Positions 1-64,000 of a stretch of 64,000 bases of DNA are shown here, in pieces (the first letter of the stretch is position 1; every line of letters begins with the position of its first letter). The translations under genes and the position numbers were made by a program. Under the pieces are notes generated by a model that was not told the DNA's origin, did not search any database, and was given only the letters and a program-made list of their open reading frames with translations. The stretch lies in assembly GCA_965203175.1 (NCBI GenBank), contig OZ241867.1:6272001-6336000 (forward strand). The letters are read 5' to 3'. Source of the stretch: Candidatus Latescibacterota bacterium. GTDB lineage: Bacteria > Latescibacterota > UBA2968 > UBA8231.

Positions 1-1313
1 AAAAAAGCGGCCATTGCTTCGGCGTCGGGCAGATAGTGTGCCGGCTTGCCAGTAGCGCGGAGACGCTCTACTAAACGCTCGGGTGAGAAAGGCTCGTCTC
101 CCCGGGCGCGTTCGGGACGGGGGACCGCGGTTGCAACGAAAGCGTCTGCCAAGGCGAATGCCTCGACATAGCGATCCTCAAAGATAGCGCGAGCGTTGGT
201 TGCGCTGGCCGGTTCAAAAACCGCGATGAGCCTGCGTTCGGAATGGGATCGGCGCAGTCCCTCTAGAGTATGGGCAACCGCAGTGGGATGGTGGGCGAAA
301 TCGTCGATGAGGAGAACGTCATCGATGAGACCAATCTGCTCCTGCCGGCGCTTGACGCCGGCAAAGCTAGCCAAGGCCGCGCGCAGATCGCCGGCAGTCA
401 GGCCAGCGTGAAAACCAGCAGCTAGGCTGGCGAGCGCATTGCAGACGTTGTAATCGCCGCTCAGCGGCAAGTCGAAGGCCCCCATCTCTCGTCCCGCTCG
501 GCACAAGGTAAAGCGCGTGCCCTCAGCACTGGCCTGGAGATTGGTAGCGCGCCAAAACGCGCCCTCTTCGAGGCCAAAGGTCTCCACCGGTGTCGGCGCG
601 CCGGGGAGGAGTTCGGCGATATTGGGATCGGTGCCGTTGGCTAGAATCAGGCCGTTTTGCGGCACCATGTTGATGAGTTGGCGGAAGGCTTTGACGATTT
701 CGGCAAGGTCTTGGTAGATGTCGGCGTGGTCGAATTCAATGTTGTTGACGATTAGCACATCGGGTAGGTAGTAGAAAAACTTCGCCCACTTGGCAAAGAA
801 GGCGCTGTCGTATTCATCGCCTTCGACGATGAAGTGCACGCCTTGGCCAAGCCGGTAGGAGCGGTCGAAGTTTTGCGGCACCCCGGCGACGAGGAAGGAA
901 GGATCCAGGTCACAAGCGGTGAAGAGGTGGGCAATGAGCGCAGTAGTGGTGGTCTTGCCGTGGGTTCCGGTTACCACCACTGAGCGCTTGCCGCGGATGA
1001 AGAAATCGCGCAGCACTTCCGGTAGCGACAGGTACGGGATCCGGCGCGAGAGTACGGCCTCGGCCTCTGGGTTGCCGCGCGAGATTGCGTTGCCAATGAC
1101 GGCCAAATCCGGCGTTGGCACTAGGTGATCCGCCGAGAAGCCGACCCGCACATCGATCCCCAACTCTTCGAGCATGGTACTCATCGGAGGATAGACGTGG
1201 CTGTCCGACCCGGTGACGCGATACCCCTGCTCGCGCAACATGCCGGCCAAAGACCCCATAGCCGTACCGCAAGCAGCGATCAAGTGAATGTGGGAACCCA
1301 ATGGAAGCTGCAT
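1..1313 (-). CDS. mpl: UDP-N-acetylmuramate:L-Ala-gamma-D-Glu-mDAP ligase (murein peptide ligase), 3' end runs off window
   Basis: Manual translation of the - strand from ATG at 1313: MQLPLGSHIHLIAACGTAMGSLAGML...GSDSHVYPPMS...GTHGKTTT...EGDEYDSAFF...EFDHADI...DDFAHHPT. These are Mpl/MurC-family motifs. Absent from the ORF track because it is truncated. Confidence 0.9.
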   Translation of the reverse strand, partial: MQLPLGSHIHLIAACGTAMGSLAGMLREQGYRVTGSDSHVYPPMSTMLEELGIDVRVGFSADHLVPTPDLAVIGNAISRGNPEAEAVLSRRIPYLSLPEVLRDFFIRGKRSVVVTGTHGKTTTTALIAHLFTACDLDPSFLVAGVPQNFDRSYRLGQGVHFIVEGDEYDSAFFAKWAKFFYYLPDVLIVNNIEFDHADIYQDLAEIVKAFRQLINMVPQNGLILANGTDPNIAELLPGAPTPVETFGLEEGAFWRATNLQASAEGTRFTLCRAGREMGAFDLPLSGDYNVCNALASLAAGFHAGLTAGDLRAALASFAGVKRRQEQIGLIDDVLLIDDFAHHPTAVAHTLEGLRRSHSERRLIAVFEPASATNARAIFEDRYVEAFALADAFVATAVPRPERARGDEPFSPERLVERLRATGKPAHYLPDAEAMAAF

Positions 1314-1318
1314 GACCG

Positions 1319-1348
1319 TATATACCGTTGGAGGAACGCAAGTGTCAA
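1319..1348 (-). promoter_or_regulatory. Putative sigma70 promoter for mpl
   Basis: TTGACA on - strand (1348-1343), then TATATA 18 nt downstream (1324-1319), ending 5 nt before the ATG. Confidence 0.45.
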
Positions 1349-1423
1349 GGGAATCGGCCGGTTTGTGTTCAGCAATCGGCGATTGTTTTATTGTGGAGGC
1401 ACTTGCTTGCAAGAGAGGAGACT

Positions 1424-2392
1424 ATGGTCCAAGAGAAAGAAGCGGCAGGGGATGTTTTTCTGTCCCTCGTCATTCCCGTTTTCAACGAAGAGGAAAGCCT
1501 GCCTCATCTGTGGGACCAGATCGACAGCGCTCTGGCGACTGTGGAATGGGTTTGGGAAGCCATTTTCGTGGACGACGGGAGTACGGATACCTCGTTTGCG
1601 GTCTTGGGGAAATTGGCCAAACAGCATCCACAGGTGTGCGCCTTGCGTTTCCGCCGCAACTACCGCAAGGCCGCGGCCCTCGCCGCTGGCTTCAAGCAGG
1701 CGCGCGGCCAAGTCATCGTCACCATGGATGCTGACCTGCAAGACGACCCCCGAGAAATCCCCCGGCTGCTGGACGAATTAAACCGCGATTGTGACTTGGT
1801 CTCGGGCTGGAAGGCCAAACGCCGCGACCCTTTGAGCAAGACCCTCCCCTCCCGCTTGTTCAACTGGATCACCTCGCTGGTCTCCGGGGTTCGCCTGCGC
1901 GATTTCAACTGCGGCCTCAAGGCGTATCGGCGCGAGGTGGCCGAAGATGTGCTGCCTTATCTCTACGGAGAATTGTATCGGTTTTTGCCCGCCGTTGCCC
2001 ACTGGATGGGCTATCGAGTCGGCGAAATCCCAGTACAGCACCATCCCCGTCGCTTCGGCCATTCCAAATTCGGGGCCAAGCGGTTGCTAAACGGGTTCTT
2101 GGATCTGCTGACCGTGACCTTCGTCGTGCGCTTTATGACCATGCCTATGCACGTCTTCGGTAGCTTGGGGCTGGGCTCCACGCTGTGCGGATCGGTCATT
2201 TGTGCCTATGTGGCCTTGCTGCGCTACGAGCACGGCAACATCCAAAACCGCCATCCCCTCCTCATGCTGGGCATCCTGCTGATCATCGTCGGCATTCAGT
2301 GCTTCTCCATTGGCTTTTTGGGAGACATGATCGCCAGTATGCACCAGCGCGGCGGGCGCACCCCGCGCATTGCCGAGCGCTTAAACGGGTGA
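1424..2392 (+). CDS. GT2 polyprenol-phosphate glycosyltransferase (ArnC/GtrB-like)
   Basis: LSLVIPVFNEEE, VDDGSTD, MDADLQDDP, DFNCGLKAYR and two C-terminal TM helices; GAGGAG RBS before ATG 1424. Confidence 0.9.
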   Translation: MVQEKEAAGDVFLSLVIPVFNEEESLPHLWDQIDSALATVEWVWEAIFVDDGSTDTSFAVLGKLAKQHPQVCALRFRRNYRKAAALAAGFKQARGQVIVTMDADLQDDPREIPRLLDELNRDCDLVSGWKAKRRDPLSKTLPSRLFNWITSLVSGVRLRDFNCGLKAYRREVAEDVLPYLYGELYRFLPAVAHWMGYRVGEIPVQHHPRRFGHSKFGAKRLLNGFLDLLTVTFVVRFMTMPMHVFGSLGLGSTLCGSVICAYVALLRYEHGNIQNRHPLLMLGILLIIVGIQCFSIGFLGDMIASMHQRGGRTPRIAERLNG

Positions 2393-3445
2393 TAGCTCTT
2401 TTAGGGCCGCCAACAGCGCGTCTATCTCTGCATCCGTACCCACCGAGATTCGCAGACAGTCCGCTAAGCGCGGCGGTGTGGCAAAGTAGCGCACCAAGAT
2501 CCGGCGCTCTTTGAGTTCCGCGTAGAGTTCGGCAGCGGCGCAGCTAACCCAGCGTTCGCCGAGCCTAGCGAGCACGAAGTTTGCCTGCGAATCCCACACG
2601 TAAAAACCCAACGTCCGCAGCTCAGCACACAGGCGTGCACGCGTCGCGCAGACGCGGGCGGCGTTTGCGCGCATTGCGTCGATATCTTCTAGGGCCGCCT
2701 CAGCGGCCACTAAGCTCAGCCGATTGAGATTGTAGTGGTCCTTGACCTTCCACATCCCCTCAATTAGCGCAGCCGGAGCAAAAGCAAAGCCAATGCGCAT
2801 ACCAGCGAGAGAAAAGGACTTGGACATGGTGCGCACTACAATGGCATTGGAATGTTCTTCGATCAGCGGAACGCAGCCGCCCTGGGAAAAATCGACATAC
2901 GCTTCATCCACGACCAAAACACCGTCAACCCGCGCACAGAGCGCGGTGACCTCATCGTAGGGCACGAGGGTGCCCGAGGGCGCATTGGGATTGGCGAGAA
3001 AGGTGACGCGGGCCCCGGGCACGGCTAGGCTCTCGGGCAGGGAGAAATTCTCGCCGAACTCGACCGGGACTGCCTCCGCTCCCTGGATGTCGATCAGCGG
3101 CTTGTAGTAGCCGTACGTGGGATGGGGATAGGCAATTTTGTCGCCCTCGCCGGCGAAGCTGCGGATGATGACGTTGAGCAGCTCGTCCGAGCCGTTGCCG
3201 GCCATGATTTGTTGGGGAGCAATGGCGAATATCTCGCCCAACTTGCGGCGCAGAGCCCAAGCGTCTGGGTCTGGATAGAGGCGCAAATCAGCGGAGCATG
3301 CATCGCGCAACCGCGCTAGCACTAAGGAGGAAGGCGGATAGGGGTTTTCGTTGGTATTGAGCTTGATGTAACCCTTCTCGCGGGGCTGTTCCCCTGGGAC
3401 GTACCCGCGCAGACGAGCGATGTTGGGGCGAAACAGATCCGACAC
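2381..3445 (-). CDS. hisC: Histidinol-phosphate aminotransferase
   Basis: YVPGEQP, IKLNTNENPYPPS, GNGSDE, NPNAPSG, DEAYVDF, RTMSKSFSLAGMRIG. Confidence 0.93.
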   Translation of the reverse strand: MSDLFRPNIARLRGYVPGEQPREKGYIKLNTNENPYPPSSLVLARLRDACSADLRLYPDPDAWALRRKLGEIFAIAPQQIMAGNGSDELLNVIIRSFAGEGDKIAYPHPTYGYYKPLIDIQGAEAVPVEFGENFSLPESLAVPGARVTFLANPNAPSGTLVPYDEVTALCARVDGVLVVDEAYVDFSQGGCVPLIEEHSNAIVVRTMSKSFSLAGMRIGFAFAPAALIEGMWKVKDHYNLNRLSLVAAEAALEDIDAMRANAARVCATRARLCAELRTLGFYVWDSQANFVLARLGERWVSCAAAELYAELKERRILVRYFATPPRLADCLRISVGTDAEIDALLAALKELSPV

Positions 3446-3447
3446 GA

Positions 3448-5637
3448 CTAACTGCTTGCCGGCTCATCCACGCGCTGTACTTCCAAAACGCCCTCAATCT
3501 GCTCGATTTGGTCTATGGCCTGGCGCAACTGCTCATTGTCGGCAACGTCGATCCAGAAGTCCTGTTCGGCGATGTGACCATCGGCACGGGTAGTAGAGTC
3601 GCGGATGTTAGAGCCAGCGTCGCTGATCGCCCGCGCGATGTCCGCGAGCAAGTACGTGCGGTCCCAACTGCGGGTGCGCAATTGAACGGTAAAGGCCGGT
3701 TCGTCCTCCAACTCCCACTCGACCGCGAGCAGACGGTCCGGCTCGGCGGAAATCCGGCCGATGTTGGGGCAGTCGGTGCGGTGGACCGTGACGCCGCGGC
3801 CTCGGGTGACTAGACCGACAATCTCATCTCCCGGGATGGGACCACAGCACTTGCCAAAGCGAATCATCAGGTTTTGCATGCCTTGGATGCGGATGTCTCT
3901 GCGGTCTTGGGGCCGGAGCGCGCGCCGCTTGGGCTTGGGTGGGGCTATTCGGCTGATGACCTTGCCGATTGACAGGTCTCCGTTGCCCAAGGCTGCGTAG
4001 AGATGCTCGGCGTCGCTGAACCCGAATTCCTCCGCCACAGCGTCGAGGTTGGGTGAGTCATCGGCCCGATAGGTCCTCAGCCCCCTGTCGAGCGCCTCCT
4101 TGCCGAGGCGCACGTTGTGGTCGTATTGCTCCTCTCGCAGCCAGCGGCGAATGGCTTGGCGGGCCTTGGCAGTCTTGACTTGGTCCAGCCAAGCGAGTTT
4201 GGGCTTTTGCTGTGGCGCCGTGACGATCTCCACGGTTTGGCCACTGCTCAAAGCCGCGCTTAGCGGCACGACGTGGTCGTTTACTTTGGCCGTCGCGCAG
4301 TGCAGCCCGATGTCGGTGTGGATGGCAAAGGCAAAATCAATCGGCGTGGCCCCCTTGGGCAATTGGTGTAGGTGGCCTTTGGGGGTGAAGACAAAGATCT
4401 CGTCCTGGGAAGCGAGCTCGGTCTTCAGGTTTTCCATGAACTCGACCGGGTCGGTCGCCTCCTGTTGCCAGTCGATGACTTGGTGCAGCCAACTCATGTG
4501 TTGGTTTAAATCGCCGGGAGCCATGTCGTTGGATTTGTAGCGCCAGTGAGCGGCGATGCCGATTTCAGCCGTGTGGTGCATCTGTGCGGTGCGGATTTGC
4601 ACTTCGACGTATTGGCCTTTGGGACCAATCACCGACGTGTGCAGCGACTGGTACATGTTGCTCTTAGGAGTCGATATATAGTCTTTGATACGTCCGGGGA
4701 TGGGGGTGTAAATGTGGTGGACCCAGCCGAGGATTTGATAGCATTCGCGCACGGTGCCAGTGATGATGCGCATAGCTAGCAGATCGTAAATTTCCTCAAA
4801 GGGCTTACTGCGCGCCTTCATCTTATTGTAGATGCTGTAGAAATTCTTAGCGCGGCTTGTAAATTCGGCCTTAATGCCATTGGCGTGCAGGCACTCCTCG
4901 ATCGGGACCTTGAATTCCTTTATATAGTCTTCGCGCTCTTGGCGCGTCATAGCCACGCTTTCGCGCAACTCTTGGTAAATTTTGGGTTCGAGGAACTTGA
5001 GGCTTTGGTCCTCCAACTGCCAGCGGATCCGCGCCAGCCCAAAGCGGTGGGCTAGCGGTGCGTACACTTCGAGCGTTTCGCTCGCGGTCCGCTCGCGGGA
5101 TTCGGGGCTTAGGTATTGGAGCGTGCGCATGTTGTGCAGGCGGTCGGCCAGCTTGATGAGCATGACGCGGATGTCCTTGACCATGGAGATCAGCATCTTG
5201 CGGTAGGTCTCGGCTTGGCGCGCCTCGCGGCTTTCGTAGGTTATCTGATCGATTTTGGTAACCCCGGCGATCAGTTCGGCGATCTTGTCGCCAAATTGCT
5301 CGGCGACCTCCGCATCCGTGGCCGGTGTATCCTCGATGACGTCGTGCAAAAGCCCAGCTGCAACCGTCGTGTGATCCAAGCCCAACTGGGCGAGAAGCCG
5401 AGCCACTTCGACGCAGTGGGCTATGAACGGTTCGCCGGACTTGCGGATCTGGCCCTTGTGATGCTCCTTGGCGAAGTAGTAGGCGCGGTTGAGCAACTCG
5501 AAATCGGCTTGGTCATTGCAGGAGGAGACCTCGATCAGCAGCATTGACAGCCGCAGTTCGTCGCCCCCCTGCTCGACGAGTTCGTCCAAGTAGGTGTTAG
5601 GAAGGGCCGAAAGATGTGTGAGAGAGGTTTCGGTCAT
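3448..5637 (-). CDS. rel: Bifunctional (p)ppGpp synthetase/hydrolase (long RSH)
   Basis: Intact HD hydrolase motif (LLHDVIED); synthetase motifs YQSLH and EVQIRT; TGS (FVFTPKG..GATPIDFAF); CC zinc domain; C-terminal ACT. Confidence 0.95.
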   Translation of the reverse strand: MTETSLTHLSALPNTYLDELVEQGGDELRLSMLLIEVSSCNDQADFELLNRAYYFAKEHHKGQIRKSGEPFIAHCVEVARLLAQLGLDHTTVAAGLLHDVIEDTPATDAEVAEQFGDKIAELIAGVTKIDQITYESREARQAETYRKMLISMVKDIRVMLIKLADRLHNMRTLQYLSPESRERTASETLEVYAPLAHRFGLARIRWQLEDQSLKFLEPKIYQELRESVAMTRQEREDYIKEFKVPIEECLHANGIKAEFTSRAKNFYSIYNKMKARSKPFEEIYDLLAMRIITGTVRECYQILGWVHHIYTPIPGRIKDYISTPKSNMYQSLHTSVIGPKGQYVEVQIRTAQMHHTAEIGIAAHWRYKSNDMAPGDLNQHMSWLHQVIDWQQEATDPVEFMENLKTELASQDEIFVFTPKGHLHQLPKGATPIDFAFAIHTDIGLHCATAKVNDHVVPLSAALSSGQTVEIVTAPQQKPKLAWLDQVKTAKARQAIRRWLREEQYDHNVRLGKEALDRGLRTYRADDSPNLDAVAEEFGFSDAEHLYAALGNGDLSIGKVISRIAPPKPKRRALRPQDRRDIRIQGMQNLMIRFGKCCGPIPGDEIVGLVTRGRGVTVHRTDCPNIGRISAEPDRLLAVEWELEDEPAFTVQLRTRSWDRTYLLADIARAISDAGSNIRDSTTRADGHIAEQDFWIDVADNEQLRQAIDQIEQIEGVLEVQRVDEPASS

Positions 5638-5775
5638 GGGATCGTTCGCTATCTACTCGCTCGTCAATATAAACAAGCATATAAAAAAAAAACAAGTACA
5701 TACAAGCAGAAGTTCCGCGCTCGTTTTCACGCGCGGTAAAAGTTAAATTAAAATGGGCACAGAAAAGGACGCAGA

Positions 5776-6165
5776 ATGTGGCGGCTAAATACCGAAAACG
5801 CACCAGCGCTGACGCGAGCGGATAAAATTCTCGCACTCGTGGTGGGCTTGAGTGCGATCGGGCTGGTACTCTACGGCCGCTATACGGCCGAAGCCGGCGA
5901 CGTGCTCATTGTCGAGTTGGCGGGAGCCGCGCCCGCCACACATGCCCTCTCCAACTACGGGGTCTTGCCGGTTGCGGGATCTTTGGGAGTGAGCGAGATC
6001 GAGATCGGCCCCAAGGGTGCGCGCGTGCTTTCCGCGCCCTGCGTCCACAAAATCTGCATGCGGCAGGGTTGGATGCAGCGGGCGGGTGACGTGACCGCGT
6101 GCGTGCCCAACGGCTTAGTGCTGAGGATCGCTGGAGCCGCACCCATAGATGCGATGATTCGCTGA
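5776..6165 (+). CDS. NusG domain II-containing membrane-anchored protein (Lin0431/DUF1312-like)
   Basis: N-terminal TM, then beta-rich domain with APCVHKICMRQGW...ACVPN and terminal DAM. Confidence 0.8.
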   Translation: MWRLNTENAPALTRADKILALVVGLSAIGLVLYGRYTAEAGDVLIVELAGAAPATHALSNYGVLPVAGSLGVSEIEIGPKGARVLSAPCVHKICMRQGWMQRAGDVTACVPNGLVLRIAGAAPIDAMIR

Positions 6166-6686
6166 TGTTTGCACACCCTAGAGATGTGGCCCGTTTGGGG
6201 CTTATGGCCAGTGCGGCAATCGTGCTCTTCGCCTTTGAATCGCTGGTGCCCAAACCCTTGCCTTGGATGAAGCTGGGTCTCGGCAATCTGCCAGTTTTGG
6301 TCGCGCTGGTGAGCTTTGGCGGCGGTCCGGCGCTGGCCGTCAGTGCCATCAAGCTCGTAGTTGGCGGCTTGCTCAGCGGCGGATTTGCCGGTCCGGCCTT
6401 TGTTATTGGCGGTGGAGCTGGCTTGGCAAGTTGGCTGGTCATGGTTGCGATCCGCCGCATAGGGGCACGGCTTTTCAGCGTCGTGGGCCTGAGCATTTGG
6501 GGCGCGTTGACGCACCAGCTCAGCCAGCTCGCTCTCGCCGCTGGCTATATCGGCCACAGCGGTCTGTTCGCGCTCTTGCCGCTGGCCTTGTTCAGCGCTT
6601 TGGTGAGCGGGGGGGCTATCGGCCTGGTGGCCTGGTGGACCTTGGAACAACTAGAGAAAATAGGCTGGTTGGACCAAGGACAGTGA
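6165..6686 (+). CDS. Gx transporter family / heptaprenyl diphosphate synthase component I-like membrane protein
   Basis: ESLVPKPLPWMKLGLGNL and SVVGLSIWGALTHQLSQL motifs; TGATG overlap with the NusG-II gene, its usual partner. Confidence 0.8.
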   Translation: MFAHPRDVARLGLMASAAIVLFAFESLVPKPLPWMKLGLGNLPVLVALVSFGGGPALAVSAIKLVVGGLLSGGFAGPAFVIGGGAGLASWLVMVAIRRIGARLFSVVGLSIWGALTHQLSQLALAAGYIGHSGLFALLPLALFSALVSGGAIGLVAWWTLEQLEKIGWLDQGQ

Positions 6687-6725
6687 TAGATATAAATGTA
6701 TAGACCTTCTCTATAGATCGTCTCA

Positions 6726-8693
6726 ATGGATTTGCCTAAAGAGTCTAGCTTTCAGATTCCAGTACGAGCCGAGCCGGTCTTCAGCGCCAAAGCGCTGTTG
6801 GCAGGCACCCTAGGGTCGCTGTGCATCGCCGTGGGAGCACCTTACGGCAACATGGTCATCCGCGGCTCCTACATGTCCATTGATTTCAGCGCCGCGGGTG
6901 CCCTGTTCCTCTTCTTCTTGCTAACGGGCTTGTTCAACGCCTTGCTGACGCGCTTCGCCGCTCCTGTGGCCCTCGGGCGTTGCGAGCTTATCGTCGCGTA
7001 CATTATGATGCTCACGGCCTCGGCCATTCCCACGATGGGCCTCAGCGAGTACTGGCTGACGATCATCACTGGTGCCCAGTACTACGCCACCCCGGAAAAC
7101 GAGTGGGCCCTACTCATCCTGCCGCACCTTCCCGAGTGGATCACACCGCAGGATCCCGAGGCGATCAAGTGGTTTTACGAAGGAGCACCGCGCACCACTG
7201 GGGTGCCTTGGGCCGCCTGGAGCGGCTCGCTGTGCTATTGGACTATTCTGATCGTAGCCCTGTACTTGGTCATGATCTCGTCTATGGTCATTATGCGCCG
7301 CCAGTGGGTGGAGCGAGAGCGGCTAGTTTATCCGCTGGTGCAGGTACCCCTGGCCATGGTGCAGAGCGGGGGCCGCGGAGAAGCCCTAGGCCCTTTCTTC
7401 AAAAATCCAATCATGTGGGTCGGCTTTGCCCTGCCCGTACTCGTCAGTAGCCTCAACGCCCTACACGCGTACTTCAACTTCATCCCCGCCATCCAACTCG
7501 TCTCTTCGATTCCGATCCTGCGCAACACCGTCAGCCTAATTTTTCGCCTGAGCTTTCCCATGATCGGATTCGCCTATCTAATCAACCTCGACATCGCCTT
7601 CAGCCTGTGGTTTTTCAACACCATTGCCAAGTTGATCCGAGGAGGGCTGGGAGTTTTAGGGGTTGGTAGCACTGAAAAGCTCGTTTACGGCGCTGCTAGC
7701 GAGCCAATTCTCGCCCATCAGGGACAGGGCGCGATGATCGTCCTAGTGGCCTTCGGCCTGTGGGTCGGCCGCGAGCACCTGCGCGACGTGCTGCGCAAGG
7801 CATTCCGAGGCGACAACCGCATCGACGACAGCGGCGAGATGCTCTCCTATCGGGCAGCGGTCTTAACTTGGCTCTCCGGCGTCGCAGTAATGACCATCTG
7901 GCTGTGGCAGTCTGGCTTGCCGCTGTGGGCGGCCTTTTTGACCCTGATGCTGGCCATCCTTATCTTCGTCGGCCTAACTCGAGTGGTAGTAGAAGGAGGC
8001 GTGGCCGCGGCAGTCGGGCCGATGATTTCTCCAACGGTCTTGGTCTCGGCCGTAGGCTCTTCGGCGATCGGCCCGGCCGGCATCGTCGGCCTCGCATACA
8101 CATTCGTGTGGGCGGCGGATATCCGCACCTTTGTCATGGCCTCCTGCGCACATGGCCTCAAGTTGGGTGAAGGACTAGGGTCGCGGCTGCGCCCGCTTTT
8201 TTGGTACATACTGCTGGCGATTGTCGTTAGCATCATCGGTTCGGTCGCAACGATTTTGTACCTCGCCTACGAATACGGCGGCATCAACCTCAACCCGTGG
8301 TTTTTTGGAGGTGGAACTCGCGCCCCTTTTGATTATATTACCACCAAGTTAAGCGCACCCACCGAGCCGAATATCAATGGCTGGATTCACACTTTTGTCG
8401 GCGGGGGCATCATGGCCCTGCTCATGTGGGCGCGCCAGCGGCTCTTGTGGTGGCCTCTGCATCCTATCGGCTACCCGATTGGTGCCGTATGGCTGATGGA
8501 CCAGTTATGGTTTAGCATTGCCATCGCTTGGCTCTTAAAGTTGTTGGCGATGAAATACGGCGGCCCCAGCCTTTTTCGTCGGGCGCGTCCTTTCTTTTTA
8601 GGCCTAATCATAGGCCAGTTTTTTATCGCGGGGCTCTGGTTGATTATCGATTTTTTTACGGGCATGACCGACAATGTGGTCTTCTGGATCTGA
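6726..8693 (+). CDS. Polytopic membrane protein, DUF6785/DUF6784-like (OPT-related)
   Basis: ~16 hydrophobic helices; RRQWVERERLVYPLVQVP; C-terminal WWPLHPIGY...KYGG..FRRARPFFLGLIIG. Confidence 0.7.
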   Translation: MDLPKESSFQIPVRAEPVFSAKALLAGTLGSLCIAVGAPYGNMVIRGSYMSIDFSAAGALFLFFLLTGLFNALLTRFAAPVALGRCELIVAYIMMLTASAIPTMGLSEYWLTIITGAQYYATPENEWALLILPHLPEWITPQDPEAIKWFYEGAPRTTGVPWAAWSGSLCYWTILIVALYLVMISSMVIMRRQWVERERLVYPLVQVPLAMVQSGGRGEALGPFFKNPIMWVGFALPVLVSSLNALHAYFNFIPAIQLVSSIPILRNTVSLIFRLSFPMIGFAYLINLDIAFSLWFFNTIAKLIRGGLGVLGVGSTEKLVYGAASEPILAHQGQGAMIVLVAFGLWVGREHLRDVLRKAFRGDNRIDDSGEMLSYRAAVLTWLSGVAVMTIWLWQSGLPLWAAFLTLMLAILIFVGLTRVVVEGGVAAAVGPMISPTVLVSAVGSSAIGPAGIVGLAYTFVWAADIRTFVMASCAHGLKLGEGLGSRLRPLFWYILLAIVVSIIGSVATILYLAYEYGGINLNPWFFGGGTRAPFDYITTKLSAPTEPNINGWIHTFVGGGIMALLMWARQRLLWWPLHPIGYPIGAVWLMDQLWFSIAIAWLLKLLAMKYGGPSLFRRARPFFLGLIIGQFFIAGLWLIIDFFTGMTDNVVFWI

Positions 8694-8710
8694 GAAAGGC
8701 ACTTACAATT

Positions 8711-11700
8711 ATGCCTAAATTCGCGGTGAAGTGGATGGCCCTCGGCTGGATTTTGGCCAGCGTGGCACCGGCCTGGACCGAGGTCGATTTTGCCGAGTTG
8801 GCACGGACGACCCCAGTCGAGCGCGTGCAGCAGACGATGGACACCTTTGCCAGCATGGGATCTAGAGTCGCTGGCTATCCAGGTGCCGACCAAGCGGCCC
8901 AGATCGTGCAGGAGCGCTTCCGCGCAATCGGCCTCGACGATATCGCAATCCACGAATACGATGTCTCGATTCCGGTCGATAAGGGTGGATTCCTGCAAGT
9001 CGTCGGCAACGGCGAACAAGTGCCAATCCACGGCCTCTGGCCCAACCTCGTCAAAACCTCGACGTTGCCCGAAGGCGGGATGACCGGGCGCCTGATAGAC
9101 GCTGGCGCGGGTGAGTACGCGGATATGGACGGCAAACAAGTCGAAGGGGCCGTAGCCCTGATGGACTTTAATTCGGGCGACGCCTGGCTCAATGCCGCCT
9201 ATCTCGGAGCGCAGGCCATCATCTTTATCGAGCCGGATTCCACCGTGTACTTGGAGGGCGAAAAGAAATTCCTCACCATGCCGCTCGACCTGCCGAGGTT
9301 CTGGGTCAATCGCCAAGCCGGCCAGCACTTGCGCCGCCAGTTAGCCGCAGGGGGCGAGCAGACGCTCCACTTGGAGTACCGCATGGATTGGGAGCGGTGC
9401 CCCGCTTGGAATATCCTCGGCACGATTCCCGGATACGACCCCTTGCTGAAAGAAGACGTGATCGTGCTGGAGGCGTACTACGACGCCATGTCGGTCGTGC
9501 CAGCCCTAGCCCCGGGTGCCGAGCAGGCCTCCAGCATTACTGCGCTGTTAGAGCTGGCGCGCTATTTTCGCGCGAACCCGCCAGCGCGCACGATCGTCTT
9601 TCTCGCCACCTCGGCCCACCACTTGGGCTTGCGCGGGGTCGATGATTTCATCCAGCGCTATTTGCGCAAAGAGGATCCCTTTATCGAACACATGCTGGTG
9701 CGGCGGGTCGTCGATGCCGCACTCGCGCAAAACATGATCGCCCAAGACGGCATCCACTACGCCATCGGCGAGGAGGAGTTTACCGGCAAGGAAGCCCTCG
9801 TGCGGAGCGTTGCTGAAGGACGCACCGACTTGGCCGCGCACATTGCCGACGCCGCTCTCGCCGAAGGGCTGCTGAGCCAAGAGCAAGGCGCACTGCACCT
9901 CGCCGACGAGCAATTCAAAAACCGCGACGAACTAGTTGATGAACTGCACTCGGATGACGACTTGCGCCTCGCGCTCTACAAAACTTGGGCCGACCCCAAA
10001 GTCGATTCGCTCGCGGTCAAACTCTTTATCAGTCTCGACCTTTCGTCGCAAACCGACGAGCTCGGAGTCTGGAACAGCAATACCAGCTTTTACTACAAGC
10101 GCTACTTCGCGCCCTTCGGCAAGAACTTTATGGGTTATGCGCGCAAGATCAGCCGCGAATTGGGCTACCAGCAGCGCGACGTGCTGGTCAATGGCATCAG
10201 CCCCGAAGGCGGGATGAGCTGGCAGACTTTTGTACCGGGCGAAATATCGGTCAACAGCGAATTGGTGTTGGCGACTGGCACGCCAGCGTTGGCCTTTGTC
10301 ACAGTCAACGACGCGCGCTTCCTCGTCGATACGCCCTTAGACCGAGCCGAGCGCGTCAACCACGCCAATCTCGCCAAACAGATTCGGGTGCTCGCCGGTA
10401 TGTTCGAGATGGCCTTTGAAGACCCAGAGCTTTTCCCGGACTTCAAGATGCGCCTGCGCGACAATCTGCGCTCTCTGCGCGGCCGGACCATGGTCTTTCC
10501 GCGCCGCAGCATCATCCCCGACCTGCCGCGCGCAGACGCAGTAGCCGTCGTGCGCAACGGCAAGAAAAAGTCGTATAAAGGCGTGCGCGGCGAGTACTAC
10601 GAGGTTGTCGATGATAAGGGGGCCTTCTACGTAAATCGAGTGCGAGTCAACAACGTGCAGATCGAGGGCTATTACATGGACCCGATCACCGGCCGCATCA
10701 CCTACGCCCCGGACCGCGGCGTGCAAGGCGACGAGAGTTACCCGATGAGGGTATCCATGGACTGGCGCGATAAGCAGTGGATGGTCATTCTCTTCCCCTG
10801 CGTGCCCTACAACTTCTTCGACATCGTTGATCCGCGCTATCTCACCAAGCTGTCCAACGTGTCGGTCTTCGATGAGACAAACGGCGCGCCCGTGGAGTAC
10901 GGTTACACTATTGGCGAAGGCCCCTCGGCCCAGAACGAGCCGGTTGGAGTGCTGTTTGCGCGGCCCGGCTCGCACATAAAAATGGGTTTTGGTGCGGGCC
11001 TGCTGGGATTCCGCTCGCTGCTGCTCAACTCCACCAGCGTCACTGACAAAGACAAGGCCGAGGGTGAGGGCTTTGAGATCCGCCCCGGCACCTCTTTTGC
11101 CCGCACGACCTTCCAAGCCGCCCAAGACATGTGGAATCTCGACGAGTCGCGGATGCGCGAACTGCGGAGCTTTGCCATTGAGAATCAGCGTCTCAACGAC
11201 CTCCACTACCGAGCTGAAACCGAGTTAAACCAAGCCGCAGCGGCTGGTACTGAGCAACGCTGGGGAGATTTCGTGCGTCACACGCGCGCGGCCTTCGGGC
11301 TAGAATCGCGCGCCTATCCAGACGTCAAATCCACCCAAAACGACGTCGTTCAGGGCATTATCTTCTTCATGGCCCTCGTCCTTCCCTGCGCCTTTTTTAC
11401 CGAGCGGCTCATTTTTACTGCCGCCACGATCCGCAATCAAATCATCGGGTTTGCCGGGGTTTTCCTAGTGATCTGGATCGTGCTGTGGTTGGTGCATCCA
11501 GCCTTTCAGTTATCCAATCCCTTCGTCATCCTGCTCGCTTTCATCATCATCGTGCTAGCCGTTCTCGTGATGTCGATCATTTCCGGCCGCTTCAACGAAC
11601 AGATGAAAAAGCTGCGCACCGAGGTGGCAGTGATCCACGACACGGACGTCAGCCGCTCTTCGGCCTCGCTGACCGCCTTCCAGCTCGGGATTTCCAACAT

Positions 11701-13462
11701 GAAGCGGCGCAAGACGCGCACGGTCCTCACCTTTACCACGCTCTTGCTGCTGACCTTTACGGTTCTCTCCTTCACCTCCATCCGCACGGGCCTGCGGTTC
11801 AACCAAATCAGCCGCGACAACGAGGGGCTCTACGAGGGCATCCTAATCCGCAGCAAGGCGTGGAATCCGATGGAGGATTCAGTCCTCGAATACGCCCGCA
11901 GCAATTTCGGTGATCGGGCTGCGGTCGCGCCGCGTAGCTGGTACAGCAATAAGGCTAAAGCGCACATCAAAATAAAACACGGAGAAAACGCCCATAACGC
12001 GCTCGGCGTCCTTGGGTTGACCCCTGAGGAGACCCAAGTCACCAGGCTGAATCAAGCCCTAGTCGCCGGGCGGTGGTTCGAGCCGGGCGAGGACAAGGTC
12101 TGCATCCTGCCCATCGACATGGTCAAAGAAGATCATCTCGACATCGACCTCGCTAAAGTTGGCCAGGAGCAGGTTCGCATCTTCGGCGACTTGTTCACGG
12201 TCGTTGGCGTCCTCGACTCCAAGCGGATGAAGGATCTCAAAGACCTCGACGACGAAATCTTGACGCCAGCCGACTTCGCCGTCACCGGCGGCCAAGCTGT
12301 GCAGGAGATCGCCGAGGAAGAAAAGCGCGAGAAGCAGGGCTTGGAGGACGCCAAGGTCGTCATCAAGCCCTTTGTCCATATAGAGCCGGCCAACATCCTA
12401 ATCGTGCCTTACCACACGCTGCGCAACGTCGGTAGCGGCAATCCCCTGCAATCCGTGGCCGTGCGCTTCCCCGCGGGCAGCGACGTGCGGGGCGAGGTCG
12501 AGGAATTCCTCTCGCGCCTCGCGGTGACCCTGTTCGCCGGAGTCAAGGAGGCTGGCGACGAATACATCAAGGTGTCGATCTACTCATCGCTGGGGATGAC
12601 CTCCTTTTCCGGGATCAGCAACTTGTTTATCCCCATGCTGATCGCCTCGCTGATCGTGCTCAACACCATGATGGGCAGCGTGTACGAGCGCTTCCGCGAA
12701 ATCGGCATCTACTCTTCGGTGGGCTTAGCCCCCGGCCACATCTCTTGGCTCTTTATCGCCGAAAGCTGCGTCTATTCGGTGCTGGGCGTCGTCGCCGGTT
12801 ATCTCAGCGGCCAAGTAATCGCCAAAGTACTCATCGAATTCGAACTGCTGGGCGGCTTCACGCTCAACTACTCTTCAGTGGCCGCGGTGCTCTCCTGTAT
12901 GCTGGTGATGGCCGTGGTCATGCTCTCGACGATCTATCCAGCGCGCAAGGCTTCGCAGATGGCCGTGCCGGACGTGACCCGCAAGTGGAAACTGCCACCG
13001 CCCGACGGCGATCAGTGGGATTTCGAGTTTCCCTTTACGGTCAGCGGCCACGAGGTCTTGGGTTTGAGCGTATTCCTCATCGGCTACTTCGACTCCTATA
13101 GCGAAGAGTCCATCGGCACTTTCTACACCGACGGTGCCCAGCTAAGCCGCGAAGAAACGCCCAACGGCGAAGGATACATCATCGACATGAATATCTGGCT
13201 GGCTCCTTTCGACTTGGGCGTCAGCCAACACGTCACCGTGCGGGCCATGCCAGAGGCCGAGCACAACATTTACGCAGTCAGCCTACAAATTAAGCGACTC
13301 AGCGGCGAGGACGCCTCGTGGCGGAGGGTCAATCAGCGCTTTATGAACGTCATCCGCAAACAGTTCCTCATCTGGCGCACGGTGGATGCCGAGGCCAAAG
13401 AAGGCTACCGCCAACAGGGCGCGGAAATTCTGCAAGGGCTGCGCAGCGAAGTTTCGGCGTAA
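8711..13462 (+). CDS. Large fusion protein: signal peptide, PA/M28-peptidase-like ectodomain, TM bundle, MacB/FtsX-type permease, C-terminal soluble domain
   Basis: Signal-like N-terminus; SRVAGYPG and NILGTIPG (M28 fold); ISNMKRRKTRTVLT and SVYERFREIGIYSSVGL...FIAES (MacB/FtsX). ATG 8711 chosen as start, 17 nt after the upstream stop. Confidence 0.75.
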   Translation: MPKFAVKWMALGWILASVAPAWTEVDFAELARTTPVERVQQTMDTFASMGSRVAGYPGADQAAQIVQERFRAIGLDDIAIHEYDVSIPVDKGGFLQVVGNGEQVPIHGLWPNLVKTSTLPEGGMTGRLIDAGAGEYADMDGKQVEGAVALMDFNSGDAWLNAAYLGAQAIIFIEPDSTVYLEGEKKFLTMPLDLPRFWVNRQAGQHLRRQLAAGGEQTLHLEYRMDWERCPAWNILGTIPGYDPLLKEDVIVLEAYYDAMSVVPALAPGAEQASSITALLELARYFRANPPARTIVFLATSAHHLGLRGVDDFIQRYLRKEDPFIEHMLVRRVVDAALAQNMIAQDGIHYAIGEEEFTGKEALVRSVAEGRTDLAAHIADAALAEGLLSQEQGALHLADEQFKNRDELVDELHSDDDLRLALYKTWADPKVDSLAVKLFISLDLSSQTDELGVWNSNTSFYYKRYFAPFGKNFMGYARKISRELGYQQRDVLVNGISPEGGMSWQTFVPGEISVNSELVLATGTPALAFVTVNDARFLVDTPLDRAERVNHANLAKQIRVLAGMFEMAFEDPELFPDFKMRLRDNLRSLRGRTMVFPRRSIIPDLPRADAVAVVRNGKKKSYKGVRGEYYEVVDDKGAFYVNRVRVNNVQIEGYYMDPITGRITYAPDRGVQGDESYPMRVSMDWRDKQWMVILFPCVPYNFFDIVDPRYLTKLSNVSVFDETNGAPVEYGYTIGEGPSAQNEPVGVLFARPGSHIKMGFGAGLLGFRSLLLNSTSVTDKDKAEGEGFEIRPGTSFARTTFQAAQDMWNLDESRMRELRSFAIENQRLNDLHYRAETELNQAAAAGTEQRWGDFVRHTRAAFGLESRAYPDVKSTQNDVVQGIIFFMALVLPCAFFTERLIFTAATIRNQIIGFAGVFLVIWIVLWLVHPAFQLSNPFVILLAFIIIVLAVLVMSIISGRFNEQMKKLRTEVAVIHDTDVSRSSASLTAFQLGISNMKRRKTRTVLTFTTLLLLTFTVLSFTSIRTGLRFNQISRDNEGLYEGILIRSKAWNPMEDSVLEYARSNFGDRAAVAPRSWYSNKAKAHIKIKHGENAHNALGVLGLTPEETQVTRLNQALVAGRWFEPGEDKVCILPIDMVKEDHLDIDLAKVGQEQVRIFGDLFTVVGVLDSKRMKDLKDLDDEILTPADFAVTGGQAVQEIAEEEKREKQGLEDAKVVIKPFVHIEPANILIVPYHTLRNVGSGNPLQSVAVRFPAGSDVRGEVEEFLSRLAVTLFAGVKEAGDEYIKVSIYSSLGMTSFSGISNLFIPMLIASLIVLNTMMGSVYERFREIGIYSSVGLAPGHISWLFIAESCVYSVLGVVAGYLSGQVIAKVLIEFELLGGFTLNYSSVAAVLSCMLVMAVVMLSTIYPARKASQMAVPDVTRKWKLPPPDGDQWDFEFPFTVSGHEVLGLSVFLIGYFDSYSEESIGTFYTDGAQLSREETPNGEGYIIDMNIWLAPFDLGVSQHVTVRAMPEAEHNIYAVSLQIKRLSGEDASWRRVNQRFMNVIRKQFLIWRTVDAEAKEGYRQQGAEILQGLRSEVSA

Positions 13463-13475
13463 GGGAGGATAGCGA

Positions 13476-15896
13476 GTGCTCGGAAGCAAAAATAGAAACC
13501 CGAACCAAGAGATCGAAGAATATCGGGATTTAATGCAGGTCCCGGACCGCTTCGAGAACGGCTTTACGATCAAGGCCATCCTCGGCGTGCTCTTCGTCGC
13601 CTTCATCATGGTGCCGGGCAATATGTACTTGAGCCTGATGATCGGCGGCTCTTTGGGGGCGGCGGCCGAGTGGGTGACCATCATCCTCTTCGCCGAAATC
13701 ACCAAGCGTTCCTTCTCCTCCCTCCGGCGCCAAGAAGTCTATGTGCTGTTCTACGTGGCCGGCTCGCTGATTGCCGCTGAGACTGGTGCCTTTGAGGGCT
13801 TGCTCTACAACCAGTACTTGGTGCAATCGCCAGCGGCCAAGCAGTTCGGCATCACCAAGCTGATTCCCACTTGGGTGGCTCCGCCGCTCGACTCCTCCGC
13901 CATCATCGAGCGTACCTTCCTACACTCGGATTGGACGATGCCGATCATCCTCCTAGTCTTGGGGATGATCATCTCGCGCATCAACTGGTTCACTATGTCA
14001 TACGCGCTCTTCCGGCTCAGCTCCGACTACGAGCGCCTGCCCTTTCCCTTCGCGCCCGTAAACGCCCAAGGTGCTACGGCGCTGGCCGAGACTACCCAAG
14101 GACTTGAGACGTGGCGCTGGCGGGTCTTCTCGGCGGGGGCGATGATCGGCTTGGTCTTTGGCACGATCTACGTGGCCCTACCGGCGATTACTGACGCGCT
14201 GCTGACCGAGCCGATCCAACTCATACCCATTCCCTTTGTCGACTTCACGCAAGTTACCGGCAACTTTATCCCGGCCACTCCGCTGGGATTTACCGCGCAC
14301 TTAGGGCCGATCTTCGTCGGTCTAGTGGTGCCGTTCTGGGGCGTGATTGGCACCTTTATCGGCGTGGCCGTCACCTCCATTGCCAGTCCGCTGCTCTATA
14401 CCTGGACGCCTTCGTGGCGCGAGGAGCCTTACCTGAACTTGTGGCAGCAAGGCATGGGCACGATCGAGACCTACTTCGTCAACTACGTCGATTTCTGGAT
14501 GAGTTTCGGCCTCGGCACCACTGTCGCCATCGCCGTCATCGGCATCTATCAGATATCTCAGAGCGTGCGCAGTGCTAGGGCTAACAAGAGGGATGATGAC
14601 AGTCCCAAGCGCAGCTTCGCCCCCCCCGCTGGCCGAGGCGATTTCCCCATCTGGGTGGCGTTGGCACTATACGCTTTAGCCACGGCCGGCCTGATCGGCA
14701 TCGCCGCTTGGCTGCTGCCGGGCATTGCCCAATTTATATGGTTTTTCCTCTTCTTTGGTTTCGTATTTACGCCCTTTCAATCCTTCGTCAACGCCCGCCT
14801 AGTCGGGATGGTGGGGCAGACGGTGGACATCCCCTTCGTGCGCGAGGCCACGATTATCTTCTCTGGGTATCGCGGTGTTGACATCTGGTTCATTCCGTTT
14901 CCCTTGGGCAACTACGGTGCCCAGACCCAGAAGTTCCGCGAAATCGAATTGACCGGAACCCAGTTTACCAGCATTATCCGCGCCGAGATTTTCATGGTAC
15001 CCATCGTGCTCTTTACCAGTTTTCTCTACGGCTCCTACATCTGGAAACTAGCACCGATCCCGTCGGCCTCCTACCCCTATGCCCAGCTCATGTGGCGGCT
15101 GCGCGCCTATCAGCAATGCCTCTACATCACCGGCACTATGCGCAGCGAACTGGCCATAGACAAAGACCGGGCGGGATGGACCCCGGCTAACCTAATCGAA
15201 AACGAGTGGTGGTACTGGCGGGTGCGGCTAGTGGATCAAGAATGGCTGGACTCCAACGGCAATCTCGGTCAAGTCGGCCCGTGGATGCCGACCCAAGTTT
15301 TCTACTCGTACTTCGATCAGGGGGCACCCGACATTGTCGCCGAGCGCTACCTGCGCGACGAGCAGCTAGCCGAAGAGGAAATTGTCGAGGGCCTGCCGGC
15401 AGTTGTCCCGCTAAGGCCGGCCATGGACACCATCATTCGCGCGCCCCGTCCGACCCTCGAAGTGAAGGCCGAGCGAGCCGTGCCGGCGGGGTGGTCTTTC
15501 TACTTTGAGGTCGATACTGATCCGCTCTTTACAAGCTCTTGGATCCAGCGGTCCACCGACGTGCCTTGGCTCTTTAGAGCGCTGAAACCAGAGGTCATCG
15601 CCTTTGGTGCCGGCTTAGGGCTGGTGAGTTTCTTTCTGCTGTCCATCCTCGGGCTGCCAATCCTGCTGATCTTTGGCTTCGTGCGCTCGCTGGCGTCCAT
15701 ACCACATTACGTGGTGACCGAGATCATCGGCGCGCTCTTGGCTCGCTACTACTTTTGGAACAAGTACGGGCGGCAGGAATGGCGGCAATTTGCCCCGGTT
15801 CTGGCGGTGGGCTTCTCCTGCGGCATGGCATTGATAGGGATGGCGGCGGTGGGGATCGCCCTGATCCAGAGATCAGTCTCCGTGCTGATCTTCTAG
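13476..15896 (+). CDS. OPT-like oligopeptide transporter family membrane protein with a soluble FN3-like insertion
   Basis: GFTIKAILG, LRRQEVYVL, ERLPFPFAPV; many TM helices; ~140-aa hydrophilic beta-rich loop near the C-terminus; GGGAGG RBS before GTG. Confidence 0.65.
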   Translation: MLGSKNRNPNQEIEEYRDLMQVPDRFENGFTIKAILGVLFVAFIMVPGNMYLSLMIGGSLGAAAEWVTIILFAEITKRSFSSLRRQEVYVLFYVAGSLIAAETGAFEGLLYNQYLVQSPAAKQFGITKLIPTWVAPPLDSSAIIERTFLHSDWTMPIILLVLGMIISRINWFTMSYALFRLSSDYERLPFPFAPVNAQGATALAETTQGLETWRWRVFSAGAMIGLVFGTIYVALPAITDALLTEPIQLIPIPFVDFTQVTGNFIPATPLGFTAHLGPIFVGLVVPFWGVIGTFIGVAVTSIASPLLYTWTPSWREEPYLNLWQQGMGTIETYFVNYVDFWMSFGLGTTVAIAVIGIYQISQSVRSARANKRDDDSPKRSFAPPAGRGDFPIWVALALYALATAGLIGIAAWLLPGIAQFIWFFLFFGFVFTPFQSFVNARLVGMVGQTVDIPFVREATIIFSGYRGVDIWFIPFPLGNYGAQTQKFREIELTGTQFTSIIRAEIFMVPIVLFTSFLYGSYIWKLAPIPSASYPYAQLMWRLRAYQQCLYITGTMRSELAIDKDRAGWTPANLIENEWWYWRVRLVDQEWLDSNGNLGQVGPWMPTQVFYSYFDQGAPDIVAERYLRDEQLAEEEIVEGLPAVVPLRPAMDTIIRAPRPTLEVKAERAVPAGWSFYFEVDTDPLFTSSWIQRSTDVPWLFRALKPEVIAFGAGLGLVSFFLLSILGLPILLIFGFVRSLASIPHYVVTEIIGALLARYYFWNKYGRQEWRQFAPVLAVGFSCGMALIGMAAVGIALIQRSVSVLIF

Positions 15897-15897
15897 C

Positions 15898-16890
15898 ATG
15901 AGCGCTTGGGTAGATTTCGCTTGGCAGGGACTACAGTTGTCCGTGCCGGACGACTGGAATCTCGGTCGGGTTGACGGGGATTTTGAAAAGGGCTATGCCC
16001 GCCTCGACGACGCCGAAATCGTGCGCGCCGAGATCGAATGGCGGCGTCTCAAAGGCCGCGGCGAGGCCCTGCGTCTGACCGAGTTGGTAGATCGCTACTT
16101 AGCCAATCTGCAAAAGAAGGCCCAAAAGGTCGATGCTCCCTTTGAGGTCCAGCGCCGCGCTCGCTTCCTCAAGAACAAGAAATTCCTCGAAGGCCGAGAA
16201 TACGAAGTCTTCATCTGGGAGGCCGACTTCCGCGCGTACAACCTAGCGCTCGCCTTGAAGTCCGGGCGGGTTGTGCTCCTGCGAGTGCTGGCCAAGCCAG
16301 ACGAATTTTTGCCCGAGCAAGCCGAGGCCGTGTTCAGCTCGCTCGTCGATCAAGAAGGCGAGGACGCTCATCTGTGGAGCGTGTACGGCTTGCGGTTTTT
16401 CGCGCCTAGCGACCTCAAGCTACAGAGCCATTCCCTCAAGTCGGGCCATATTGAATTAGAGTTCTCCCTCGGCAAACAAGTTCTAAAGGTGCATCGGTTG
16501 AGCATGGCCCGGATCATGCTCAAAGACGCACACATCCAAGACTGGTATCCGGTTTTTTTTAAAAAGCAATTGCGCGACTTCGTGGTGGACATTGTTCCAG
16601 AAGCCGTGCAGGAACACGAGGGCATTCGCGTCGAGGGGCGGCCGCGCAGCCGCTGGCGTCAGCTTTTGCGTCCCTTGCCCTTTATAAACCCGAGGCCGCG
16701 CCTGTATATGCGGGGGCGCATCTGGCGCGATACCGGGATCGACAAAATCGCCATGGTCGAGCACCTCTACCGCAAGAAAGACGCACAGGACGATCTAGTC
16801 GCCAAGGTAGTAGATGGGCATTTTATCGAAAAACAAGGGACCCAAGCTGAGCCGGGCCGCCATGCTGGCGTCGCGGCCAACGCGCAATGA
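15898..16890 (+). CDS. Hypothetical soluble protein with two repeated domains
   Basis: Starts 1 nt after the upstream stop; FAWQGLQLSVPDDW / LWSVYGLRFFAPSDL repeat pattern. Confidence 0.7.
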   Translation: MSAWVDFAWQGLQLSVPDDWNLGRVDGDFEKGYARLDDAEIVRAEIEWRRLKGRGEALRLTELVDRYLANLQKKAQKVDAPFEVQRRARFLKNKKFLEGREYEVFIWEADFRAYNLALALKSGRVVLLRVLAKPDEFLPEQAEAVFSSLVDQEGEDAHLWSVYGLRFFAPSDLKLQSHSLKSGHIELEFSLGKQVLKVHRLSMARIMLKDAHIQDWYPVFFKKQLRDFVVDIVPEAVQEHEGIRVEGRPRSRWRQLLRPLPFINPRPRLYMRGRIWRDTGIDKIAMVEHLYRKKDAQDDLVAKVVDGHFIEKQGTQAEPGRHAGVAANAQ

Positions 16891-17263
16891 GTCCCTGCGC
16901 TGGGAAAACAACGACAACGACGAGGTCCAGGTCTTCATAACGCGCCAAGAGACCTGGAGGGTGCGGCTGTTGTCGAAGTTTTTCTACATACCCAAGCAGC
17001 GCAAAATCACCCTCGACGAGGTCGGCAGTGAGGTCTGGCGAATGTGCAATGGCCGCAACTCGGTCGGCAGGATGATCGAAGAGCTCAGCGACAAGTACCA
17101 GCTCAATCGCAAAGAGGCCGAGGTCTCCCTGCTCCAGTATTTGAAGACCCTTGGGCAGAAGCGCTTCATCGGCTTTGTGCTAGAGGGCGACGAGAGACCA
17201 CCTGGGCGCGGCGCGGCCAGCGGAAAAAAATGGCAAAAGAAACAAACAGGGGCGAGCAATTAG
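16814..17263 (+). CDS. PqqD family / RiPP recognition element (RRE)-like protein
   Basis: ITLDEVGSEVWRMCNGRNSVGRMIEELSDKYQL...VSLLQYLKTLGQKRFI matches the PqqD winged-helix pattern. The start could instead be 16862. Confidence 0.8.
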   Translation: MGILSKNKGPKLSRAAMLASRPTRNESLRWENNDNDEVQVFITRQETWRVRLLSKFFYIPKQRKITLDEVGSEVWRMCNGRNSVGRMIEELSDKYQLNRKEAEVSLLQYLKTLGQKRFIGFVLEGDERPPGRGAASGKKWQKKQTGASN

Positions 17264-17850
17264 CTCGTCCCTGTTTTCGTCTACACCCGCACCACGTCGC
17301 ACACTTCTTCTCCCACTTGCTCAATCCCGCGCTGTTGGCACTCTTGGTCTTCGGCGTCCAAGCGCACGTGCTGGGCGACTGGCTCGCCGGCTCAGTGGCG
17401 ATCGGCACCTTCTCCTTGGTACCTGGGCTGCTTCTCTGGCACTTCGTGCGCTCGGGGTATCTCGACAAAGCCTATACAGACGACCGCAACAAGCGCGCTA
17501 CCCTGCTCTTGCTGGGCGCTCTTTGCTACACCTTAGGGAGTGCAGGTCTCTACGGGATCGGTGCTCCGCCCCTAATGCTGGTCACGGCCGCGTCCGGTGT
17601 CGTCAACACGCTCTTGGTCTGGTGGATCAATCGCTCCTATAAAATCAGCATTCACGCGGCTGGTGTCGGAGGGGCGACCTGTGTATTGTTGATCAGCGTC
17701 GGCAGCGCGGCGTGGCCCTTTTTGCTCAGTTGGCCGGCCGTCGCTTGGGCGCGGCTTTACTTGCGGGCGCACACTCCCATGCAGATCGGCGCGGGCGGCG
17801 CGCTGGGCGCGGGGAGTATGGCCCTGCTGTACAGTGCTTTCATATGGTGA
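17230..17850 (+). CDS. PAP2-superfamily-like membrane protein
   Basis: ~6 TM helices with KISIHAAG and WARLYLRAHTPMQ (PAP2 C2/C3-like motifs). Confidence 0.65.
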   Translation: MAKETNRGEQLARPCFRLHPHHVAHFFSHLLNPALLALLVFGVQAHVLGDWLAGSVAIGTFSLVPGLLLWHFVRSGYLDKAYTDDRNKRATLLLLGALCYTLGSAGLYGIGAPPLMLVTAASGVVNTLLVWWINRSYKISIHAAGVGGATCVLLISVGSAAWPFLLSWPAVAWARLYLRAHTPMQIGAGGALGAGSMALLYSAFIW

Positions 17851-17859
17851 ACACGGCAC

Positions 17860-20082
17860 ATGAACCAATCGTATAAGGGTTTTATAGATCGCCTGACTTA
17901 CCACAACCCGGAAAACGGCTATACCATTGCGCGCTTAGTCGTCGAGGGGCAGCGCGAGCGGATCGCCATCGTGGGGACGCTTGCCTCCATCCAAGAGGGC
18001 GAGAGCGTCGAAATCGCAGGCGTGTGGACCAATCACCCCAAATACGGCAAACAGTTCAAGGTGGAGCACTATAAGGCCGTTTATCCCTCGACCCTCGAAG
18101 GCATACAAAAGTACCTCGGCTCCGGTCTGATCAAAGGCGTCGGAACGAAATCGGCCAAGCGTATCGTCGATCACTTTGGCGCGGAAACGCTCGACATCAT
18201 CGACGCGGATCCCCAACGGCTAGCTGAAGTACCCAAGCTGGGCAAAAAGAGAGTCGAGCTGATTGCCGCGGCTTGGGACGAGCAGCGGCAAATCAAGGAC
18301 GTGATGGTCTTTTTGCAGTCGCACGGGATTACCACTGGCTATGCGGTGAAAATTTTTAAGACCTACGGCCAAGAGGCCATTCAAAAGGTGCGCAGCGATC
18401 CCTATCGCTTGGAGCGCGATGTGGATGGGATCGGCTTCCGCATCGCCGATCGCATTGCCCAGCGCTTGGGCCTGGGCCGCGACGCCCCCGAGCGCGTACA
18501 GGCTGGCATCCGCTACTTGCTCTCCGAAGCAGCCGACGAGGGCCACGTGTACCTGCCGACCGCTAGAACGATGAAGCTGCCGGCCGTTGGAATGGTGGAG
18601 TTGCCGGCCGTTGGAATGATGGAACGGGCCGTCGAAATTTTGGACATTGACGCCGAGCTGTTGCCGCCGGCATTAGAGGCCCTGCGCGCCAACGACGGCG
18701 TAGTCACCGAAGACCTGCGCTGCTATTTGCCGCCACTCCACCGCGCCGAAGTGGGTGCCGCATCGTCGCTAAAGCGGCTCTTGCGAGCGCCGGCCGAAGA
18801 GTTGGCCGTGCCCGCAGAAGCTGAGGACGGGCTGGAATTGGCTTCGGCGCAAAAACAAGCCGTGGAACTGGTCGCCACCAGCAAGGTACTAGTGCTAACT
18901 GGCGGGCCGGGCACCGGCAAGACCACGGTCACGCGGCGCATCTTGCATCTCTTGGAGAAAGGCGGCCTCAAGGTCGCGCTGTGCTCGCCTACGGGCCGCG
19001 CCGCCAAGCGGCTGAGCGAGGCCAGCGGGCGCGAGGCCAAGACCATTCATCGACTGCTGGGATTTCAGCCGGGCGAGCGGCAATTCAAAAAGGGCTACGA
19101 CGACCGCCTCGAAATCGACGCGCTGATCGTCGATGAGGCTTCCATGATCGACGTGGTGCTGCTCAACGCGCTCCTGCGCGCCCTGCCCGACCACGTTCGG
19201 CTAGTGCTAGTCGGCGACATCGATCAGTTGCCCTCGGTAGGGCCAGGCAACGTGCTCCGCGACATCATCGACTCCGCCGAAGTGCCGGTGGTGCGCCTGA
19301 CGCAGATTTTTCGCCAAGCCCAAAAAAGCCACATCATCCGCAACGCGCACCGCATCAACAGCGGCGAAATGCCCATCGTCGAGAACGACGCGGCCGCGGA
19401 TTTCTACTTCATCCAAGAAGGCGACCCAGAGCGGGTGGTCGAGCTAGTCGAGGAGTTGTGCGCCGCGCGGCTGCCCAGCTATCGGGGGTGGGATCGGCGC
19501 AACGACATCCAAGTGCTTTCGCCCATGTACCGCGGCGAAACCGGTGCGCTCAATCTAAACCAGCGGCTGCAACAGCGCCTCAACCCGCACGGGCAGGCAC
19601 ATAGCCATCGCGGGGCCGAGTTCCGGGTGGGCGACAAGGTCATGCAGGTCAAAAACAACTACGACAAGGGCGTTTTTAACGGCGACATCGGCACGATCGA
19701 GCGGCGCGATGCGGAAAAGCAGGTACTCTACGTGCGCTTTGACTACACCTTGGAATACGATCAGGTCGATCTCGACCAGCTCACCCTCGCCTACGCCATC
19801 AGCATCCACCGCTCTCAGGGGTCGGAATTTCCCGTGGTAGTGCTACCGCTGACGACGCAGCACTACGTGATGCTCCAGCGCAACCTGCTCTACACGGCAA
19901 TTACCCGCGCCAAGCAAATGATCGTCATCATCGGCACCTCCAAGGCCCTCAAGCTGGCCATTGCCAACGACAAGGTCGCCCAGCGCTACACCACGCTCAA
20001 ACAGCGGCTGCGCGGCGAGGTCGGCGAGGTAATGGAAGCGGGACAAGCCATCCCACTAGAATCAACACTGCCGAGCGATTAA
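17860..20082 (+). CDS. recD2: ATP-dependent RecD2 helicase
   Basis: HPKYGKQF, YLGSGLIKGVG, GGPGTGKT, IVDEASM, GDIDQLPSVGPG, AYAISIHRSQGSEF, LLYTAITRA. Confidence 0.93.
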   Translation: MNQSYKGFIDRLTYHNPENGYTIARLVVEGQRERIAIVGTLASIQEGESVEIAGVWTNHPKYGKQFKVEHYKAVYPSTLEGIQKYLGSGLIKGVGTKSAKRIVDHFGAETLDIIDADPQRLAEVPKLGKKRVELIAAAWDEQRQIKDVMVFLQSHGITTGYAVKIFKTYGQEAIQKVRSDPYRLERDVDGIGFRIADRIAQRLGLGRDAPERVQAGIRYLLSEAADEGHVYLPTARTMKLPAVGMVELPAVGMMERAVEILDIDAELLPPALEALRANDGVVTEDLRCYLPPLHRAEVGAASSLKRLLRAPAEELAVPAEAEDGLELASAQKQAVELVATSKVLVLTGGPGTGKTTVTRRILHLLEKGGLKVALCSPTGRAAKRLSEASGREAKTIHRLLGFQPGERQFKKGYDDRLEIDALIVDEASMIDVVLLNALLRALPDHVRLVLVGDIDQLPSVGPGNVLRDIIDSAEVPVVRLTQIFRQAQKSHIIRNAHRINSGEMPIVENDAAADFYFIQEGDPERVVELVEELCAARLPSYRGWDRRNDIQVLSPMYRGETGALNLNQRLQQRLNPHGQAHSHRGAEFRVGDKVMQVKNNYDKGVFNGDIGTIERRDAEKQVLYVRFDYTLEYDQVDLDQLTLAYAISIHRSQGSEFPVVVLPLTTQHYVMLQRNLLYTAITRAKQMIVIIGTSKALKLAIANDKVAQRYTTLKQRLRGEVGEVMEAGQAIPLESTLPSD
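18553..18624 (+). repeat. 3 x 24-bp in-frame tandem repeat inside recD2
   Basis: ctgccgaccgctagaacgatgaag / ctgccggccgttggaatggtggag / ttgccggccgttggaatgatggaa, encoding LPTARTMK LPAVGMVE LPAVGMME. Confidence 0.85.
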
Positions 20083-20085
20083 TTT

Positions 20086-20814
20086 CTACAAGTCATCGCG
20101 CAGCAGCCAGCGCACGGCGTTTTGCTGCAACTTCTCGTAGGCCGGATTCCACAGCGCGGGGATGGTGTGTCCCGGTGATAAATAACATACGCGGCCCGCG
20201 CCGTAATCGTACGCCCAAGCCGCCTCGCACGTGGTGCCCAAGTCCTGCCAAGTGTGCCCGTCGTCGTTGACGCTGACGGCCAAGACATGGGCCGGGTCCT
20301 TGTCGTACTGCATGAAGTGCTGCTCGTCCTCAACGACAAAGTCCTCCACGCCGCGCGTTATGGGATGGTTTGTACGCGTGATGTGCACGCGGTAGGGACG
20401 CACCGGCGGGTGGCCTTGCGTAGCAGCGCCTAGCACGTGGCGGAAGTCGCTGCTGCCCGGAGCGATATACGTGGAATTGTGGTAGAAAAGAGCCGCGCCA
20501 CCTGCCTCCACAAAGCTCCGCACGGCGCGGCCCTGATCCTCGGTAATCCACTGCACGGGATGGGATCCCTCAGCCTGGACGGGCGGCTCGCTAACGGACG
20601 CAGCCTCTATGCCGTAGCCATTGGGCCAGATCATGCCGTCGCGGAAGGTGATCAGTAGTCGGTAGTTCGACAGATGTTGGGCGTTGAGTAGGGTAATCTC
20701 GTCAGTAAAGTCAACGGATAATCCCATGCCTTGGATCAAGGTGCGGCCCAAAGCCGTGCGGATGTAATCAGACGTGTGATAGCGGTCGCCCACTAGGGCA
20801 AAAGCCGTAGCCAT
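20086..20814 (-). CDS. ThuA-like domain protein (class I glutamine amidotransferase-like fold)
   Basis: GDRYH, FVEAGGAALFYH, HPITRGVEDFVVEDEQH, YGAGRVCYLSPGH. Confidence 0.8.
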   Translation of the reverse strand: MATAFALVGDRYHTSDYIRTALGRTLIQGMGLSVDFTDEITLLNAQHLSNYRLLITFRDGMIWPNGYGIEAASVSEPPVQAEGSHPVQWITEDQGRAVRSFVEAGGAALFYHNSTYIAPGSSDFRHVLGAATQGHPPVRPYRVHITRTNHPITRGVEDFVVEDEQHFMQYDKDPAHVLAVSVNDDGHTWQDLGTTCEAAWAYDYGAGRVCYLSPGHTIPALWNPAYEKLQQNAVRWLLRDDL

Positions 20815-20825
20815 GAATCCCCTCC

Positions 20826-22313
20826 TCAGAACCGTTCCAACTCTGGAAACTTTTCCTCGCCGCTGTGCACGTGCATGGCCCCGCCCTCAGCGCACCGCCG
20901 CAAGGTGGGGAACACCTTGCCCGGATTCAATACCTGCTGCGGGTCAAATTCGGCTTTGACTCGTTCTTGGGCGTCCAAATCCGCGTCCTTGAACATGCAC
21001 GGCATCAAATCCCGCTTTTCAATGCCAACCCCGTGCTCCCCGCTCAACACGCCCCCTACTTCGACGCAGAGCTTCAGGATCTCGGCCCCTAGCGACTCGG
21101 CTTTCTCCAGATCGCCCTCGACATTGCTGTCATACAATACGAGTGGGTGCAGGTTGCCATCGCCCGCGTGGAAGACGTTGGCCACCCGCAGGCCATACGC
21201 GGCCGACAGCTCGCCGATTCTCTCTAGCACCTGCGGCAGCGCGCCGCGCGGAATGGTTCCGTCCATGCAGTAGTAGTCGGGACTAATCCGGCCCATCGCT
21301 GGGAAAGCTGCTTTACGGCCAGCCCACAACTTTTGCCGCTCGGCCTCGGTTGTGGCGCGGGAAAGCTCGGTCGCACCCGTCTGCAGCAAGAGCGATTCCA
21401 GCACGCGGCTTTGGCACTCGACCTCGCTTTGCGGCCCGTCCAATTCGACCAGCAAGAGCGCCGCAACCCCGAGCGGATAGCCCGCTCCGACAAACCCCTC
21501 CACCGCTTCCACAGATAGCTGATCCATGATTTCCATACCGGCTGGTACCATGCCCGCAGCGATGATCTCGGCCACCGCCTGTCCGGCCGCGGCGACCGAA
21601 TCGTACACGGCCATCACAGCCTGCGCCACTTCTGGCTTGGGTAAGATCCGCAGCGTGGCCTCCGTGGTAATGGCCAACAACCCTTCCGAACCCGTCAGCA
21701 GCCCGAGCAAATCGTAGCCCGCTTGGTCCATGCCCTTGCCCCCAACCCGCACGACCTCGCCATCGGCCAACACTACCTCCAAGCCAAGCAGATTGTTGGT
21801 CGTCGTGCCGTACTTGAGGCAGTGTACTCCGCCCGAATTTTCGGCGATATTGCCGCCGATTGAGCAGGCGATCTGACTCGAAGGATCGGGCGCGTAGTAG
21901 AAGCCGCTCCGCTCCACCGCTTCGGTTACGGCTCGGTTGGTCACGCCCGGCTGCACTGTCACCGCGCGGTTTTCTAAATCGATGTCGAGTACCGCTCGCA
22001 TCCGCGCCGTGCTCAACACTACTCCATCTTCTCTCGGCAGGGCACCGCCCGAAAGCCCGGTGCCAGCGCCCCAAGGGACGATGGGAATATCGAGTTGGGA
22101 GCACGTCCTGAGTACGGCCGCGACCTGCTCGGTGCTATCCGGTAAGGCGATCAGCATGGGCCGCTGGCGATACGCCGACAGGCCGTCGCATTCATAGGCG
22201 ACTACGTCCTCGCGGCGGTGAATAATCTGATCGGCGCGCAAGTGTTCGAGCAGGAGGCTGATGAGGTCTCCGCGCCGCTTGAAGCGGGTGGGATCGGGTG
22301 TGGGAAGTTGCAT
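20826..22313 (-). CDS. glcD: FAD-linked oxidase, glycolate oxidase subunit GlcD-like
   Basis: YECDGLSAY, GAGTGLSGGA, APDPSSQIACSIGGNIAENSGGVHCLKYG, FHAGDGNLHP, GEHGVG. Confidence 0.88.
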   Translation of the reverse strand: MQLPTPDPTRFKRRGDLISLLLEHLRADQIIHRREDVVAYECDGLSAYRQRPMLIALPDSTEQVAAVLRTCSQLDIPIVPWGAGTGLSGGALPREDGVVLSTARMRAVLDIDLENRAVTVQPGVTNRAVTEAVERSGFYYAPDPSSQIACSIGGNIAENSGGVHCLKYGTTTNNLLGLEVVLADGEVVRVGGKGMDQAGYDLLGLLTGSEGLLAITTEATLRILPKPEVAQAVMAVYDSVAAAGQAVAEIIAAGMVPAGMEIMDQLSVEAVEGFVGAGYPLGVAALLLVELDGPQSEVECQSRVLESLLLQTGATELSRATTEAERQKLWAGRKAAFPAMGRISPDYYCMDGTIPRGALPQVLERIGELSAAYGLRVANVFHAGDGNLHPLVLYDSNVEGDLEKAESLGAEILKLCVEVGGVLSGEHGVGIEKRDLMPCMFKDADLDAQERVKAEFDPQQVLNPGKVFPTLRRCAEGGAMHVHSGEEKFPELERF

Positions 22314-22316
22314 TAG

Positions 22317-23321
22317 TTAGTAGCCCAAGTCTTTGGCGTAAGCAAAAAGCGCGGGCGTGCCGCCGGTATGGAGAAAGATAAGACTCTGCTCGGGATGCCA
22401 CCAACCGGCGCGCACGTGTGCCAAAAGCCCGGCCATGGCCTTGCTGGTGTAAGACGGATCGAGCAACAGTCCTTCCTGCTGCGCCACCAAGTGCAGAGCT
22501 TCGCAACTTTCTGGAGTAACCACGCCGTAGTCCGGGCCAACAAACGCGGCATAGCTTTCGAAATCCTCCACCTTCAGCGAGAGGTCTATTCCTAGAATCT
22601 CGGCGCATTCCCGCCCCAGCGCGAGATGTCCCTGGGCCGCCTGCTGGTCGTCGCGCGGCGAGGGGCTGATGCCCACTACCCGCATATCGATGCCCAGCGC
22701 CTTGAACGCCACCACCAGCCCCACGTGGGTATGCGCCCCCGAACACAGGTAGATCGCCGCTGGCTCAACGTCTTGTTCCTCGCATTGGGCCAAAAGTTCT
22801 AGCGCCCCATCGACGTACGCTACACTCCGGAAGATGCGCGCGTCCGAGCTAGTGTGGAAGGGGCGATGGCCAGCCGCAGCCAGCGCGGCCATCTTCGCGG
22901 TTACGGCCGGGGCCTGCTCCTCGGGAGCGGGCAGGTCCACCTCTGCGCCAAAGAGGCGAGTCAACAGCAGATTTCCCTGCGTCTGTGCATGGGCATCGTC
23001 GCGACCGACTACTACCGCAGACAGCCCCAATTTTGCGGCCACTGCAGCCGTCTGCCGCGATTGATTCGACTGGGCAGCGGCTGAGTGTACCAGCACGTCA
23101 CAGCCCTGCTCTACGGCTTGGGCGATCTGGTATTCAAACTCGCGGATCTTGTTGCCGCCGAAGGCCAAACCGGTCAAATCGTCGCGCTTGACCCAAATCT
23201 GCGGGCCGGCCAAGTGGGCGCTGAGGCGCTTTAATTCCTCCAGGGGCGTGGGCAAGGACGCTAGCTGCAACCGCGGCAAGGCGGCCAACCGCTCTTTCAG
23301 TTCCTCTCGGCTGATAGTCAT
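22317..23321 (-). CDS. PLP-dependent D-cysteine desulfhydrase / ACC deaminase family protein
   Basis: LPTPLE, WVKRDDLTGLAFGGNKIR, QSNQSR, LLDPSYTSKA, FLHTGG; start at ATG 23321 after a GAGGA RBS. Confidence 0.88.
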   Translation of the reverse strand: MTISREELKERLAALPRLQLASLPTPLEELKRLSAHLAGPQIWVKRDDLTGLAFGGNKIREFEYQIAQAVEQGCDVLVHSAAAQSNQSRQTAAVAAKLGLSAVVVGRDDAHAQTQGNLLLTRLFGAEVDLPAPEEQAPAVTAKMAALAAAGHRPFHTSSDARIFRSVAYVDGALELLAQCEEQDVEPAAIYLCSGAHTHVGLVVAFKALGIDMRVVGISPSPRDDQQAAQGHLALGRECAEILGIDLSLKVEDFESYAAFVGPDYGVVTPESCEALHLVAQQEGLLLDPSYTSKAMAGLLAHVRAGWWHPEQSLIFLHTGGTPALFAYAKDLGY

Positions 23322-23525
23322 AGTTTTCCTCTTTTTGTTTGCTTTCAATACAATCATTAAACAACCACCGGGCAAACCTATCATTCACTTCGGCCGTGCC
23401 GAATTTGCCCTTTTGCTAAAATCCCTTAACTTTTACGTAGTGAGACCCACACAACTTTCTGCCCTTCCTTGGAGCCTCACTTCTCCCCAATACAAATCGC
23501 TGTTTAACAAATATATAGGGCCGTT

Positions 23526-25817
23526 TTGGATCTAGTCGAACCTATACCCGAACGCCTACTGCCCCACATCCGCGGCGAATTACAACCCGGCGAGCTGCTC
23601 ATAGTCCTGCTCGCCGCCGACATTCGCCCCGACGGGCAGTACGGCGACTCTTGGTTTGCTCTCACCGACGAGCGGATGCTCGTCTTTCACCCCAATGGCG
23701 CAGATAAGCCCGATACTGTGCGCCTCGGCTTGGACGAAGTGCAAGGCATCCAGACCCGCAACTACGTGGGCAGCGGTGCACTCGTCGTCGAGCTAGAGGA
23801 TGAGACCGTCGAGCTGCTGCGCTTTTCGCAGAGTGCGTATTACAAATTCTCCGGCGTGCCCCAAGCCATCGAGGGCGCTGGCTTGGTCGAGGAAGAAGAC
23901 GCAGACGAGGACGGGGCGCTGCATGTCGATCCGGTCAAAGTAGTAGAACACTGCCCCACCTGCGGACTCGCCCTCCGCTCTGGCTCCAAAATCTGCCCCA
24001 ACTGCCTGCGCCAGACCGAGACCTTCTGGCGATTGTTTTCCTACATTAAGCCCTATAAAAGACAAGCACTACTCGGGTTCACGCTGACGATTGTGCTGAC
24101 GGCCATTGGTCTGCTGCCGCCTCAGCTCAACCGCATCCTCATCGACGATGTCATCATCCCGGTTCTCGCCCAATACGAAGCTGCGGGCATCGTCGAGGGC
24201 GAGGCGACCACGCCCCCTGCCGCGAGCGTCCAACTCCTGCTGTGGGTCGTGCTCGGCCTGCTCGGTATCTATATCGGCCGCGGCATCATCAGCGGCGTGC
24301 GAATGTACGCCCTAGGGTGGCTCGGCCAGCACATTGTGTACGATTTACAGAGGCAAATTTTCCAACATTTGCAATTGTTGTCGCTGACTTTTTACAACAA
24401 GCTCAGCACCGGTCGGATCATGACCCGAGTCACCAGCGACACCGAGCGCATGCGCAGCTTTATCACCTCGGGGTTCCAAGACATCGTCATCGACGGGCTG
24501 ACCATCATTGGCATCTGCACAATGCTATTTGTAATGAATTGGGAATTGGCGCTTTTGTCGCTGATCCCCATCCCCTTCATGATCATCGGCACCATCATCT
24601 ACCGCAACCGCATCCACTGGGTTTTCCACCGGATATGGCGCCGCATCGCCGAACTCAACGCCATGCTCGCCGACTCCATCCCCGGCGTCAAGGTCGTCAA
24701 GGCCTTTGCCCAAGAAAGCCGCGAGGTCGAGCGCTTCACCGAGCGCAATATCGATGTGCGCGAATCGCAGATGACCTCGTTCAAGATGCGGTCCTACTAC
24801 ATTCCGACGGTCGCCTTTACCACCTCAGTCGGCTCGATCATCCTGTGGTGGTTTGGCGGCAATCGGGTGCTCAGCAACGCCCTGACCTTGGGCGAGTTGC
24901 AGGCTTTTATCTCGTACATGGTCATGTTCTACGCGCCGGTGCGCTCGCTGTGCACCCTCACCGAGCAGCTAGAGACCGCAGCGACAACCGCCGAGCGCGT
25001 CTTTGAGATCATCGACACCGAGCCCGAAGTCCAAGACGACCCCGACGCCATCGACCCCGGCCCACTTACCGGCGAAGTAGAATTCCGCAACGTCAGCTTC
25101 ACGTACGACGGCTCGGCGAGGATTCTCGACCGCATCCACTTTAAGACCACACCCGGCGAGATGATCGGCATCGTCGGCCCCAGCGGCGCTGGCAAGTCAA
25201 CTCTGGTCAACCTCATTTCGCGGTTCTACGACGCCACCGACGGCCAAGTCCGCATCGATGGCCAGCCCATTACCCGGCTCAAACAGCAGGCACTGCGCAA
25301 CCAAATCGGCGTGGTTTTGCAAGAGCCGCTGCTGTTCCAAGGATCCATCGCCAGCAACATTGCCTATGGCCATCCCGAGGCCACGCGCCAAGAGGTCATC
25401 GAGGCGGCCCGCGCAGCCAACGCCCACAAGTTCATCATGAATTTTCCCGATGGCTACGACACCCAAGTCGGCGAGCGCGGCGGTCGGCTCTCCGGCGGCG
25501 AGCGCCAGCGCATTTCCATTGCCCGCGCCTTGATCGGCAACCCACGTATCCTGATCCTCGACGAGGCCACCGCCTCAGTCGATACCCAGACCGAATACGA
25601 AATCCAAGAGGCGCTCGAGCGATTAGTCGCCGGCCGCACCACCTTTGCCATCGCCCACCGGCTCTCGACCCTCAAAAATGCCGACCGACTGCTGGTGTTG
25701 GAAAGAGGACGCGTCGCTGAAGTCGGCACCCACGAAGAGTTGCTCAATAAGGAGGACGGCGTCTATCGCCGACTGGTCGATATGCAAACCGAAATGGCGA
25801 AAGTGCGGGCGCTATGA
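23526..25817 (+). CDS. ABC transporter, fused TMD-NBD, with N-terminal PH-like and zinc-ribbon extension
   Basis: GPSGAGKS, LSGGERQR, ILDEATAS; 6-TM domain; N-terminal CPTC-x10-CPNC; TTG start. Confidence 0.9.
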   Translation: MDLVEPIPERLLPHIRGELQPGELLIVLLAADIRPDGQYGDSWFALTDERMLVFHPNGADKPDTVRLGLDEVQGIQTRNYVGSGALVVELEDETVELLRFSQSAYYKFSGVPQAIEGAGLVEEEDADEDGALHVDPVKVVEHCPTCGLALRSGSKICPNCLRQTETFWRLFSYIKPYKRQALLGFTLTIVLTAIGLLPPQLNRILIDDVIIPVLAQYEAAGIVEGEATTPPAASVQLLLWVVLGLLGIYIGRGIISGVRMYALGWLGQHIVYDLQRQIFQHLQLLSLTFYNKLSTGRIMTRVTSDTERMRSFITSGFQDIVIDGLTIIGICTMLFVMNWELALLSLIPIPFMIIGTIIYRNRIHWVFHRIWRRIAELNAMLADSIPGVKVVKAFAQESREVERFTERNIDVRESQMTSFKMRSYYIPTVAFTTSVGSIILWWFGGNRVLSNALTLGELQAFISYMVMFYAPVRSLCTLTEQLETAATTAERVFEIIDTEPEVQDDPDAIDPGPLTGEVEFRNVSFTYDGSARILDRIHFKTTPGEMIGIVGPSGAGKSTLVNLISRFYDATDGQVRIDGQPITRLKQQALRNQIGVVLQEPLLFQGSIASNIAYGHPEATRQEVIEAARAANAHKFIMNFPDGYDTQVGERGGRLSGGERQRISIARALIGNPRILILDEATASVDTQTEYEIQEALERLVAGRTTFAIAHRLSTLKNADRLLVLERGRVAEVGTHEELLNKEDGVYRRLVDMQTEMAKVRAL

Positions 25818-26317
25818 GCGAGACACGCGGTTATTCGTACGGGGATTTTGTGCTCGACCCGCAAAAGATGCGTTTCAGCCGCTCCGAGCGCGGCAGCTTG
25901 ATCCTCACGGTCGACGGCGAGGAACACACCGACCTCAAGATCCGCCGCGCCTTCCCATTAGAAGAGTCCGACCGCTACATCGGCGTCTTTGCCGCCGAAG
26001 ACCAAGAACTCGGCATAATCGAAGACCCGCAGCAACTCGACGACCAAAGCCGTCAAGTGCTCCTAGACGAGCTCAACAAGATTTACTTCCAACCGCAGGT
26101 CCTCGCTTTCGATAGCCTCGACGAAGAATTCGGAGTACTGCGCGGCCAGATCGAAACCACCAGCGGCCCTCGTCGACTCGAAATCCGCAGCTACCGCACC
26201 AATGTGCGCATGCTCTCTGGTGGCCGAGCTATCATTGAGGACGTCGATGGCAATCGCTATCTGATCGCCAACTGGCGGGCGCTGCCACAAAAAACGCGCG
26301 AGATTCTGGGGCTGTAG
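25814..26317 (+). CDS. DUF1854-like protein
   Basis: ATGA overlap with the ABC gene; RRAFPL, ELGII, IEDVDGNRYLI motifs. Confidence 0.75.
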   Translation: MSETRGYSYGDFVLDPQKMRFSRSERGSLILTVDGEEHTDLKIRRAFPLEESDRYIGVFAAEDQELGIIEDPQQLDDQSRQVLLDELNKIYFQPQVLAFDSLDEEFGVLRGQIETTSGPRRLEIRSYRTNVRMLSGGRAIIEDVDGNRYLIANWRALPQKTREILGL

Positions 26318-26335
26318 AGCGAGGACGGACTGCGG

Positions 26336-27145
26336 TTAGCCGGCAAAATACGCCCGCATCTTCTCCAGACCAATCCGGGCGACTTCCGCCGGATCCTGCT
26401 CCCATAGCCCCGGATTAAACAACTCCAACGACACAAACCCCTCGTATCCCTGCGCCTGAGCCAGCCGCTCGATCTCGCGCAACGGCCCGACTCCGTCGCC
26501 CGGCATCACTCGGTCGGCGTCGCTTTGTTCGGCAAACGGCTTGTCGCCGGGGGCATCGTTCCAGTGCCAGACCGCAACCTTGTCGCCGGGCACCTTGGCG
26601 ATGCTTTCGATAGGACCGCCACCGCGCACTATGTGGAACGGGTCCATGATCAAACTCGCATCTGGATGGTCGGCGTCTTCGGCGATCTGCCAAGCTTGGT
26701 CAATGGTGTACACGCTTTGCACGAAGCCTAGGTATTCCATCGCCGGCCGCACGCCGATTTCTTTGCCGATTTCCAGCAATTCGCGGTAATCGGCTCCGCC
26801 TCGGCTCAGGTCGCAGGGATCTCGCGGCGGACTGGCGACGATAAATTCGGCCCCCACTGCTACTGCCTGCGCCATCCGCCGCCGCACCTCCTCCAATGCC
26901 TGCTCCCGCGCTGCGCCCTCAGCCCCCAACCAACCGTGAAGTGCAATGACGGTCGGCACCGCTAACCCGTAGTCGGCCAGTGCCAGCCGCACATCCGCGA
27001 GCAAACCGCCCTGCTGCTCGTGCGCGGTCAAGTCGTCGTTCCACAGCTCAATGCCCTGGTAGCCGGTCTGTCCGGCGATGTGGATTTTATCCATCAGCGA
27101 CGCCGGGCGGATCGTCGATGTGTTGAGCGCGTATTGCACCGTCAT
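26336..27145 (-). CDS. Sugar phosphate isomerase/epimerase (AP-endonuclease-2 TIM barrel)
   Basis: GYQGIELW, AMEYLG, DPFH, HWND, DRVMPGDG, SLELFN. Confidence 0.85.
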   Translation of the reverse strand: MTVQYALNTSTIRPASLMDKIHIAGQTGYQGIELWNDDLTAHEQQGGLLADVRLALADYGLAVPTVIALHGWLGAEGAAREQALEEVRRRMAQAVAVGAEFIVASPPRDPCDLSRGGADYRELLEIGKEIGVRPAMEYLGFVQSVYTIDQAWQIAEDADHPDASLIMDPFHIVRGGGPIESIAKVPGDKVAVWHWNDAPGDKPFAEQSDADRVMPGDGVGPLREIERLAQAQGYEGFVSLELFNPGLWEQDPAEVARIGLEKMRAYFAG

Positions 27146-27167
27146 GTTGCTTCCTTTCTCGTTTTTG

Positions 27168-28190
27168 TTAAGCGACGCATAAAAAATCATTCCCCTCTAC
27201 CATCCCCAATTCACCCAACGCCTCTCGAATCAGCGCCCGCGCTCCCCGCGACGCCACGGCCGCCAATAGAATCGGCCGCTCGTGACTCGTCCACCACATC
27301 GATAAGTCATCCGGCCCAACTACGGGCTTGCGCCGCAAGGTGCCGCCGATTCTCTTGGGCGCGATATCGACAAATACATCGGGAGCGCGGCCTTCGCGCT
27401 CCAAGTGTTTGGCGAGTCGACGACCGGTCTTGCCCGCGCCCCAGACGGCCAACCCATCCCGCTCTTGCAGCGGCCCGGCGCAAAGATAATGCGCTTTGGC
27501 GCGGAGAAAATTCTCCACTGAGTAGCGACCCTGCACGTGTGTGGCCCGCCGCGGATGCTCGCGCCAGTAGTGCAAGACCTCCGGCACCTTGGCAAAGCGC
27601 CGTCCCGCCGCCCGATAGCGCAACCACAGATCGTAGTCTTCTGGCCATCCCCGGTCTTGGTATCCCCCCAAGGCCACCAACTCCTCGCGGCGCATCATGG
27701 CCGATGGATTGGCGATGGGACTCTCAATAAAAAACTCTCGTTCAATCGCCGCGCTATCCACCAAGCCGTTCAACCAAGCCTCGTACACCAACATCCCCTC
27801 TCCGGTCTCCTCGCGCGGAAAGATCTCTACCAAACAGCTCACAACACTCAAGTTAGGATCCCCTTCCAACCACGCGAGTTGTTTTTCCAAGCGCTCGGGG
27901 TGCATCCGGTCGTCGGCGTCCATGCGCGCCACGTACGCGCCCCGACACAGGGCCAAGCCCCGATTAGGTGCCTCGACAATGCCTTGGTGGTCGGATAGCA
28001 ATGCCTTAAAGCGGCGGTCGCGGCGATTCCATTCCAAGAGCATGTCCCCACTCCCGTCCTCCGAGCCGTCGTCTATGGCCACTACCTCAAAGTCGTCGCA
28101 ACTCTGCGCTTGGATACTCTCTAGCGTTTCCGCTAGTGTAGCGGCCGCATTGAACACGGGCAATAGAACCGATACGCGGGGCGTTTTCAT
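27168..28190 (-). CDS. GT2 glycosyltransferase with C-terminal Rossmann-like extension
   Basis: VSVLLPVFN, IDDGSED, ARMDADD, PEDYDLWLR; C-terminal VWGAGKTG. Confidence 0.85.
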   Translation of the reverse strand: MKTPRVSVLLPVFNAAATLAETLESIQAQSCDDFEVVAIDDGSEDGSGDMLLEWNRRDRRFKALLSDHQGIVEAPNRGLALCRGAYVARMDADDRMHPERLEKQLAWLEGDPNLSVVSCLVEIFPREETGEGMLVYEAWLNGLVDSAAIEREFFIESPIANPSAMMRREELVALGGYQDRGWPEDYDLWLRYRAAGRRFAKVPEVLHYWREHPRRATHVQGRYSVENFLRAKAHYLCAGPLQERDGLAVWGAGKTGRRLAKHLEREGRAPDVFVDIAPKRIGGTLRRKPVVGPDDLSMWWTSHERPILLAAVASRGARALIREALGELGMVEGNDFLCVA

Positions 28191-28247
28191 AATTGCAAGT
28201 TATAAGAGCTTGACATTTTTTCGCTCAATGCCCGATTTTTAATTCCT

Positions 28248-29009
28248 ATGATACATCTCAAATCGCCCTTGGAAATCGACCGCATCCGCGCCAGTTGCCG
28301 CATCGCCGCCGAAGCCATGCTCCGCGTCGAAGAAGCCCTCGCGCCCGGGGTCACCACCCTTCACCTCGACCAAATAGCGGACCGCTACATCCGCAGCCAA
28401 GGGGCCGTCGCCAGTGCCTTGGGCTACCGCGGCTTCCCCCGCAGCATTTGCGTCTCGGTCAATGACGAAGTCGTCCACGGCATCCCCGGAGACCGCGTCC
28501 TGCAAGAGGGAGATATCCTCGCCGTTGACATTGCTGTTAAAAAGGATGGCTTTCACGGCGATATGAACGTCACCATGAAAGCCGGCTGCGTGACCTCTGA
28601 GGCTCAGCGCCTGCTCGACGCTACGCGTCAAAGCTTGGAGGAGGGATTGGCTGCCTGCACACCAGGACGCCGCCTCGGCGACATTGGCCACGCCATCCAA
28701 AGCTATGTCGAAGCGCGCGGCTTTTCCATCGTGCGCGAATACTGCGGCCACGGCATTGGCCGCAATTTCCACGAGGAACCGCAACTGCTCCACTACGGCA
28801 AGGCCGGCACGGGCCGCCGCCTGCAAAACGGCATGGTCTTCACCATCGAGCCAATGGTCAACGAAGGCGCGCACGACACGCGCGTGCTCGACGACGACTG
28901 GACGGCTGTCACCGCCGACGGCAAGCTCTCGGCTCAATACGAGCACACCGTGGCCGTCACCAACGACGGGCCGGCCGTGCTGTCGCGCTTTGACGATTTG
29001 CCGTACTGA
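28248..29009 (+). CDS. map: Methionine aminopeptidase type I
   Basis: ICVSVNDEVVHGIP, GFHGD, YCGHGIG, FHEEP, TIEPM, SAQYEHT. Confidence 0.95.
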   Translation: MIHLKSPLEIDRIRASCRIAAEAMLRVEEALAPGVTTLHLDQIADRYIRSQGAVASALGYRGFPRSICVSVNDEVVHGIPGDRVLQEGDILAVDIAVKKDGFHGDMNVTMKAGCVTSEAQRLLDATRQSLEEGLAACTPGRRLGDIGHAIQSYVEARGFSIVREYCGHGIGRNFHEEPQLLHYGKAGTGRRLQNGMVFTIEPMVNEGAHDTRVLDDDWTAVTADGKLSAQYEHTVAVTNDGPAVLSRFDDLPY

Positions 29010-29066
29010 GCTTGCTCAGCGGCGGCATTTTCTTATTTTTTGAGTCCATTTCACAAGGAGAACAAC

Positions 29067-29360
29067 ATGGCAAGACCAAAAAAAGTCCAATCCAACGGCG
29101 ACGACGACAACGCTGAATTTTCGTTTGACCCCGGCACGCAGATCGAGCTAGAGATGGAAGACACCTGCTGCATCACTGGCGAGCCCGTCGGATTCAGCTT
29201 TTGTCGCTTCCCCGACTACAAAAATGGCACTATGATGGTCATGTCCAAAAGCGTGATGCTTGAGCACCTACGCGCTGGCGACTCCATCGCTACGTTCAAA
29301 GAAGTGCTAGTCAAGCGTCACGGCAAGACAGTCTTAAAAGAGCACTACTCAAACCACTAG
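29067..29360 (+). CDS. Small hypothetical protein
   Basis: AAGGAG RBS before ATG 29067; followed by a terminator. Confidence 0.7.
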   Translation: MARPKKVQSNGDDDNAEFSFDPGTQIELEMEDTCCITGEPVGFSFCRFPDYKNGTMMVMSKSVMLEHLRAGDSIATFKEVLVKRHGKTVLKEHYSNH

Positions 29361-29382
29361 GCAACGCGCAACACCTACCTGT

Positions 29383-29422
29383 AAAAGAAGGGATGGTCCT
29401 ACTGCGGACCATCCCTTCTTTT
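29383..29422. terminator. Bidirectional intrinsic terminator
   Basis: aaaagaagggatggtcc-tactgc-ggaccatcccttctttt, a perfect inverted repeat between convergent genes. Confidence 0.85.
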
Positions 29423-29438
29423 GCTATGTGCCGACGTC

Positions 29439-30020
29439 TTACGAGCGGGCCAACAGGGTCTCGATATCCTCGCCTAATACCCCGCGGGGATTGGGCCGGC
29501 CGCTCCTATCGCGCGGTACGCCTAAGTGCGTCTTGTACACGCGGCCTTCGCGATCAAAAATAAAGGTGAGTGGCACGGGCACAGTCGCCAAATTCTCTTT
29601 GTAAAAGGCGCGGAGCAACTCGTATTGGCCGTCGTGAACCACTGGGTAGTTGATAGCCAAGCGCTCGACGAACTCGCCTATTAGGGGTAGGACGCGCTCG
29701 GTGGGGCCTTGATCTAGGGAAATGCCAATGATCGCTACCTGCTCGGGATCGTAATCATTGCTCATCTCGACCAAGGCTGGGATCTCGTAGCGGCACGGGC
29801 CGCACCAAGTCGCCCAAAAGTTAACCAAGACGATCTTGCCCTCGTAATCGCGCAAATCCACGCTCCGGCCCTGATAGTCGCTCCACTTAGTAGACTGCGG
29901 GGGGAAAAGCTTGTCTCCTCGCGGCTCGGGGGAGTCACAGCTCAGCGCTAGGAATGCCAACCCACTCACAAACCCTTTGATCGCCATTGCGCGCATAGCA
30001 GCAGTACGTCTTGTATTCAA
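29439..30020 (-). CDS. TlpA/ResA-family thiol-disulfide oxidoreductase, probable lipoprotein
   Basis: LVNFWATWCGPC; lipobox-like LALSC. The true start may be slightly downstream. Confidence 0.88.
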   Translation of the reverse strand: MNTRRTAAMRAMAIKGFVSGLAFLALSCDSPEPRGDKLFPPQSTKWSDYQGRSVDLRDYEGKIVLVNFWATWCGPCRYEIPALVEMSNDYDPEQVAIIGISLDQGPTERVLPLIGEFVERLAINYPVVHDGQYELLRAFYKENLATVPVPLTFIFDREGRVYKTHLGVPRDRSGRPNPRGVLGEDIETLLARS

Positions 30021-33000
30021 CTGGAACGGCGTAAACCCACGGGCGCTTGCACCTTGGGCGTTAGCTGGGTGGATCGGGGGCCGATCAACTCCTCAATGCC
30101 GCGCAGCAAATCGTCACAGGGATCGACGCGAATCGTCTTCGAGCGCACCATTTTGTCCTGCTCGTCGCCGTTTTTGAGCTGGAGCCACAGCTCGCAATCG
30201 CCCATGTGACGCTCGCAGAGGCGGCGCAGTCGGCTGAGCAGGGGGTCGCCCACTTTCTGGTAGGGCAGCGACAAGGTGACGGATTTGGTCAGTTCCGCTC
30301 GCGCCGATTTGAGGGGTAGGGCGCGGTCGGCCTGCAGACTAAGGCGTCCGTTGCGCTCGCAGACGCGGCCCTCTACGAGGATGGTTTCGCCTTCCACGAG
30401 TAACTGTTGGTGATTGGCGAAGGCTTCGGCGAAAAACGCGATATCGCCCGTGTCGTTGAGGTCTTTGAGCGTGACAAAGGCAAAGGAATTGCCGCGGCGG
30501 TCGAAGAGCTTGCGCACCTCCTCGACTAGGCCGCCGACCCGCAGTGGCGTGCCATCGTGCTGCCCCTCTATCTCGCTTAAGGGCTGAGCAAAGTTTTTTA
30601 GGTCGCGGGCGTAGGGCTTGAGCGGATGGCTGGAAATATAGAAGCCCAACAGGTCGCGTTCCTTGGCCAGTTTCTCGCGCTCGGACCACTCCTCGACTTC
30701 GGGCAGTTCCTGCACCACCAACTCGGACGAGTCGCCGCCGTCGAAGAGGCTGATCTGCCCCTTCTCGCGGTCTTCCTGGGCCTTGCCTGCGGCCTTTAAC
30801 GCCAGCTCTAGTGCCTCCATTTTCTGTGCGCGATGACCTTCAAGACCGTCCAATGCCCCAGCAGCAATCAGACTCTCGACCACGCGCCGGTTGACTGCGC
30901 GCAAGTCGATGCGCTCGCAGAATTCGAACAGGGTAGTAAAAGGCCCATCGGCAATCCGCGTATCGACCATGCTCTGCGCCGCACCCTCGCCGACGTTTTT
31001 GATTGCCGCCAAGCCATAGCGAATGCCCTCGTCCGTCGGCGTAAAGTTGAGCGTACTCTGGTTGACGTCCGGCGGCAGGACGGGGATGCCCATGCGGTGG
31101 CATTCGTCGAGCAAGACGGTCAGCCGATCCGTATCTTTGCGTTCAAGAGTCAGGCTGGCGGCCATGTACTCTTGGGGGTGATGGGTCTTGAGATACGCAT
31201 TTTTGTACGCGCCCTCGGCATAGCAGGCCGCGTGCGCCTTGTTGAAGCCATAGCCGGCAAAAATCTCGATCTCGCCAAACAGCTTGTTGGCCAATGCCCT
31301 TTCTACCCCGTGTGCGACGCAGCCGCCGACGAAGTCTTTTTTCACCTTGGCCATTTCCTCGGGTTTTTTCTTGCCCATTGCCTTGCGCAAAATATCGGCT
31401 TGGCCGAGGGTAAAACCGGCCAACTCTTGGGCAATGCGCATGACCTGCTCCTGATAGACCATGACCCCATAGGTCGGCTCCAAAATCGACTCTAACTTGG
31501 GGTGGTCGTAGGAGACGGCCTCTTCGCCGTGCTTGCGGGCGATGAAGGTCGGGATCTTGTCCATCGGCCCCGGGCGATAGAGGGCATTCATGGCGATAAT
31601 GTCTTCGATGGTGTCCGGCTTAAACTTGCTCAGATATTCGCGCATCCCCGCGGATTCAAACTGGAAAACGCCAATCGTCTCGCCGCGGCCGAACAAGTCG
31701 AAAGTGGCCCGGTCGTCCCACGGAATGGCTTCCAAATCAAAGTCCGGCTCCTCGAGTTGAATCAGCCGCACGGCCTCCTCGACCAGTGACAGCTCCTTCA
31801 AGCCCAAGATGTCCATCTTCAGCAGGCCGATGTCCATACAAGTCTCGCCGACGAACTGGGTGGTTATTCTACCGTCTTTGGGGGAGCGATAGAGCGGCAC
31901 GTAGTCGGTCAGTTCACCGGGAGCGATGATGACCGCGCAGGCGTGGACCGAGGCGTGACGCGCCATGCCCTCCAACCTGCGGGCGTATTCGATCAGCTTG
32001 CCTTCGTCGCCGGGCGCTTGGGCCACCTGCTGCAGTTCGGGCACCCGCTCGATGGCCTTGTCGAGGGTAATTTTCAGTTCGGTCGGCACCTGCTTGGCGA
32101 TGCGGTCCACCTCGCCAAAGGGCATCCCCAAAACCCGCCCGACGTCGCGCACCACCGCTTTAGCCCCCAAAGTTCCAAACGTGATGACCTGTGAGACATT
32201 GTCCTTGCCGTACTTATCCACTACATAGCGCAGCACCTCGTCGCGCCGGGTATCGTCAAAATCAATGTCGATATCGGGCGGCTCAATGCGCTCGGGATTG
32301 AGAAAGCGCTCGAAGATCAGGTCGTACTTGATGGGATCTATATTGGTAATGCCGAGGCAATACGAAGCCAAGCAGCCGGCGGCCGAGCCGCGCCCCGGCC
32401 CCACGGAAATGCCCTGATTACGGGCGTGGTTGACAAGGTCCCAGACGATGAGGAAGTAGCCGGAAAAATCCTGACTGGTGATGATGCTTAGCTCGTAGTC
32501 GAGCCGCTCCTGCACGGCCGGATCGACGGTGCCGTAGCGCCGCTCCAAACCCTCCCGCGCCAGCTGCGTCAGATAGTCGTCGCTGGAAGCGTAGCCAGAC
32601 GGGATCGGAAAATCCGGCATATAGGTTTTCCCGAACTCGAGCTCGACGTTGCACTTGTCGGCAATTTCGAGGGTCCGCTCCAGCGCATCGGGCAAATCCG
32701 CAAATAGCGTTTGCATCTCTGCGGGACTCTTCATGTAGAGTCCGTCGGGATAGCACAGGCGATTCTTCTCGTCAACCGTCTTGTTGGTCTGAATGCAAAT
32801 CAGGGCGTCGTGGGCGTCGTGGTCGGTGGCGCGGAGAAAGTGGAAATCGTTGGTGGCCACCAGCGGCACTCCCAGCTTGCGGTGCAGCTTGAGCAGGCCG
32901 TCGTTCACCTTGGCTTCGGGGTCGATGTCGTGGCGCTGGATTTCCAAGTAGTAGTCGTCGCCGAAGAGGTCCATAAACTCGCGGGCGACCTTTTCGGCTG

Positions 33001-33472
33001 CGGCTAGCCCTTCGCGCTGGATCAGGTGCGGAATCTCGCCGCCTATGCAGGCCGACATGCAGATTAGGCCCTCGGCGTGTTCGCGCAAAAGCTCCTTATC
33101 GATGCGGGGATTGTAGTAGTAGCCTTCGAGATAGCCCTTGGAGACGAGCTTAGTCAGATTGCGATAGCCGGTGGCGTCTTTGGCCAGCAAAACCAGGTGG
33201 TTGGAGGCGTGCGTTAGGCCGCGGGCGGCTTGGCGCGAGTGGCGACTATCAATCGCCACATAAACTTCGCAGCCGATGATGGGCTTAATGCCAGCGTCTT
33301 GGCAGGCCCTGTAGTGCTCAATGACACCGAAGAGGCTGCCGTGATCTGTGATAGCCAAGGCAGGCATGCCCTGCTCGGCCGCCAACTCGGCCATCTCGCC
33401 GATCCGACATGCTCCGTCGAGCAGGCTGTATTCGCTGTGACCGTGTAAATGGACGAAATCAGCCGAAGCCAT
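30017..33472 (-). CDS. dnaE: DNA polymerase III alpha subunit
   Basis: FVHLHGHSEYSLLDGA (PHP domain), GRGSAAG, PDIDIDF, GYGFNKAH, C-terminal OB fold; GGAGG RBS. Confidence 0.97.
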   Translation of the reverse strand: MASADFVHLHGHSEYSLLDGACRIGEMAELAAEQGMPALAITDHGSLFGVIEHYRACQDAGIKPIIGCEVYVAIDSRHSRQAARGLTHASNHLVLLAKDATGYRNLTKLVSKGYLEGYYYNPRIDKELLREHAEGLICMSACIGGEIPHLIQREGLAAAEKVAREFMDLFGDDYYLEIQRHDIDPEAKVNDGLLKLHRKLGVPLVATNDFHFLRATDHDAHDALICIQTNKTVDEKNRLCYPDGLYMKSPAEMQTLFADLPDALERTLEIADKCNVELEFGKTYMPDFPIPSGYASSDDYLTQLAREGLERRYGTVDPAVQERLDYELSIITSQDFSGYFLIVWDLVNHARNQGISVGPGRGSAAGCLASYCLGITNIDPIKYDLIFERFLNPERIEPPDIDIDFDDTRRDEVLRYVVDKYGKDNVSQVITFGTLGAKAVVRDVGRVLGMPFGEVDRIAKQVPTELKITLDKAIERVPELQQVAQAPGDEGKLIEYARRLEGMARHASVHACAVIIAPGELTDYVPLYRSPKDGRITTQFVGETCMDIGLLKMDILGLKELSLVEEAVRLIQLEEPDFDLEAIPWDDRATFDLFGRGETIGVFQFESAGMREYLSKFKPDTIEDIIAMNALYRPGPMDKIPTFIARKHGEEAVSYDHPKLESILEPTYGVMVYQEQVMRIAQELAGFTLGQADILRKAMGKKKPEEMAKVKKDFVGGCVAHGVERALANKLFGEIEIFAGYGFNKAHAACYAEGAYKNAYLKTHHPQEYMAASLTLERKDTDRLTVLLDECHRMGIPVLPPDVNQSTLNFTPTDEGIRYGLAAIKNVGEGAAQSMVDTRIADGPFTTLFEFCERIDLRAVNRRVVESLIAAGALDGLEGHRAQKMEALELALKAAGKAQEDREKGQISLFDGGDSSELVVQELPEVEEWSEREKLAKERDLLGFYISSHPLKPYARDLKNFAQPLSEIEGQHDGTPLRVGGLVEEVRKLFDRRGNSFAFVTLKDLNDTGDIAFFAEAFANHQQLLVEGETILVEGRVCERNGRLSLQADRALPLKSARAELTKSVTLSLPYQKVGDPLLSRLRRLCERHMGDCELWLQLKNGDEQDKMVRSKTIRVDPCDDLLRGIEELIGPRSTQLTPKVQAPVGLRRSS

Positions 33473-33574
33473 GACCACCTCCGCTACCTGTATGCGCTAG
33501 AAAAACCTCTGGACTTAGAAAGCACGACCGAACAACGGGCCAAACTGCCTGGGGAAGGGCATCGCCTCGGGTGA

Positions 33575-33603
33575 AGCATAGCCAATTCAAAAGGGGATGT
33601 CAA
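33575..33603 (-). promoter_or_regulatory. Putative sigma70 promoter for dnaE
   Basis: TTGACA-N17-TATGCT on the - strand. Confidence 0.6.
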
Positions 33604-33765
33604 TGGTCTACAGAAGAGATTATTTTTCATAACATATTATTATTATTTTATTTACAAAAAGAGAAATTTGTTGTACACCGCTGACAAAAAGACCACCTGC
33701 ACGGCGAACTTGTCTCTGAAAATAGACCGGTCTATCTTTGATTTTTTTCCAAGGAGATATATCTG

Positions 33766-34014
33766 ATGATCGACCAAGAATTGTTGGCAATTCTCGCCTG
33801 CCCCGAGACTAAAGAGCCGGTCGCGCTCGCCGAGGAAGAACTCATTGCCGAACTCAACAGCCGCATTGCGCGCGGGGAAGTCAAGAATCGGGCCGGTAAA
33901 ACCGTAGAAGGCAAGATCGACGGCGGCCTAGTGCGCGCAGATGGCGCGTACCTCTATCCGATCCAAGACGAAATCCCCATCCTGCTTCTCGACGAGGCCA
34001 TTCCCCTTCACTAG
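33766..34014 (+). CDS. Trm112 family protein
   Basis: ILACPETK...YPIQDEIPILLLDEA; AAGGAG RBS. Confidence 0.85.
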   Translation: MIDQELLAILACPETKEPVALAEEELIAELNSRIARGEVKNRAGKTVEGKIDGGLVRADGAYLYPIQDEIPILLLDEAIPLH

Positions 34015-34032
34015 CGCCTGCCGCGTCCGCAC

Positions 34033-34065
34033 AAAAAAAGGGACTGTGCGCTTGCACAATCCCTT
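34033..34065 (-). terminator. Intrinsic terminator downstream of tRNA-Leu
   Basis: - strand reads aagggattgtgc-aagc-gcacagtccc followed by T7. Confidence 0.75.
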
Positions 34066-34075
34066 CAACTTACAA

Positions 34076-34160
34076 TGGTGCCGAAGCGGGGATTCGAACC
34101 CCGACGCCCGAAGGCACTGCCCCCTCAAGACAGCGTGTCTACCAATTTCACCACTTCGGC
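34076..34160 (-). tRNA. tRNA-Leu (GAG)
   Basis: GCCGAAGTGGTGAAATTGGTAGACACGCTGTCTTGAGGGGGCAGTGCCTTCGGGCGTCGGGGTTCGAATCCCCGCTTCGGCACCA; long variable arm; follows secG as is common. Confidence 0.95.
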
Positions 34161-34180
34161 ACAAAAACTAGGCTAGCTTG

Positions 34181-34570
34181 CTACTGAGCCTCGGTCGGCG
34201 GCTCCTCAGCAGTCGAGGTCTCAGCTGCCTCTTCCTGCTCGCCCAGCAGGTGCTCTGCTTCCGGGATGGCGGGCACTGGCATCGCCTGTTCCTCTACCAT
34301 CGTCCGTTGCGTCGCTGTCGTCGGAGTAGTCTCGGCCGTCTGAAAGGCAACCGACTGCACCAAACAGCTAAGCATAAAGGCCGTGGCCAAAACGGTCGTG
34401 GCCTTGGTCAGAAACGTGGCTGCAGTGCGCCCGCCCAATACGGAGGAAGAGGCCAAGCCACCGCCGATCGATCCGGCCAAGCCGCCCCCTTTGCCCGCCT
34501 GCAAGAGCACGGTCACGACTAGGAGCACGCAAATCAGCACGTGAAAAATCGTAAATAGAATTTCAAACAT
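34181..34570 (-). CDS. secG: Preprotein translocase subunit SecG
   Basis: VLLQAGKGGGLAGSIGGG...FLTKAT; lies between tpiA and tRNA-Leu. Confidence 0.93.
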   Translation of the reverse strand: MFEILFTIFHVLICVLLVVTVLLQAGKGGGLAGSIGGGLASSSVLGGRTAATFLTKATTVLATAFMLSCLVQSVAFQTAETTPTTATQRTMVEEQAMPVPAIPEAEHLLGEQEEAAETSTAEEPPTEAQ

Positions 34571-34620
34571 AATTTTGTGATGGTTTTAGTTAGTAACTAG
34601 AGATAGAAATAAATTTAAGG

Positions 34621-35373
34621 CTAAAGGGCGGCCTTCACAATAGCGGCAAACTGTCCTGCGTCCAGTGCGGCACCGCCGATCAAGCCCCCATCGATGTTGT
34701 CTTGGGCCAAGAGCTCGGCTGCGTTTTCGGGCTTGACGCTGCCGCCGTACTGGATGCGCACTTCGTCGGCGGCTGCTTTTCCCAAGTGTTCCGCAAGGAA
34801 GTGGCGGATCATCGCATGCACCTCTTCGGCTTGCGCGGCCGTTGCCGTCACACCGGTGCCAATCGCCCAAACCGGCTCGTACGCCCACAGCACCGCCCTA
34901 GCTGCGCTCGCCTCAATCCCGGCTAGGGCACCGCCCACTTGGCCGAGGATGACCTCCTCAATTCGGTTGGCTTCGCGCTCTTGCAGGGTCTCGCCAACGC
35001 AGACGATCGGGCACAGGTCGGCTTGGAGGGCACAGGTTAGCTTGCGGTTGACCAGCGAGTCGTCCTCGCCGCAAAACTGCCTTCGCTCGGAGTGCCCTAG
35101 CAACACGTAAGAGCAACCAGCCTCCAAGAGCATATCGGCGGATATTTCCCCGGTGAAAGCTCCCTGCCGCTCCCAGTGCATGTTCTGGGCCCCCAGCCCA
35201 ATGGCGCTGTCGGCAAGGACGGCGCGCACGGCTTGCAGGCTAGTGAAAGGCGGACAAATCACGACTTCTACGTCGAGCCCCGCGACGAGCAGCTTGATTC
35301 CTTCGACCAACTCGACGGCCTCAGCAGCGGTCTTGTGCATCTTCCAGTTGCCAGCGACAATGGGTCGGCGCAT
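34621..35373 (-). CDS. tpiA: Triosephosphate isomerase
   Basis: AGNWKM, GHSERR, AYEPVWAIGTG, YGGSVKP. Confidence 0.97.
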   Translation of the reverse strand: MRRPIVAGNWKMHKTAAEAVELVEGIKLLVAGLDVEVVICPPFTSLQAVRAVLADSAIGLGAQNMHWERQGAFTGEISADMLLEAGCSYVLLGHSERRQFCGEDDSLVNRKLTCALQADLCPIVCVGETLQEREANRIEEVILGQVGGALAGIEASAARAVLWAYEPVWAIGTGVTATAAQAEEVHAMIRHFLAEHLGKAAADEVRIQYGGSVKPENAAELLAQDNIDGGLIGGAALDAGQFAAIVKAAL

Positions 35374-35374
35374 C

Positions 35375-36577
35375 TCAGCTTTCCTCGTCATCCAAGACCG
35401 CAACCCCGGGCAAGACCCGCCCACTCATGCACTCTAGCGAAGCCCCACCCCCAGTGGAGATGTGGGTCATCGCTTGGGCCAATCCGGCTTGGGTTACAGC
35501 TGCGGCCGTGTCCCCGCCGCCAATAATGCTCAACGCACCCTCGCGGGTGGCATCAGCTAGGGCTTGAACGATCTGTTGGGTACCCTGGGCAAAGGACTCC
35601 ATCTCGCAGACTCCGAGGGGGCCGTTCCACACTATGGTACCTCCCCGAACGATCTGGTCGGCGTAGCGCTGCCGGGTCTGGGGGCCGATGTCCATGCCCT
35701 GCCAACCGCGCGGTATGGCGTCGCGGGCGACCACTTGCGCTTGGGCGTCGGCAGCAAAGCGGTCGGCGACTACGCAATCTGCGGGAAGCTGGAGATCCAA
35801 TCTCTCATCTTCTACTCGGGTCAATAGCTGCCGGGCCGTATCTAGGCAATCCTCTTCGAGCAGCGAATCCCCGATCTCTAGCCCCATAGCTTTGAAAAAG
35901 GTATAGGCCATGCCACCACCGATGAGCAGGGCATCCACCTGGTTGAGCAAGTGCTCAATCAACTCGATCTTGCCCGAGATCTTGGCCCCTCCCAGAACGG
36001 CGATAAATGGCCGCTGCGGACGGCGCAGAGCCTCGTCGAGATAGGAAATTTCCCGCTCCATCAACAGGCCGCTGGCCCCCGCGCCCATACAACGCGGCAC
36101 CCCCTCGGTCGAGGCGTGGGCCCGGTGCGCCGCCCCAAAGGCATCGTTGACGTACACATCGCCCAACTCGGCCAATTGCTGGGCAAAAGTCCGCTCGTTT
36201 TGCTCCTCTTCCGGGTGGAAACGCACGTTCTCCAAGAGCAGGACCTGCCCCGGCTGCAAGGCAGCAGCTTGGGCCGCTACTTCGGCACCCACGCAGTCTA
36301 TAGCCATGCCCACCGCGCGTCCCAACAACTGGCTCAGGCGCTCGGCTACCGGAGCCAGAGACAGCGCCGGTACTCTCTGACCCTGGGGGCGACCCAAGTG
36401 CGACATCAGAATTACGGACGCACCCTGCGTCAACAAGTGCTCGACCGTTGGCAGGACTGCGCGAATCCGCGTGTCGTCAATGATCCGGCCAGCCTCGTCG
36501 AGCGGCACATTGAAATCCACTCGCACGAGAACCCGCTTGCCAGCTACATCGAGGTCCCTGATGGTGCGCTTGGCCAT
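35375..36577 (-). CDS. pgk: Phosphoglycerate kinase
   Basis: RVDFNVP, SHLGRP, NDAFGAAHRAHAS, GGGDT, STGGGASLE. Confidence 0.97.
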   Translation of the reverse strand: MAKRTIRDLDVAGKRVLVRVDFNVPLDEAGRIIDDTRIRAVLPTVEHLLTQGASVILMSHLGRPQGQRVPALSLAPVAERLSQLLGRAVGMAIDCVGAEVAAQAAALQPGQVLLLENVRFHPEEEQNERTFAQQLAELGDVYVNDAFGAAHRAHASTEGVPRCMGAGASGLLMEREISYLDEALRRPQRPFIAVLGGAKISGKIELIEHLLNQVDALLIGGGMAYTFFKAMGLEIGDSLLEEDCLDTARQLLTRVEDERLDLQLPADCVVADRFAADAQAQVVARDAIPRGWQGMDIGPQTRQRYADQIVRGGTIVWNGPLGVCEMESFAQGTQQIVQALADATREGALSIIGGGDTAAAVTQAGLAQAMTHISTGGGASLECMSGRVLPGVAVLDDEES

Positions 36578-36581
36578 GATA

Positions 36582-37631
36582 TTAACCGAAGAATACCGTC
36601 GCTAAATCGTATAGCTCTTGGTCCACCACCTTGATCTGATTGACCGCGTCGGCCAGTGGGATCGCCACGATTTCATTGCCTTGCAGACTCACCATCTTGC
36701 CGAAATCGCCTGCGTGCACCAAGTCGATGGCGGCAATGCCAAAGCGCGTGCCCAAGACGCGGTCGAAGGCCGTGGGCGTCCCCCCGCGCTGCAAGTGCCC
36801 GAGCACCGTAACCCGCGTCTCGTAACTCGTTGCCTCCTCGACCGCGTTGGCGACGAGTTGGCCGATTCCACCCAGCTTGACGTGGCCGAATTCGTCGAGC
36901 CCTCCCTCAGAGACCACGTATTCGTTTTCCTTGCCTTCCGCTGAGATCTGTGCCCCCTCGGCCACTACCACGATCGAAAAATCCTTGCCGCGCTCGTGTC
37001 GTTTGCGGATAGTGCTGACGATTTCCTCGATGGTGTATTTCTGCTCGGGGATGAGGATCATATCCGCGCCACCGGCCAAGCCAGCGTACAGGGCAATCCA
37101 ACCGCTGTGTCGCCCCATGACCTCAATGACCATCACTCGGTTGTGGGATTCAGCCGTGGTGTGAATCCGATCGATGGCTTCGGTGACGATATTGACCGCG
37201 GTGTCAAAACCAAAAGTGTAGTCCGTGCCGCTCAGGTCGTTGTCGATGGTCTTGGGCACGCCTATGACTGGCACGCCCATACTCGCCAGCTTGTTGGCAA
37301 CCCCGAGTGTGTCCTCGCCACCGATGGCCACGAGCGCGTCTAACTTCATCCGCCGCATGTTATCAATGACGATTTCACCGCCATCTTCCTCTTTGAACGG
37401 GTTGGTTCGCGACGTGCCGAGGATGGTACCGCCCTTGGGCAAAATACCGGAAATTTCCTCCGGGCCCAAAGGCTCCCAGTCGCACTCCATCATTCCTTTC
37501 CAGCCCTTGAGAATGCCGCGAAAGCGGTATCGGTACGCAGTAATGCCCTTGCGCACCACAGCGCGAATGACGGCGTTAAGGCCCGGACAGTCGCCTCCTC
37601 CGGTCAATATGCCGATCGTCTTTTCGGCCAT
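36582..37631 (-). CDS. pfkA: 6-phosphofructokinase (PfkA family, likely PPi-dependent)
   Basis: TGGGDCPGLNA, GGEDT, PKTIDND, EVMGR, LGHLQRGG. Confidence 0.92.
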   Translation of the reverse strand: MAEKTIGILTGGGDCPGLNAVIRAVVRKGITAYRYRFRGILKGWKGMMECDWEPLGPEEISGILPKGGTILGTSRTNPFKEEDGGEIVIDNMRRMKLDALVAIGGEDTLGVANKLASMGVPVIGVPKTIDNDLSGTDYTFGFDTAVNIVTEAIDRIHTTAESHNRVMVIEVMGRHSGWIALYAGLAGGADMILIPEQKYTIEEIVSTIRKRHERGKDFSIVVVAEGAQISAEGKENEYVVSEGGLDEFGHVKLGGIGQLVANAVEEATSYETRVTVLGHLQRGGTPTAFDRVLGTRFGIAAIDLVHAGDFGKMVSLQGNEIVAIPLADAVNQIKVVDQELYDLATVFFG

Positions 37632-37720
37632 ATTCGGACTCCTTGGCTCGCGGCCAATTCTGAGTACAGCTTGGAGTATGGGGGATTCCAAAAGCGCCTA
37701 AATGTAGGATCTTATTAGAA

Positions 37721-38398
37721 TTAGGTCAATAGATTGCCCGCGCCCGAGTGTGCCAAGACAACCGCCCACAGGCGGTCGCTCTCCACGGCTTGAGCACAAG
37801 CAACCATGGTCTCTCCGGTCGTCCACACGTCATCTACTATCCCGATCCGAACGCTTGCGGGCAACGCGGCCACGGGCGCAAAGGCACCGCGGAGATTGGC
37901 GCGGCGTTCCTCTGCCGACAAAAAGGCTTGCTGCCGAGTATTTCTCTGCCGGCGCACGACCCCGTGGCACACGGGCACGCCGAGCGCGGCTCCCAAGCCA
38001 GCGGCGATTTCCACGCTCTGATTGAATCCGCGCTCCCGCTGCCGAGCCGGGTGCAAGGGCACGGGCAACAAGCAGTCCAGCGGAGCGAGTTGCTCAGCCA
38101 AGCACTGTCCCATGCGCTCTCCCAATGCCCTCCCTAGCCGGACTTGGTTGCGAAATTTAAGCGCGTAAATGGCCTGTTGCAGCGCACCGGTGAAAGGCCC
38201 CAAGGCGACAATCTTTTCAAAGGCACGTCCTCCGTCATCAGCACAAGGTCGCGGGTGGCGCGGCACAATCTCCGCCCAGCACGATCCGCACAGCAGCGCG
38301 GCGGCCTCAATGTCCGCTTCGCAAACCGCGCAGTGCGGCGGATAGGCAAAGTCCAACAGGGCACGACCCCATGTCTGTATTGTTTCCATTTCGCCCAC
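37721..38398 (-). CDS. comF: ComF/GntX family phosphoribosyltransferase-domain protein
   Basis: N-terminal CAVC..CGSC; PVPLH..RQRERGFNQ; VDDVWTTG. Confidence 0.85.
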   Translation of the reverse strand: MGEMETIQTWGRALLDFAYPPHCAVCEADIEAAALLCGSCWAEIVPRHPRPCADDGGRAFEKIVALGPFTGALQQAIYALKFRNQVRLGRALGERMGQCLAEQLAPLDCLLPVPLHPARQRERGFNQSVEIAAGLGAALGVPVCHGVVRRQRNTRQQAFLSAEERRANLRGAFAPVAALPASVRIGIVDDVWTTGETMVACAQAVESDRLWAVVLAHSGAGNLLT

Positions 38399-38574
38399 TC
38401 CTCGTTACCCAAAGACCACGTCATGGGTGCTCTGCATTGGTTGCGTACAACAAAGAAAAAAACGTGCCAACCCAACGCGTTGCTCGCTTCCTTGCGGACT
38501 TGCCATAATTCACTCCTTTCTCGTATTTCCGATGACCTCGTTACACAATTCACACTCCGAACAAAGGATCAATC

Positions 38575-41463
38575 ATGCCCTTGCTGTACGCGCTCTTCTT
38601 TCTCGCCTTGGCCGAGGCCCTTCCCGCTGAGTACAAACTGCTCCACGGCCCGGACCCCAAAGATCCCATGGCGGCCCATATCTACCAGTTGGACAACGGC
38701 CTGACAGTCTATTTGACTCAGAACACACAAGAGCCGCGCTTCTACGCCGAAATCGCCGTTCGCGCCGGTTCCAAGCACGACCCCCAAGATGCCACCGGCA
38801 TCGCCCATTACCTAGAGCACATGCTCTTCAAGGGCAGCCAGAAAATCGGCACCCTCGACTACGAACAAGAGCAGGTCCACCTCGACCGCATCGAGGAGCT
38901 CTACGAGCAGCACTTTGTCGAGACCGACCCAGAAAAAAGGGCCGCGATCTACGCCCAGATCAACGCCGAAAACCAACTCGCCGCGGCGTACGCCATTCCC
39001 AATGAACTCGACCGCCTCTACACCGCAATGGGCGAGCGCGGCCTCAACGCCCACACCTGGGTCGAGGAAACCGTCTATAAAGTGGAACTGCCGGCCAATC
39101 GCCTAGCGCAATGGGCCAAGGTCGAGGCCGAGCGCTTCCACGAGCCCGTCTTCCGCCTTTTCCAAACCGAGCTAGAGACCGTCTATGAGGAAAAAAACCG
39201 CTCCCTCGACAACAAGAGCCGCGTCATCCACAAAGCCGTACAGGAGCAGTTCTATAAAATCCATCCCTACCGCGTCACCACGCTAGGCACAGTAGAGCAC
39301 CTGAAAAATCCCTCGCTGGAGCGCATGTACGAGTTCTATCACACGTATTACGTGCCCAACAACATGGCCATTTTCATCTCCGGCGACATCGACATCGACG
39401 AGACCATCCAGCTCATCGACCGCGAATTTTCTCTTTGGGAGCGCAGGGAATTGCCCCCATTTCCCGACTACAAAGAGCCTGCTATCGACGGAGTGGAACG
39501 GACCGAGGTCAATTATCCCGGTGAGGAATACGTGCTGTTGGCCTTTCGCACGGCCGAGCGGTTGCACGAGAACGCCGAGACACTGCAAATCCTCGATATG
39601 ATCCTCGACAACGCCACCGCCGGGCTAATCAACCTAAATCTCAATCAGCAGCAGAAGGTGCGCGAAGCCGGCTCTTACCCTTATCTACTCAACGACTACG
39701 GTGCCCAGTACTTGTGGGGCATCCCCAAACAGGACCAAACCCTTGAGGAAGTCGAGGCTCTGCTCTTGGAGCAGATCGATCTGATCAAGGAAGGGCAATT
39801 CGAGGATTGGATCATCCCGGCCATTGTCACCGACTTCAAGAAGAGCGTAAAACAAGGGCTGGAAAACAACAATTCTCGAGTCGGCTTCATGCGCGATGCG
39901 TATCTCGGGTTCGAAGAATGGAGCCACGCGGTGCGCGCGCTCGACCGCATGGCCGAGATCGAGAAGCACGACATCGTCGAAGTCGCCAATAAGTACTTCA
40001 ACGGCGCGTATGTCGCCGGCTACCGCCGCGACGGCGAACAGGACATACCCGAGATCGCCAAGCCGCCCATCGATAAAATCGACATCGATGCCTCGCGCCA
40101 ATCGGCCTTTTTCGCCGAGGTCATGGCCATGCCCTTTGAGGAAACTGAGCCAGCGTACCTCGTGCCCGAGCGCGACTTTACCACCCGTGAACTAGCGGGC
40201 GGCAGCAAGCTCTACTACGCCCGCAACCCGCTCAACGACCTCTTCGAATTTTCCATCGCGATCGACATCGGCTCCCTAACTGAAAAGCGCCTACCCGTGG
40301 CCCGCGAACTGCTCGACAAGTCGGGCACCCCGCGCTTTTCCTCCGAAGACCTGAAAAAGGAATGGTACAAGTTAGGCACCGACTTTAGTATGAGCGTCCG
40401 AGACCAAGAAACTACGATCTCTATATCGGGCCTCGACGAAAACTTCGCCGCGTCGCTCGCACTTTTATCCGAGCTAATGCACGGCCCGACCACCGACGAC
40501 GCCACGCTCGCCGAGCTTCAGGCCATCATCATCGCTCGGCGCGACGACGCCCTCAAGGACCACCGCACCATCCACGAGGCCCTCTACCGCTACCACCGCT
40601 TAGGTGACATGGCGTACTACCGCCGGATCCCCTCCAACGAGGAAGTTCGTGCTCTAGGGCGTCAAGAACTTATCGACCTACTCAGCGGCTTGCTCTCTTA
40701 TCGCCAGACCCTCAGCTACACCGGATCGCAAACCATCGAGGACGTACAAGCCATCCTCGCCCAGCACTACCCGCTGCCTGAGTCTCCAGTAGAGCCGTCG
40801 CCCTATCAGGTGTTAGAATTTACCCAACCCGAAAAAACCCAGATCTACTTCTTTGACAAGGAAATGGCCCAAGCCCTCGTGAGGATCGAATACGTGGACG
40901 TGCCCTACCAAGCGGCGCTCGAGCCAGCAGTCGAGCTGTTCAACGACTACTTCTACGGCGGCATGGCCGGCATCGTATTCCAGGAAATTCGCGAAGCGCG
41001 CGCCCTCGCCTACTCGGTGGGTGCCCTCTACTTCAACGGCCGCGACAAAGCCGACTACAACTACATGGTCGGCGGCATGGGCACGCAAGCCGACAAGACG
41101 CCGGAAGCGGTTACGGCCTTCGTCGGCCTGCTCGACGACATTCCCTCCTCGCCCGAGCGCTTTGCCGCCGCCCAACTTTCAGTGCTCAACAAGTACCGCA
41201 CAGAACGCCTCGGCTTCCGCTCAGTACTAGGGGCTGTGCGCGGCTGGGAGCGCAAGGGGCTGACCGGCGACCCACGCTCTTGGCGCTTTGAGCAACTCCA
41301 AGCCAGCGGCCTCGACGAAGTGCTCGAATTCTACCGCCAGCACGTCCAAGGACGCCCCAAGCTGATTTCGATTACAGGCGACAAGAGCAAAATGGATCTA
41401 GAGGCGCTAGCAGCGCAGGGCGAGATCGTCGAACTCGGTTTGGAGGACCTGTTCGCTTTCTGA
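38575..41463 (+). CDS. M16 family zinc peptidase (insulinase-like), probably exported
   Basis: Inverted zinc motif HYLEH, LNAHT, YYVPNNM, EIREARALAYS; hydrophobic N-terminus. Confidence 0.9.
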   Translation: MPLLYALFFLALAEALPAEYKLLHGPDPKDPMAAHIYQLDNGLTVYLTQNTQEPRFYAEIAVRAGSKHDPQDATGIAHYLEHMLFKGSQKIGTLDYEQEQVHLDRIEELYEQHFVETDPEKRAAIYAQINAENQLAAAYAIPNELDRLYTAMGERGLNAHTWVEETVYKVELPANRLAQWAKVEAERFHEPVFRLFQTELETVYEEKNRSLDNKSRVIHKAVQEQFYKIHPYRVTTLGTVEHLKNPSLERMYEFYHTYYVPNNMAIFISGDIDIDETIQLIDREFSLWERRELPPFPDYKEPAIDGVERTEVNYPGEEYVLLAFRTAERLHENAETLQILDMILDNATAGLINLNLNQQQKVREAGSYPYLLNDYGAQYLWGIPKQDQTLEEVEALLLEQIDLIKEGQFEDWIIPAIVTDFKKSVKQGLENNNSRVGFMRDAYLGFEEWSHAVRALDRMAEIEKHDIVEVANKYFNGAYVAGYRRDGEQDIPEIAKPPIDKIDIDASRQSAFFAEVMAMPFEETEPAYLVPERDFTTRELAGGSKLYYARNPLNDLFEFSIAIDIGSLTEKRLPVARELLDKSGTPRFSSEDLKKEWYKLGTDFSMSVRDQETTISISGLDENFAASLALLSELMHGPTTDDATLAELQAIIIARRDDALKDHRTIHEALYRYHRLGDMAYYRRIPSNEEVRALGRQELIDLLSGLLSYRQTLSYTGSQTIEDVQAILAQHYPLPESPVEPSPYQVLEFTQPEKTQIYFFDKEMAQALVRIEYVDVPYQAALEPAVELFNDYFYGGMAGIVFQEIREARALAYSVGALYFNGRDKADYNYMVGGMGTQADKTPEAVTAFVGLLDDIPSSPERFAAAQLSVLNKYRTERLGFRSVLGAVRGWERKGLTGDPRSWRFEQLQASGLDEVLEFYRQHVQGRPKLISITGDKSKMDLEALAAQGEIVELGLEDLFAF

Positions 41464-41469
41464 GTCCTA

Positions 41470-41498
41470 TTGACAAAGCCCCCCCCACCGTCTAGCTT
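41470..41498 (+). promoter_or_regulatory. Putative promoter for tRNA-Met
   Basis: TTGACA-N17-TAGCTT ending 13 nt before the tRNA. Confidence 0.6.
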
Positions 41499-41511
41499 TT
41501 AAACAGGTTTT

Positions 41512-41588
41512 GGCGGCGTAGCTCAGTTGGTTAGAGCAGTGGAATCATAATCCATGGGTCGGGGGTTCGAGTCCCTTCGCCGCTACCA
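41512..41588 (+). tRNA. tRNA-Met (CAT), elongator-type
   Basis: GGCGGCGTAGCTCAGTTGGTTAGAGCAGTGGAATCATAATCCATGGGTCGGGGGTTCGAGTCCCTTCGCCGCTACCA. No C1:A72 mismatch and no GGG/CCC anticodon stem, so not initiator. Ile2 is not fully excluded. Confidence 0.9.
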
Positions 41589-41626
41589 TATTTCCCGCCG
41601 CTAACTTTGGCGGTTTGTTGTTTAAC

Positions 41627-41661
41627 ACAAGCCCCCGGGGATCATCTCCTCGGGGGCTTGT
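41627..41661. terminator. Hairpin/terminator between tRNA-Met and the convergent oxidoreductase gene
   Basis: acaagcccccgggga ... tcctcgggggcttgt, ~15-bp stem. Confidence 0.65.
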
Positions 41662-41698
41662 CGCATGTGTCGCCTAGATGATGCGGGCGAGTTGCGCC

Positions 41699-42769
41699 TC
41701 AGCCTGTTATCTCCGACAGCTCAACCTGCCGCCTTTCCTTCCCTGCCAGCTCCGCCGCCGCCAGAATCTGAACGCATTCCCTGCCGTCATACATCGTGAT
41801 CGGCATCTCCTCCCCGTTGGCTAGGGCGTCGAAGAATTTGCCGAACACGCTGTATCCCGGTGGGACGAAGCTGCGGTGGAATTCTGACAGGGGTTGCCAA
41901 GCTTCGGTTTCCCTTGTGTAGAGCATCAGCGTGGCCGGGTCGCCAAAATCCAGCTTGGTGGAGGGATGGTCGCCCCTGACCTGCACTAACGCTCCTTTGT
42001 GACCGTAGATCTCGGTGGCTAAGGGAGCCCGAGTTTCCGTCTCGCTCGTATGGAGAGTTACGAGTGGACCATTGGCGTAGCGGAAGACGGCGGCATTGTT
42101 GTCCTCGACCGGGAGTCCTTTGACACTGGAGACGCCCAGGGAAACGACGCTCTCGGGCATGCCGAACATCCACTGCATCCAGAAAGCGGAGTGGGAGCCA
42201 GCGTGGTAAAGCGAACTGCGGCCTTCCGCATCCGCGTCGAACCATGGGTCGGCGGGATCGTTCTGAATTCTCTGCGCAGCGAAATCCTGGGCGCTGTACT
42301 TGTCGTGCCCGTGGCGCCGCCGCACCTGCGCGATGGGTCCGAGCACACCGGAGTCGACGATTTCCTTCATGCGCTCATGCGCAGGGGAGAAGCGCAGGTT
42401 GTGGACGGGCATGACCTGGACACCCGCTTTCTCAGCCGCGGCGATTGCTTCGTCCGCCTGCTCGGGGGTGCGGGTGAACGGCTTCTCGACCATGCAGTGT
42501 TTGCCCGCTTCGGCGGCACGGATGATGTGTTCACCGTGAAGCTGGGTTTCCGAGGCAATGCCGACGGCATCAATGTCATCGCGGGCGAGAAGCTCATCCA
42601 GATCGGGGATGAATTCGACGCCGAAGTGATCGGCCGCGGCCTGTCCGCGCTTGGCGTCGGCGTCCCAGATTGCGATGAGATCAACGCTGTCGTGTTTCTG
42701 CGCGGCGTTGCAGATGCCGTGCGCGTGACCGAACCAAAAGGAGAGCTGGGCGAATCGGATGTTTGGCAT
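41699..42769 (-). CDS. Gfo/Idh/MocA family NAD(P)-dependent oxidoreductase
   Basis: ELLARDDIDAV, AGKHCMVEKPF, HNLRFSP, VEDN; AAGGAG RBS. Confidence 0.88.
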   Translation of the reverse strand: MPNIRFAQLSFWFGHAHGICNAAQKHDSVDLIAIWDADAKRGQAAADHFGVEFIPDLDELLARDDIDAVGIASETQLHGEHIIRAAEAGKHCMVEKPFTRTPEQADEAIAAAEKAGVQVMPVHNLRFSPAHERMKEIVDSGVLGPIAQVRRRHGHDKYSAQDFAAQRIQNDPADPWFDADAEGRSSLYHAGSHSAFWMQWMFGMPESVVSLGVSSVKGLPVEDNNAAVFRYANGPLVTLHTSETETRAPLATEIYGHKGALVQVRGDHPSTKLDFGDPATLMLYTRETEAWQPLSEFHRSFVPPGYSVFGKFFDALANGEEMPITMYDGRECVQILAAAELAGKERRQVELSEITG

Positions 42770-43003
42770 GGTTGCTCCTTGTCTCTATCGGGCGCTACCC
42801 CGACCAAGGCGGGCGGAATCCCTGAAAAATTTTCCAATGATCTCCATTTTTAGTCCAACTATCTCCAAATCAAGGCCATTTGGATTACTTGGCAAGCCGA
42901 CCTATGTGATCGTGCGCCCGCGCCTACCGGAACTTGCCGCACCGGGTTCGTTCTTTGTGTCAAGGCTTGTCTTCGAGACCTTGTAACTAATACATTCAGA
43001 CCC

Positions 43004-44578
43004 GTGATCGACGAACTGGCACAGACATACGCGCACTATGTAGCCTTGCGGCGCGAACTCTCGCTGTGGGTCGAGCAGAGCATTCGCCGCGACGGGCCGG
43101 ACCAAAACCAAGGCGGCGAGGACGAGGCTAATTTCGCGCTGGCCTTCTTTCCGCATTATCTGATCAGCGGTGACGAGCGGGTCGCGGTGCGGTTCCGCTC
43201 GCTGGCCAACGACCTCAAGGCCTGGGTTAGAGCCGAGTGCCTGCACGGGTACGAGGCCGAGGCCGAGGCCCACCACGGCACCGAGCCTTTTTTGTTGTTT
43301 CTCCCCCGCTATCTGGGACTCTTTCCCAACGACAGAGAAGCCGCCGCCCTGCTCGATGACGTAGCGCACCACATCGGCAACTGGGTCGAGGGGGTGCCCG
43401 CTTGGTACGACTGGACGCGCGATGTCTTTTTGAGCTACTGGATCGGCACGCGGACCGTCGGTGGGGCGCACGGCGCTCGCGAGTTGGCCGAGCACTTCCG
43501 CTTCTTGCACATTGCGCTGGCCGCTTGGCGCGTCACGGGCGAGGCGCGCTACCGCGACTGGGCGCTGCGCTATGGGCGCAAGCGGGCCGAGCGGTTGCTT
43601 GCGGCGGACGGACGGATGCCCGTGTTGTGGAATCTGGACGGGCGTGGATTGCAGCCGGAGGATTTTCAGACCCGCGCAGAGCAAAAGATGGCCGGCAACA
43701 ACCACCACATTGCCGACGACCCGCTCGCTGGTATCGAAAATCTGCTGGCATCGGGCGCGGTTTACGCGCTGGGCGATCTCTTTTTGCTGGAGGGCGACGA
43801 TATCTTTCGCCGCGCGGCAAAGAGAATCGTCGAGCCGCTAATCGGCCAATTGCTCGATCCCTACGCCGACCCGGCCGCGGCCGCGCTCTCCTACTATCGC
43901 CGGACCTTCGCCGATTCTTCGCTGGACGACGCGATGTGCGCGGTGCTGGCGCGACAACCCGCCGAGTCGGAAGCACCATGGGCGATGGTCTTTCCCCAAG
44001 AGCGGAAGCGTCGCGAGCCGGGGGTGGGCAAACGCAGCGACATGATCTACTGGGGCCATTGGGCGGAAGATGGCTCGGTGCAGCCCTCGCGCGAGCCGAG
44101 CACCGCGGCATTGGCGCTGGGGTATCAATTGACGGGCGAATGGACCATGGCCCGGCGGGCGCTGGGGGCGGCAGCGGCCAAATTCGCAATGGCCCGGCGG
44201 GTGTTGCGCGGCGGGCGCGAGCACGCCGATATGGGCGGGGCGATTTGCTCGGTGGCTGCGGGGCACGGGCGCAATTGGGGCTGCGGGGCGGTGACGGGTT
44301 GCTACGGGCCGCTGTTGATGGGCACGCGCGAAATACAGGGCGCGGTGGTGCCGCTGGTCGAGTGGGCCGAAGGCCATTTGCCCGAGCAGATCCTAGCGCT
44401 CTTGCAACCGCCGGTTGGTGGGCCGGGCACAGTGGTGTTTTACAATAAGGGCGAAGAGCAGCAAGCGCTGGAGTGGCGCATGGCGGGGGCGGCCGATTGG
44501 CAACGCATTGAGCTGGCTCCGAGCGAGGTGCGGGAATACCCACTGGAGACAAAAGGCGTGAGGTGGGGGACACCATGA
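43004..44578 (+). CDS. Hypothetical protein, helical, possibly an alpha/alpha-toroid enzyme
   Basis: 524-aa ORF with coding-like composition; AWRVTGEARYRDWA and YQLTGE repeats typical of (alpha/alpha) barrels; ATGA overlap with the next gene. Confidence 0.65.
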   Translation: MIDELAQTYAHYVALRRELSLWVEQSIRRDGPDQNQGGEDEANFALAFFPHYLISGDERVAVRFRSLANDLKAWVRAECLHGYEAEAEAHHGTEPFLLFLPRYLGLFPNDREAAALLDDVAHHIGNWVEGVPAWYDWTRDVFLSYWIGTRTVGGAHGARELAEHFRFLHIALAAWRVTGEARYRDWALRYGRKRAERLLAADGRMPVLWNLDGRGLQPEDFQTRAEQKMAGNNHHIADDPLAGIENLLASGAVYALGDLFLLEGDDIFRRAAKRIVEPLIGQLLDPYADPAAAALSYYRRTFADSSLDDAMCAVLARQPAESEAPWAMVFPQERKRREPGVGKRSDMIYWGHWAEDGSVQPSREPSTAALALGYQLTGEWTMARRALGAAAAKFAMARRVLRGGREHADMGGAICSVAAGHGRNWGCGAVTGCYGPLLMGTREIQGAVVPLVEWAEGHLPEQILALLQPPVGGPGTVVFYNKGEEQQALEWRMAGAADWQRIELAPSEVREYPLETKGVRWGTP

Positions 44579-47500
44579 CCCGACGCGATACTGTGTGGAT
44601 TCTTTCCTTCCTGATCTCAGGCGCTCTCGGTCTTGTCTGTTATGTCCAGTTCTTTGACCGGGCCTTTCCCGTTGCTTCACTTAACTTTCGCGTAGACCGC
44701 GAACAGGCTTATCAGGCTGCCGAAGCATATCTCCACCGCCTCGGCTACGACCTCACCGAATACGAGAGCGCTCAAGTCTTCTCCCATGCCAGCCTGCCTC
44801 AGATCTTCCTCGAACGCACCTTGGGCTTGGCCGAGGCCAACCGCCTCGTGCGGGAGTGGGTCTCGGTATGGTATTGGAACATTCGCTATTTCAAACCACT
44901 GCAGAAGGAAGAACTCCGCGTCCGCATTGATCCCGGCGGGCGCATCGTAGGGTTTACCCACAGCATCCTCGAGTCCGACGAAGGCACCAGCCTCTCAGAA
45001 GAGGATGCCCGGCACATCGCCGAGGCCTTCCTCGCCGATGTTCAGGGTTTTTCACTCGACGCCTACGAACCCATTGAGGCCTCCAGCATCGACCGCCCCA
45101 AGCGGAGGGACCACACCTTCACCTACCGCAAGAGAGACTTCGTCGTCGGGGATGATGGACACTACCGCCTGTACGTCACAGTCCAAGGGGACCGGGTGGG
45201 TAGCTTCTCCGAATACCTCAAGATCCCCGAGACCTTCTCGCGCGACTACCGCGAGATCCGCACTCGCGCTAGTCTGCTCGCCAAGGTCGCCAGAGGATTT
45301 ACCCTCGCCCTGACCATTGCCATGATCGTCGTCCTAGTGCGCAAGTATCGCCAGCGCACACTCACATGGCGCGTCGCCGTATTCATCGGCATCCTCGTGG
45401 GAGCCGTCTCCTTGCTCGGATCCATCAATGGCTATCCGCTCAGTCTGTTCGGATACGACACCATGCAGTCCTATGTCTCCTTCATTCTCAACTTCATCTT
45501 CACTGGTCTCCTCAGCGCCGCTGTTATGGCCCTCATCGTCGCCGTGTGCGGCGCGGCAGGCGGCACCATCGCGCAGGACGTAAGAGACTGGAGCAACCCC
45601 TTAGAGCGGGTTTCCCTGCGGCACTGGCGGTCGGCGAGCTTTGCACGCGTCACCCTTGTCGGTTATGGCCTAGCATTTGCCCACTTGGGTTACGTCACCC
45701 TCTTCTACATTCTGGGCAACGACTACCTCGGGGTCTGGTCGCCTGCCGCCATGACCCAATACAGCAATGCCTACAGCACGTACCTGCCTTGGATATATCC
45801 CCTCCTGACGGGGCTCGTGGCGGCCACCATGGAGGAGTTCCTCTTCCGGCTGGTGGCCATCTCCCTCCTCCTTCGCTGGTTTAAGAGAAGTTGGTTGGCC
45901 CTTCTCGTTTCCGCTGTGGTGTGGGCCTTCCTTCACGCCGACTATCCGCAGGAACCGATCTACATCCGGGGCTTGGAACTGACTATCGTGGGAATCCTCT
46001 TCGGCCTAGTCTTCCTGCGCTTCGGTGTCTGGGCGACCATCATCTCCCACTACGTGTACAACTGCTTTCTCGGCGTCTATCCTATGGTGCAGTCCGACAG
46101 CCTCTACTTCAAGGTTTCGGGCATCCTCGCTGTCGCCATCATCTCCATCCCGGCCCTTCCCGCCATCTGGAGCGCCGTCCGCGGCCGCTACGAGGACGCG
46201 CCCCTTGAACCCACTCCGGAAGCACCAAAGACCGCACCCCCGCCATCTGCCCTTCCCGCGGAGACGGAGACGCCTGAACCTCCAATCGAACGCAAGAGGC
46301 CCTCTGACTACCTCATCTCCGGCAAGGGTCTCCTCGTCTTTAGCATCCTCGGTCTGTTGGGCTGGTCTGCATACTTTGCTTTCGAACCGCGGAATTTCGC
46401 TGAATACGCACGCGAGAAGGTCCCCACCCGCGTGCAGGCTATCGAGATTGCCGAAGGGATTCGGGGACAGCTCGGACTCGACCTCGAAGGTTATCGCCGC
46501 ACCACCTCATTCTCGAGCAGTCTCGGTTCCAACCACTTTACACACCTGCTGCGAAACGCCGATGTGGCGCGGGCGGACACGCTCGCGGCGGAGCACACGG
46601 GCTCGTGGCGCTGGAGTGTGCGATGGTTCAAGCCCCTCGAAAAAGAGGAACTCACCATTAGCGTCGACGGCCACGGCGACCTCTCCTACATCTCGCATGC
46701 CGTGCCCGAGGGTCAAGAGGGTGCAGAACTCACCATTGAAGAGGCGCAGGAAGTGGCCAAGGCCTTCCTCCGCCAACACCTGAACCGGGATGTAGCTGAT
46801 ACGACGCTCTACAAGCGTCTCAATGCGCGGTCCTTCAAGCGCGAGAACCGGATGGACCACAGCTTTGTGTGGGAACGCATGGACGTCAAGGTGGAAGAGG
46901 GCGAGTTTCGCATTTTCGCCTCTGTACAGGGCGACCGGATCGGCTATGCGTACAAGGCCTACAAGGCACCCGAGGAATTTTTGCGCAAACTAGGAGAGAA
47001 GACTGCAAAGAGCACCATTGTCTCCACCCTCCCTACCATCGCCGTCATTGTCACCCTCGTCCTAGCCGTCATTCACCTACTACGCGCCTACCGAAACGGG
47101 CTGGTCAAGTGGCGATTGCCCATCGGCATCGGCATCCTCTATGGCCTGTGTTTCCTACTCGAGGATCTCAACGAACTGCCCACATTCTACCGAGGTTATG
47201 ACACCAGTGAGGTCATGGGTACCTTCCTCCTTGGCGAGCTTGTCAGTGTCGTTCAGGGCCTCGCTGGTGCGGTCATCCTCGCCCTGTTGGTCTGCGCCCT
47301 CGGAGATACGCTATACCGCGTGGAGCGTCCCGGAGAGATGCGCATCTCCGACTGGATCGATGTGCTCCGCCTGAAGGCGGGCAGCGCGGCACTGTGGTGG
47401 CAGGTCGTCTTTCTGGTGGCGTGCTATTCCGGTATCAGAAGAGGCACCGGCGTTCTCTCCGCTCACGTACATCTTACCTATCTCACAGACTACCTTTTCG

Positions 47501-47970
47501 CAGGCGGCGGTGTGCCCGCCAACATCAACACCTATCTGCCCGCGCTCGGTGAACTCATCGACGAATTCAGCGGTATGCTCATAGCCCCCATTGGGATCCT
47601 CGGCCTTCTCTTTATCTGGGGGCGAATCCTGGGCAGGACAAGCCTGACTATTCTCGGCGTCTTCGTCGTTCTCATCTTCCAATCCGTCGTCTCGCCAGCC
47701 AAGGACTTCTACCACGCAGGCGTACTCCTCGCGACGAGCACTCCATTCTGGCTGATCTCGGCTTTCCTCTTTCTGAGGTATATCCGCTTCAACCTGCTCT
47801 TCTACGTTGTATTGGGCTGGAGTTCCATCCTGTTCGAGGGCATTTGGTACCTCAAATTCGATGCCCACGTATGGAAGATCAACGGCATCCTGATGATCCT
47901 CTTCGGCCTCATCCCCGTCGTGTTCGCCGTCATCTTTTGGCTCAGGGAACGAGGATCTAACTATCCATGA
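44575..47970 (+). CDS. Large membrane protein with a CPBP (CAAX/Abi) intramembrane metalloprotease domain and duplicated extracytoplasmic domains
   Basis: EEFLFR, AFLH and SHYVYN CPBP motifs; two copies of a W.xRxFKPLxKEE-containing ectodomain. Confidence 0.8.
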   Translation: MTRRDTVWILSFLISGALGLVCYVQFFDRAFPVASLNFRVDREQAYQAAEAYLHRLGYDLTEYESAQVFSHASLPQIFLERTLGLAEANRLVREWVSVWYWNIRYFKPLQKEELRVRIDPGGRIVGFTHSILESDEGTSLSEEDARHIAEAFLADVQGFSLDAYEPIEASSIDRPKRRDHTFTYRKRDFVVGDDGHYRLYVTVQGDRVGSFSEYLKIPETFSRDYREIRTRASLLAKVARGFTLALTIAMIVVLVRKYRQRTLTWRVAVFIGILVGAVSLLGSINGYPLSLFGYDTMQSYVSFILNFIFTGLLSAAVMALIVAVCGAAGGTIAQDVRDWSNPLERVSLRHWRSASFARVTLVGYGLAFAHLGYVTLFYILGNDYLGVWSPAAMTQYSNAYSTYLPWIYPLLTGLVAATMEEFLFRLVAISLLLRWFKRSWLALLVSAVVWAFLHADYPQEPIYIRGLELTIVGILFGLVFLRFGVWATIISHYVYNCFLGVYPMVQSDSLYFKVSGILAVAIISIPALPAIWSAVRGRYEDAPLEPTPEAPKTAPPPSALPAETETPEPPIERKRPSDYLISGKGLLVFSILGLLGWSAYFAFEPRNFAEYAREKVPTRVQAIEIAEGIRGQLGLDLEGYRRTTSFSSSLGSNHFTHLLRNADVARADTLAAEHTGSWRWSVRWFKPLEKEELTISVDGHGDLSYISHAVPEGQEGAELTIEEAQEVAKAFLRQHLNRDVADTTLYKRLNARSFKRENRMDHSFVWERMDVKVEEGEFRIFASVQGDRIGYAYKAYKAPEEFLRKLGEKTAKSTIVSTLPTIAVIVTLVLAVIHLLRAYRNGLVKWRLPIGIGILYGLCFLLEDLNELPTFYRGYDTSEVMGTFLLGELVSVVQGLAGAVILALLVCALGDTLYRVERPGEMRISDWIDVLRLKAGSAALWWQVVFLVACYSGIRRGTGVLSAHVHLTYLTDYLFAGGGVPANINTYLPALGELIDEFSGMLIAPIGILGLLFIWGRILGRTSLTILGVFVVLIFQSVVSPAKDFYHAGVLLATSTPFWLISAFLFLRYIRFNLLFYVVLGWSSILFEGIWYLKFDAHVWKINGILMILFGLIPVVFAVIFWLRERGSNYP

Positions 47971-48758
47971 GCCTGTACACTTATCTGCTAAAGCTCCAAC
48001 TGCTCAACGCGCTGGCCTACCGCTTCGAGTATCTGTCGTCCATTGGGCGAAATTTGTTTTTCCTCCTTGGCTCCGTCTTCCTCTGGCGCACCGCGTATCG
48101 CGGGATTGACCAAGTCGCCGGTGTCACCGAGGCGCAGATGGTCACCTACGCCGTCGTCGCCGTGCTGATGAATGCATGCTTCACGGTCAGCATCGACAAC
48201 GAGCTCTTCGGCAAGATCCGCGCAGGTGAGATCGCGCTCGATCTAATCCGGCCGATGAACCTCGTCTGGTACTGGATGACCGAAGATGTGGGGCGTTCAC
48301 TGGCGGCAGTCACGCAGTTCGCCCTGCCCCTGCTGGCCATCTCGCTCCTCTTTGTGGCTCCCCCACTGCCAGCGGGAGTGGGAGCGTGGTTGCTGTTTCT
48401 GCCGAGCTGTGCGCTGGGCTTCCTGCTGCTGTGGCTGCTTAGCGTCCTGGTGGGCATGACGGCCTTTTGGGTCACCGATTTGTGGGATGTGAGCACAGTG
48501 AAAAACAGCCTCGTCTTCGCCCTGTCGGGACGATTGGTGCCAATGTGGCTGTTCCCCGACCTCATCGCCGATGCATCGCGGTGGCTGCCCTTCCAGTATA
48601 TGTTCCAGGCACCGCTGGAGATCTACATCGGCCGCGTCTCTGCCACAGAGGTCGTCCACATCCTCTCCGTGCAGGCCATCTGGGTCGCGGTGTTCGCCCT
48701 GCTCACAAGTCTCGTCTGGACGCGCGCCCAGCGGCGGGTCTTCGTACAGGGAGGATAG
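47967..48758 (+). CDS. ABC-2 family permease (DUF990-like)
   Basis: LAYRFE, IRAGEIALDLIRP, LSGRLVPMWLFP, LPFQ, terminal VQGG. Confidence 0.85.
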   Translation: MSLYTYLLKLQLLNALAYRFEYLSSIGRNLFFLLGSVFLWRTAYRGIDQVAGVTEAQMVTYAVVAVLMNACFTVSIDNELFGKIRAGEIALDLIRPMNLVWYWMTEDVGRSLAAVTQFALPLLAISLLFVAPPLPAGVGAWLLFLPSCALGFLLLWLLSVLVGMTAFWVTDLWDVSTVKNSLVFALSGRLVPMWLFPDLIADASRWLPFQYMFQAPLEIYIGRVSATEVVHILSVQAIWVAVFALLTSLVWTRAQRRVFVQGG

Positions 48759-48765
48759 GTAGCCC

Positions 48766-49581
48766 GTGATAGCCGACGTGCGTCATCACTTGTCCGTTGC
48801 AGCCCTGTACGGCCGCCTGTCGGCGCAGCGGGCGTTGGAGTATCCCTTCTCGCTGCTGAGCATCAGCCTTGGACTAGGCTTCAACTACGTCTGGATTGGC
48901 GTCGCCCTGAAGGTGCTGGTCGACCAGTTCCAGCCGCTATCGGGATGGACTTTCCCACAGCTCGCTTTCCTGTATGGGCTGAGCCTGATGAGCCGTGGCG
49001 TCATGTCCATCCTGTCATTTCAGTCGCGGCTGATCGATCGCTTTGTCACGCGCGGCGAGTTCGACTTGATGCTTCTCAGACCCCTGGAGATCACCTTCCA
49101 CTTTTCCTGCCACCGAATCAATGTGGTCGGCCTCGTGCATCTGGGCATCGGCACGGGCTACTTCCTCTATGGGGCTCGGCTGGCTGGCTTTGTCTGGACG
49201 CCGCTGCACGTCGCCGAGGTACTCCTCGTCATTGCCGGCGGGACCCTGATCTACTGGTCCTACCTCACCCTCATCAGCTCCATCGCGTTCTGGACCATGC
49301 GCAGCCAGCCCCTCGTGGACGCCAGCATAGAACTGATGGCGCGCGGCACGTTCTACCCGCTGACCGTGTACCCGTGGCATCTGCAGGCGCTGCTGACCTT
49401 TGTGCTGCCCCTCGGCTTCATCGGGTTCTACCCCGCCTGCGACTTCCTCGGCCAGAGCGCGAACACTTCTCTGCCCCTCGATGTAGCCCTGTGGACTCCC
49501 GCTGTGGGTGCCGCGATGCTCGTCCTGGCGCTGGCCGTCTTTGCCGCCGGCCTTCGCCGCTACGAAAGTGCGGGGTCGTAG
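48766..49581 (+). CDS. ABC-2 family permease (DUF990-like)
   Basis: GEFDLMLLRP, YPLTVYP, terminal GLRRYESAGS. Confidence 0.85.
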   Translation: MIADVRHHLSVAALYGRLSAQRALEYPFSLLSISLGLGFNYVWIGVALKVLVDQFQPLSGWTFPQLAFLYGLSLMSRGVMSILSFQSRLIDRFVTRGEFDLMLLRPLEITFHFSCHRINVVGLVHLGIGTGYFLYGARLAGFVWTPLHVAEVLLVIAGGTLIYWSYLTLISSIAFWTMRSQPLVDASIELMARGTFYPLTVYPWHLQALLTFVLPLGFIGFYPACDFLGQSANTSLPLDVALWTPAVGAAMLVLALAVFAAGLRRYESAGS

Positions 49582-49584
49582 GCC

Positions 49585-50583
49585 ATGGCACATATAGAGC
49601 TAGAGAGGGTTTGCAAGACCTTCCGCGTGACCCGGAAGCAAAAGGGGCTGGCCGGTGCGGTGAAGGGCTTGTTCCGGCCCGACCGACGCGAAGTGCACGC
49701 GGTGCGCGACGTGAGCTTTGCGATTGAGCCAGGCGAGCTAGTCGGATTCATCGGCCCCAACGGCGCGGGGAAGTCGACGACGATCAAGATGCTCTCCGGC
49801 ATCCTCTATCCCACGTCTGGGCGCGTCTCCGTCGTCGGCCTCTCACCCCAGAGGCAGCGGCGGTCGGTCGTCCAGCGCATTGGTGCCGTGTTCGGCCAGC
49901 GCAGCCAGCTAAACTGGGACCTTCGCCTAGGCGAGTCCTACGAACTGTTCAAACGGATCTACCGCATTGCCGACGACGACTTCGAGCGGAGCCTAGCCGA
50001 GCTCTGCGAGGTCCTCGGCATCGAGGACCTTCTCGACACACCGGTGCGTCAGATGTCCCTGGGGCAACGCATGCGCGGGGAGCTAGCCGGTGCCATGCTG
50101 CACGAGCCAGATATCCTATTTCTCGACGAGCCTACGATGGGCATGGACATCGAAGTGAAAGCGTCGATCCGGGCCTTCATCCGAGACATCAACCTGCGCC
50201 GGCGCACCACCGTACTGCTCACCACGCACGACCTAGACGACGTGGAAGAGCTCTGCGAGCGACTCATCATCATCAACCAAGGACGCATCATCGAAGACGG
50301 GCCTCTGGCGGCGCTCATCGACTCGATCACCCCGCACCGCTATCTGATCGTCGAGTGCGATTCCGGTGCCGGAGAGCCGCTGGCTGGATTCGCCCATGCC
50401 CACGCAGAAATCCTCGAACGGCGAGACAGCGTCGTCCGCATCCGCTTTGCGCGGAGCCACGTGTCGGCGTCGGCGCTGATCTCGGAACTGTCAGCCCGCT
50501 ACCCGGTGCGCGACGTGTCCGTCCAAGAGCCCGACATCGAGGACGTGATTCGCACGGTCTACGGGCGCGACGTAGGAGGTTAG
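49585..50583 (+). CDS. ABC transporter ATP-binding protein
   Basis: GPNGAGKST, MSLGQRMR, LFLDEPT, LTTHD. Confidence 0.92.
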   Translation: MAHIELERVCKTFRVTRKQKGLAGAVKGLFRPDRREVHAVRDVSFAIEPGELVGFIGPNGAGKSTTIKMLSGILYPTSGRVSVVGLSPQRQRRSVVQRIGAVFGQRSQLNWDLRLGESYELFKRIYRIADDDFERSLAELCEVLGIEDLLDTPVRQMSLGQRMRGELAGAMLHEPDILFLDEPTMGMDIEVKASIRAFIRDINLRRRTTVLLTTHDLDDVEELCERLIIINQGRIIEDGPLAALIDSITPHRYLIVECDSGAGEPLAGFAHAHAEILERRDSVVRIRFARSHVSASALISELSARYPVRDVSVQEPDIEDVIRTVYGRDVGG

Positions 50584-50661
50584 ACGCAGTCAGCCGGTTC
50601 CAGCTGATCGCCAGCGATTCGGCGACCGGGCGCTGGAACGTCTGGTAGTTTGAGCATTCCC

Positions 50662-50691
50662 TTGACGCTGTGGCCTTTGCGCAACTATCTT
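50662..50691 (+). promoter_or_regulatory. Putative sigma70 promoter for the orphan gene
   Basis: TTGACG-N18-TATCTT, ~130 nt upstream of ATG 50821. Confidence 0.45.
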
Positions 50692-50820
50692 TTCCGCAAG
50701 CGCCCCAGGAAGGCCTTCCCGTCCGCGGTAAGGGTCCCAGATCCACCCCTTCATTCCACAATTTCGACCTTCTTTCGCCTGACTTCGCGGATTACAGGCA
50801 CGAAAACGAAAGAGGGTACT

Positions 50821-51519
50821 ATGTCTGCAAGCCTTCCTCCCAGTCCCTACCTGCAGCAAATTAGAAAACTCGCCAAGGAGTTGCTTCACCAGCACAGAGC
50901 GGGTGACCGCGAAGCTGCCGAGCGCATTCGCAGACACCATCCCCGCTATCTTCAAGCCAACTCCAACGAGGAGGGGATATTATCGCTTCAGGACGCCCAG
51001 TTGGTCATCGCTCGCGAATTCGGACAGAGAAACTGGTCGCGGCTGGTGGCGGTTGTCGAATTGATGCGACAGGTTCACCGAGCAATCATAAATACCGAAT
51101 GCATCCACGTAGTCGCCAGAGATGCCAGTCAATTGCAGGCTTTCAAAGCGCTCCTGCGACCTCACTACAACGCTGACCAGCTGAGAGTTCTGCGCCCATT
51201 TGCGCGCGGCGGCGAGGCAAAGTCCATGTTGTCCAGCGCCATTAGTCTCGTAGTGAGCGCGCCGATCCTGTTGTCAGAGTATCGAACCCTTGGACTGGCA
51301 CATCTGATGGAGCATCAGCACAAGCCGAAAGCTCCATTTCAGGTTGAATCGCATCTGGCGCGAACCCACGCCATTCTTCCAAGATCGGTTCATGGAAGAA
51401 GATCCGTTCTGCTCGGCGTTAAGGCTCGCGTCGACGAGTCTGATTTCAAGGAGGTCTTCGAGCTGAGTCCCCGGGAATTGGCCCAGCTCTACGGATCGAC
51501 GACCGTGGTGAACCTCTAA
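50821..51519 (+). CDS. Hypothetical protein with an N-terminal LPxxPxLxQxRKxAKxL...AQLVIARExG module
   Basis: GAGGG RBS; N-terminal ~80 aa resemble the module seen ahead of many bacterial ankyrin/glyoxalase-like proteins; C-terminus unrecognised; lower GC than its neighbours. Confidence 0.6.
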   Translation: MSASLPPSPYLQQIRKLAKELLHQHRAGDREAAERIRRHHPRYLQANSNEEGILSLQDAQLVIAREFGQRNWSRLVAVVELMRQVHRAIINTECIHVVARDASQLQAFKALLRPHYNADQLRVLRPFARGGEAKSMLSSAISLVVSAPILLSEYRTLGLAHLMEHQHKPKAPFQVESHLARTHAILPRSVHGRRSVLLGVKARVDESDFKEVFELSPRELAQLYGSTTVVNL

Positions 51520-51926
51520 TGGGCAGGCGTGCGGAGGCGATTGAGGGCACGTGATAGCGCCGCTTGAGCGCGCGCTACGTCGATCTCCTCTTGTCCGGCG
51601 CGCGCCTGAGCGAGGCGTTCCTCAGCGCGCTGGCGCGCAGACTCGGCCCGCTCAACGTCGATTTCCTCGATCCGTTCAGCCGTCTCAGCTAGCACCGAAA
51701 CCTGCTCGCGCCCGACCTCGACAAAACCGCCGCTGATGGCCATTTGGACCTCACTGCTGCCCTCCTCGACAAAGCGCAACCGCCCTATCTGCAACGAGGT
51801 TAAAAGCGGTACGTGTCCAGCGAGGACGCCGAAACTCCCCTCGCTACCGGGCGCTTGCAGACTGGCTACCTGACCCGAGTAGGCCACCCGCTCTGGTGTG
51901 ACAACCTCTAAGGCGAAGGCGGGCAT
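51516..51926 (-). CDS. atpC: F1 ATP synthase epsilon subunit
   Basis: LEVVTPE, GSFGVLAGHVP, SGGFVEV. Confidence 0.95.
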   Translation of the reverse strand: MPAFALEVVTPERVAYSGQVASLQAPGSEGSFGVLAGHVPLLTSLQIGRLRFVEEGSSEVQMAISGGFVEVGREQVSVLAETAERIEEIDVERAESARQRAEERLAQARAGQEEIDVARAQAALSRALNRLRTPAH

Positions 51927-51929
51927 GGA

Positions 51930-53354
<1,425 letters not shown>

Positions 53355-54209
53355 CTATTGAGCCACAGCATTGGCACCGCCGATAATGTCCATCAATTCG
53401 AGGGTTATCGAGGCCTGCCGCTCCTTGTTCATTTCGCGGGTCAGATCCTCAATCATGTCTCTGGCGTTCTTAGTGGCGTTGTCCATCGCCATCATCTGGG
53501 CGGCGAAAAAGCCCACATTTGACTCCAGCAGAGCGCGCCATACCTGGAAGTTGATCTGACGCTCAACCAAAGTGCCCAACAGGACCTCGGGCGATGGCTC
53601 GAAAGCGTACTTGGCACTCTCACCTGTTTCCTCCTCGGGCGCGATGGGCAGGAGCTGGCGGACGGTCGGCACTTGGGAAGTAACAGAGGAGTATTCGCTA
53701 TAGCAGAGCAACACCCGGTCGGTCTGGCCAGCGACAAAGCGACTCGTTAGATCCTGAGCTATATCCGCGGCGCGAACTAACTCGAGCTGGTTGAACACAT
53801 CGGCGTGATGGCGGGAGATTGAGTAGCCGCGATGGCTGAAGAAGTCCCAGCCCTTGTTCCCGATGGTGATCAACTCAGGTTGGGCGTCCCCATACTCGTC
53901 CAACTCGTCCTGAACCCGACGGCACATGTTGGTGTTAAAGGCACCGCAGAGGCCGCGATCGGAGGTTATGACCACCAGCGCAACGCGCTGGACCGGGCGA
54001 ACCGCAAAGAGCGGCTGCTCGTAGACATCGACGCTCTGGTGCAGCGCTTTCAGTACTTGGTCCAGTCGCTGGGCGTACGGCCGGGCAGCTAAAATCGCCG
54101 CCTGAGCGCGGCGCATCTTGGCCGCGGCCACCATCTGCATGGCGTTGGTGACGCGCTGGATATTGGTGATGCTAGCGACGCGCGTCCTGAGTTCGCGAAG
54201 GGTAGCCAC
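53355..54209 (-). CDS. atpG: F1 ATP synthase gamma subunit
   Basis: TNAMQMVAAAK, SDRGLCGAFN, AMDNAT, RQASITLEL. Confidence 0.96.
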   Translation of the reverse strand: MATLRELRTRVASITNIQRVTNAMQMVAAAKMRRAQAAILAARPYAQRLDQVLKALHQSVDVYEQPLFAVRPVQRVALVVITSDRGLCGAFNTNMCRRVQDELDEYGDAQPELITIGNKGWDFFSHRGYSISRHHADVFNQLELVRAADIAQDLTSRFVAGQTDRVLLCYSEYSSVTSQVPTVRQLLPIAPEEETGESAKYAFEPSPEVLLGTLVERQINFQVWRALLESNVGFFAAQMMAMDNATKNARDMIEDLTREMNKERQASITLELMDIIGGANAVAQ

Positions 54210-54212
54210 CGC

Positions 54213-55745
<1,533 letters not shown>

Positions 55746-55759
55746 AGATCCTCCTGTGA

Positions 55760-56296
55760 CTAACCGGCCAGACGCGCTTGTAGGCGCTCTAGATAGGTGT
55801 TCACGCTGCCGTCGAATACGGTGTCGCCGACGCGGACGATCGCGCCGCCCCGCAAACTGGCATCGACTTGGACATCCAAGCGCACGGTGCGACCGCTGCG
55901 GTGTTCTAAGCGCTCCCGCAGACGCTGGCACTGCTCCCCACTCAACGCCACGGCCGAGCGCACCTCAGCAGTGATTATGCCCTCGCGCTCGGCAACCTGA
56001 TCGAGAAAACTTTCGAGTGCTGCGCCGATAATAGAAGCGCGGCCCCTGACAGCCATGAGCCGGAGAAAATTCAGGGTCAGCACCTCGACCTTGCCGCTGA
56101 AGAGCTCCCGCAGGACATTGCCTTGCGCTTGGCTATCGGCTAGAGGATTGGCCAAAAACTCGGCCAACTCGCCGGACTGGCGCACGGTCTCCAAAAGCCG
56201 CTCGACATCGCGCTGCACCGCCGCAGTCGCGCCTGTTTCATCGGCGGCCTCCAGCAGCGTAGCCGCGTAGCGTCGCACTACTTCGGGTGCGTTCAT
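55760..56296 (-). CDS. atpH: ATP synthase delta subunit
   Basis: [28 protein letters not shown]. Confidence 0.93.
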
Positions 56297-56318
56297 TGTC
56301 CTGCTCGCGCGATGGCGT

Positions 56319-56810
56319 TCAATTGGATTCGGGAATTCTGGCTATAAAGTCGTCGACGAGGCCGCGGTTTTTCTCGTCGTCCAAATTGGCGTCGATCAGC
56401 GCACCAGCAGCTTGAACCGCGAGATTGGCCGTCTCGCGGCGCAGCTCGGCAATGGCAGCGCGCTTCTCGCTTTCGATACTGGTCCGCGCTTGGTCGAGCA
56501 TCCGCTCTGCCTCTTCCCGCGCTTGGGAGACGATTGTCTGCCGCACGTTCGCCCCAGCCTCGCGGGCTTCGGCGACGATCTGCCGCGCCTCTTCATCGGC
56601 CGCGGCGAGCTTCTGCCGGTGCTCGCGCAAGACCTCTTCGGCCTCTTGGCGCGCCTGCTCAGCCGTGGCGATCGCGTCGCTGATGCGTTGCTCGCGCTCG
56701 TCGAGAGCCGCCAAAAGGTGGGGCCAAGCGAATTTTTTGAGGACGAGCAGCACCACCAAAAAGGTGATGATCGTCCATATTATGAGCCCCACATGGGGAT
56801 CGAGTAACAT
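56319..56810 (-). CDS. atpF: F0 subunit b
   Basis: N-terminal TM, KKFAWP..LDERE, coiled coil. Confidence 0.93.
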   Translation of the reverse strand: MLLDPHVGLIIWTIITFLVVLLVLKKFAWPHLLAALDEREQRISDAIATAEQARQEAEEVLREHRQKLAAADEEARQIVAEAREAGANVRQTIVSQAREEAERMLDQARTSIESEKRAAIAELRRETANLAVQAAGALIDANLDDEKNRGLVDDFIARIPESN

Positions 56811-56820
56811 AGCGCTTGCG

Positions 56821-57920
<1,100 letters not shown>

Positions 57921-57979
57921 TTACTGCCTTGTGAAATATCCAAAAATAGGAGGGAATCTGTCGCAGTAACCAACCGAAT

Positions 57980-58008
57980 AAATTAATTAGACCGTAAATT
58001 CCTGTCAA
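57980..58008 (-). promoter_or_regulatory. Putative internal promoter upstream of atpB
   Basis: TTGACA-N17-TAATTT on the - strand in the AT-rich 104-bp gap. Confidence 0.55.
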
Positions 58009-58024
58009 CACCTCACGGGCGCTT

Positions 58025-58315
58025 CTAGGGCTTTGAACGGCCTTGTAACTTGAGTACGTAAAAGATTTCAAACGCGAGAAAAAGCAAGTACGCAGCCACT
58101 AGCGCGACGAAGTAACTTTCGGCATGGATCTTAGCCCATCTGAGCACCACTACCGACAGGACGGCCACCGCGATCAACCTCGCGATCATCCCCCCGAAGA
58201 AGGCGATCACAAAGGTTTGCATGCCCTTGCCCCAGCCCCAGCGAATCGCCGCCAGCGCGAGCGCGCCGTTGACTCCGGCGACCATCAATCCAGCGGCGAT
58301 ACTGTCCCAATTCAC
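58025..58315 (-). CDS. ATP synthase protein I-like membrane protein
   Basis: Three hydrophobic helices with GGMIARL and FEI; position before atpB. Confidence 0.65.
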   Translation of the reverse strand: MNWDSIAAGLMVAGVNGALALAAIRWGWGKGMQTFVIAFFGGMIARLIAVAVLSVVVLRWAKIHAESYFVALVAAYLLFLAFEIFYVLKLQGRSKP

Positions 58316-58554
58316 GGTCCGTCCTCCCGCTTGCGCCGCTCATCTAAATCCATCAGCGTCCGATAGAGTTTGTAAAACCCACCCCCCGCGCCGAGCAGGG
58401 TGCCCAATACGAGAAAGAGTGGCGTAGTTGCAAATTTGTCGTCGAGCCACCAACCGAGAAACACAAAGATCAGGATCGTCGCCGCGAATTGAATCCCCAG
58501 ACTGACGTAAGGGCCGATTTCCGCGTATGCCCCGGTCTTTTTTTTGGCGACCAT
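58312..58554 (-). CDS. AtpZ/AtpI family protein
   Basis: GIQFA...GWWLDDKF.T.P.F...G pattern. Confidence 0.8.
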   Translation of the reverse strand: MVAKKKTGAYAEIGPYVSLGIQFAATILIFVFLGWWLDDKFATTPLFLVLGTLLGAGGGFYKLYRTLMDLDERRKREDGP

Positions 58555-58620
58555 ATTCTCTACGAGCGAAGAAAAGCGGCGGACCACCGTCCGCCGCTAT
58601 ATCAAAGCTGCCGACAGTGC

Positions 58621-58824
58621 TCAACTCGTCTTCGACTCGGCATCCCCGCACGAGCCGGGAGCCTGACCACACTCGCACATAGGCTCGCCCAACGTATCGC
58701 GCATAGTGCCCAGCCCTCCACACGAACCTTGGAGGCGGCGATTGCTGAAGATCACGCCGACGGCCATGGCGGCCATGACCAGCCCAAACACGGCAAACGC
58801 GGCAATAAGCATGCTCATAGTCAT
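58621..58824 (-). CDS. nqrM: Na+-NQR maturation factor NqrM
   Basis: TM helix ending MAVGVIF, then GSCGGL...CEC...C (4 Cys); follows nqrF. Confidence 0.85.
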
Positions 58825-58841
58825 CCTGCATTCCTCCCGAC

Positions 58842-60080
58842 TTAAAACTCGTCGAAGCGGATCATTTCCTCTTCAATGCCTAGATCGTCGAGCATCCCGA
58901 GCGCGGCTCCGAGCATCAGCGGCGGGCCGCACAGATAATATTCAACGTCTTCAGGGGCGGAATGATCCCTGAGGTAATGATCGTACACCACTTGGTGAAT
59001 AAAGCCCACATAGCCGTCCCAATTGTCCTCTGGCCGCGGCTCGGACATGGCGATGTGGAAGGTGAAATTGGGGAACTCCTCTTCTATTTTGCGGAAGTGG
59101 TCCTCGTAGAAGACCTCGTTGGGATTGCGCGCCCCGTACCAATAGGACACCTTGCGTCCCGTCTTGAGCGTGTGGAAGAGGTGATATAGATGCGAACGCA
59201 AAGGCGCCATGCCCGCGCCACCGCCGATATAGACCATCTCGCGGTCGGTTTCCTGAATAAAAAATTCGCCGAAAGGCCCCGAGACCGTCACCTTGTCTCC
59301 CGGCTTGCGGCTGAACACATAGGAAGAGGCAATGCCGGGTGGCACATCCTCCCAGCCACCCTTTTCGCGGTCGGGCGGCGGGGTGGCGATGCGGATGTTG
59401 AGCATGATGATGTCGCCCTCGGCCGGGTGATTGGCCATTGAATAGGCGCGGAAGACGGGTTCGGTATTGACCAACTTGAAGTCCCAGACGTTGAAGCGAT
59501 CCCAATCGGGGTGGAAGCGCTCGTCAATCCCCTCAAAGTCCTTGAACTCGCACTCGAAGGGCGGCACTTCGATCTGGATAAAGCCGCCGGGCTGGAAATC
59601 CAGCGTCTCGCCCTCGGGGAGCTTGACGACAAATTCCTTGATAAAGGTCGCCACGTTGTCGTTGGAGACAACTTCGCACTCCCACTTTTTGACCGAGAAC
59701 ACTTCGGGCGGCACTTCAATCTTCATGTCTTGCTTGACGTTGACTTGGCAAGAAAGCCGCACGCCCTCGCTCGCTTCGCGCTTGGTAATGTGGCCGGTCT
59801 CGGTCTGCAAGATATCGCCACCACCCTCGTAGATGTTCACCTTGCACTGGGCGCAGGTGCCGCCGCCGCCGCAGGCCGAAGACACGAAGACCTTGTTGTC
59901 AGCCAGCACGTTGAGCAGCTTGCCCCCTGCTGGAACAGAAAGAGCCTTGCTCTCGTCGTCGTTGATGAGGATTCGCACGTTGCCGCTGGGCACCAACCGG
60001 GAGCGGGCTACCAAGATTATAGTCACTAAGGCCAGCACTACGCCGGTGAACATGCCGACGCCGGAAATAATTTCAGTCAT
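58842..60080 (-). CDS. nqrF: Na+-translocating NADH:quinone reductase subunit F
   Basis: [38 protein letters not shown]. Confidence 0.96.
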
Positions 60081-60096
60081 AAGGTGCTCTTTTCTT

Positions 60097-60708
60097 TTAG
60101 AGCTGAATACCGGAAAAGGACATAAAAGCCAAAGACATCAGACCCACCGTAATGAAAGTGATGCCGAGGCCGCGCAGCCCTGGGGGCACGTCGCTGTACT
60201 TCATCTTCTCGCGGATGCCCGCCAGCGCGACGATAGCCAGCGCCCAGCCAAAGCCCGAGCCAAAGCCAAAGACCACGCTCTCGCCGAGGTTGTAGTCGCG
60301 CTCGACCATGAACAGCGAACCACCTAAAATCGCGCAATTGACGGTAATCAAGGGCAAGAAAATGCCCAGCGCATTGTAGAGGGCCGGCACGAACTTGTCG
60401 AGAAACATCTCGAGGATCTGCACCATGGCGGCGATGATGCCGATGTAGCTAATCAATCCCACAAAGGTCAGATCTACCCCACTCAAGCCCGCCCACGCCA
60501 AGGCGTCTTCCTTGAGCAGGTACTGGTAGATTAGGTTGTTAGCTGGAACGGTAACCGTCTGTACTACGATTACGGCAATCCCAAGCCCGAACGCCGTCTG
60601 CACCTCCTTGGAGACGGCTAGAAAAGTGCACATCCCCAAAAAGAAGGCCAGCGCCATGTTCTCGACGAACACGGACTTCATAAATATGCTTAGATAGGCT
60701 TCGACCAT
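60097..60708 (-). CDS. nqrE: Na+-NQR subunit E
   Basis: [29 protein letters not shown]. Confidence 0.96.
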
Positions 60709-60714
60709 GTTCGG

Positions 60715-61338
60715 TTACTCCTTCTCGACCTGCTTGGGCTTCCAAGTCCTGACCGCCCATATAAAAAAGCCAATGATGAAAAACGCGCTCGGCGGCAAGA
60801 GCATCAGGCCGTTGGGCGCGTACCAACCCCCCTCGGCGGCCAATGCAAACATTGGTACCCCAAACAGCGAACCCGATCCAAATAGCTCGCGCAATATGCC
60901 TACTACCAGCAGAATGACGCTGTAGCCCAAGGCATTGCCCAAACCGTCGAGAAAGCTCAGCCCAGGACCATTCTGCGAGGCGAAAGCCTCGGCCCGTCCC
61001 ATAATAATGCAATTAGTGATAATCAGGCCGACGAAGACCGAGAGCTGTTTGCTAATATCAAAGGCATAGGCGCGCAGGAATTGATCGACGATAATCACCA
61101 ACGAGGCGATGATCGTCATCTGCACGATAATGCGGATATTGGCCGGGATAAAGTTGCGGATCACGCTGACGGCCATGTTGGAACAACAGAGCACGAAAAT
61201 GACCGCCAAGCACATGGTGACGGTGGTCTCCAACTTGGTCGTCACCGCCAGCGCCGAGCATATGCCGAGGCTCAGCAAGGCAATGGGATTTTCGTCAAAG
61301 AGCGGCCTGAAGAGGACGTCTCTTGGTTTGTCAGCCAT
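60715..61338 (-). CDS. nqrD: Na+-NQR subunit D
   Basis: [22 protein letters not shown]. Confidence 0.96.
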
Positions 61339-62130
61339 TTAACTAACTCCTCGTTCTTTGAGCTTGGCCAGATACGGCCCAAAGGCTTCCGTACCCAGCC
61401 AGTAGCGCAGCATGTCCCTGACGCCGCGCGAGGTAATGGTGGCACCAGACAGCCCATCGACCTGATACTGGGTTTCGGGCCGTCCCTGGACGACCTTGCC
61501 CCTGATCACCTCGATGCGCACTGCACCGCTTTCGTCAAAGGCCTTTTTGCCGTCCCACAGGGCCTTCCAACTCGGGTTATCGACCTCGCCGCCCAAGCCC
61601 GGAGTCTCGGCGTGCTCGTAATAGACCAGCCCGCGGATGGTATTGAGATCCTTGGCATCAAGGGCCACAAATCCATAGAGCGTTGACCATAGCCCTAAGC
61701 CGTGGACGGGCAGGATGACCTTTTTGACCTTGCCCTTTTGCGAGACCATGTACACCGAGGCGTGAAGTGCGCGGCGCTTGACATTGGCGATGTCCACATC
61801 GGCCGGAACCAACTCACTTTGCGCCGGATCCTTGGCCGCCCGCCGCTGGTCATAGGCGATCGGGTCCACGCCATCGACGTATTCTCCGGTCGCCAAATCG
61901 ACGACGCGGGTATTTATGTTTTGGTACAACGCATCGATGCGCTCGCCGCTGGCGACCTCGCCGGATTTCAGCAGACCCGCGGCCATCAGAATATTGCGCT
62001 TCTTGTCGAGCGTCTTGTTGACCGCTTGGGTCGGCCTCAGCGACACCGCCGCCGCCGATACCAACACCGAGCAGACGAGGCAAACGCCGAGCGCCACGCC
62101 GAATGTTCTACCTACTGAATCGTTAGCCAC
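61339..62130 (-). CDS. nqrC: Na+-NQR subunit C
   Basis: GLGLWST, ETPGLGGE, FMN site DGLSGATIT; GTG start at 62130. Confidence 0.95.
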   Translation of the reverse strand: MANDSVGRTFGVALGVCLVCSVLVSAAAVSLRPTQAVNKTLDKKRNILMAAGLLKSGEVASGERIDALYQNINTRVVDLATGEYVDGVDPIAYDQRRAAKDPAQSELVPADVDIANVKRRALHASVYMVSQKGKVKKVILPVHGLGLWSTLYGFVALDAKDLNTIRGLVYYEHAETPGLGGEVDNPSWKALWDGKKAFDESGAVRIEVIRGKVVQGRPETQYQVDGLSGATITSRGVRDMLRYWLGTEAFGPYLAKLKERGVS

Positions 62131-62144
62131 TTTGTCTATCTCTC

Positions 62145-63362
62145 CTAAGAGCTGACGGCGGTGCGGGCCAGCCTGCGCTTGATGTTGGCTTGTATTGCCA
62201 CATAGTCGATCGCGGGCGCGAAGACATTGCCAAAGAGAATGGCCAGCATTACGCCTTCGGGAAAGGCCGGATTGATCACGCGGATCAGCACGGTCATAAA
62301 GCCTATGAGCGCCCCGTACGCCCAACGACCGGCCGGGGTCATGGTTGCCGACACCGGATCCGTCGCCATATAGACGCAGCCAAAGGCATATCCGCCCAGC
62401 ACCAAATGCCAAGCCGCGTTCATCTGGAACATCGGGTTGGTATCGCTGCCAATCGCGTACAGCAATTCGGCACAGACTACCGTCGCCACCGTCATGCTGA
62501 CGATGATTTGCCAAGAGCCGACCCTAGTCGCGATGAGAATGGCCGCGCCGATCAGGCAGGCTAGAGTCGATGTTTCGCCCATGGACCCGGGGATCGTGCC
62601 CAAGAAAGCCTGCATCCAAGTCACCGTATCGGTAACGGCCGTCATGCCGTCGGCAGCAGCAGCTCCCAGCGGGGTAGCGTACGTAAAGCCATCGACCGCG
62701 ACCCAGACCGCATCACCGGTGATCTCGACGGGATACGCAAAATAGAGGAAAGCCCTCCCAGTCAGCGCTGGATTGAGGAAATTCTTGCCGGTGCCACCGA
62801 AGACCTCTTTGCCTATCACCACGCCGAAACTGATGCCGATAGCCACCTGCCACAGGGGGATCGTCGGCGGCAGGGTCAGGGGAAAGAGCATGCCCGTGAC
62901 CAAGAAGCCCTCGTTGATCTCGTGCTTGCGAACCATCGCGAAAAGCCCTTCCCACAAGCCACCCACCATATTGCACACCAAAAAGACGGGGAAGAAATAG
63001 AGGAAACCGTGGAATACGTTAGCCAATGGGTTACTGGGATTGTAGCCGATGCCGAGGATGTCGATGATTATCCCGCGCCATTCGCCCGTCGTGGTCTCCC
63101 CCATCTGCTGCATAGCCGAGTTGATCTGATAGCCAGTGTTCCACATGGCCATGAAGATGCAGGGAACGAGCGCGACGACGACCGTAATCATGGTGCGCTT
63201 GAGGTCAATGCCGTCGCGCACATGCGTCGGCCCCTCAGTGACGCGACCGGGCGTATATAAAAATGTATCGGCTGCTTCGTATAGAGCGTAGAACTTTTCC
63301 AGCCGTCCCCCCTTGTGGAAAAGGGGCTCGGCTTGGTCGAGCAGATCTCGCAAAACCTTCAT
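62145..63362 (-). CDS. nqrB: Na+-NQR subunit B
   Basis: [40 protein letters not shown]. Confidence 0.96.
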
Positions 63363-63371
63363 TGAATGCGT

Positions 63372-64000
<629 letters not shown>

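Follow-up and report, generated by a model that had tools for sequence, protein, structure and literature searches.

Six closely packed genes on one strand of a Latescibacterota genome look like a single operon. This raises the question of which of them really belong together, and what their products might do. The genes lie in a stretch of 64,000 nucleotides, here called the window. An initial sequence-only reading took all six to be one conserved multi-subunit envelope system, made up of two OPT-like transporters, an M28/FtsX fusion, a repeat protein, a stand-alone RRE and a PAP2-like protein.

ORF calls verify that the genes exist and are arranged as described, all on the + strand. The first, g1 (6726-8693), encodes a permease of 655 aa with DUF6785 and DUF6784 domains. 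It is followed by g2 (8711-13462), a giant permease of 1583 aa. The longest ORF for g2 is 8528-13462, and an ATG at 8711 together with a signal-like N-terminus gives a gap of 17 nt after g1. The polytopic membrane protein g3 (13476-15896, 806 aa) starts after a further 13 nt, and the soluble protein g4 (15898-16890, 330 aa) after only 1 nt. The PqqD/RRE-like g5 (16814-17263, 149 aa) overlaps g4 by 77 nt. Finally, g6 (17230-17850), PAP2-like and about 206 aa long, is a membrane protein whose start is uncertain: its longest ORF is 17044-17850, while conservation is restricted to roughly 17230-17850. The tight spacing that had been reported is therefore borne out by the ORF coordinates. RecD2 (17860-20082, + strand) begins 9 nt past g6. 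Upstream of g1, also on the + strand, are a NusG_II-domain protein (5776-6165, Pfam 7.9e-16) and a Gx-type membrane protein (Hpre_diP_synt_I, 6099-6686, Pfam 7.3e-32).

One RNA-library contig of 9351 nt covers g2 through g5. In three runs from two studies, RNA-library contigs start at 7993-7998, about 30 nt past a promoter-like site within g1 (TTGACC-17-TATCTT, 7938-7966, + strand) that came out of a consensus scan. One of these contigs is preceded by 20 unmatched letters, which we take to be sequencing-adapter sequence. The site and the contig starts hint weakly that g2-g5 may have a start of their own inside g1.

The conserved core is g2-g3-g4-g5, and not the six-gene unit. The earlier proposal had named rare co-localisation of the homologues as the observation that would speak against it. 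A neighbourhood survey instead found these four genes in the same order and on the same strand in 43 of 50 related loci from Latescibacterota, Poribacteria and Armatimonadota, far more than chance would give. The other 7 are interrupted by a contig end, a locus end or an insertion. The overlap between g4 and g5 is conserved, and the first ATG of g5 is preserved in 10 of 13 Latescibacterota-type loci examined. With this synteny in three phyla, the idea of one conserved multi-subunit envelope system holds. So does the statement that no characterised pathway combines these parts, given that literature searches and family libraries produced no match; no paper on this system was found in those searches.

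Presence and absence tell a similar story. Of 151 Latescibacterota genomes, 132 have a single copy of g4 and 129 a single copy of g5, and the two patterns agree by family. All four core genes are jointly missing from one family (f10), where g3 and the giant permease were likewise not found in five genomes with 93-97% completeness. Two phyla have the system in single copy and almost throughout (132/151 and 80/101 genomes). In a comparison of 14 distant loci, g2 (median identity 75.5%) and g3 (69.7%) are more conserved than RecD2 (59.1%). Among 20 Armatimonadota loci, 7 have g4 without any partner inside the 16 kb examined. Upstream, 41 of 43 Latescibacterota-type loci have both the NusG_II and the Gx gene, but not one of the 7 from Poribacteria and Armatimonadota does, so they are conserved neighbours solely in Latescibacterota.

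Two of the six genes drop out of the unit. The first is g1, a full-length DUF6785/DUF6784 member (Pfam DUF6785 1.7e-123, 413.2 bits against a cut-off of 25; DUF6784 1.6e-31, 108.9 bits, cut-off 26.4). These domains have no described function, and the literature searched does not mention them. It is a dispensable, lineage-specific accessory: 6 Latescibacterota loci have g2-g5 without it, and none of the Poribacteria and Armatimonadota loci examined contains it. This genome has 56 DUF6785 matches over the cut-off, g1 included, and 14 control genomes have none. The 56 paralogs have catabolic surroundings: sulfatases, oxidoreductases, amidohydrolases and enzymes of a similar kind are their neighbours.

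The second is g6. It has 5 hydrophobic segments and scores 19.5-20.1 bits against PAP2, where the cut-off is 27.2. Seven of nine orthologs give a weak colinear hit to the same part of that profile (17.6-26.4 bits), all below the cut-off. In 6 of the 13 Latescibacterota-type loci examined (L029, L036, L040, L044, L048 and L054), g6 lies 1.5-2 kb away from g5, and where it is separated it stays with RecD2. It is absent from the clusters of the other phyla. Since g1 is optional and g6 travels with RecD2, neither is core, and their listing as system members has to be dropped.

The most unusual protein of the core is g2. Its N-terminus is signal-like and leads into a periplasmic PA/M28-like head, beyond which some 450 aa of periplasmic sequence are unassigned. 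Three TM helices come next, then a MacB-type FtsX module, in which the periplasmic core domain sits between TM1 and TM2-4, and last a cytoplasmic C-terminal domain of 175 aa; the membrane segments are those of a TM scan. Pfam finds Peptidase_M28 (8e-09), MacB_PCD (2.7e-08) and FtsX (2.9e-15). Both defining parts of the permease are present: the four-helix FtsX module at 56.8 bits (cut-off 25.5), and the periplasmic core domain (Porter/Sabre) between TM1 and TM2 at 34.8 bits (cut-off 27). The extra block of three helices has no detectable similarity to FtsX TM2-4, and each giant protein gives only one FtsX match. A type VII transporter has two FtsX modules, by homodimer, heterodimer or internal duplication, and the small FtsX protein described below could be a partner. 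An AF2 model of residues 860-1583 (pLDDT 74.3) matches MacB 5gko in Foldseek (E 2.4e-12). With VIA, the model scores Z 12.7-15.5 against YtrF, MacB, HrtB, FtsX and LolC; YtrF reaches Z 15.5, and the MacB periplasmic domain 3ftj Z 14.2 (rmsd 3.5 over 180 aa). At the level of this predicted model, the MacB-type fold is confirmed.

The head is a different matter. Its Pfam match spans only positions 1-79 of the 193 in the M28 profile. The nearest solved sequences are the aminopeptidases YwaD 6hc6 (9.1e-10) and 2ek8, with nicalin as a weak PDB match (E 0.019). Compared to YwaD, 2ek8 and the Aeromonas aminopeptidase, g2 has Y for H, Q for the bridging D and HH for EE, at positions that are presumably zinc ligands and catalytic residues. 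The canonical residues are replaced in 23 of 23 aligned family members, by Y/H/F, by a variable residue, and by H then H/F/N. This means that the family lacks the residue set of an active M28 enzyme, which is to say the co-catalytic zinc ligands and the catalytic Glu. The substituted positions are themselves conserved, as YYD, PGAE and AH, where an invariant H replaces the catalytic E, and the head may hold an unusual metal site. A canonical co-catalytic site is excluded, since family members vary where the bridging Asp would be and many have F in place of the second Glu. Lacking such a di-zinc site, the head probably binds its substrate without cleaving it. This agrees with the non-catalytic M28-like receptor that the sequence-only reading had proposed.

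A search for relatives of g2 found 1513 of them. This genome has seven giant-permease paralogs, fast-evolving duplications inside the lineage, one of which is a single protein of 2132 aa that joins M28-FtsX to DUF6785. Paralogous modules adjoin TonB-dependent receptors (L010, L011), M42 peptidases (L009) and an M55 D-aminopeptidase (L014), and in L060 an M42 peptidase is also found downstream of the cluster. One of two Poribacteria g2 proteins has a partial LysM match (2.3e-09, 25 of 43 profile positions).

The relation of g3 to the OPT transporters is remote. The protein has roughly 11-13 hydrophobic segments and, at about residues 520-710, a soluble insert of some 190 aa; one paralog contains PDZ domains. 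It matches no Pfam family; a search gave 3716 relatives, and the 120 of them that were listed all lack a Pfam domain. Its C-terminus reaches 21.6 bits (7e-05) against TIGR00728 OPT_sfam, far below the cut-off of 128.35. Aligned to the DUF6785 profile with hhalign, g3 gives a probability of 94.3% (E 1e-07, 205 columns; 92.9% in another run), and this homology falls in its N-terminal third. Further evidence comes from relatives, some of which exceed the Pfam OPT cut-off of 25.8 bits. In OPT (PF03169) numbering, the matches lie at 527-622 for the C-termini of the g3 family, at 134-413 (35-36 bits) for g3-type proteins of 692 aa and at 361-573 (36.6 bits) for one DUF6785 protein. Given that these partial matches follow the model order, they tie g1 and g3 to OPT, but at the superfamily level only. 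Neither protein itself hits PF03169, and g3 is below the cut-off of every OPT model. PDB sequence searches with g1, g3 and their profiles gave nothing, and no canonical OPT was found in 41 related genomes. Of the claimed pair of OPT-like transporters, what survives is a remote superfamily kinship, without a family-level match for either. The heterodimeric channel that g1 and g3 were thought to form has no support, since g3 occurs without g1.

The two soluble partners fit the sequence-only reading in that the TM scan predicts no membrane segments for g4 or g5. No Pfam or NCBIfam family and no PDB sequence matches g4. That it is a repeat protein is right: it consists of two homologous halves (hhalign probability 97.4%, E 1.2e-11). 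In the AF2 model (pLDDT 90.4, pTM 0.87), residues 2-152 superpose on CyanoP 2xb3 (Z 13.3, rmsd 3.0 over 138 aa) and residues 156-317 on Mog1 (Z 11.7), and Foldseek also returns TplEi/Tli4, PsbP and Eag chaperones. The model thus predicts a tandem duplication of a PsbP/Mog1-like domain, an alpha-beta-alpha sandwich, at fold level only and without membership of a sequence family. Matches to g4 were found in 1803 representative clusters; none of 29 sampled has a Pfam hit. Most relatives carry a CxxC...C...C(H) motif that is absent from this genus.

The stand-alone RRE, g5, has a PqqD-type domain above the Pfam cut-off (PF05402, 1.6e-10, 41.6 bits against 23.4), and no RiPP enzyme family appears among the neighbours scanned in the window and in related loci. 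NCBIfam models for lasso, PQQ and GeoRSP PqqD-type proteins match below their cut-offs. Ahead of the domain is a conserved N-terminal extension in which P10, R14, P22, R24 and W30 are invariant over 15 orthologs from three phyla.

The original parts list had no energy source, and here it has to be amended. A LolD/MacB-type ATPase is directly downstream of g2-g5 in 3 of 3 Poribacteria loci. ATPase plus a small FtsX protein follow in 12 of 20 further Armatimonadota loci, and also in L060 and L062. The small FtsX protein has 220-233 aa and almost no periplasmic domain. In this genome the pair is unlinked, at C1:5900278-5901776, about 0.38 Mb away. The ATPase ortholog there (3.1e-111, next best 4.1e-78) shares 63-71% identity with the ATPases that lie within clusters; the small FtsX ortholog scores 1.3e-42. 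The ATPase reaches 228 bits on TIGR02211 and 219 bits on the MacB model, both under the equivalog cut-offs. Going by orthology, this ATPase would be coupled to g2 here as well.

What could such a machine be for? The reading we tentatively favour, while giving it somewhat less than an even chance, is that peptides or oligomers are captured and taken up with the help of ATP. In this reading an undescribed type VII (MacB/FtsX-type) ABC machine would have g2-g5 as its membrane and cytoplasmic components and receive its ATPase and small FtsX half-permease from the distant locus. Hydrolysis by the LolD-like ATPase would move the FtsX helices, and through them the periplasmic core domain and the head, as in MacB, LolCDE and FtsEX. 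This motion would capture a peptide or other oligomer in the periplasm, unfold it or feed it into g3, the OPT-superfamily permease, with the DUF6785 permease g1 perhaps a second recipient in this lineage. The substrate would pass the inner membrane inwards, and on the cytoplasmic side g4 and g5 would serve in binding, as adaptors or in gating. We infer the physical assembly, the substrate class, the inward direction and the roles of g4 and g5.

Several observations point this way. The core is colinear and is joined by its ATPase in other phyla, g4 and g5 agree in presence and absence while g3 and the giant permease go missing with them, an M28-FtsX/DUF6785 fusion exists, and an RNA contig runs across g2-g5. 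The g2 fold is of MacB type, and g3 and DUF6785 are kin to the OPT superfamily, whose characterised members are importers, proton-coupled, of oligopeptides and metal chelates. The catabolic neighbours of the DUF6785 paralogs, the TonB receptors, M42 and M55 enzymes near paralogous modules, and the PDZ-bearing g3 paralog also suggest uptake. In addition, fast-evolving lineage duplications are usual for nutrient systems.

There is also evidence against uptake. We know of no characterised type VII ABC system that imports anything; the known ones export, extract or activate in the periplasm. Peptidase neighbours occur in few loci only, seven giant permeases would need to share one ATPase, and g3 itself is under all OPT cut-offs. 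The need for PqqD-like and tandem PsbP-like proteins has no explanation, and the Armatimonadota loci with an isolated g4 do not fit. A single-copy, near-universal system conserved beyond RecD2 would suit a housekeeping envelope function equally well.

A serious alternative, somewhat less probable than uptake, is an export, extraction or envelope-maintenance machine like MacB, LolCDE or HrtBA, in which ATP-driven movement of the periplasmic domains expels or extracts an envelope component or a secreted peptide or polymer. Here g3 would deliver cargo from the cytoplasm or membrane, with g4 and g5 passing it over from inside. All solved matches of the g2 model (MacB, LolC/E, HrtB, YtrF, FtsX, BceB, YbbP) export, extract or activate, and the copy number, distribution and high conservation of g2 and g3 agree with this. 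The g4 fold also occurs in Eag chaperones, DcrB and LpqN, whose cargo is hydrophobic or belongs to the envelope, and PqqD-like proteins bind peptides ahead of processing or export. However, the OPT-superfamily carriers characterised to date import, no biosynthetic or precursor gene adjoins the cluster in the loci examined, and the cluster has no outer-membrane duct or adaptor gene. The seven fast-evolving paralogs by TonB-dependent receptors and catabolic enzymes fit nutrient acquisition better, as do the 56 DUF6785 paralogs.

It is improbable that the FtsX module instead switches a periplasmic hydrolase, in the manner of FtsEX. This would be the M28-like head, perhaps with a non-canonical metal site, or a bound partner, trimming cell-wall peptides or periplasmic proteins whose products g3 recycles. 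FtsX structures are among the fold matches (8tzj Z 13.6, 8hd0 Z 12.7), no FtsE above cut-off is found in this genome, and both the Poribacteria LysM match and the conserved replacements in the head would fit. Yet that LysM match is partial and confined to one protein, the variable Asp and frequent F exclude the canonical site, and the cluster has no M23, amidase or EnvC-like partner. Nor would a switch for division or the cell wall be expected to have seven paralogs with catabolic surroundings.

It is very unlikely that the system serves a ribosomal peptide natural product (RiPP), as its transporter or immunity module, with g5 recognising the leader peptide. This idea draws on the PqqD match and on the ABC ATPase downstream of g5 in other phyla, but no radical-SAM, cyclase, protease or precursor-like gene was found among neighbours scanned in the window and related loci, and near-universal single copies in fixed order across three phyla are unlike patchy RiPP clusters. 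That the core genes are mere neighbours without a common function is scarcely credible: the unlinked ATPase and the variable g1 and g6 could be cited for it, and it is contradicted by the synteny, the permease-DUF6785 fusion, the agreement in presence and absence, and the conserved g4/g5 overlap.

Whatever its direction, this is an undescribed membrane machine common to at least three little-studied bacterial phyla. A bolder and doubtful form of the uptake reading would make it the first type VII (MacB/FtsX-type) ABC importer, in which an ATP-driven periplasmic 'hand', made from a dead aminopeptidase, grips peptide or polymer ends and threads them into the scaffold of an OPT-like secondary carrier, and the PsbP-like and PqqD-like proteins receive the chain in the cytoplasm. 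If true, Latescibacterota, Armatimonadota and Poribacteria would take up oligomers mainly by this engine, and its duplicated modules, with the 56 DUF6785 carriers, would be the counterpart of the SusCD-type loci in Bacteroidota.

Related systems are well known. Like the type VII ABC systems MacB, LolCDE, FtsEX, HrtBA, YtrEF, YbbAP and BceAB, g2 has the four-helix FtsX module and the MacB-type periplasmic core domain, and the cognate ATPase is similarly of LolD/MacB type. Unlike in those systems, the single FtsX module of g2 has three extra TM helices ahead of it and, before these, a PA/M28-like periplasmic region of 850 aa, the 175-aa cytoplasmic domain is added (fold unassigned), the separate small FtsX is nearly devoid of periplasmic domain, the cluster comes without an adaptor or duct gene, and g2 is obligately linked to OPT-like, tandem PsbP-like and PqqD-like proteins.

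The g3 and DUF6785 families share weak, model-ordered matches with OPT (PF03169, TIGR00728), but g3 differs from OPT in its soluble insert and its tie to an ABC machine. It is also too remote from DUF6785/DUF6784 for Pfam, and related at the profile-profile level only, whereas g1 is a full member. The halves of g4 superpose on CyanoP, Mog1, DcrB, LpqN, Tsi3, TplEi/Tli4 and Eag chaperones (Z 9.4-13.3), a fold that says nothing on function; in contrast to these, g4 is a tandem duplicate with no sequence similarity to the named families, and in most relatives has the Cys-rich motif. PqqD proteins and RiPP recognition elements share the PF05402 domain with g5, which differs in its conserved extension and in always being paired with g4 and the ABC machine. 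Finally, catalytically inactive receptors of the M28/PA fold exist elsewhere, the transferrin receptor and nicastrin among them. The g2 head shares the PA and M28-like fold and the replaced metal and catalytic residues with such receptors, but it is fused to an ABC permease and has a conserved residue pattern of its own.

The system lies on the plus strand of the window, in a run of genes bounded on the left by a divergent relA/spoT gene (3448-5637, minus strand) and on the right by a convergent ThuA-like gene (20086-20814, minus strand). Its first gene, g1 (6726-8693), encodes a permease with DUF6785 and DUF6784 domains. This is followed by g2 (8711-13462), a giant permease of 1583 aa with a partial Peptidase_M28 match, MacB_PCD and FtsX, and by g3 (13476-15896), an OPT-like membrane protein of 806 aa which has no Pfam family and a weak C-terminal match to TIGR00728 (OPT superfamily, 7e-05). 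Then come g4 (15898-16890), a tandem PsbP/Mog1-like protein of 330 aa with no Pfam or NCBIfam match, g5 (16814-17263), which matches PqqD, and g6 (about 17230-17850), where the only match is to PAP2 and below cut-off. RecD2 (17860-20082), also on the plus strand, is next. On the upstream side, the plus-strand genes for a NusG_II protein (5776-6165) and a Gx-type membrane protein (Hpre_diP_synt_I, 6099-6686), both assigned by Pfam/NCBIfam, overlap each other (5776-6686). This pair is found directly 5' of the system across Latescibacterota, and not in other phyla.

The sequence-only reading drew g1 to g6 as one operon encoding an undescribed envelope system. The tight packing it described, with gaps of 17, 13 and 1 nt and overlaps, agrees with the ORF coordinates. 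A scan found no convincing terminator within the operon, and no Rfam families were found in window positions 1-24000. A single metatranscriptome contig of 9351 nt, with ~94% identity to the window, spans 7995-17242, beginning in the 3' part of g1 and reaching the end of g5, and contigs from a second run of the same study tile the same span. The contigs that match the operon come from marine, sponge and coral metatranscriptome libraries. In three runs, drawn from two studies, RNA-library contigs share a start at 7993-7998; a promoter-like site (7938-7966) lies ~30 nt upstream of it. That site and the common start both fall within the g1 coding region, as does a terminator-like hairpin at 7919-7933. 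The shared span and start give a weak hint of transcription from inside g1; the contigs prove neither a single transcript nor its ends.

To find related loci, g2 was used to scan one genome per species. This yielded 50 loci, which were searched by tblastn with all nine window proteins. The order and strand of g2-g3-g4-g5 are kept in 43 of them. The other seven are accounted for by a contig or locus end (L031, L032, L037, L053, L059 and L064) or an insertion (L042). The 43 include loci from Poribacteria (L056-L058) and Armatimonadota (L060, L062), where identity to the window proteins is 36-42% for g2, 41-43% for g3, 24-31% for g4 and 33-35% for g5. The outer genes vary. g1 is absent from every Poribacteria and Armatimonadota locus and from six Latescibacterota-type loci, where NusG_II/Gx abut g2. 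g6 is not found outside Latescibacterota, and in six loci it is 1.5-2 kb away from g5; wherever the fetched locus extends far enough, it sits immediately 5' of RecD2. Because g1 and g6 vary among loci while the order of the other four holds, the core is g2-g5. Of the six-gene unit as first drawn, the colinear middle therefore stands, with g1 a lineage accessory and g6 a neighbour. An early reading that g4 and g5 were not core, based on their lack of paralogs in the source genome, was overturned by this cross-phylum synteny. Over 14 distant Latescibacterota-type loci, median identity is 75.5% for g2, 69.7% for g3, 65.0% for g5 and 51.2% for g4; for RecD2 it is 59.1%.

No ATPase was found among the window genes or in six paralogous loci of the source genome. 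The other phyla supply one. In Poribacteria a gene for an ABC_tran protein comes after the PqqD gene, and in Armatimonadota the PqqD gene is followed by a 220-aa FtsX-only protein and then an ATPase. A further 20 Armatimonadota loci, centred on g4, were fetched. Twelve carry the full colinear array of g2-g3-g4-g5-small FtsX-ATPase, one stops after g4 at a contig end, and seven have g4 alone within 16 kb; none of the 20 has a DUF6785 gene. The source genome (G000) has one clear ortholog pair of small FtsX and ATPase, unlinked from the window, at C1:5900278-5901776. The ATPase ortholog scores 3.1e-111 (next best 4.1e-78) with 63-71% identity to the in-cluster ATPases, and the small FtsX scores 1.3e-42. 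By NCBIfam this ATPase is of LolD/MacB type, with scores under the equivalog cut-offs, and no FtsE passes its cut-off in this genome. At its end the ATPase gene overlaps a TauE-like gene, and glycosyltransferase and RmlD-like genes adjoin the pair on the same strand (L065:9846-13181, C1:5901846-5905181).

According to a hydrophobicity scan, g2 has a signal-like N-terminus, ~850 periplasmic residues, three TM helices, an FtsX module of four helices around a periplasmic core domain, and a cytoplasmic tail of 175 residues. The M28-like region aligns best with the aminopeptidases YwaD and 2ek8. Relative to these, a His is replaced by Tyr, the bridging Asp by Gln, and Glu-Glu by His-His, positions which we take to be the zinc-ligand His, the bridging Asp and the catalytic/ligand Glu-Glu of M28. 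Across 23 orthologs and paralogs these positions hold Y/H/F, a variable residue, and H then H/F/N. Judged by these alignments, a canonical di-zinc site in the head is excluded, though the replacement residues are themselves conserved. An AF2 model of residues 860-1583 (pLDDT 74.3) matches MacB, Spr0695, LolC/E, YtrF, HrtB, FtsX, YbbP and BceB. The cytoplasmic C-terminal domain gave middling matches only (Z about 8; Aha1-C, START, KA1-like). It was also considered that g2 is an internally duplicated FtsX permease; this was rejected, as hhalign gave the three-TM block a probability of 0.4% against FtsX TM2-4. Poribacteria orthologs (L056:9824-16954, L057:1690-8808) are about 2370 aa, ~790 aa longer than g2 of the window, and the extra N-terminal part of one has a partial LysM match.

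The g3 protein has 3716 relatives, and none of the 120 listed carries a Pfam domain. BLASTP shows no similarity between g1 and g3; their relation is seen by profile comparison only, in which g3 aligns to a profile of 45 DUF6785 paralogs along 205 N-terminal columns with a probability of 94.3% (E 1e-07). When 41 related genomes were scanned with the Pfam OPT model, no canonical OPT protein turned up. The weak, model-ordered matches there, some over cut-off, are g3-family and DUF6785 proteins.

g4 is an internal duplication, with two PsbP/Mog1-like domains in the predicted model (pLDDT 90.4). This superposes on CyanoP (Z 13.3) and Mog1 (Z 11.7), and also on DcrB, LpqN, Tsi3, TplEi and Eag chaperones. 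The family matched 1803 representative clusters, with a Pfam hit in 0 of 29 sampled. Its members are named 'hypothetical protein' only, and come from MAGs labelled Poribacteria, Armatimonadetes, candidate division WS1 and Planctomycetes. Most relatives have a near-invariant CxxC...C...C(H) pattern, probably a zinc site; all these residues are lost in the genus of the window. g5 consists of a PqqD-like domain with a conserved N-terminal extension. Neither g4 nor g5 has membrane segments in a hydrophobicity scan, and hhalign found no similarity of g4 to g5 or to the C-terminal domain of g2. The weak PAP2 match of g6, below cut-off, is found again in seven of nine orthologs. PDB sequence and profile searches with g1, g3, g4 and the alignments A1, A2 and A5 gave no meaningful match, and an Atlas search returned unnamed clusters or an automatic 'peptide transporter' label only.

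What emerges is a conserved machine in which a type VII ABC motor is combined with a large periplasmic head that is non-catalytic, a permease of the OPT superfamily and two soluble partners; its physical assembly we infer. The motor would be the ATPase together with the g2 FtsX module, perhaps joined by the small FtsX.

The 6.58-Mb source genome has 56 DUF6785 genes, against zero in 14 control genomes. Most are next to catabolic enzymes, and the 84 genes immediately adjacent form a catabolic mix of sulfatases with FGE, PhyH dioxygenases, aldo-keto and GFO/IDH/MocA reductases, amidohydrolases, FG-GAP/ASPIC proteins, a 3-keto-disaccharide hydrolase and gamma-glutamyl transpeptidase. It looks like these paralogs are the organism's main substrate-carrier family. 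All seven giant M28-FtsX paralogs in this genome adjoin a DUF6785 gene, and five are near a g3-type gene. The neighbours of these modules include TonB-dependent receptors, an M42 peptidase and an M55 D-aminopeptidase. At locus L011:7405-13803 (C1:2862405-2868803), an M28-FtsX giant permease and a full DUF6785/DUF6784 permease form one ORF of 2132 aa, a fusion that speaks for physical coupling; a TonB-dependent receptor gene comes after it. At L009:13163-16390, a g3 paralog of 1075 aa has PDZ domains in its insert region, with an M42 peptidase gene upstream. L009 also encodes a group II intron reverse transcriptase (RVT_1+GIIM+HNH), at 18082-19842. In an ML tree of the permease half, rooted at midpoint, five of six source-genome paralogs form a group with the Latescibacterota orthologs that leaves out Poribacteria and Armatimonadota (support 96/93). 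The paralog branches are long and the ortholog branches short; the sixth paralog, L014, has a very long branch and an unsure position. Elsewhere in the genome (C1:2.06-2.11 Mb) there is a dense cluster of roughly 15 duplicated ~800-aa FtsX permeases (ADOP-like), with ATPases nearby.

We tentatively favour a reading in which peptides or similar oligomers are captured and taken up with the help of ATP, because characterised OPT carriers are importers, because the expanded DUF6785 genes, like the duplicated modules, are found in settings of nutrient acquisition, and because chain ends are what M28-like and PDZ modules recognise.

The main rival is a machine for export, extraction or envelope maintenance, a possible but more doubtful reading. 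For it speak a housekeeping-like distribution and the fact that, to our knowledge, all MacB-type (type VII ABC) systems act outward or in the periplasm. As to the distribution, of 151 genomes sampled from the phylum 132 carry a single copy of g4, in 13 of 14 families, and 129 carry g5 with the same family pattern; these figures are counts and not tests, as related genomes are not independent. Both genes occur in 129 genomes, g4 only in three (incomplete genomes), g5 only in none, and neither in 19. One family, f10, has g4 and g5 in 0 of 13 genomes. Five f10 genomes, 93-97% complete, were also searched: the g3 family was found in 0 of 5, and the g2 profile finds only ordinary FtsX permeases of 410-460 aa, at <=50 bits. 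In Armatimonadota, 80 of 101 sampled genomes have one g4 copy. Of 81 Armatimonadota g4 matches, 18 come with a single in-frame TGA or TAG, for which read-through into flanks, sequencing errors or recoding are possible causes.

Both of these readings are likelier than an FtsEX-like switch for a hydrolase, which is improbable. A RiPP transporter is very improbable, and chance adjacency of the genes, set against the synteny, slightly more so.

Every component is of a known superfamily or fold, and the chance that the system works in a new way is substantial. In full-text searches no paper mentioned DUF6785 or DUF6784, and none came up for combinations of the component names; g2 homologs may figure as 'M28' in the peptidase supplement of a paper on Latescibacteria (PMC4454575). 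The g3 and g4 types are two large families without a Pfam model or name, and together with DUF6785/DUF6784 they are now linked to a defined machine with an identifiable motor. If this is a housekeeping envelope machine, it points to a core process, so far unknown, of Latescibacterota, Armatimonadota and Poribacteria, three phyla of which little is known. Under either reading, structural studies and genetics in cultured Armatimonadota gain a concrete target. If import is true, an ABC motor would be cooperating with a secondary-carrier fold, and type VII ABC systems could no longer be said, as a rule, to be confined to export or to action in the periplasm.
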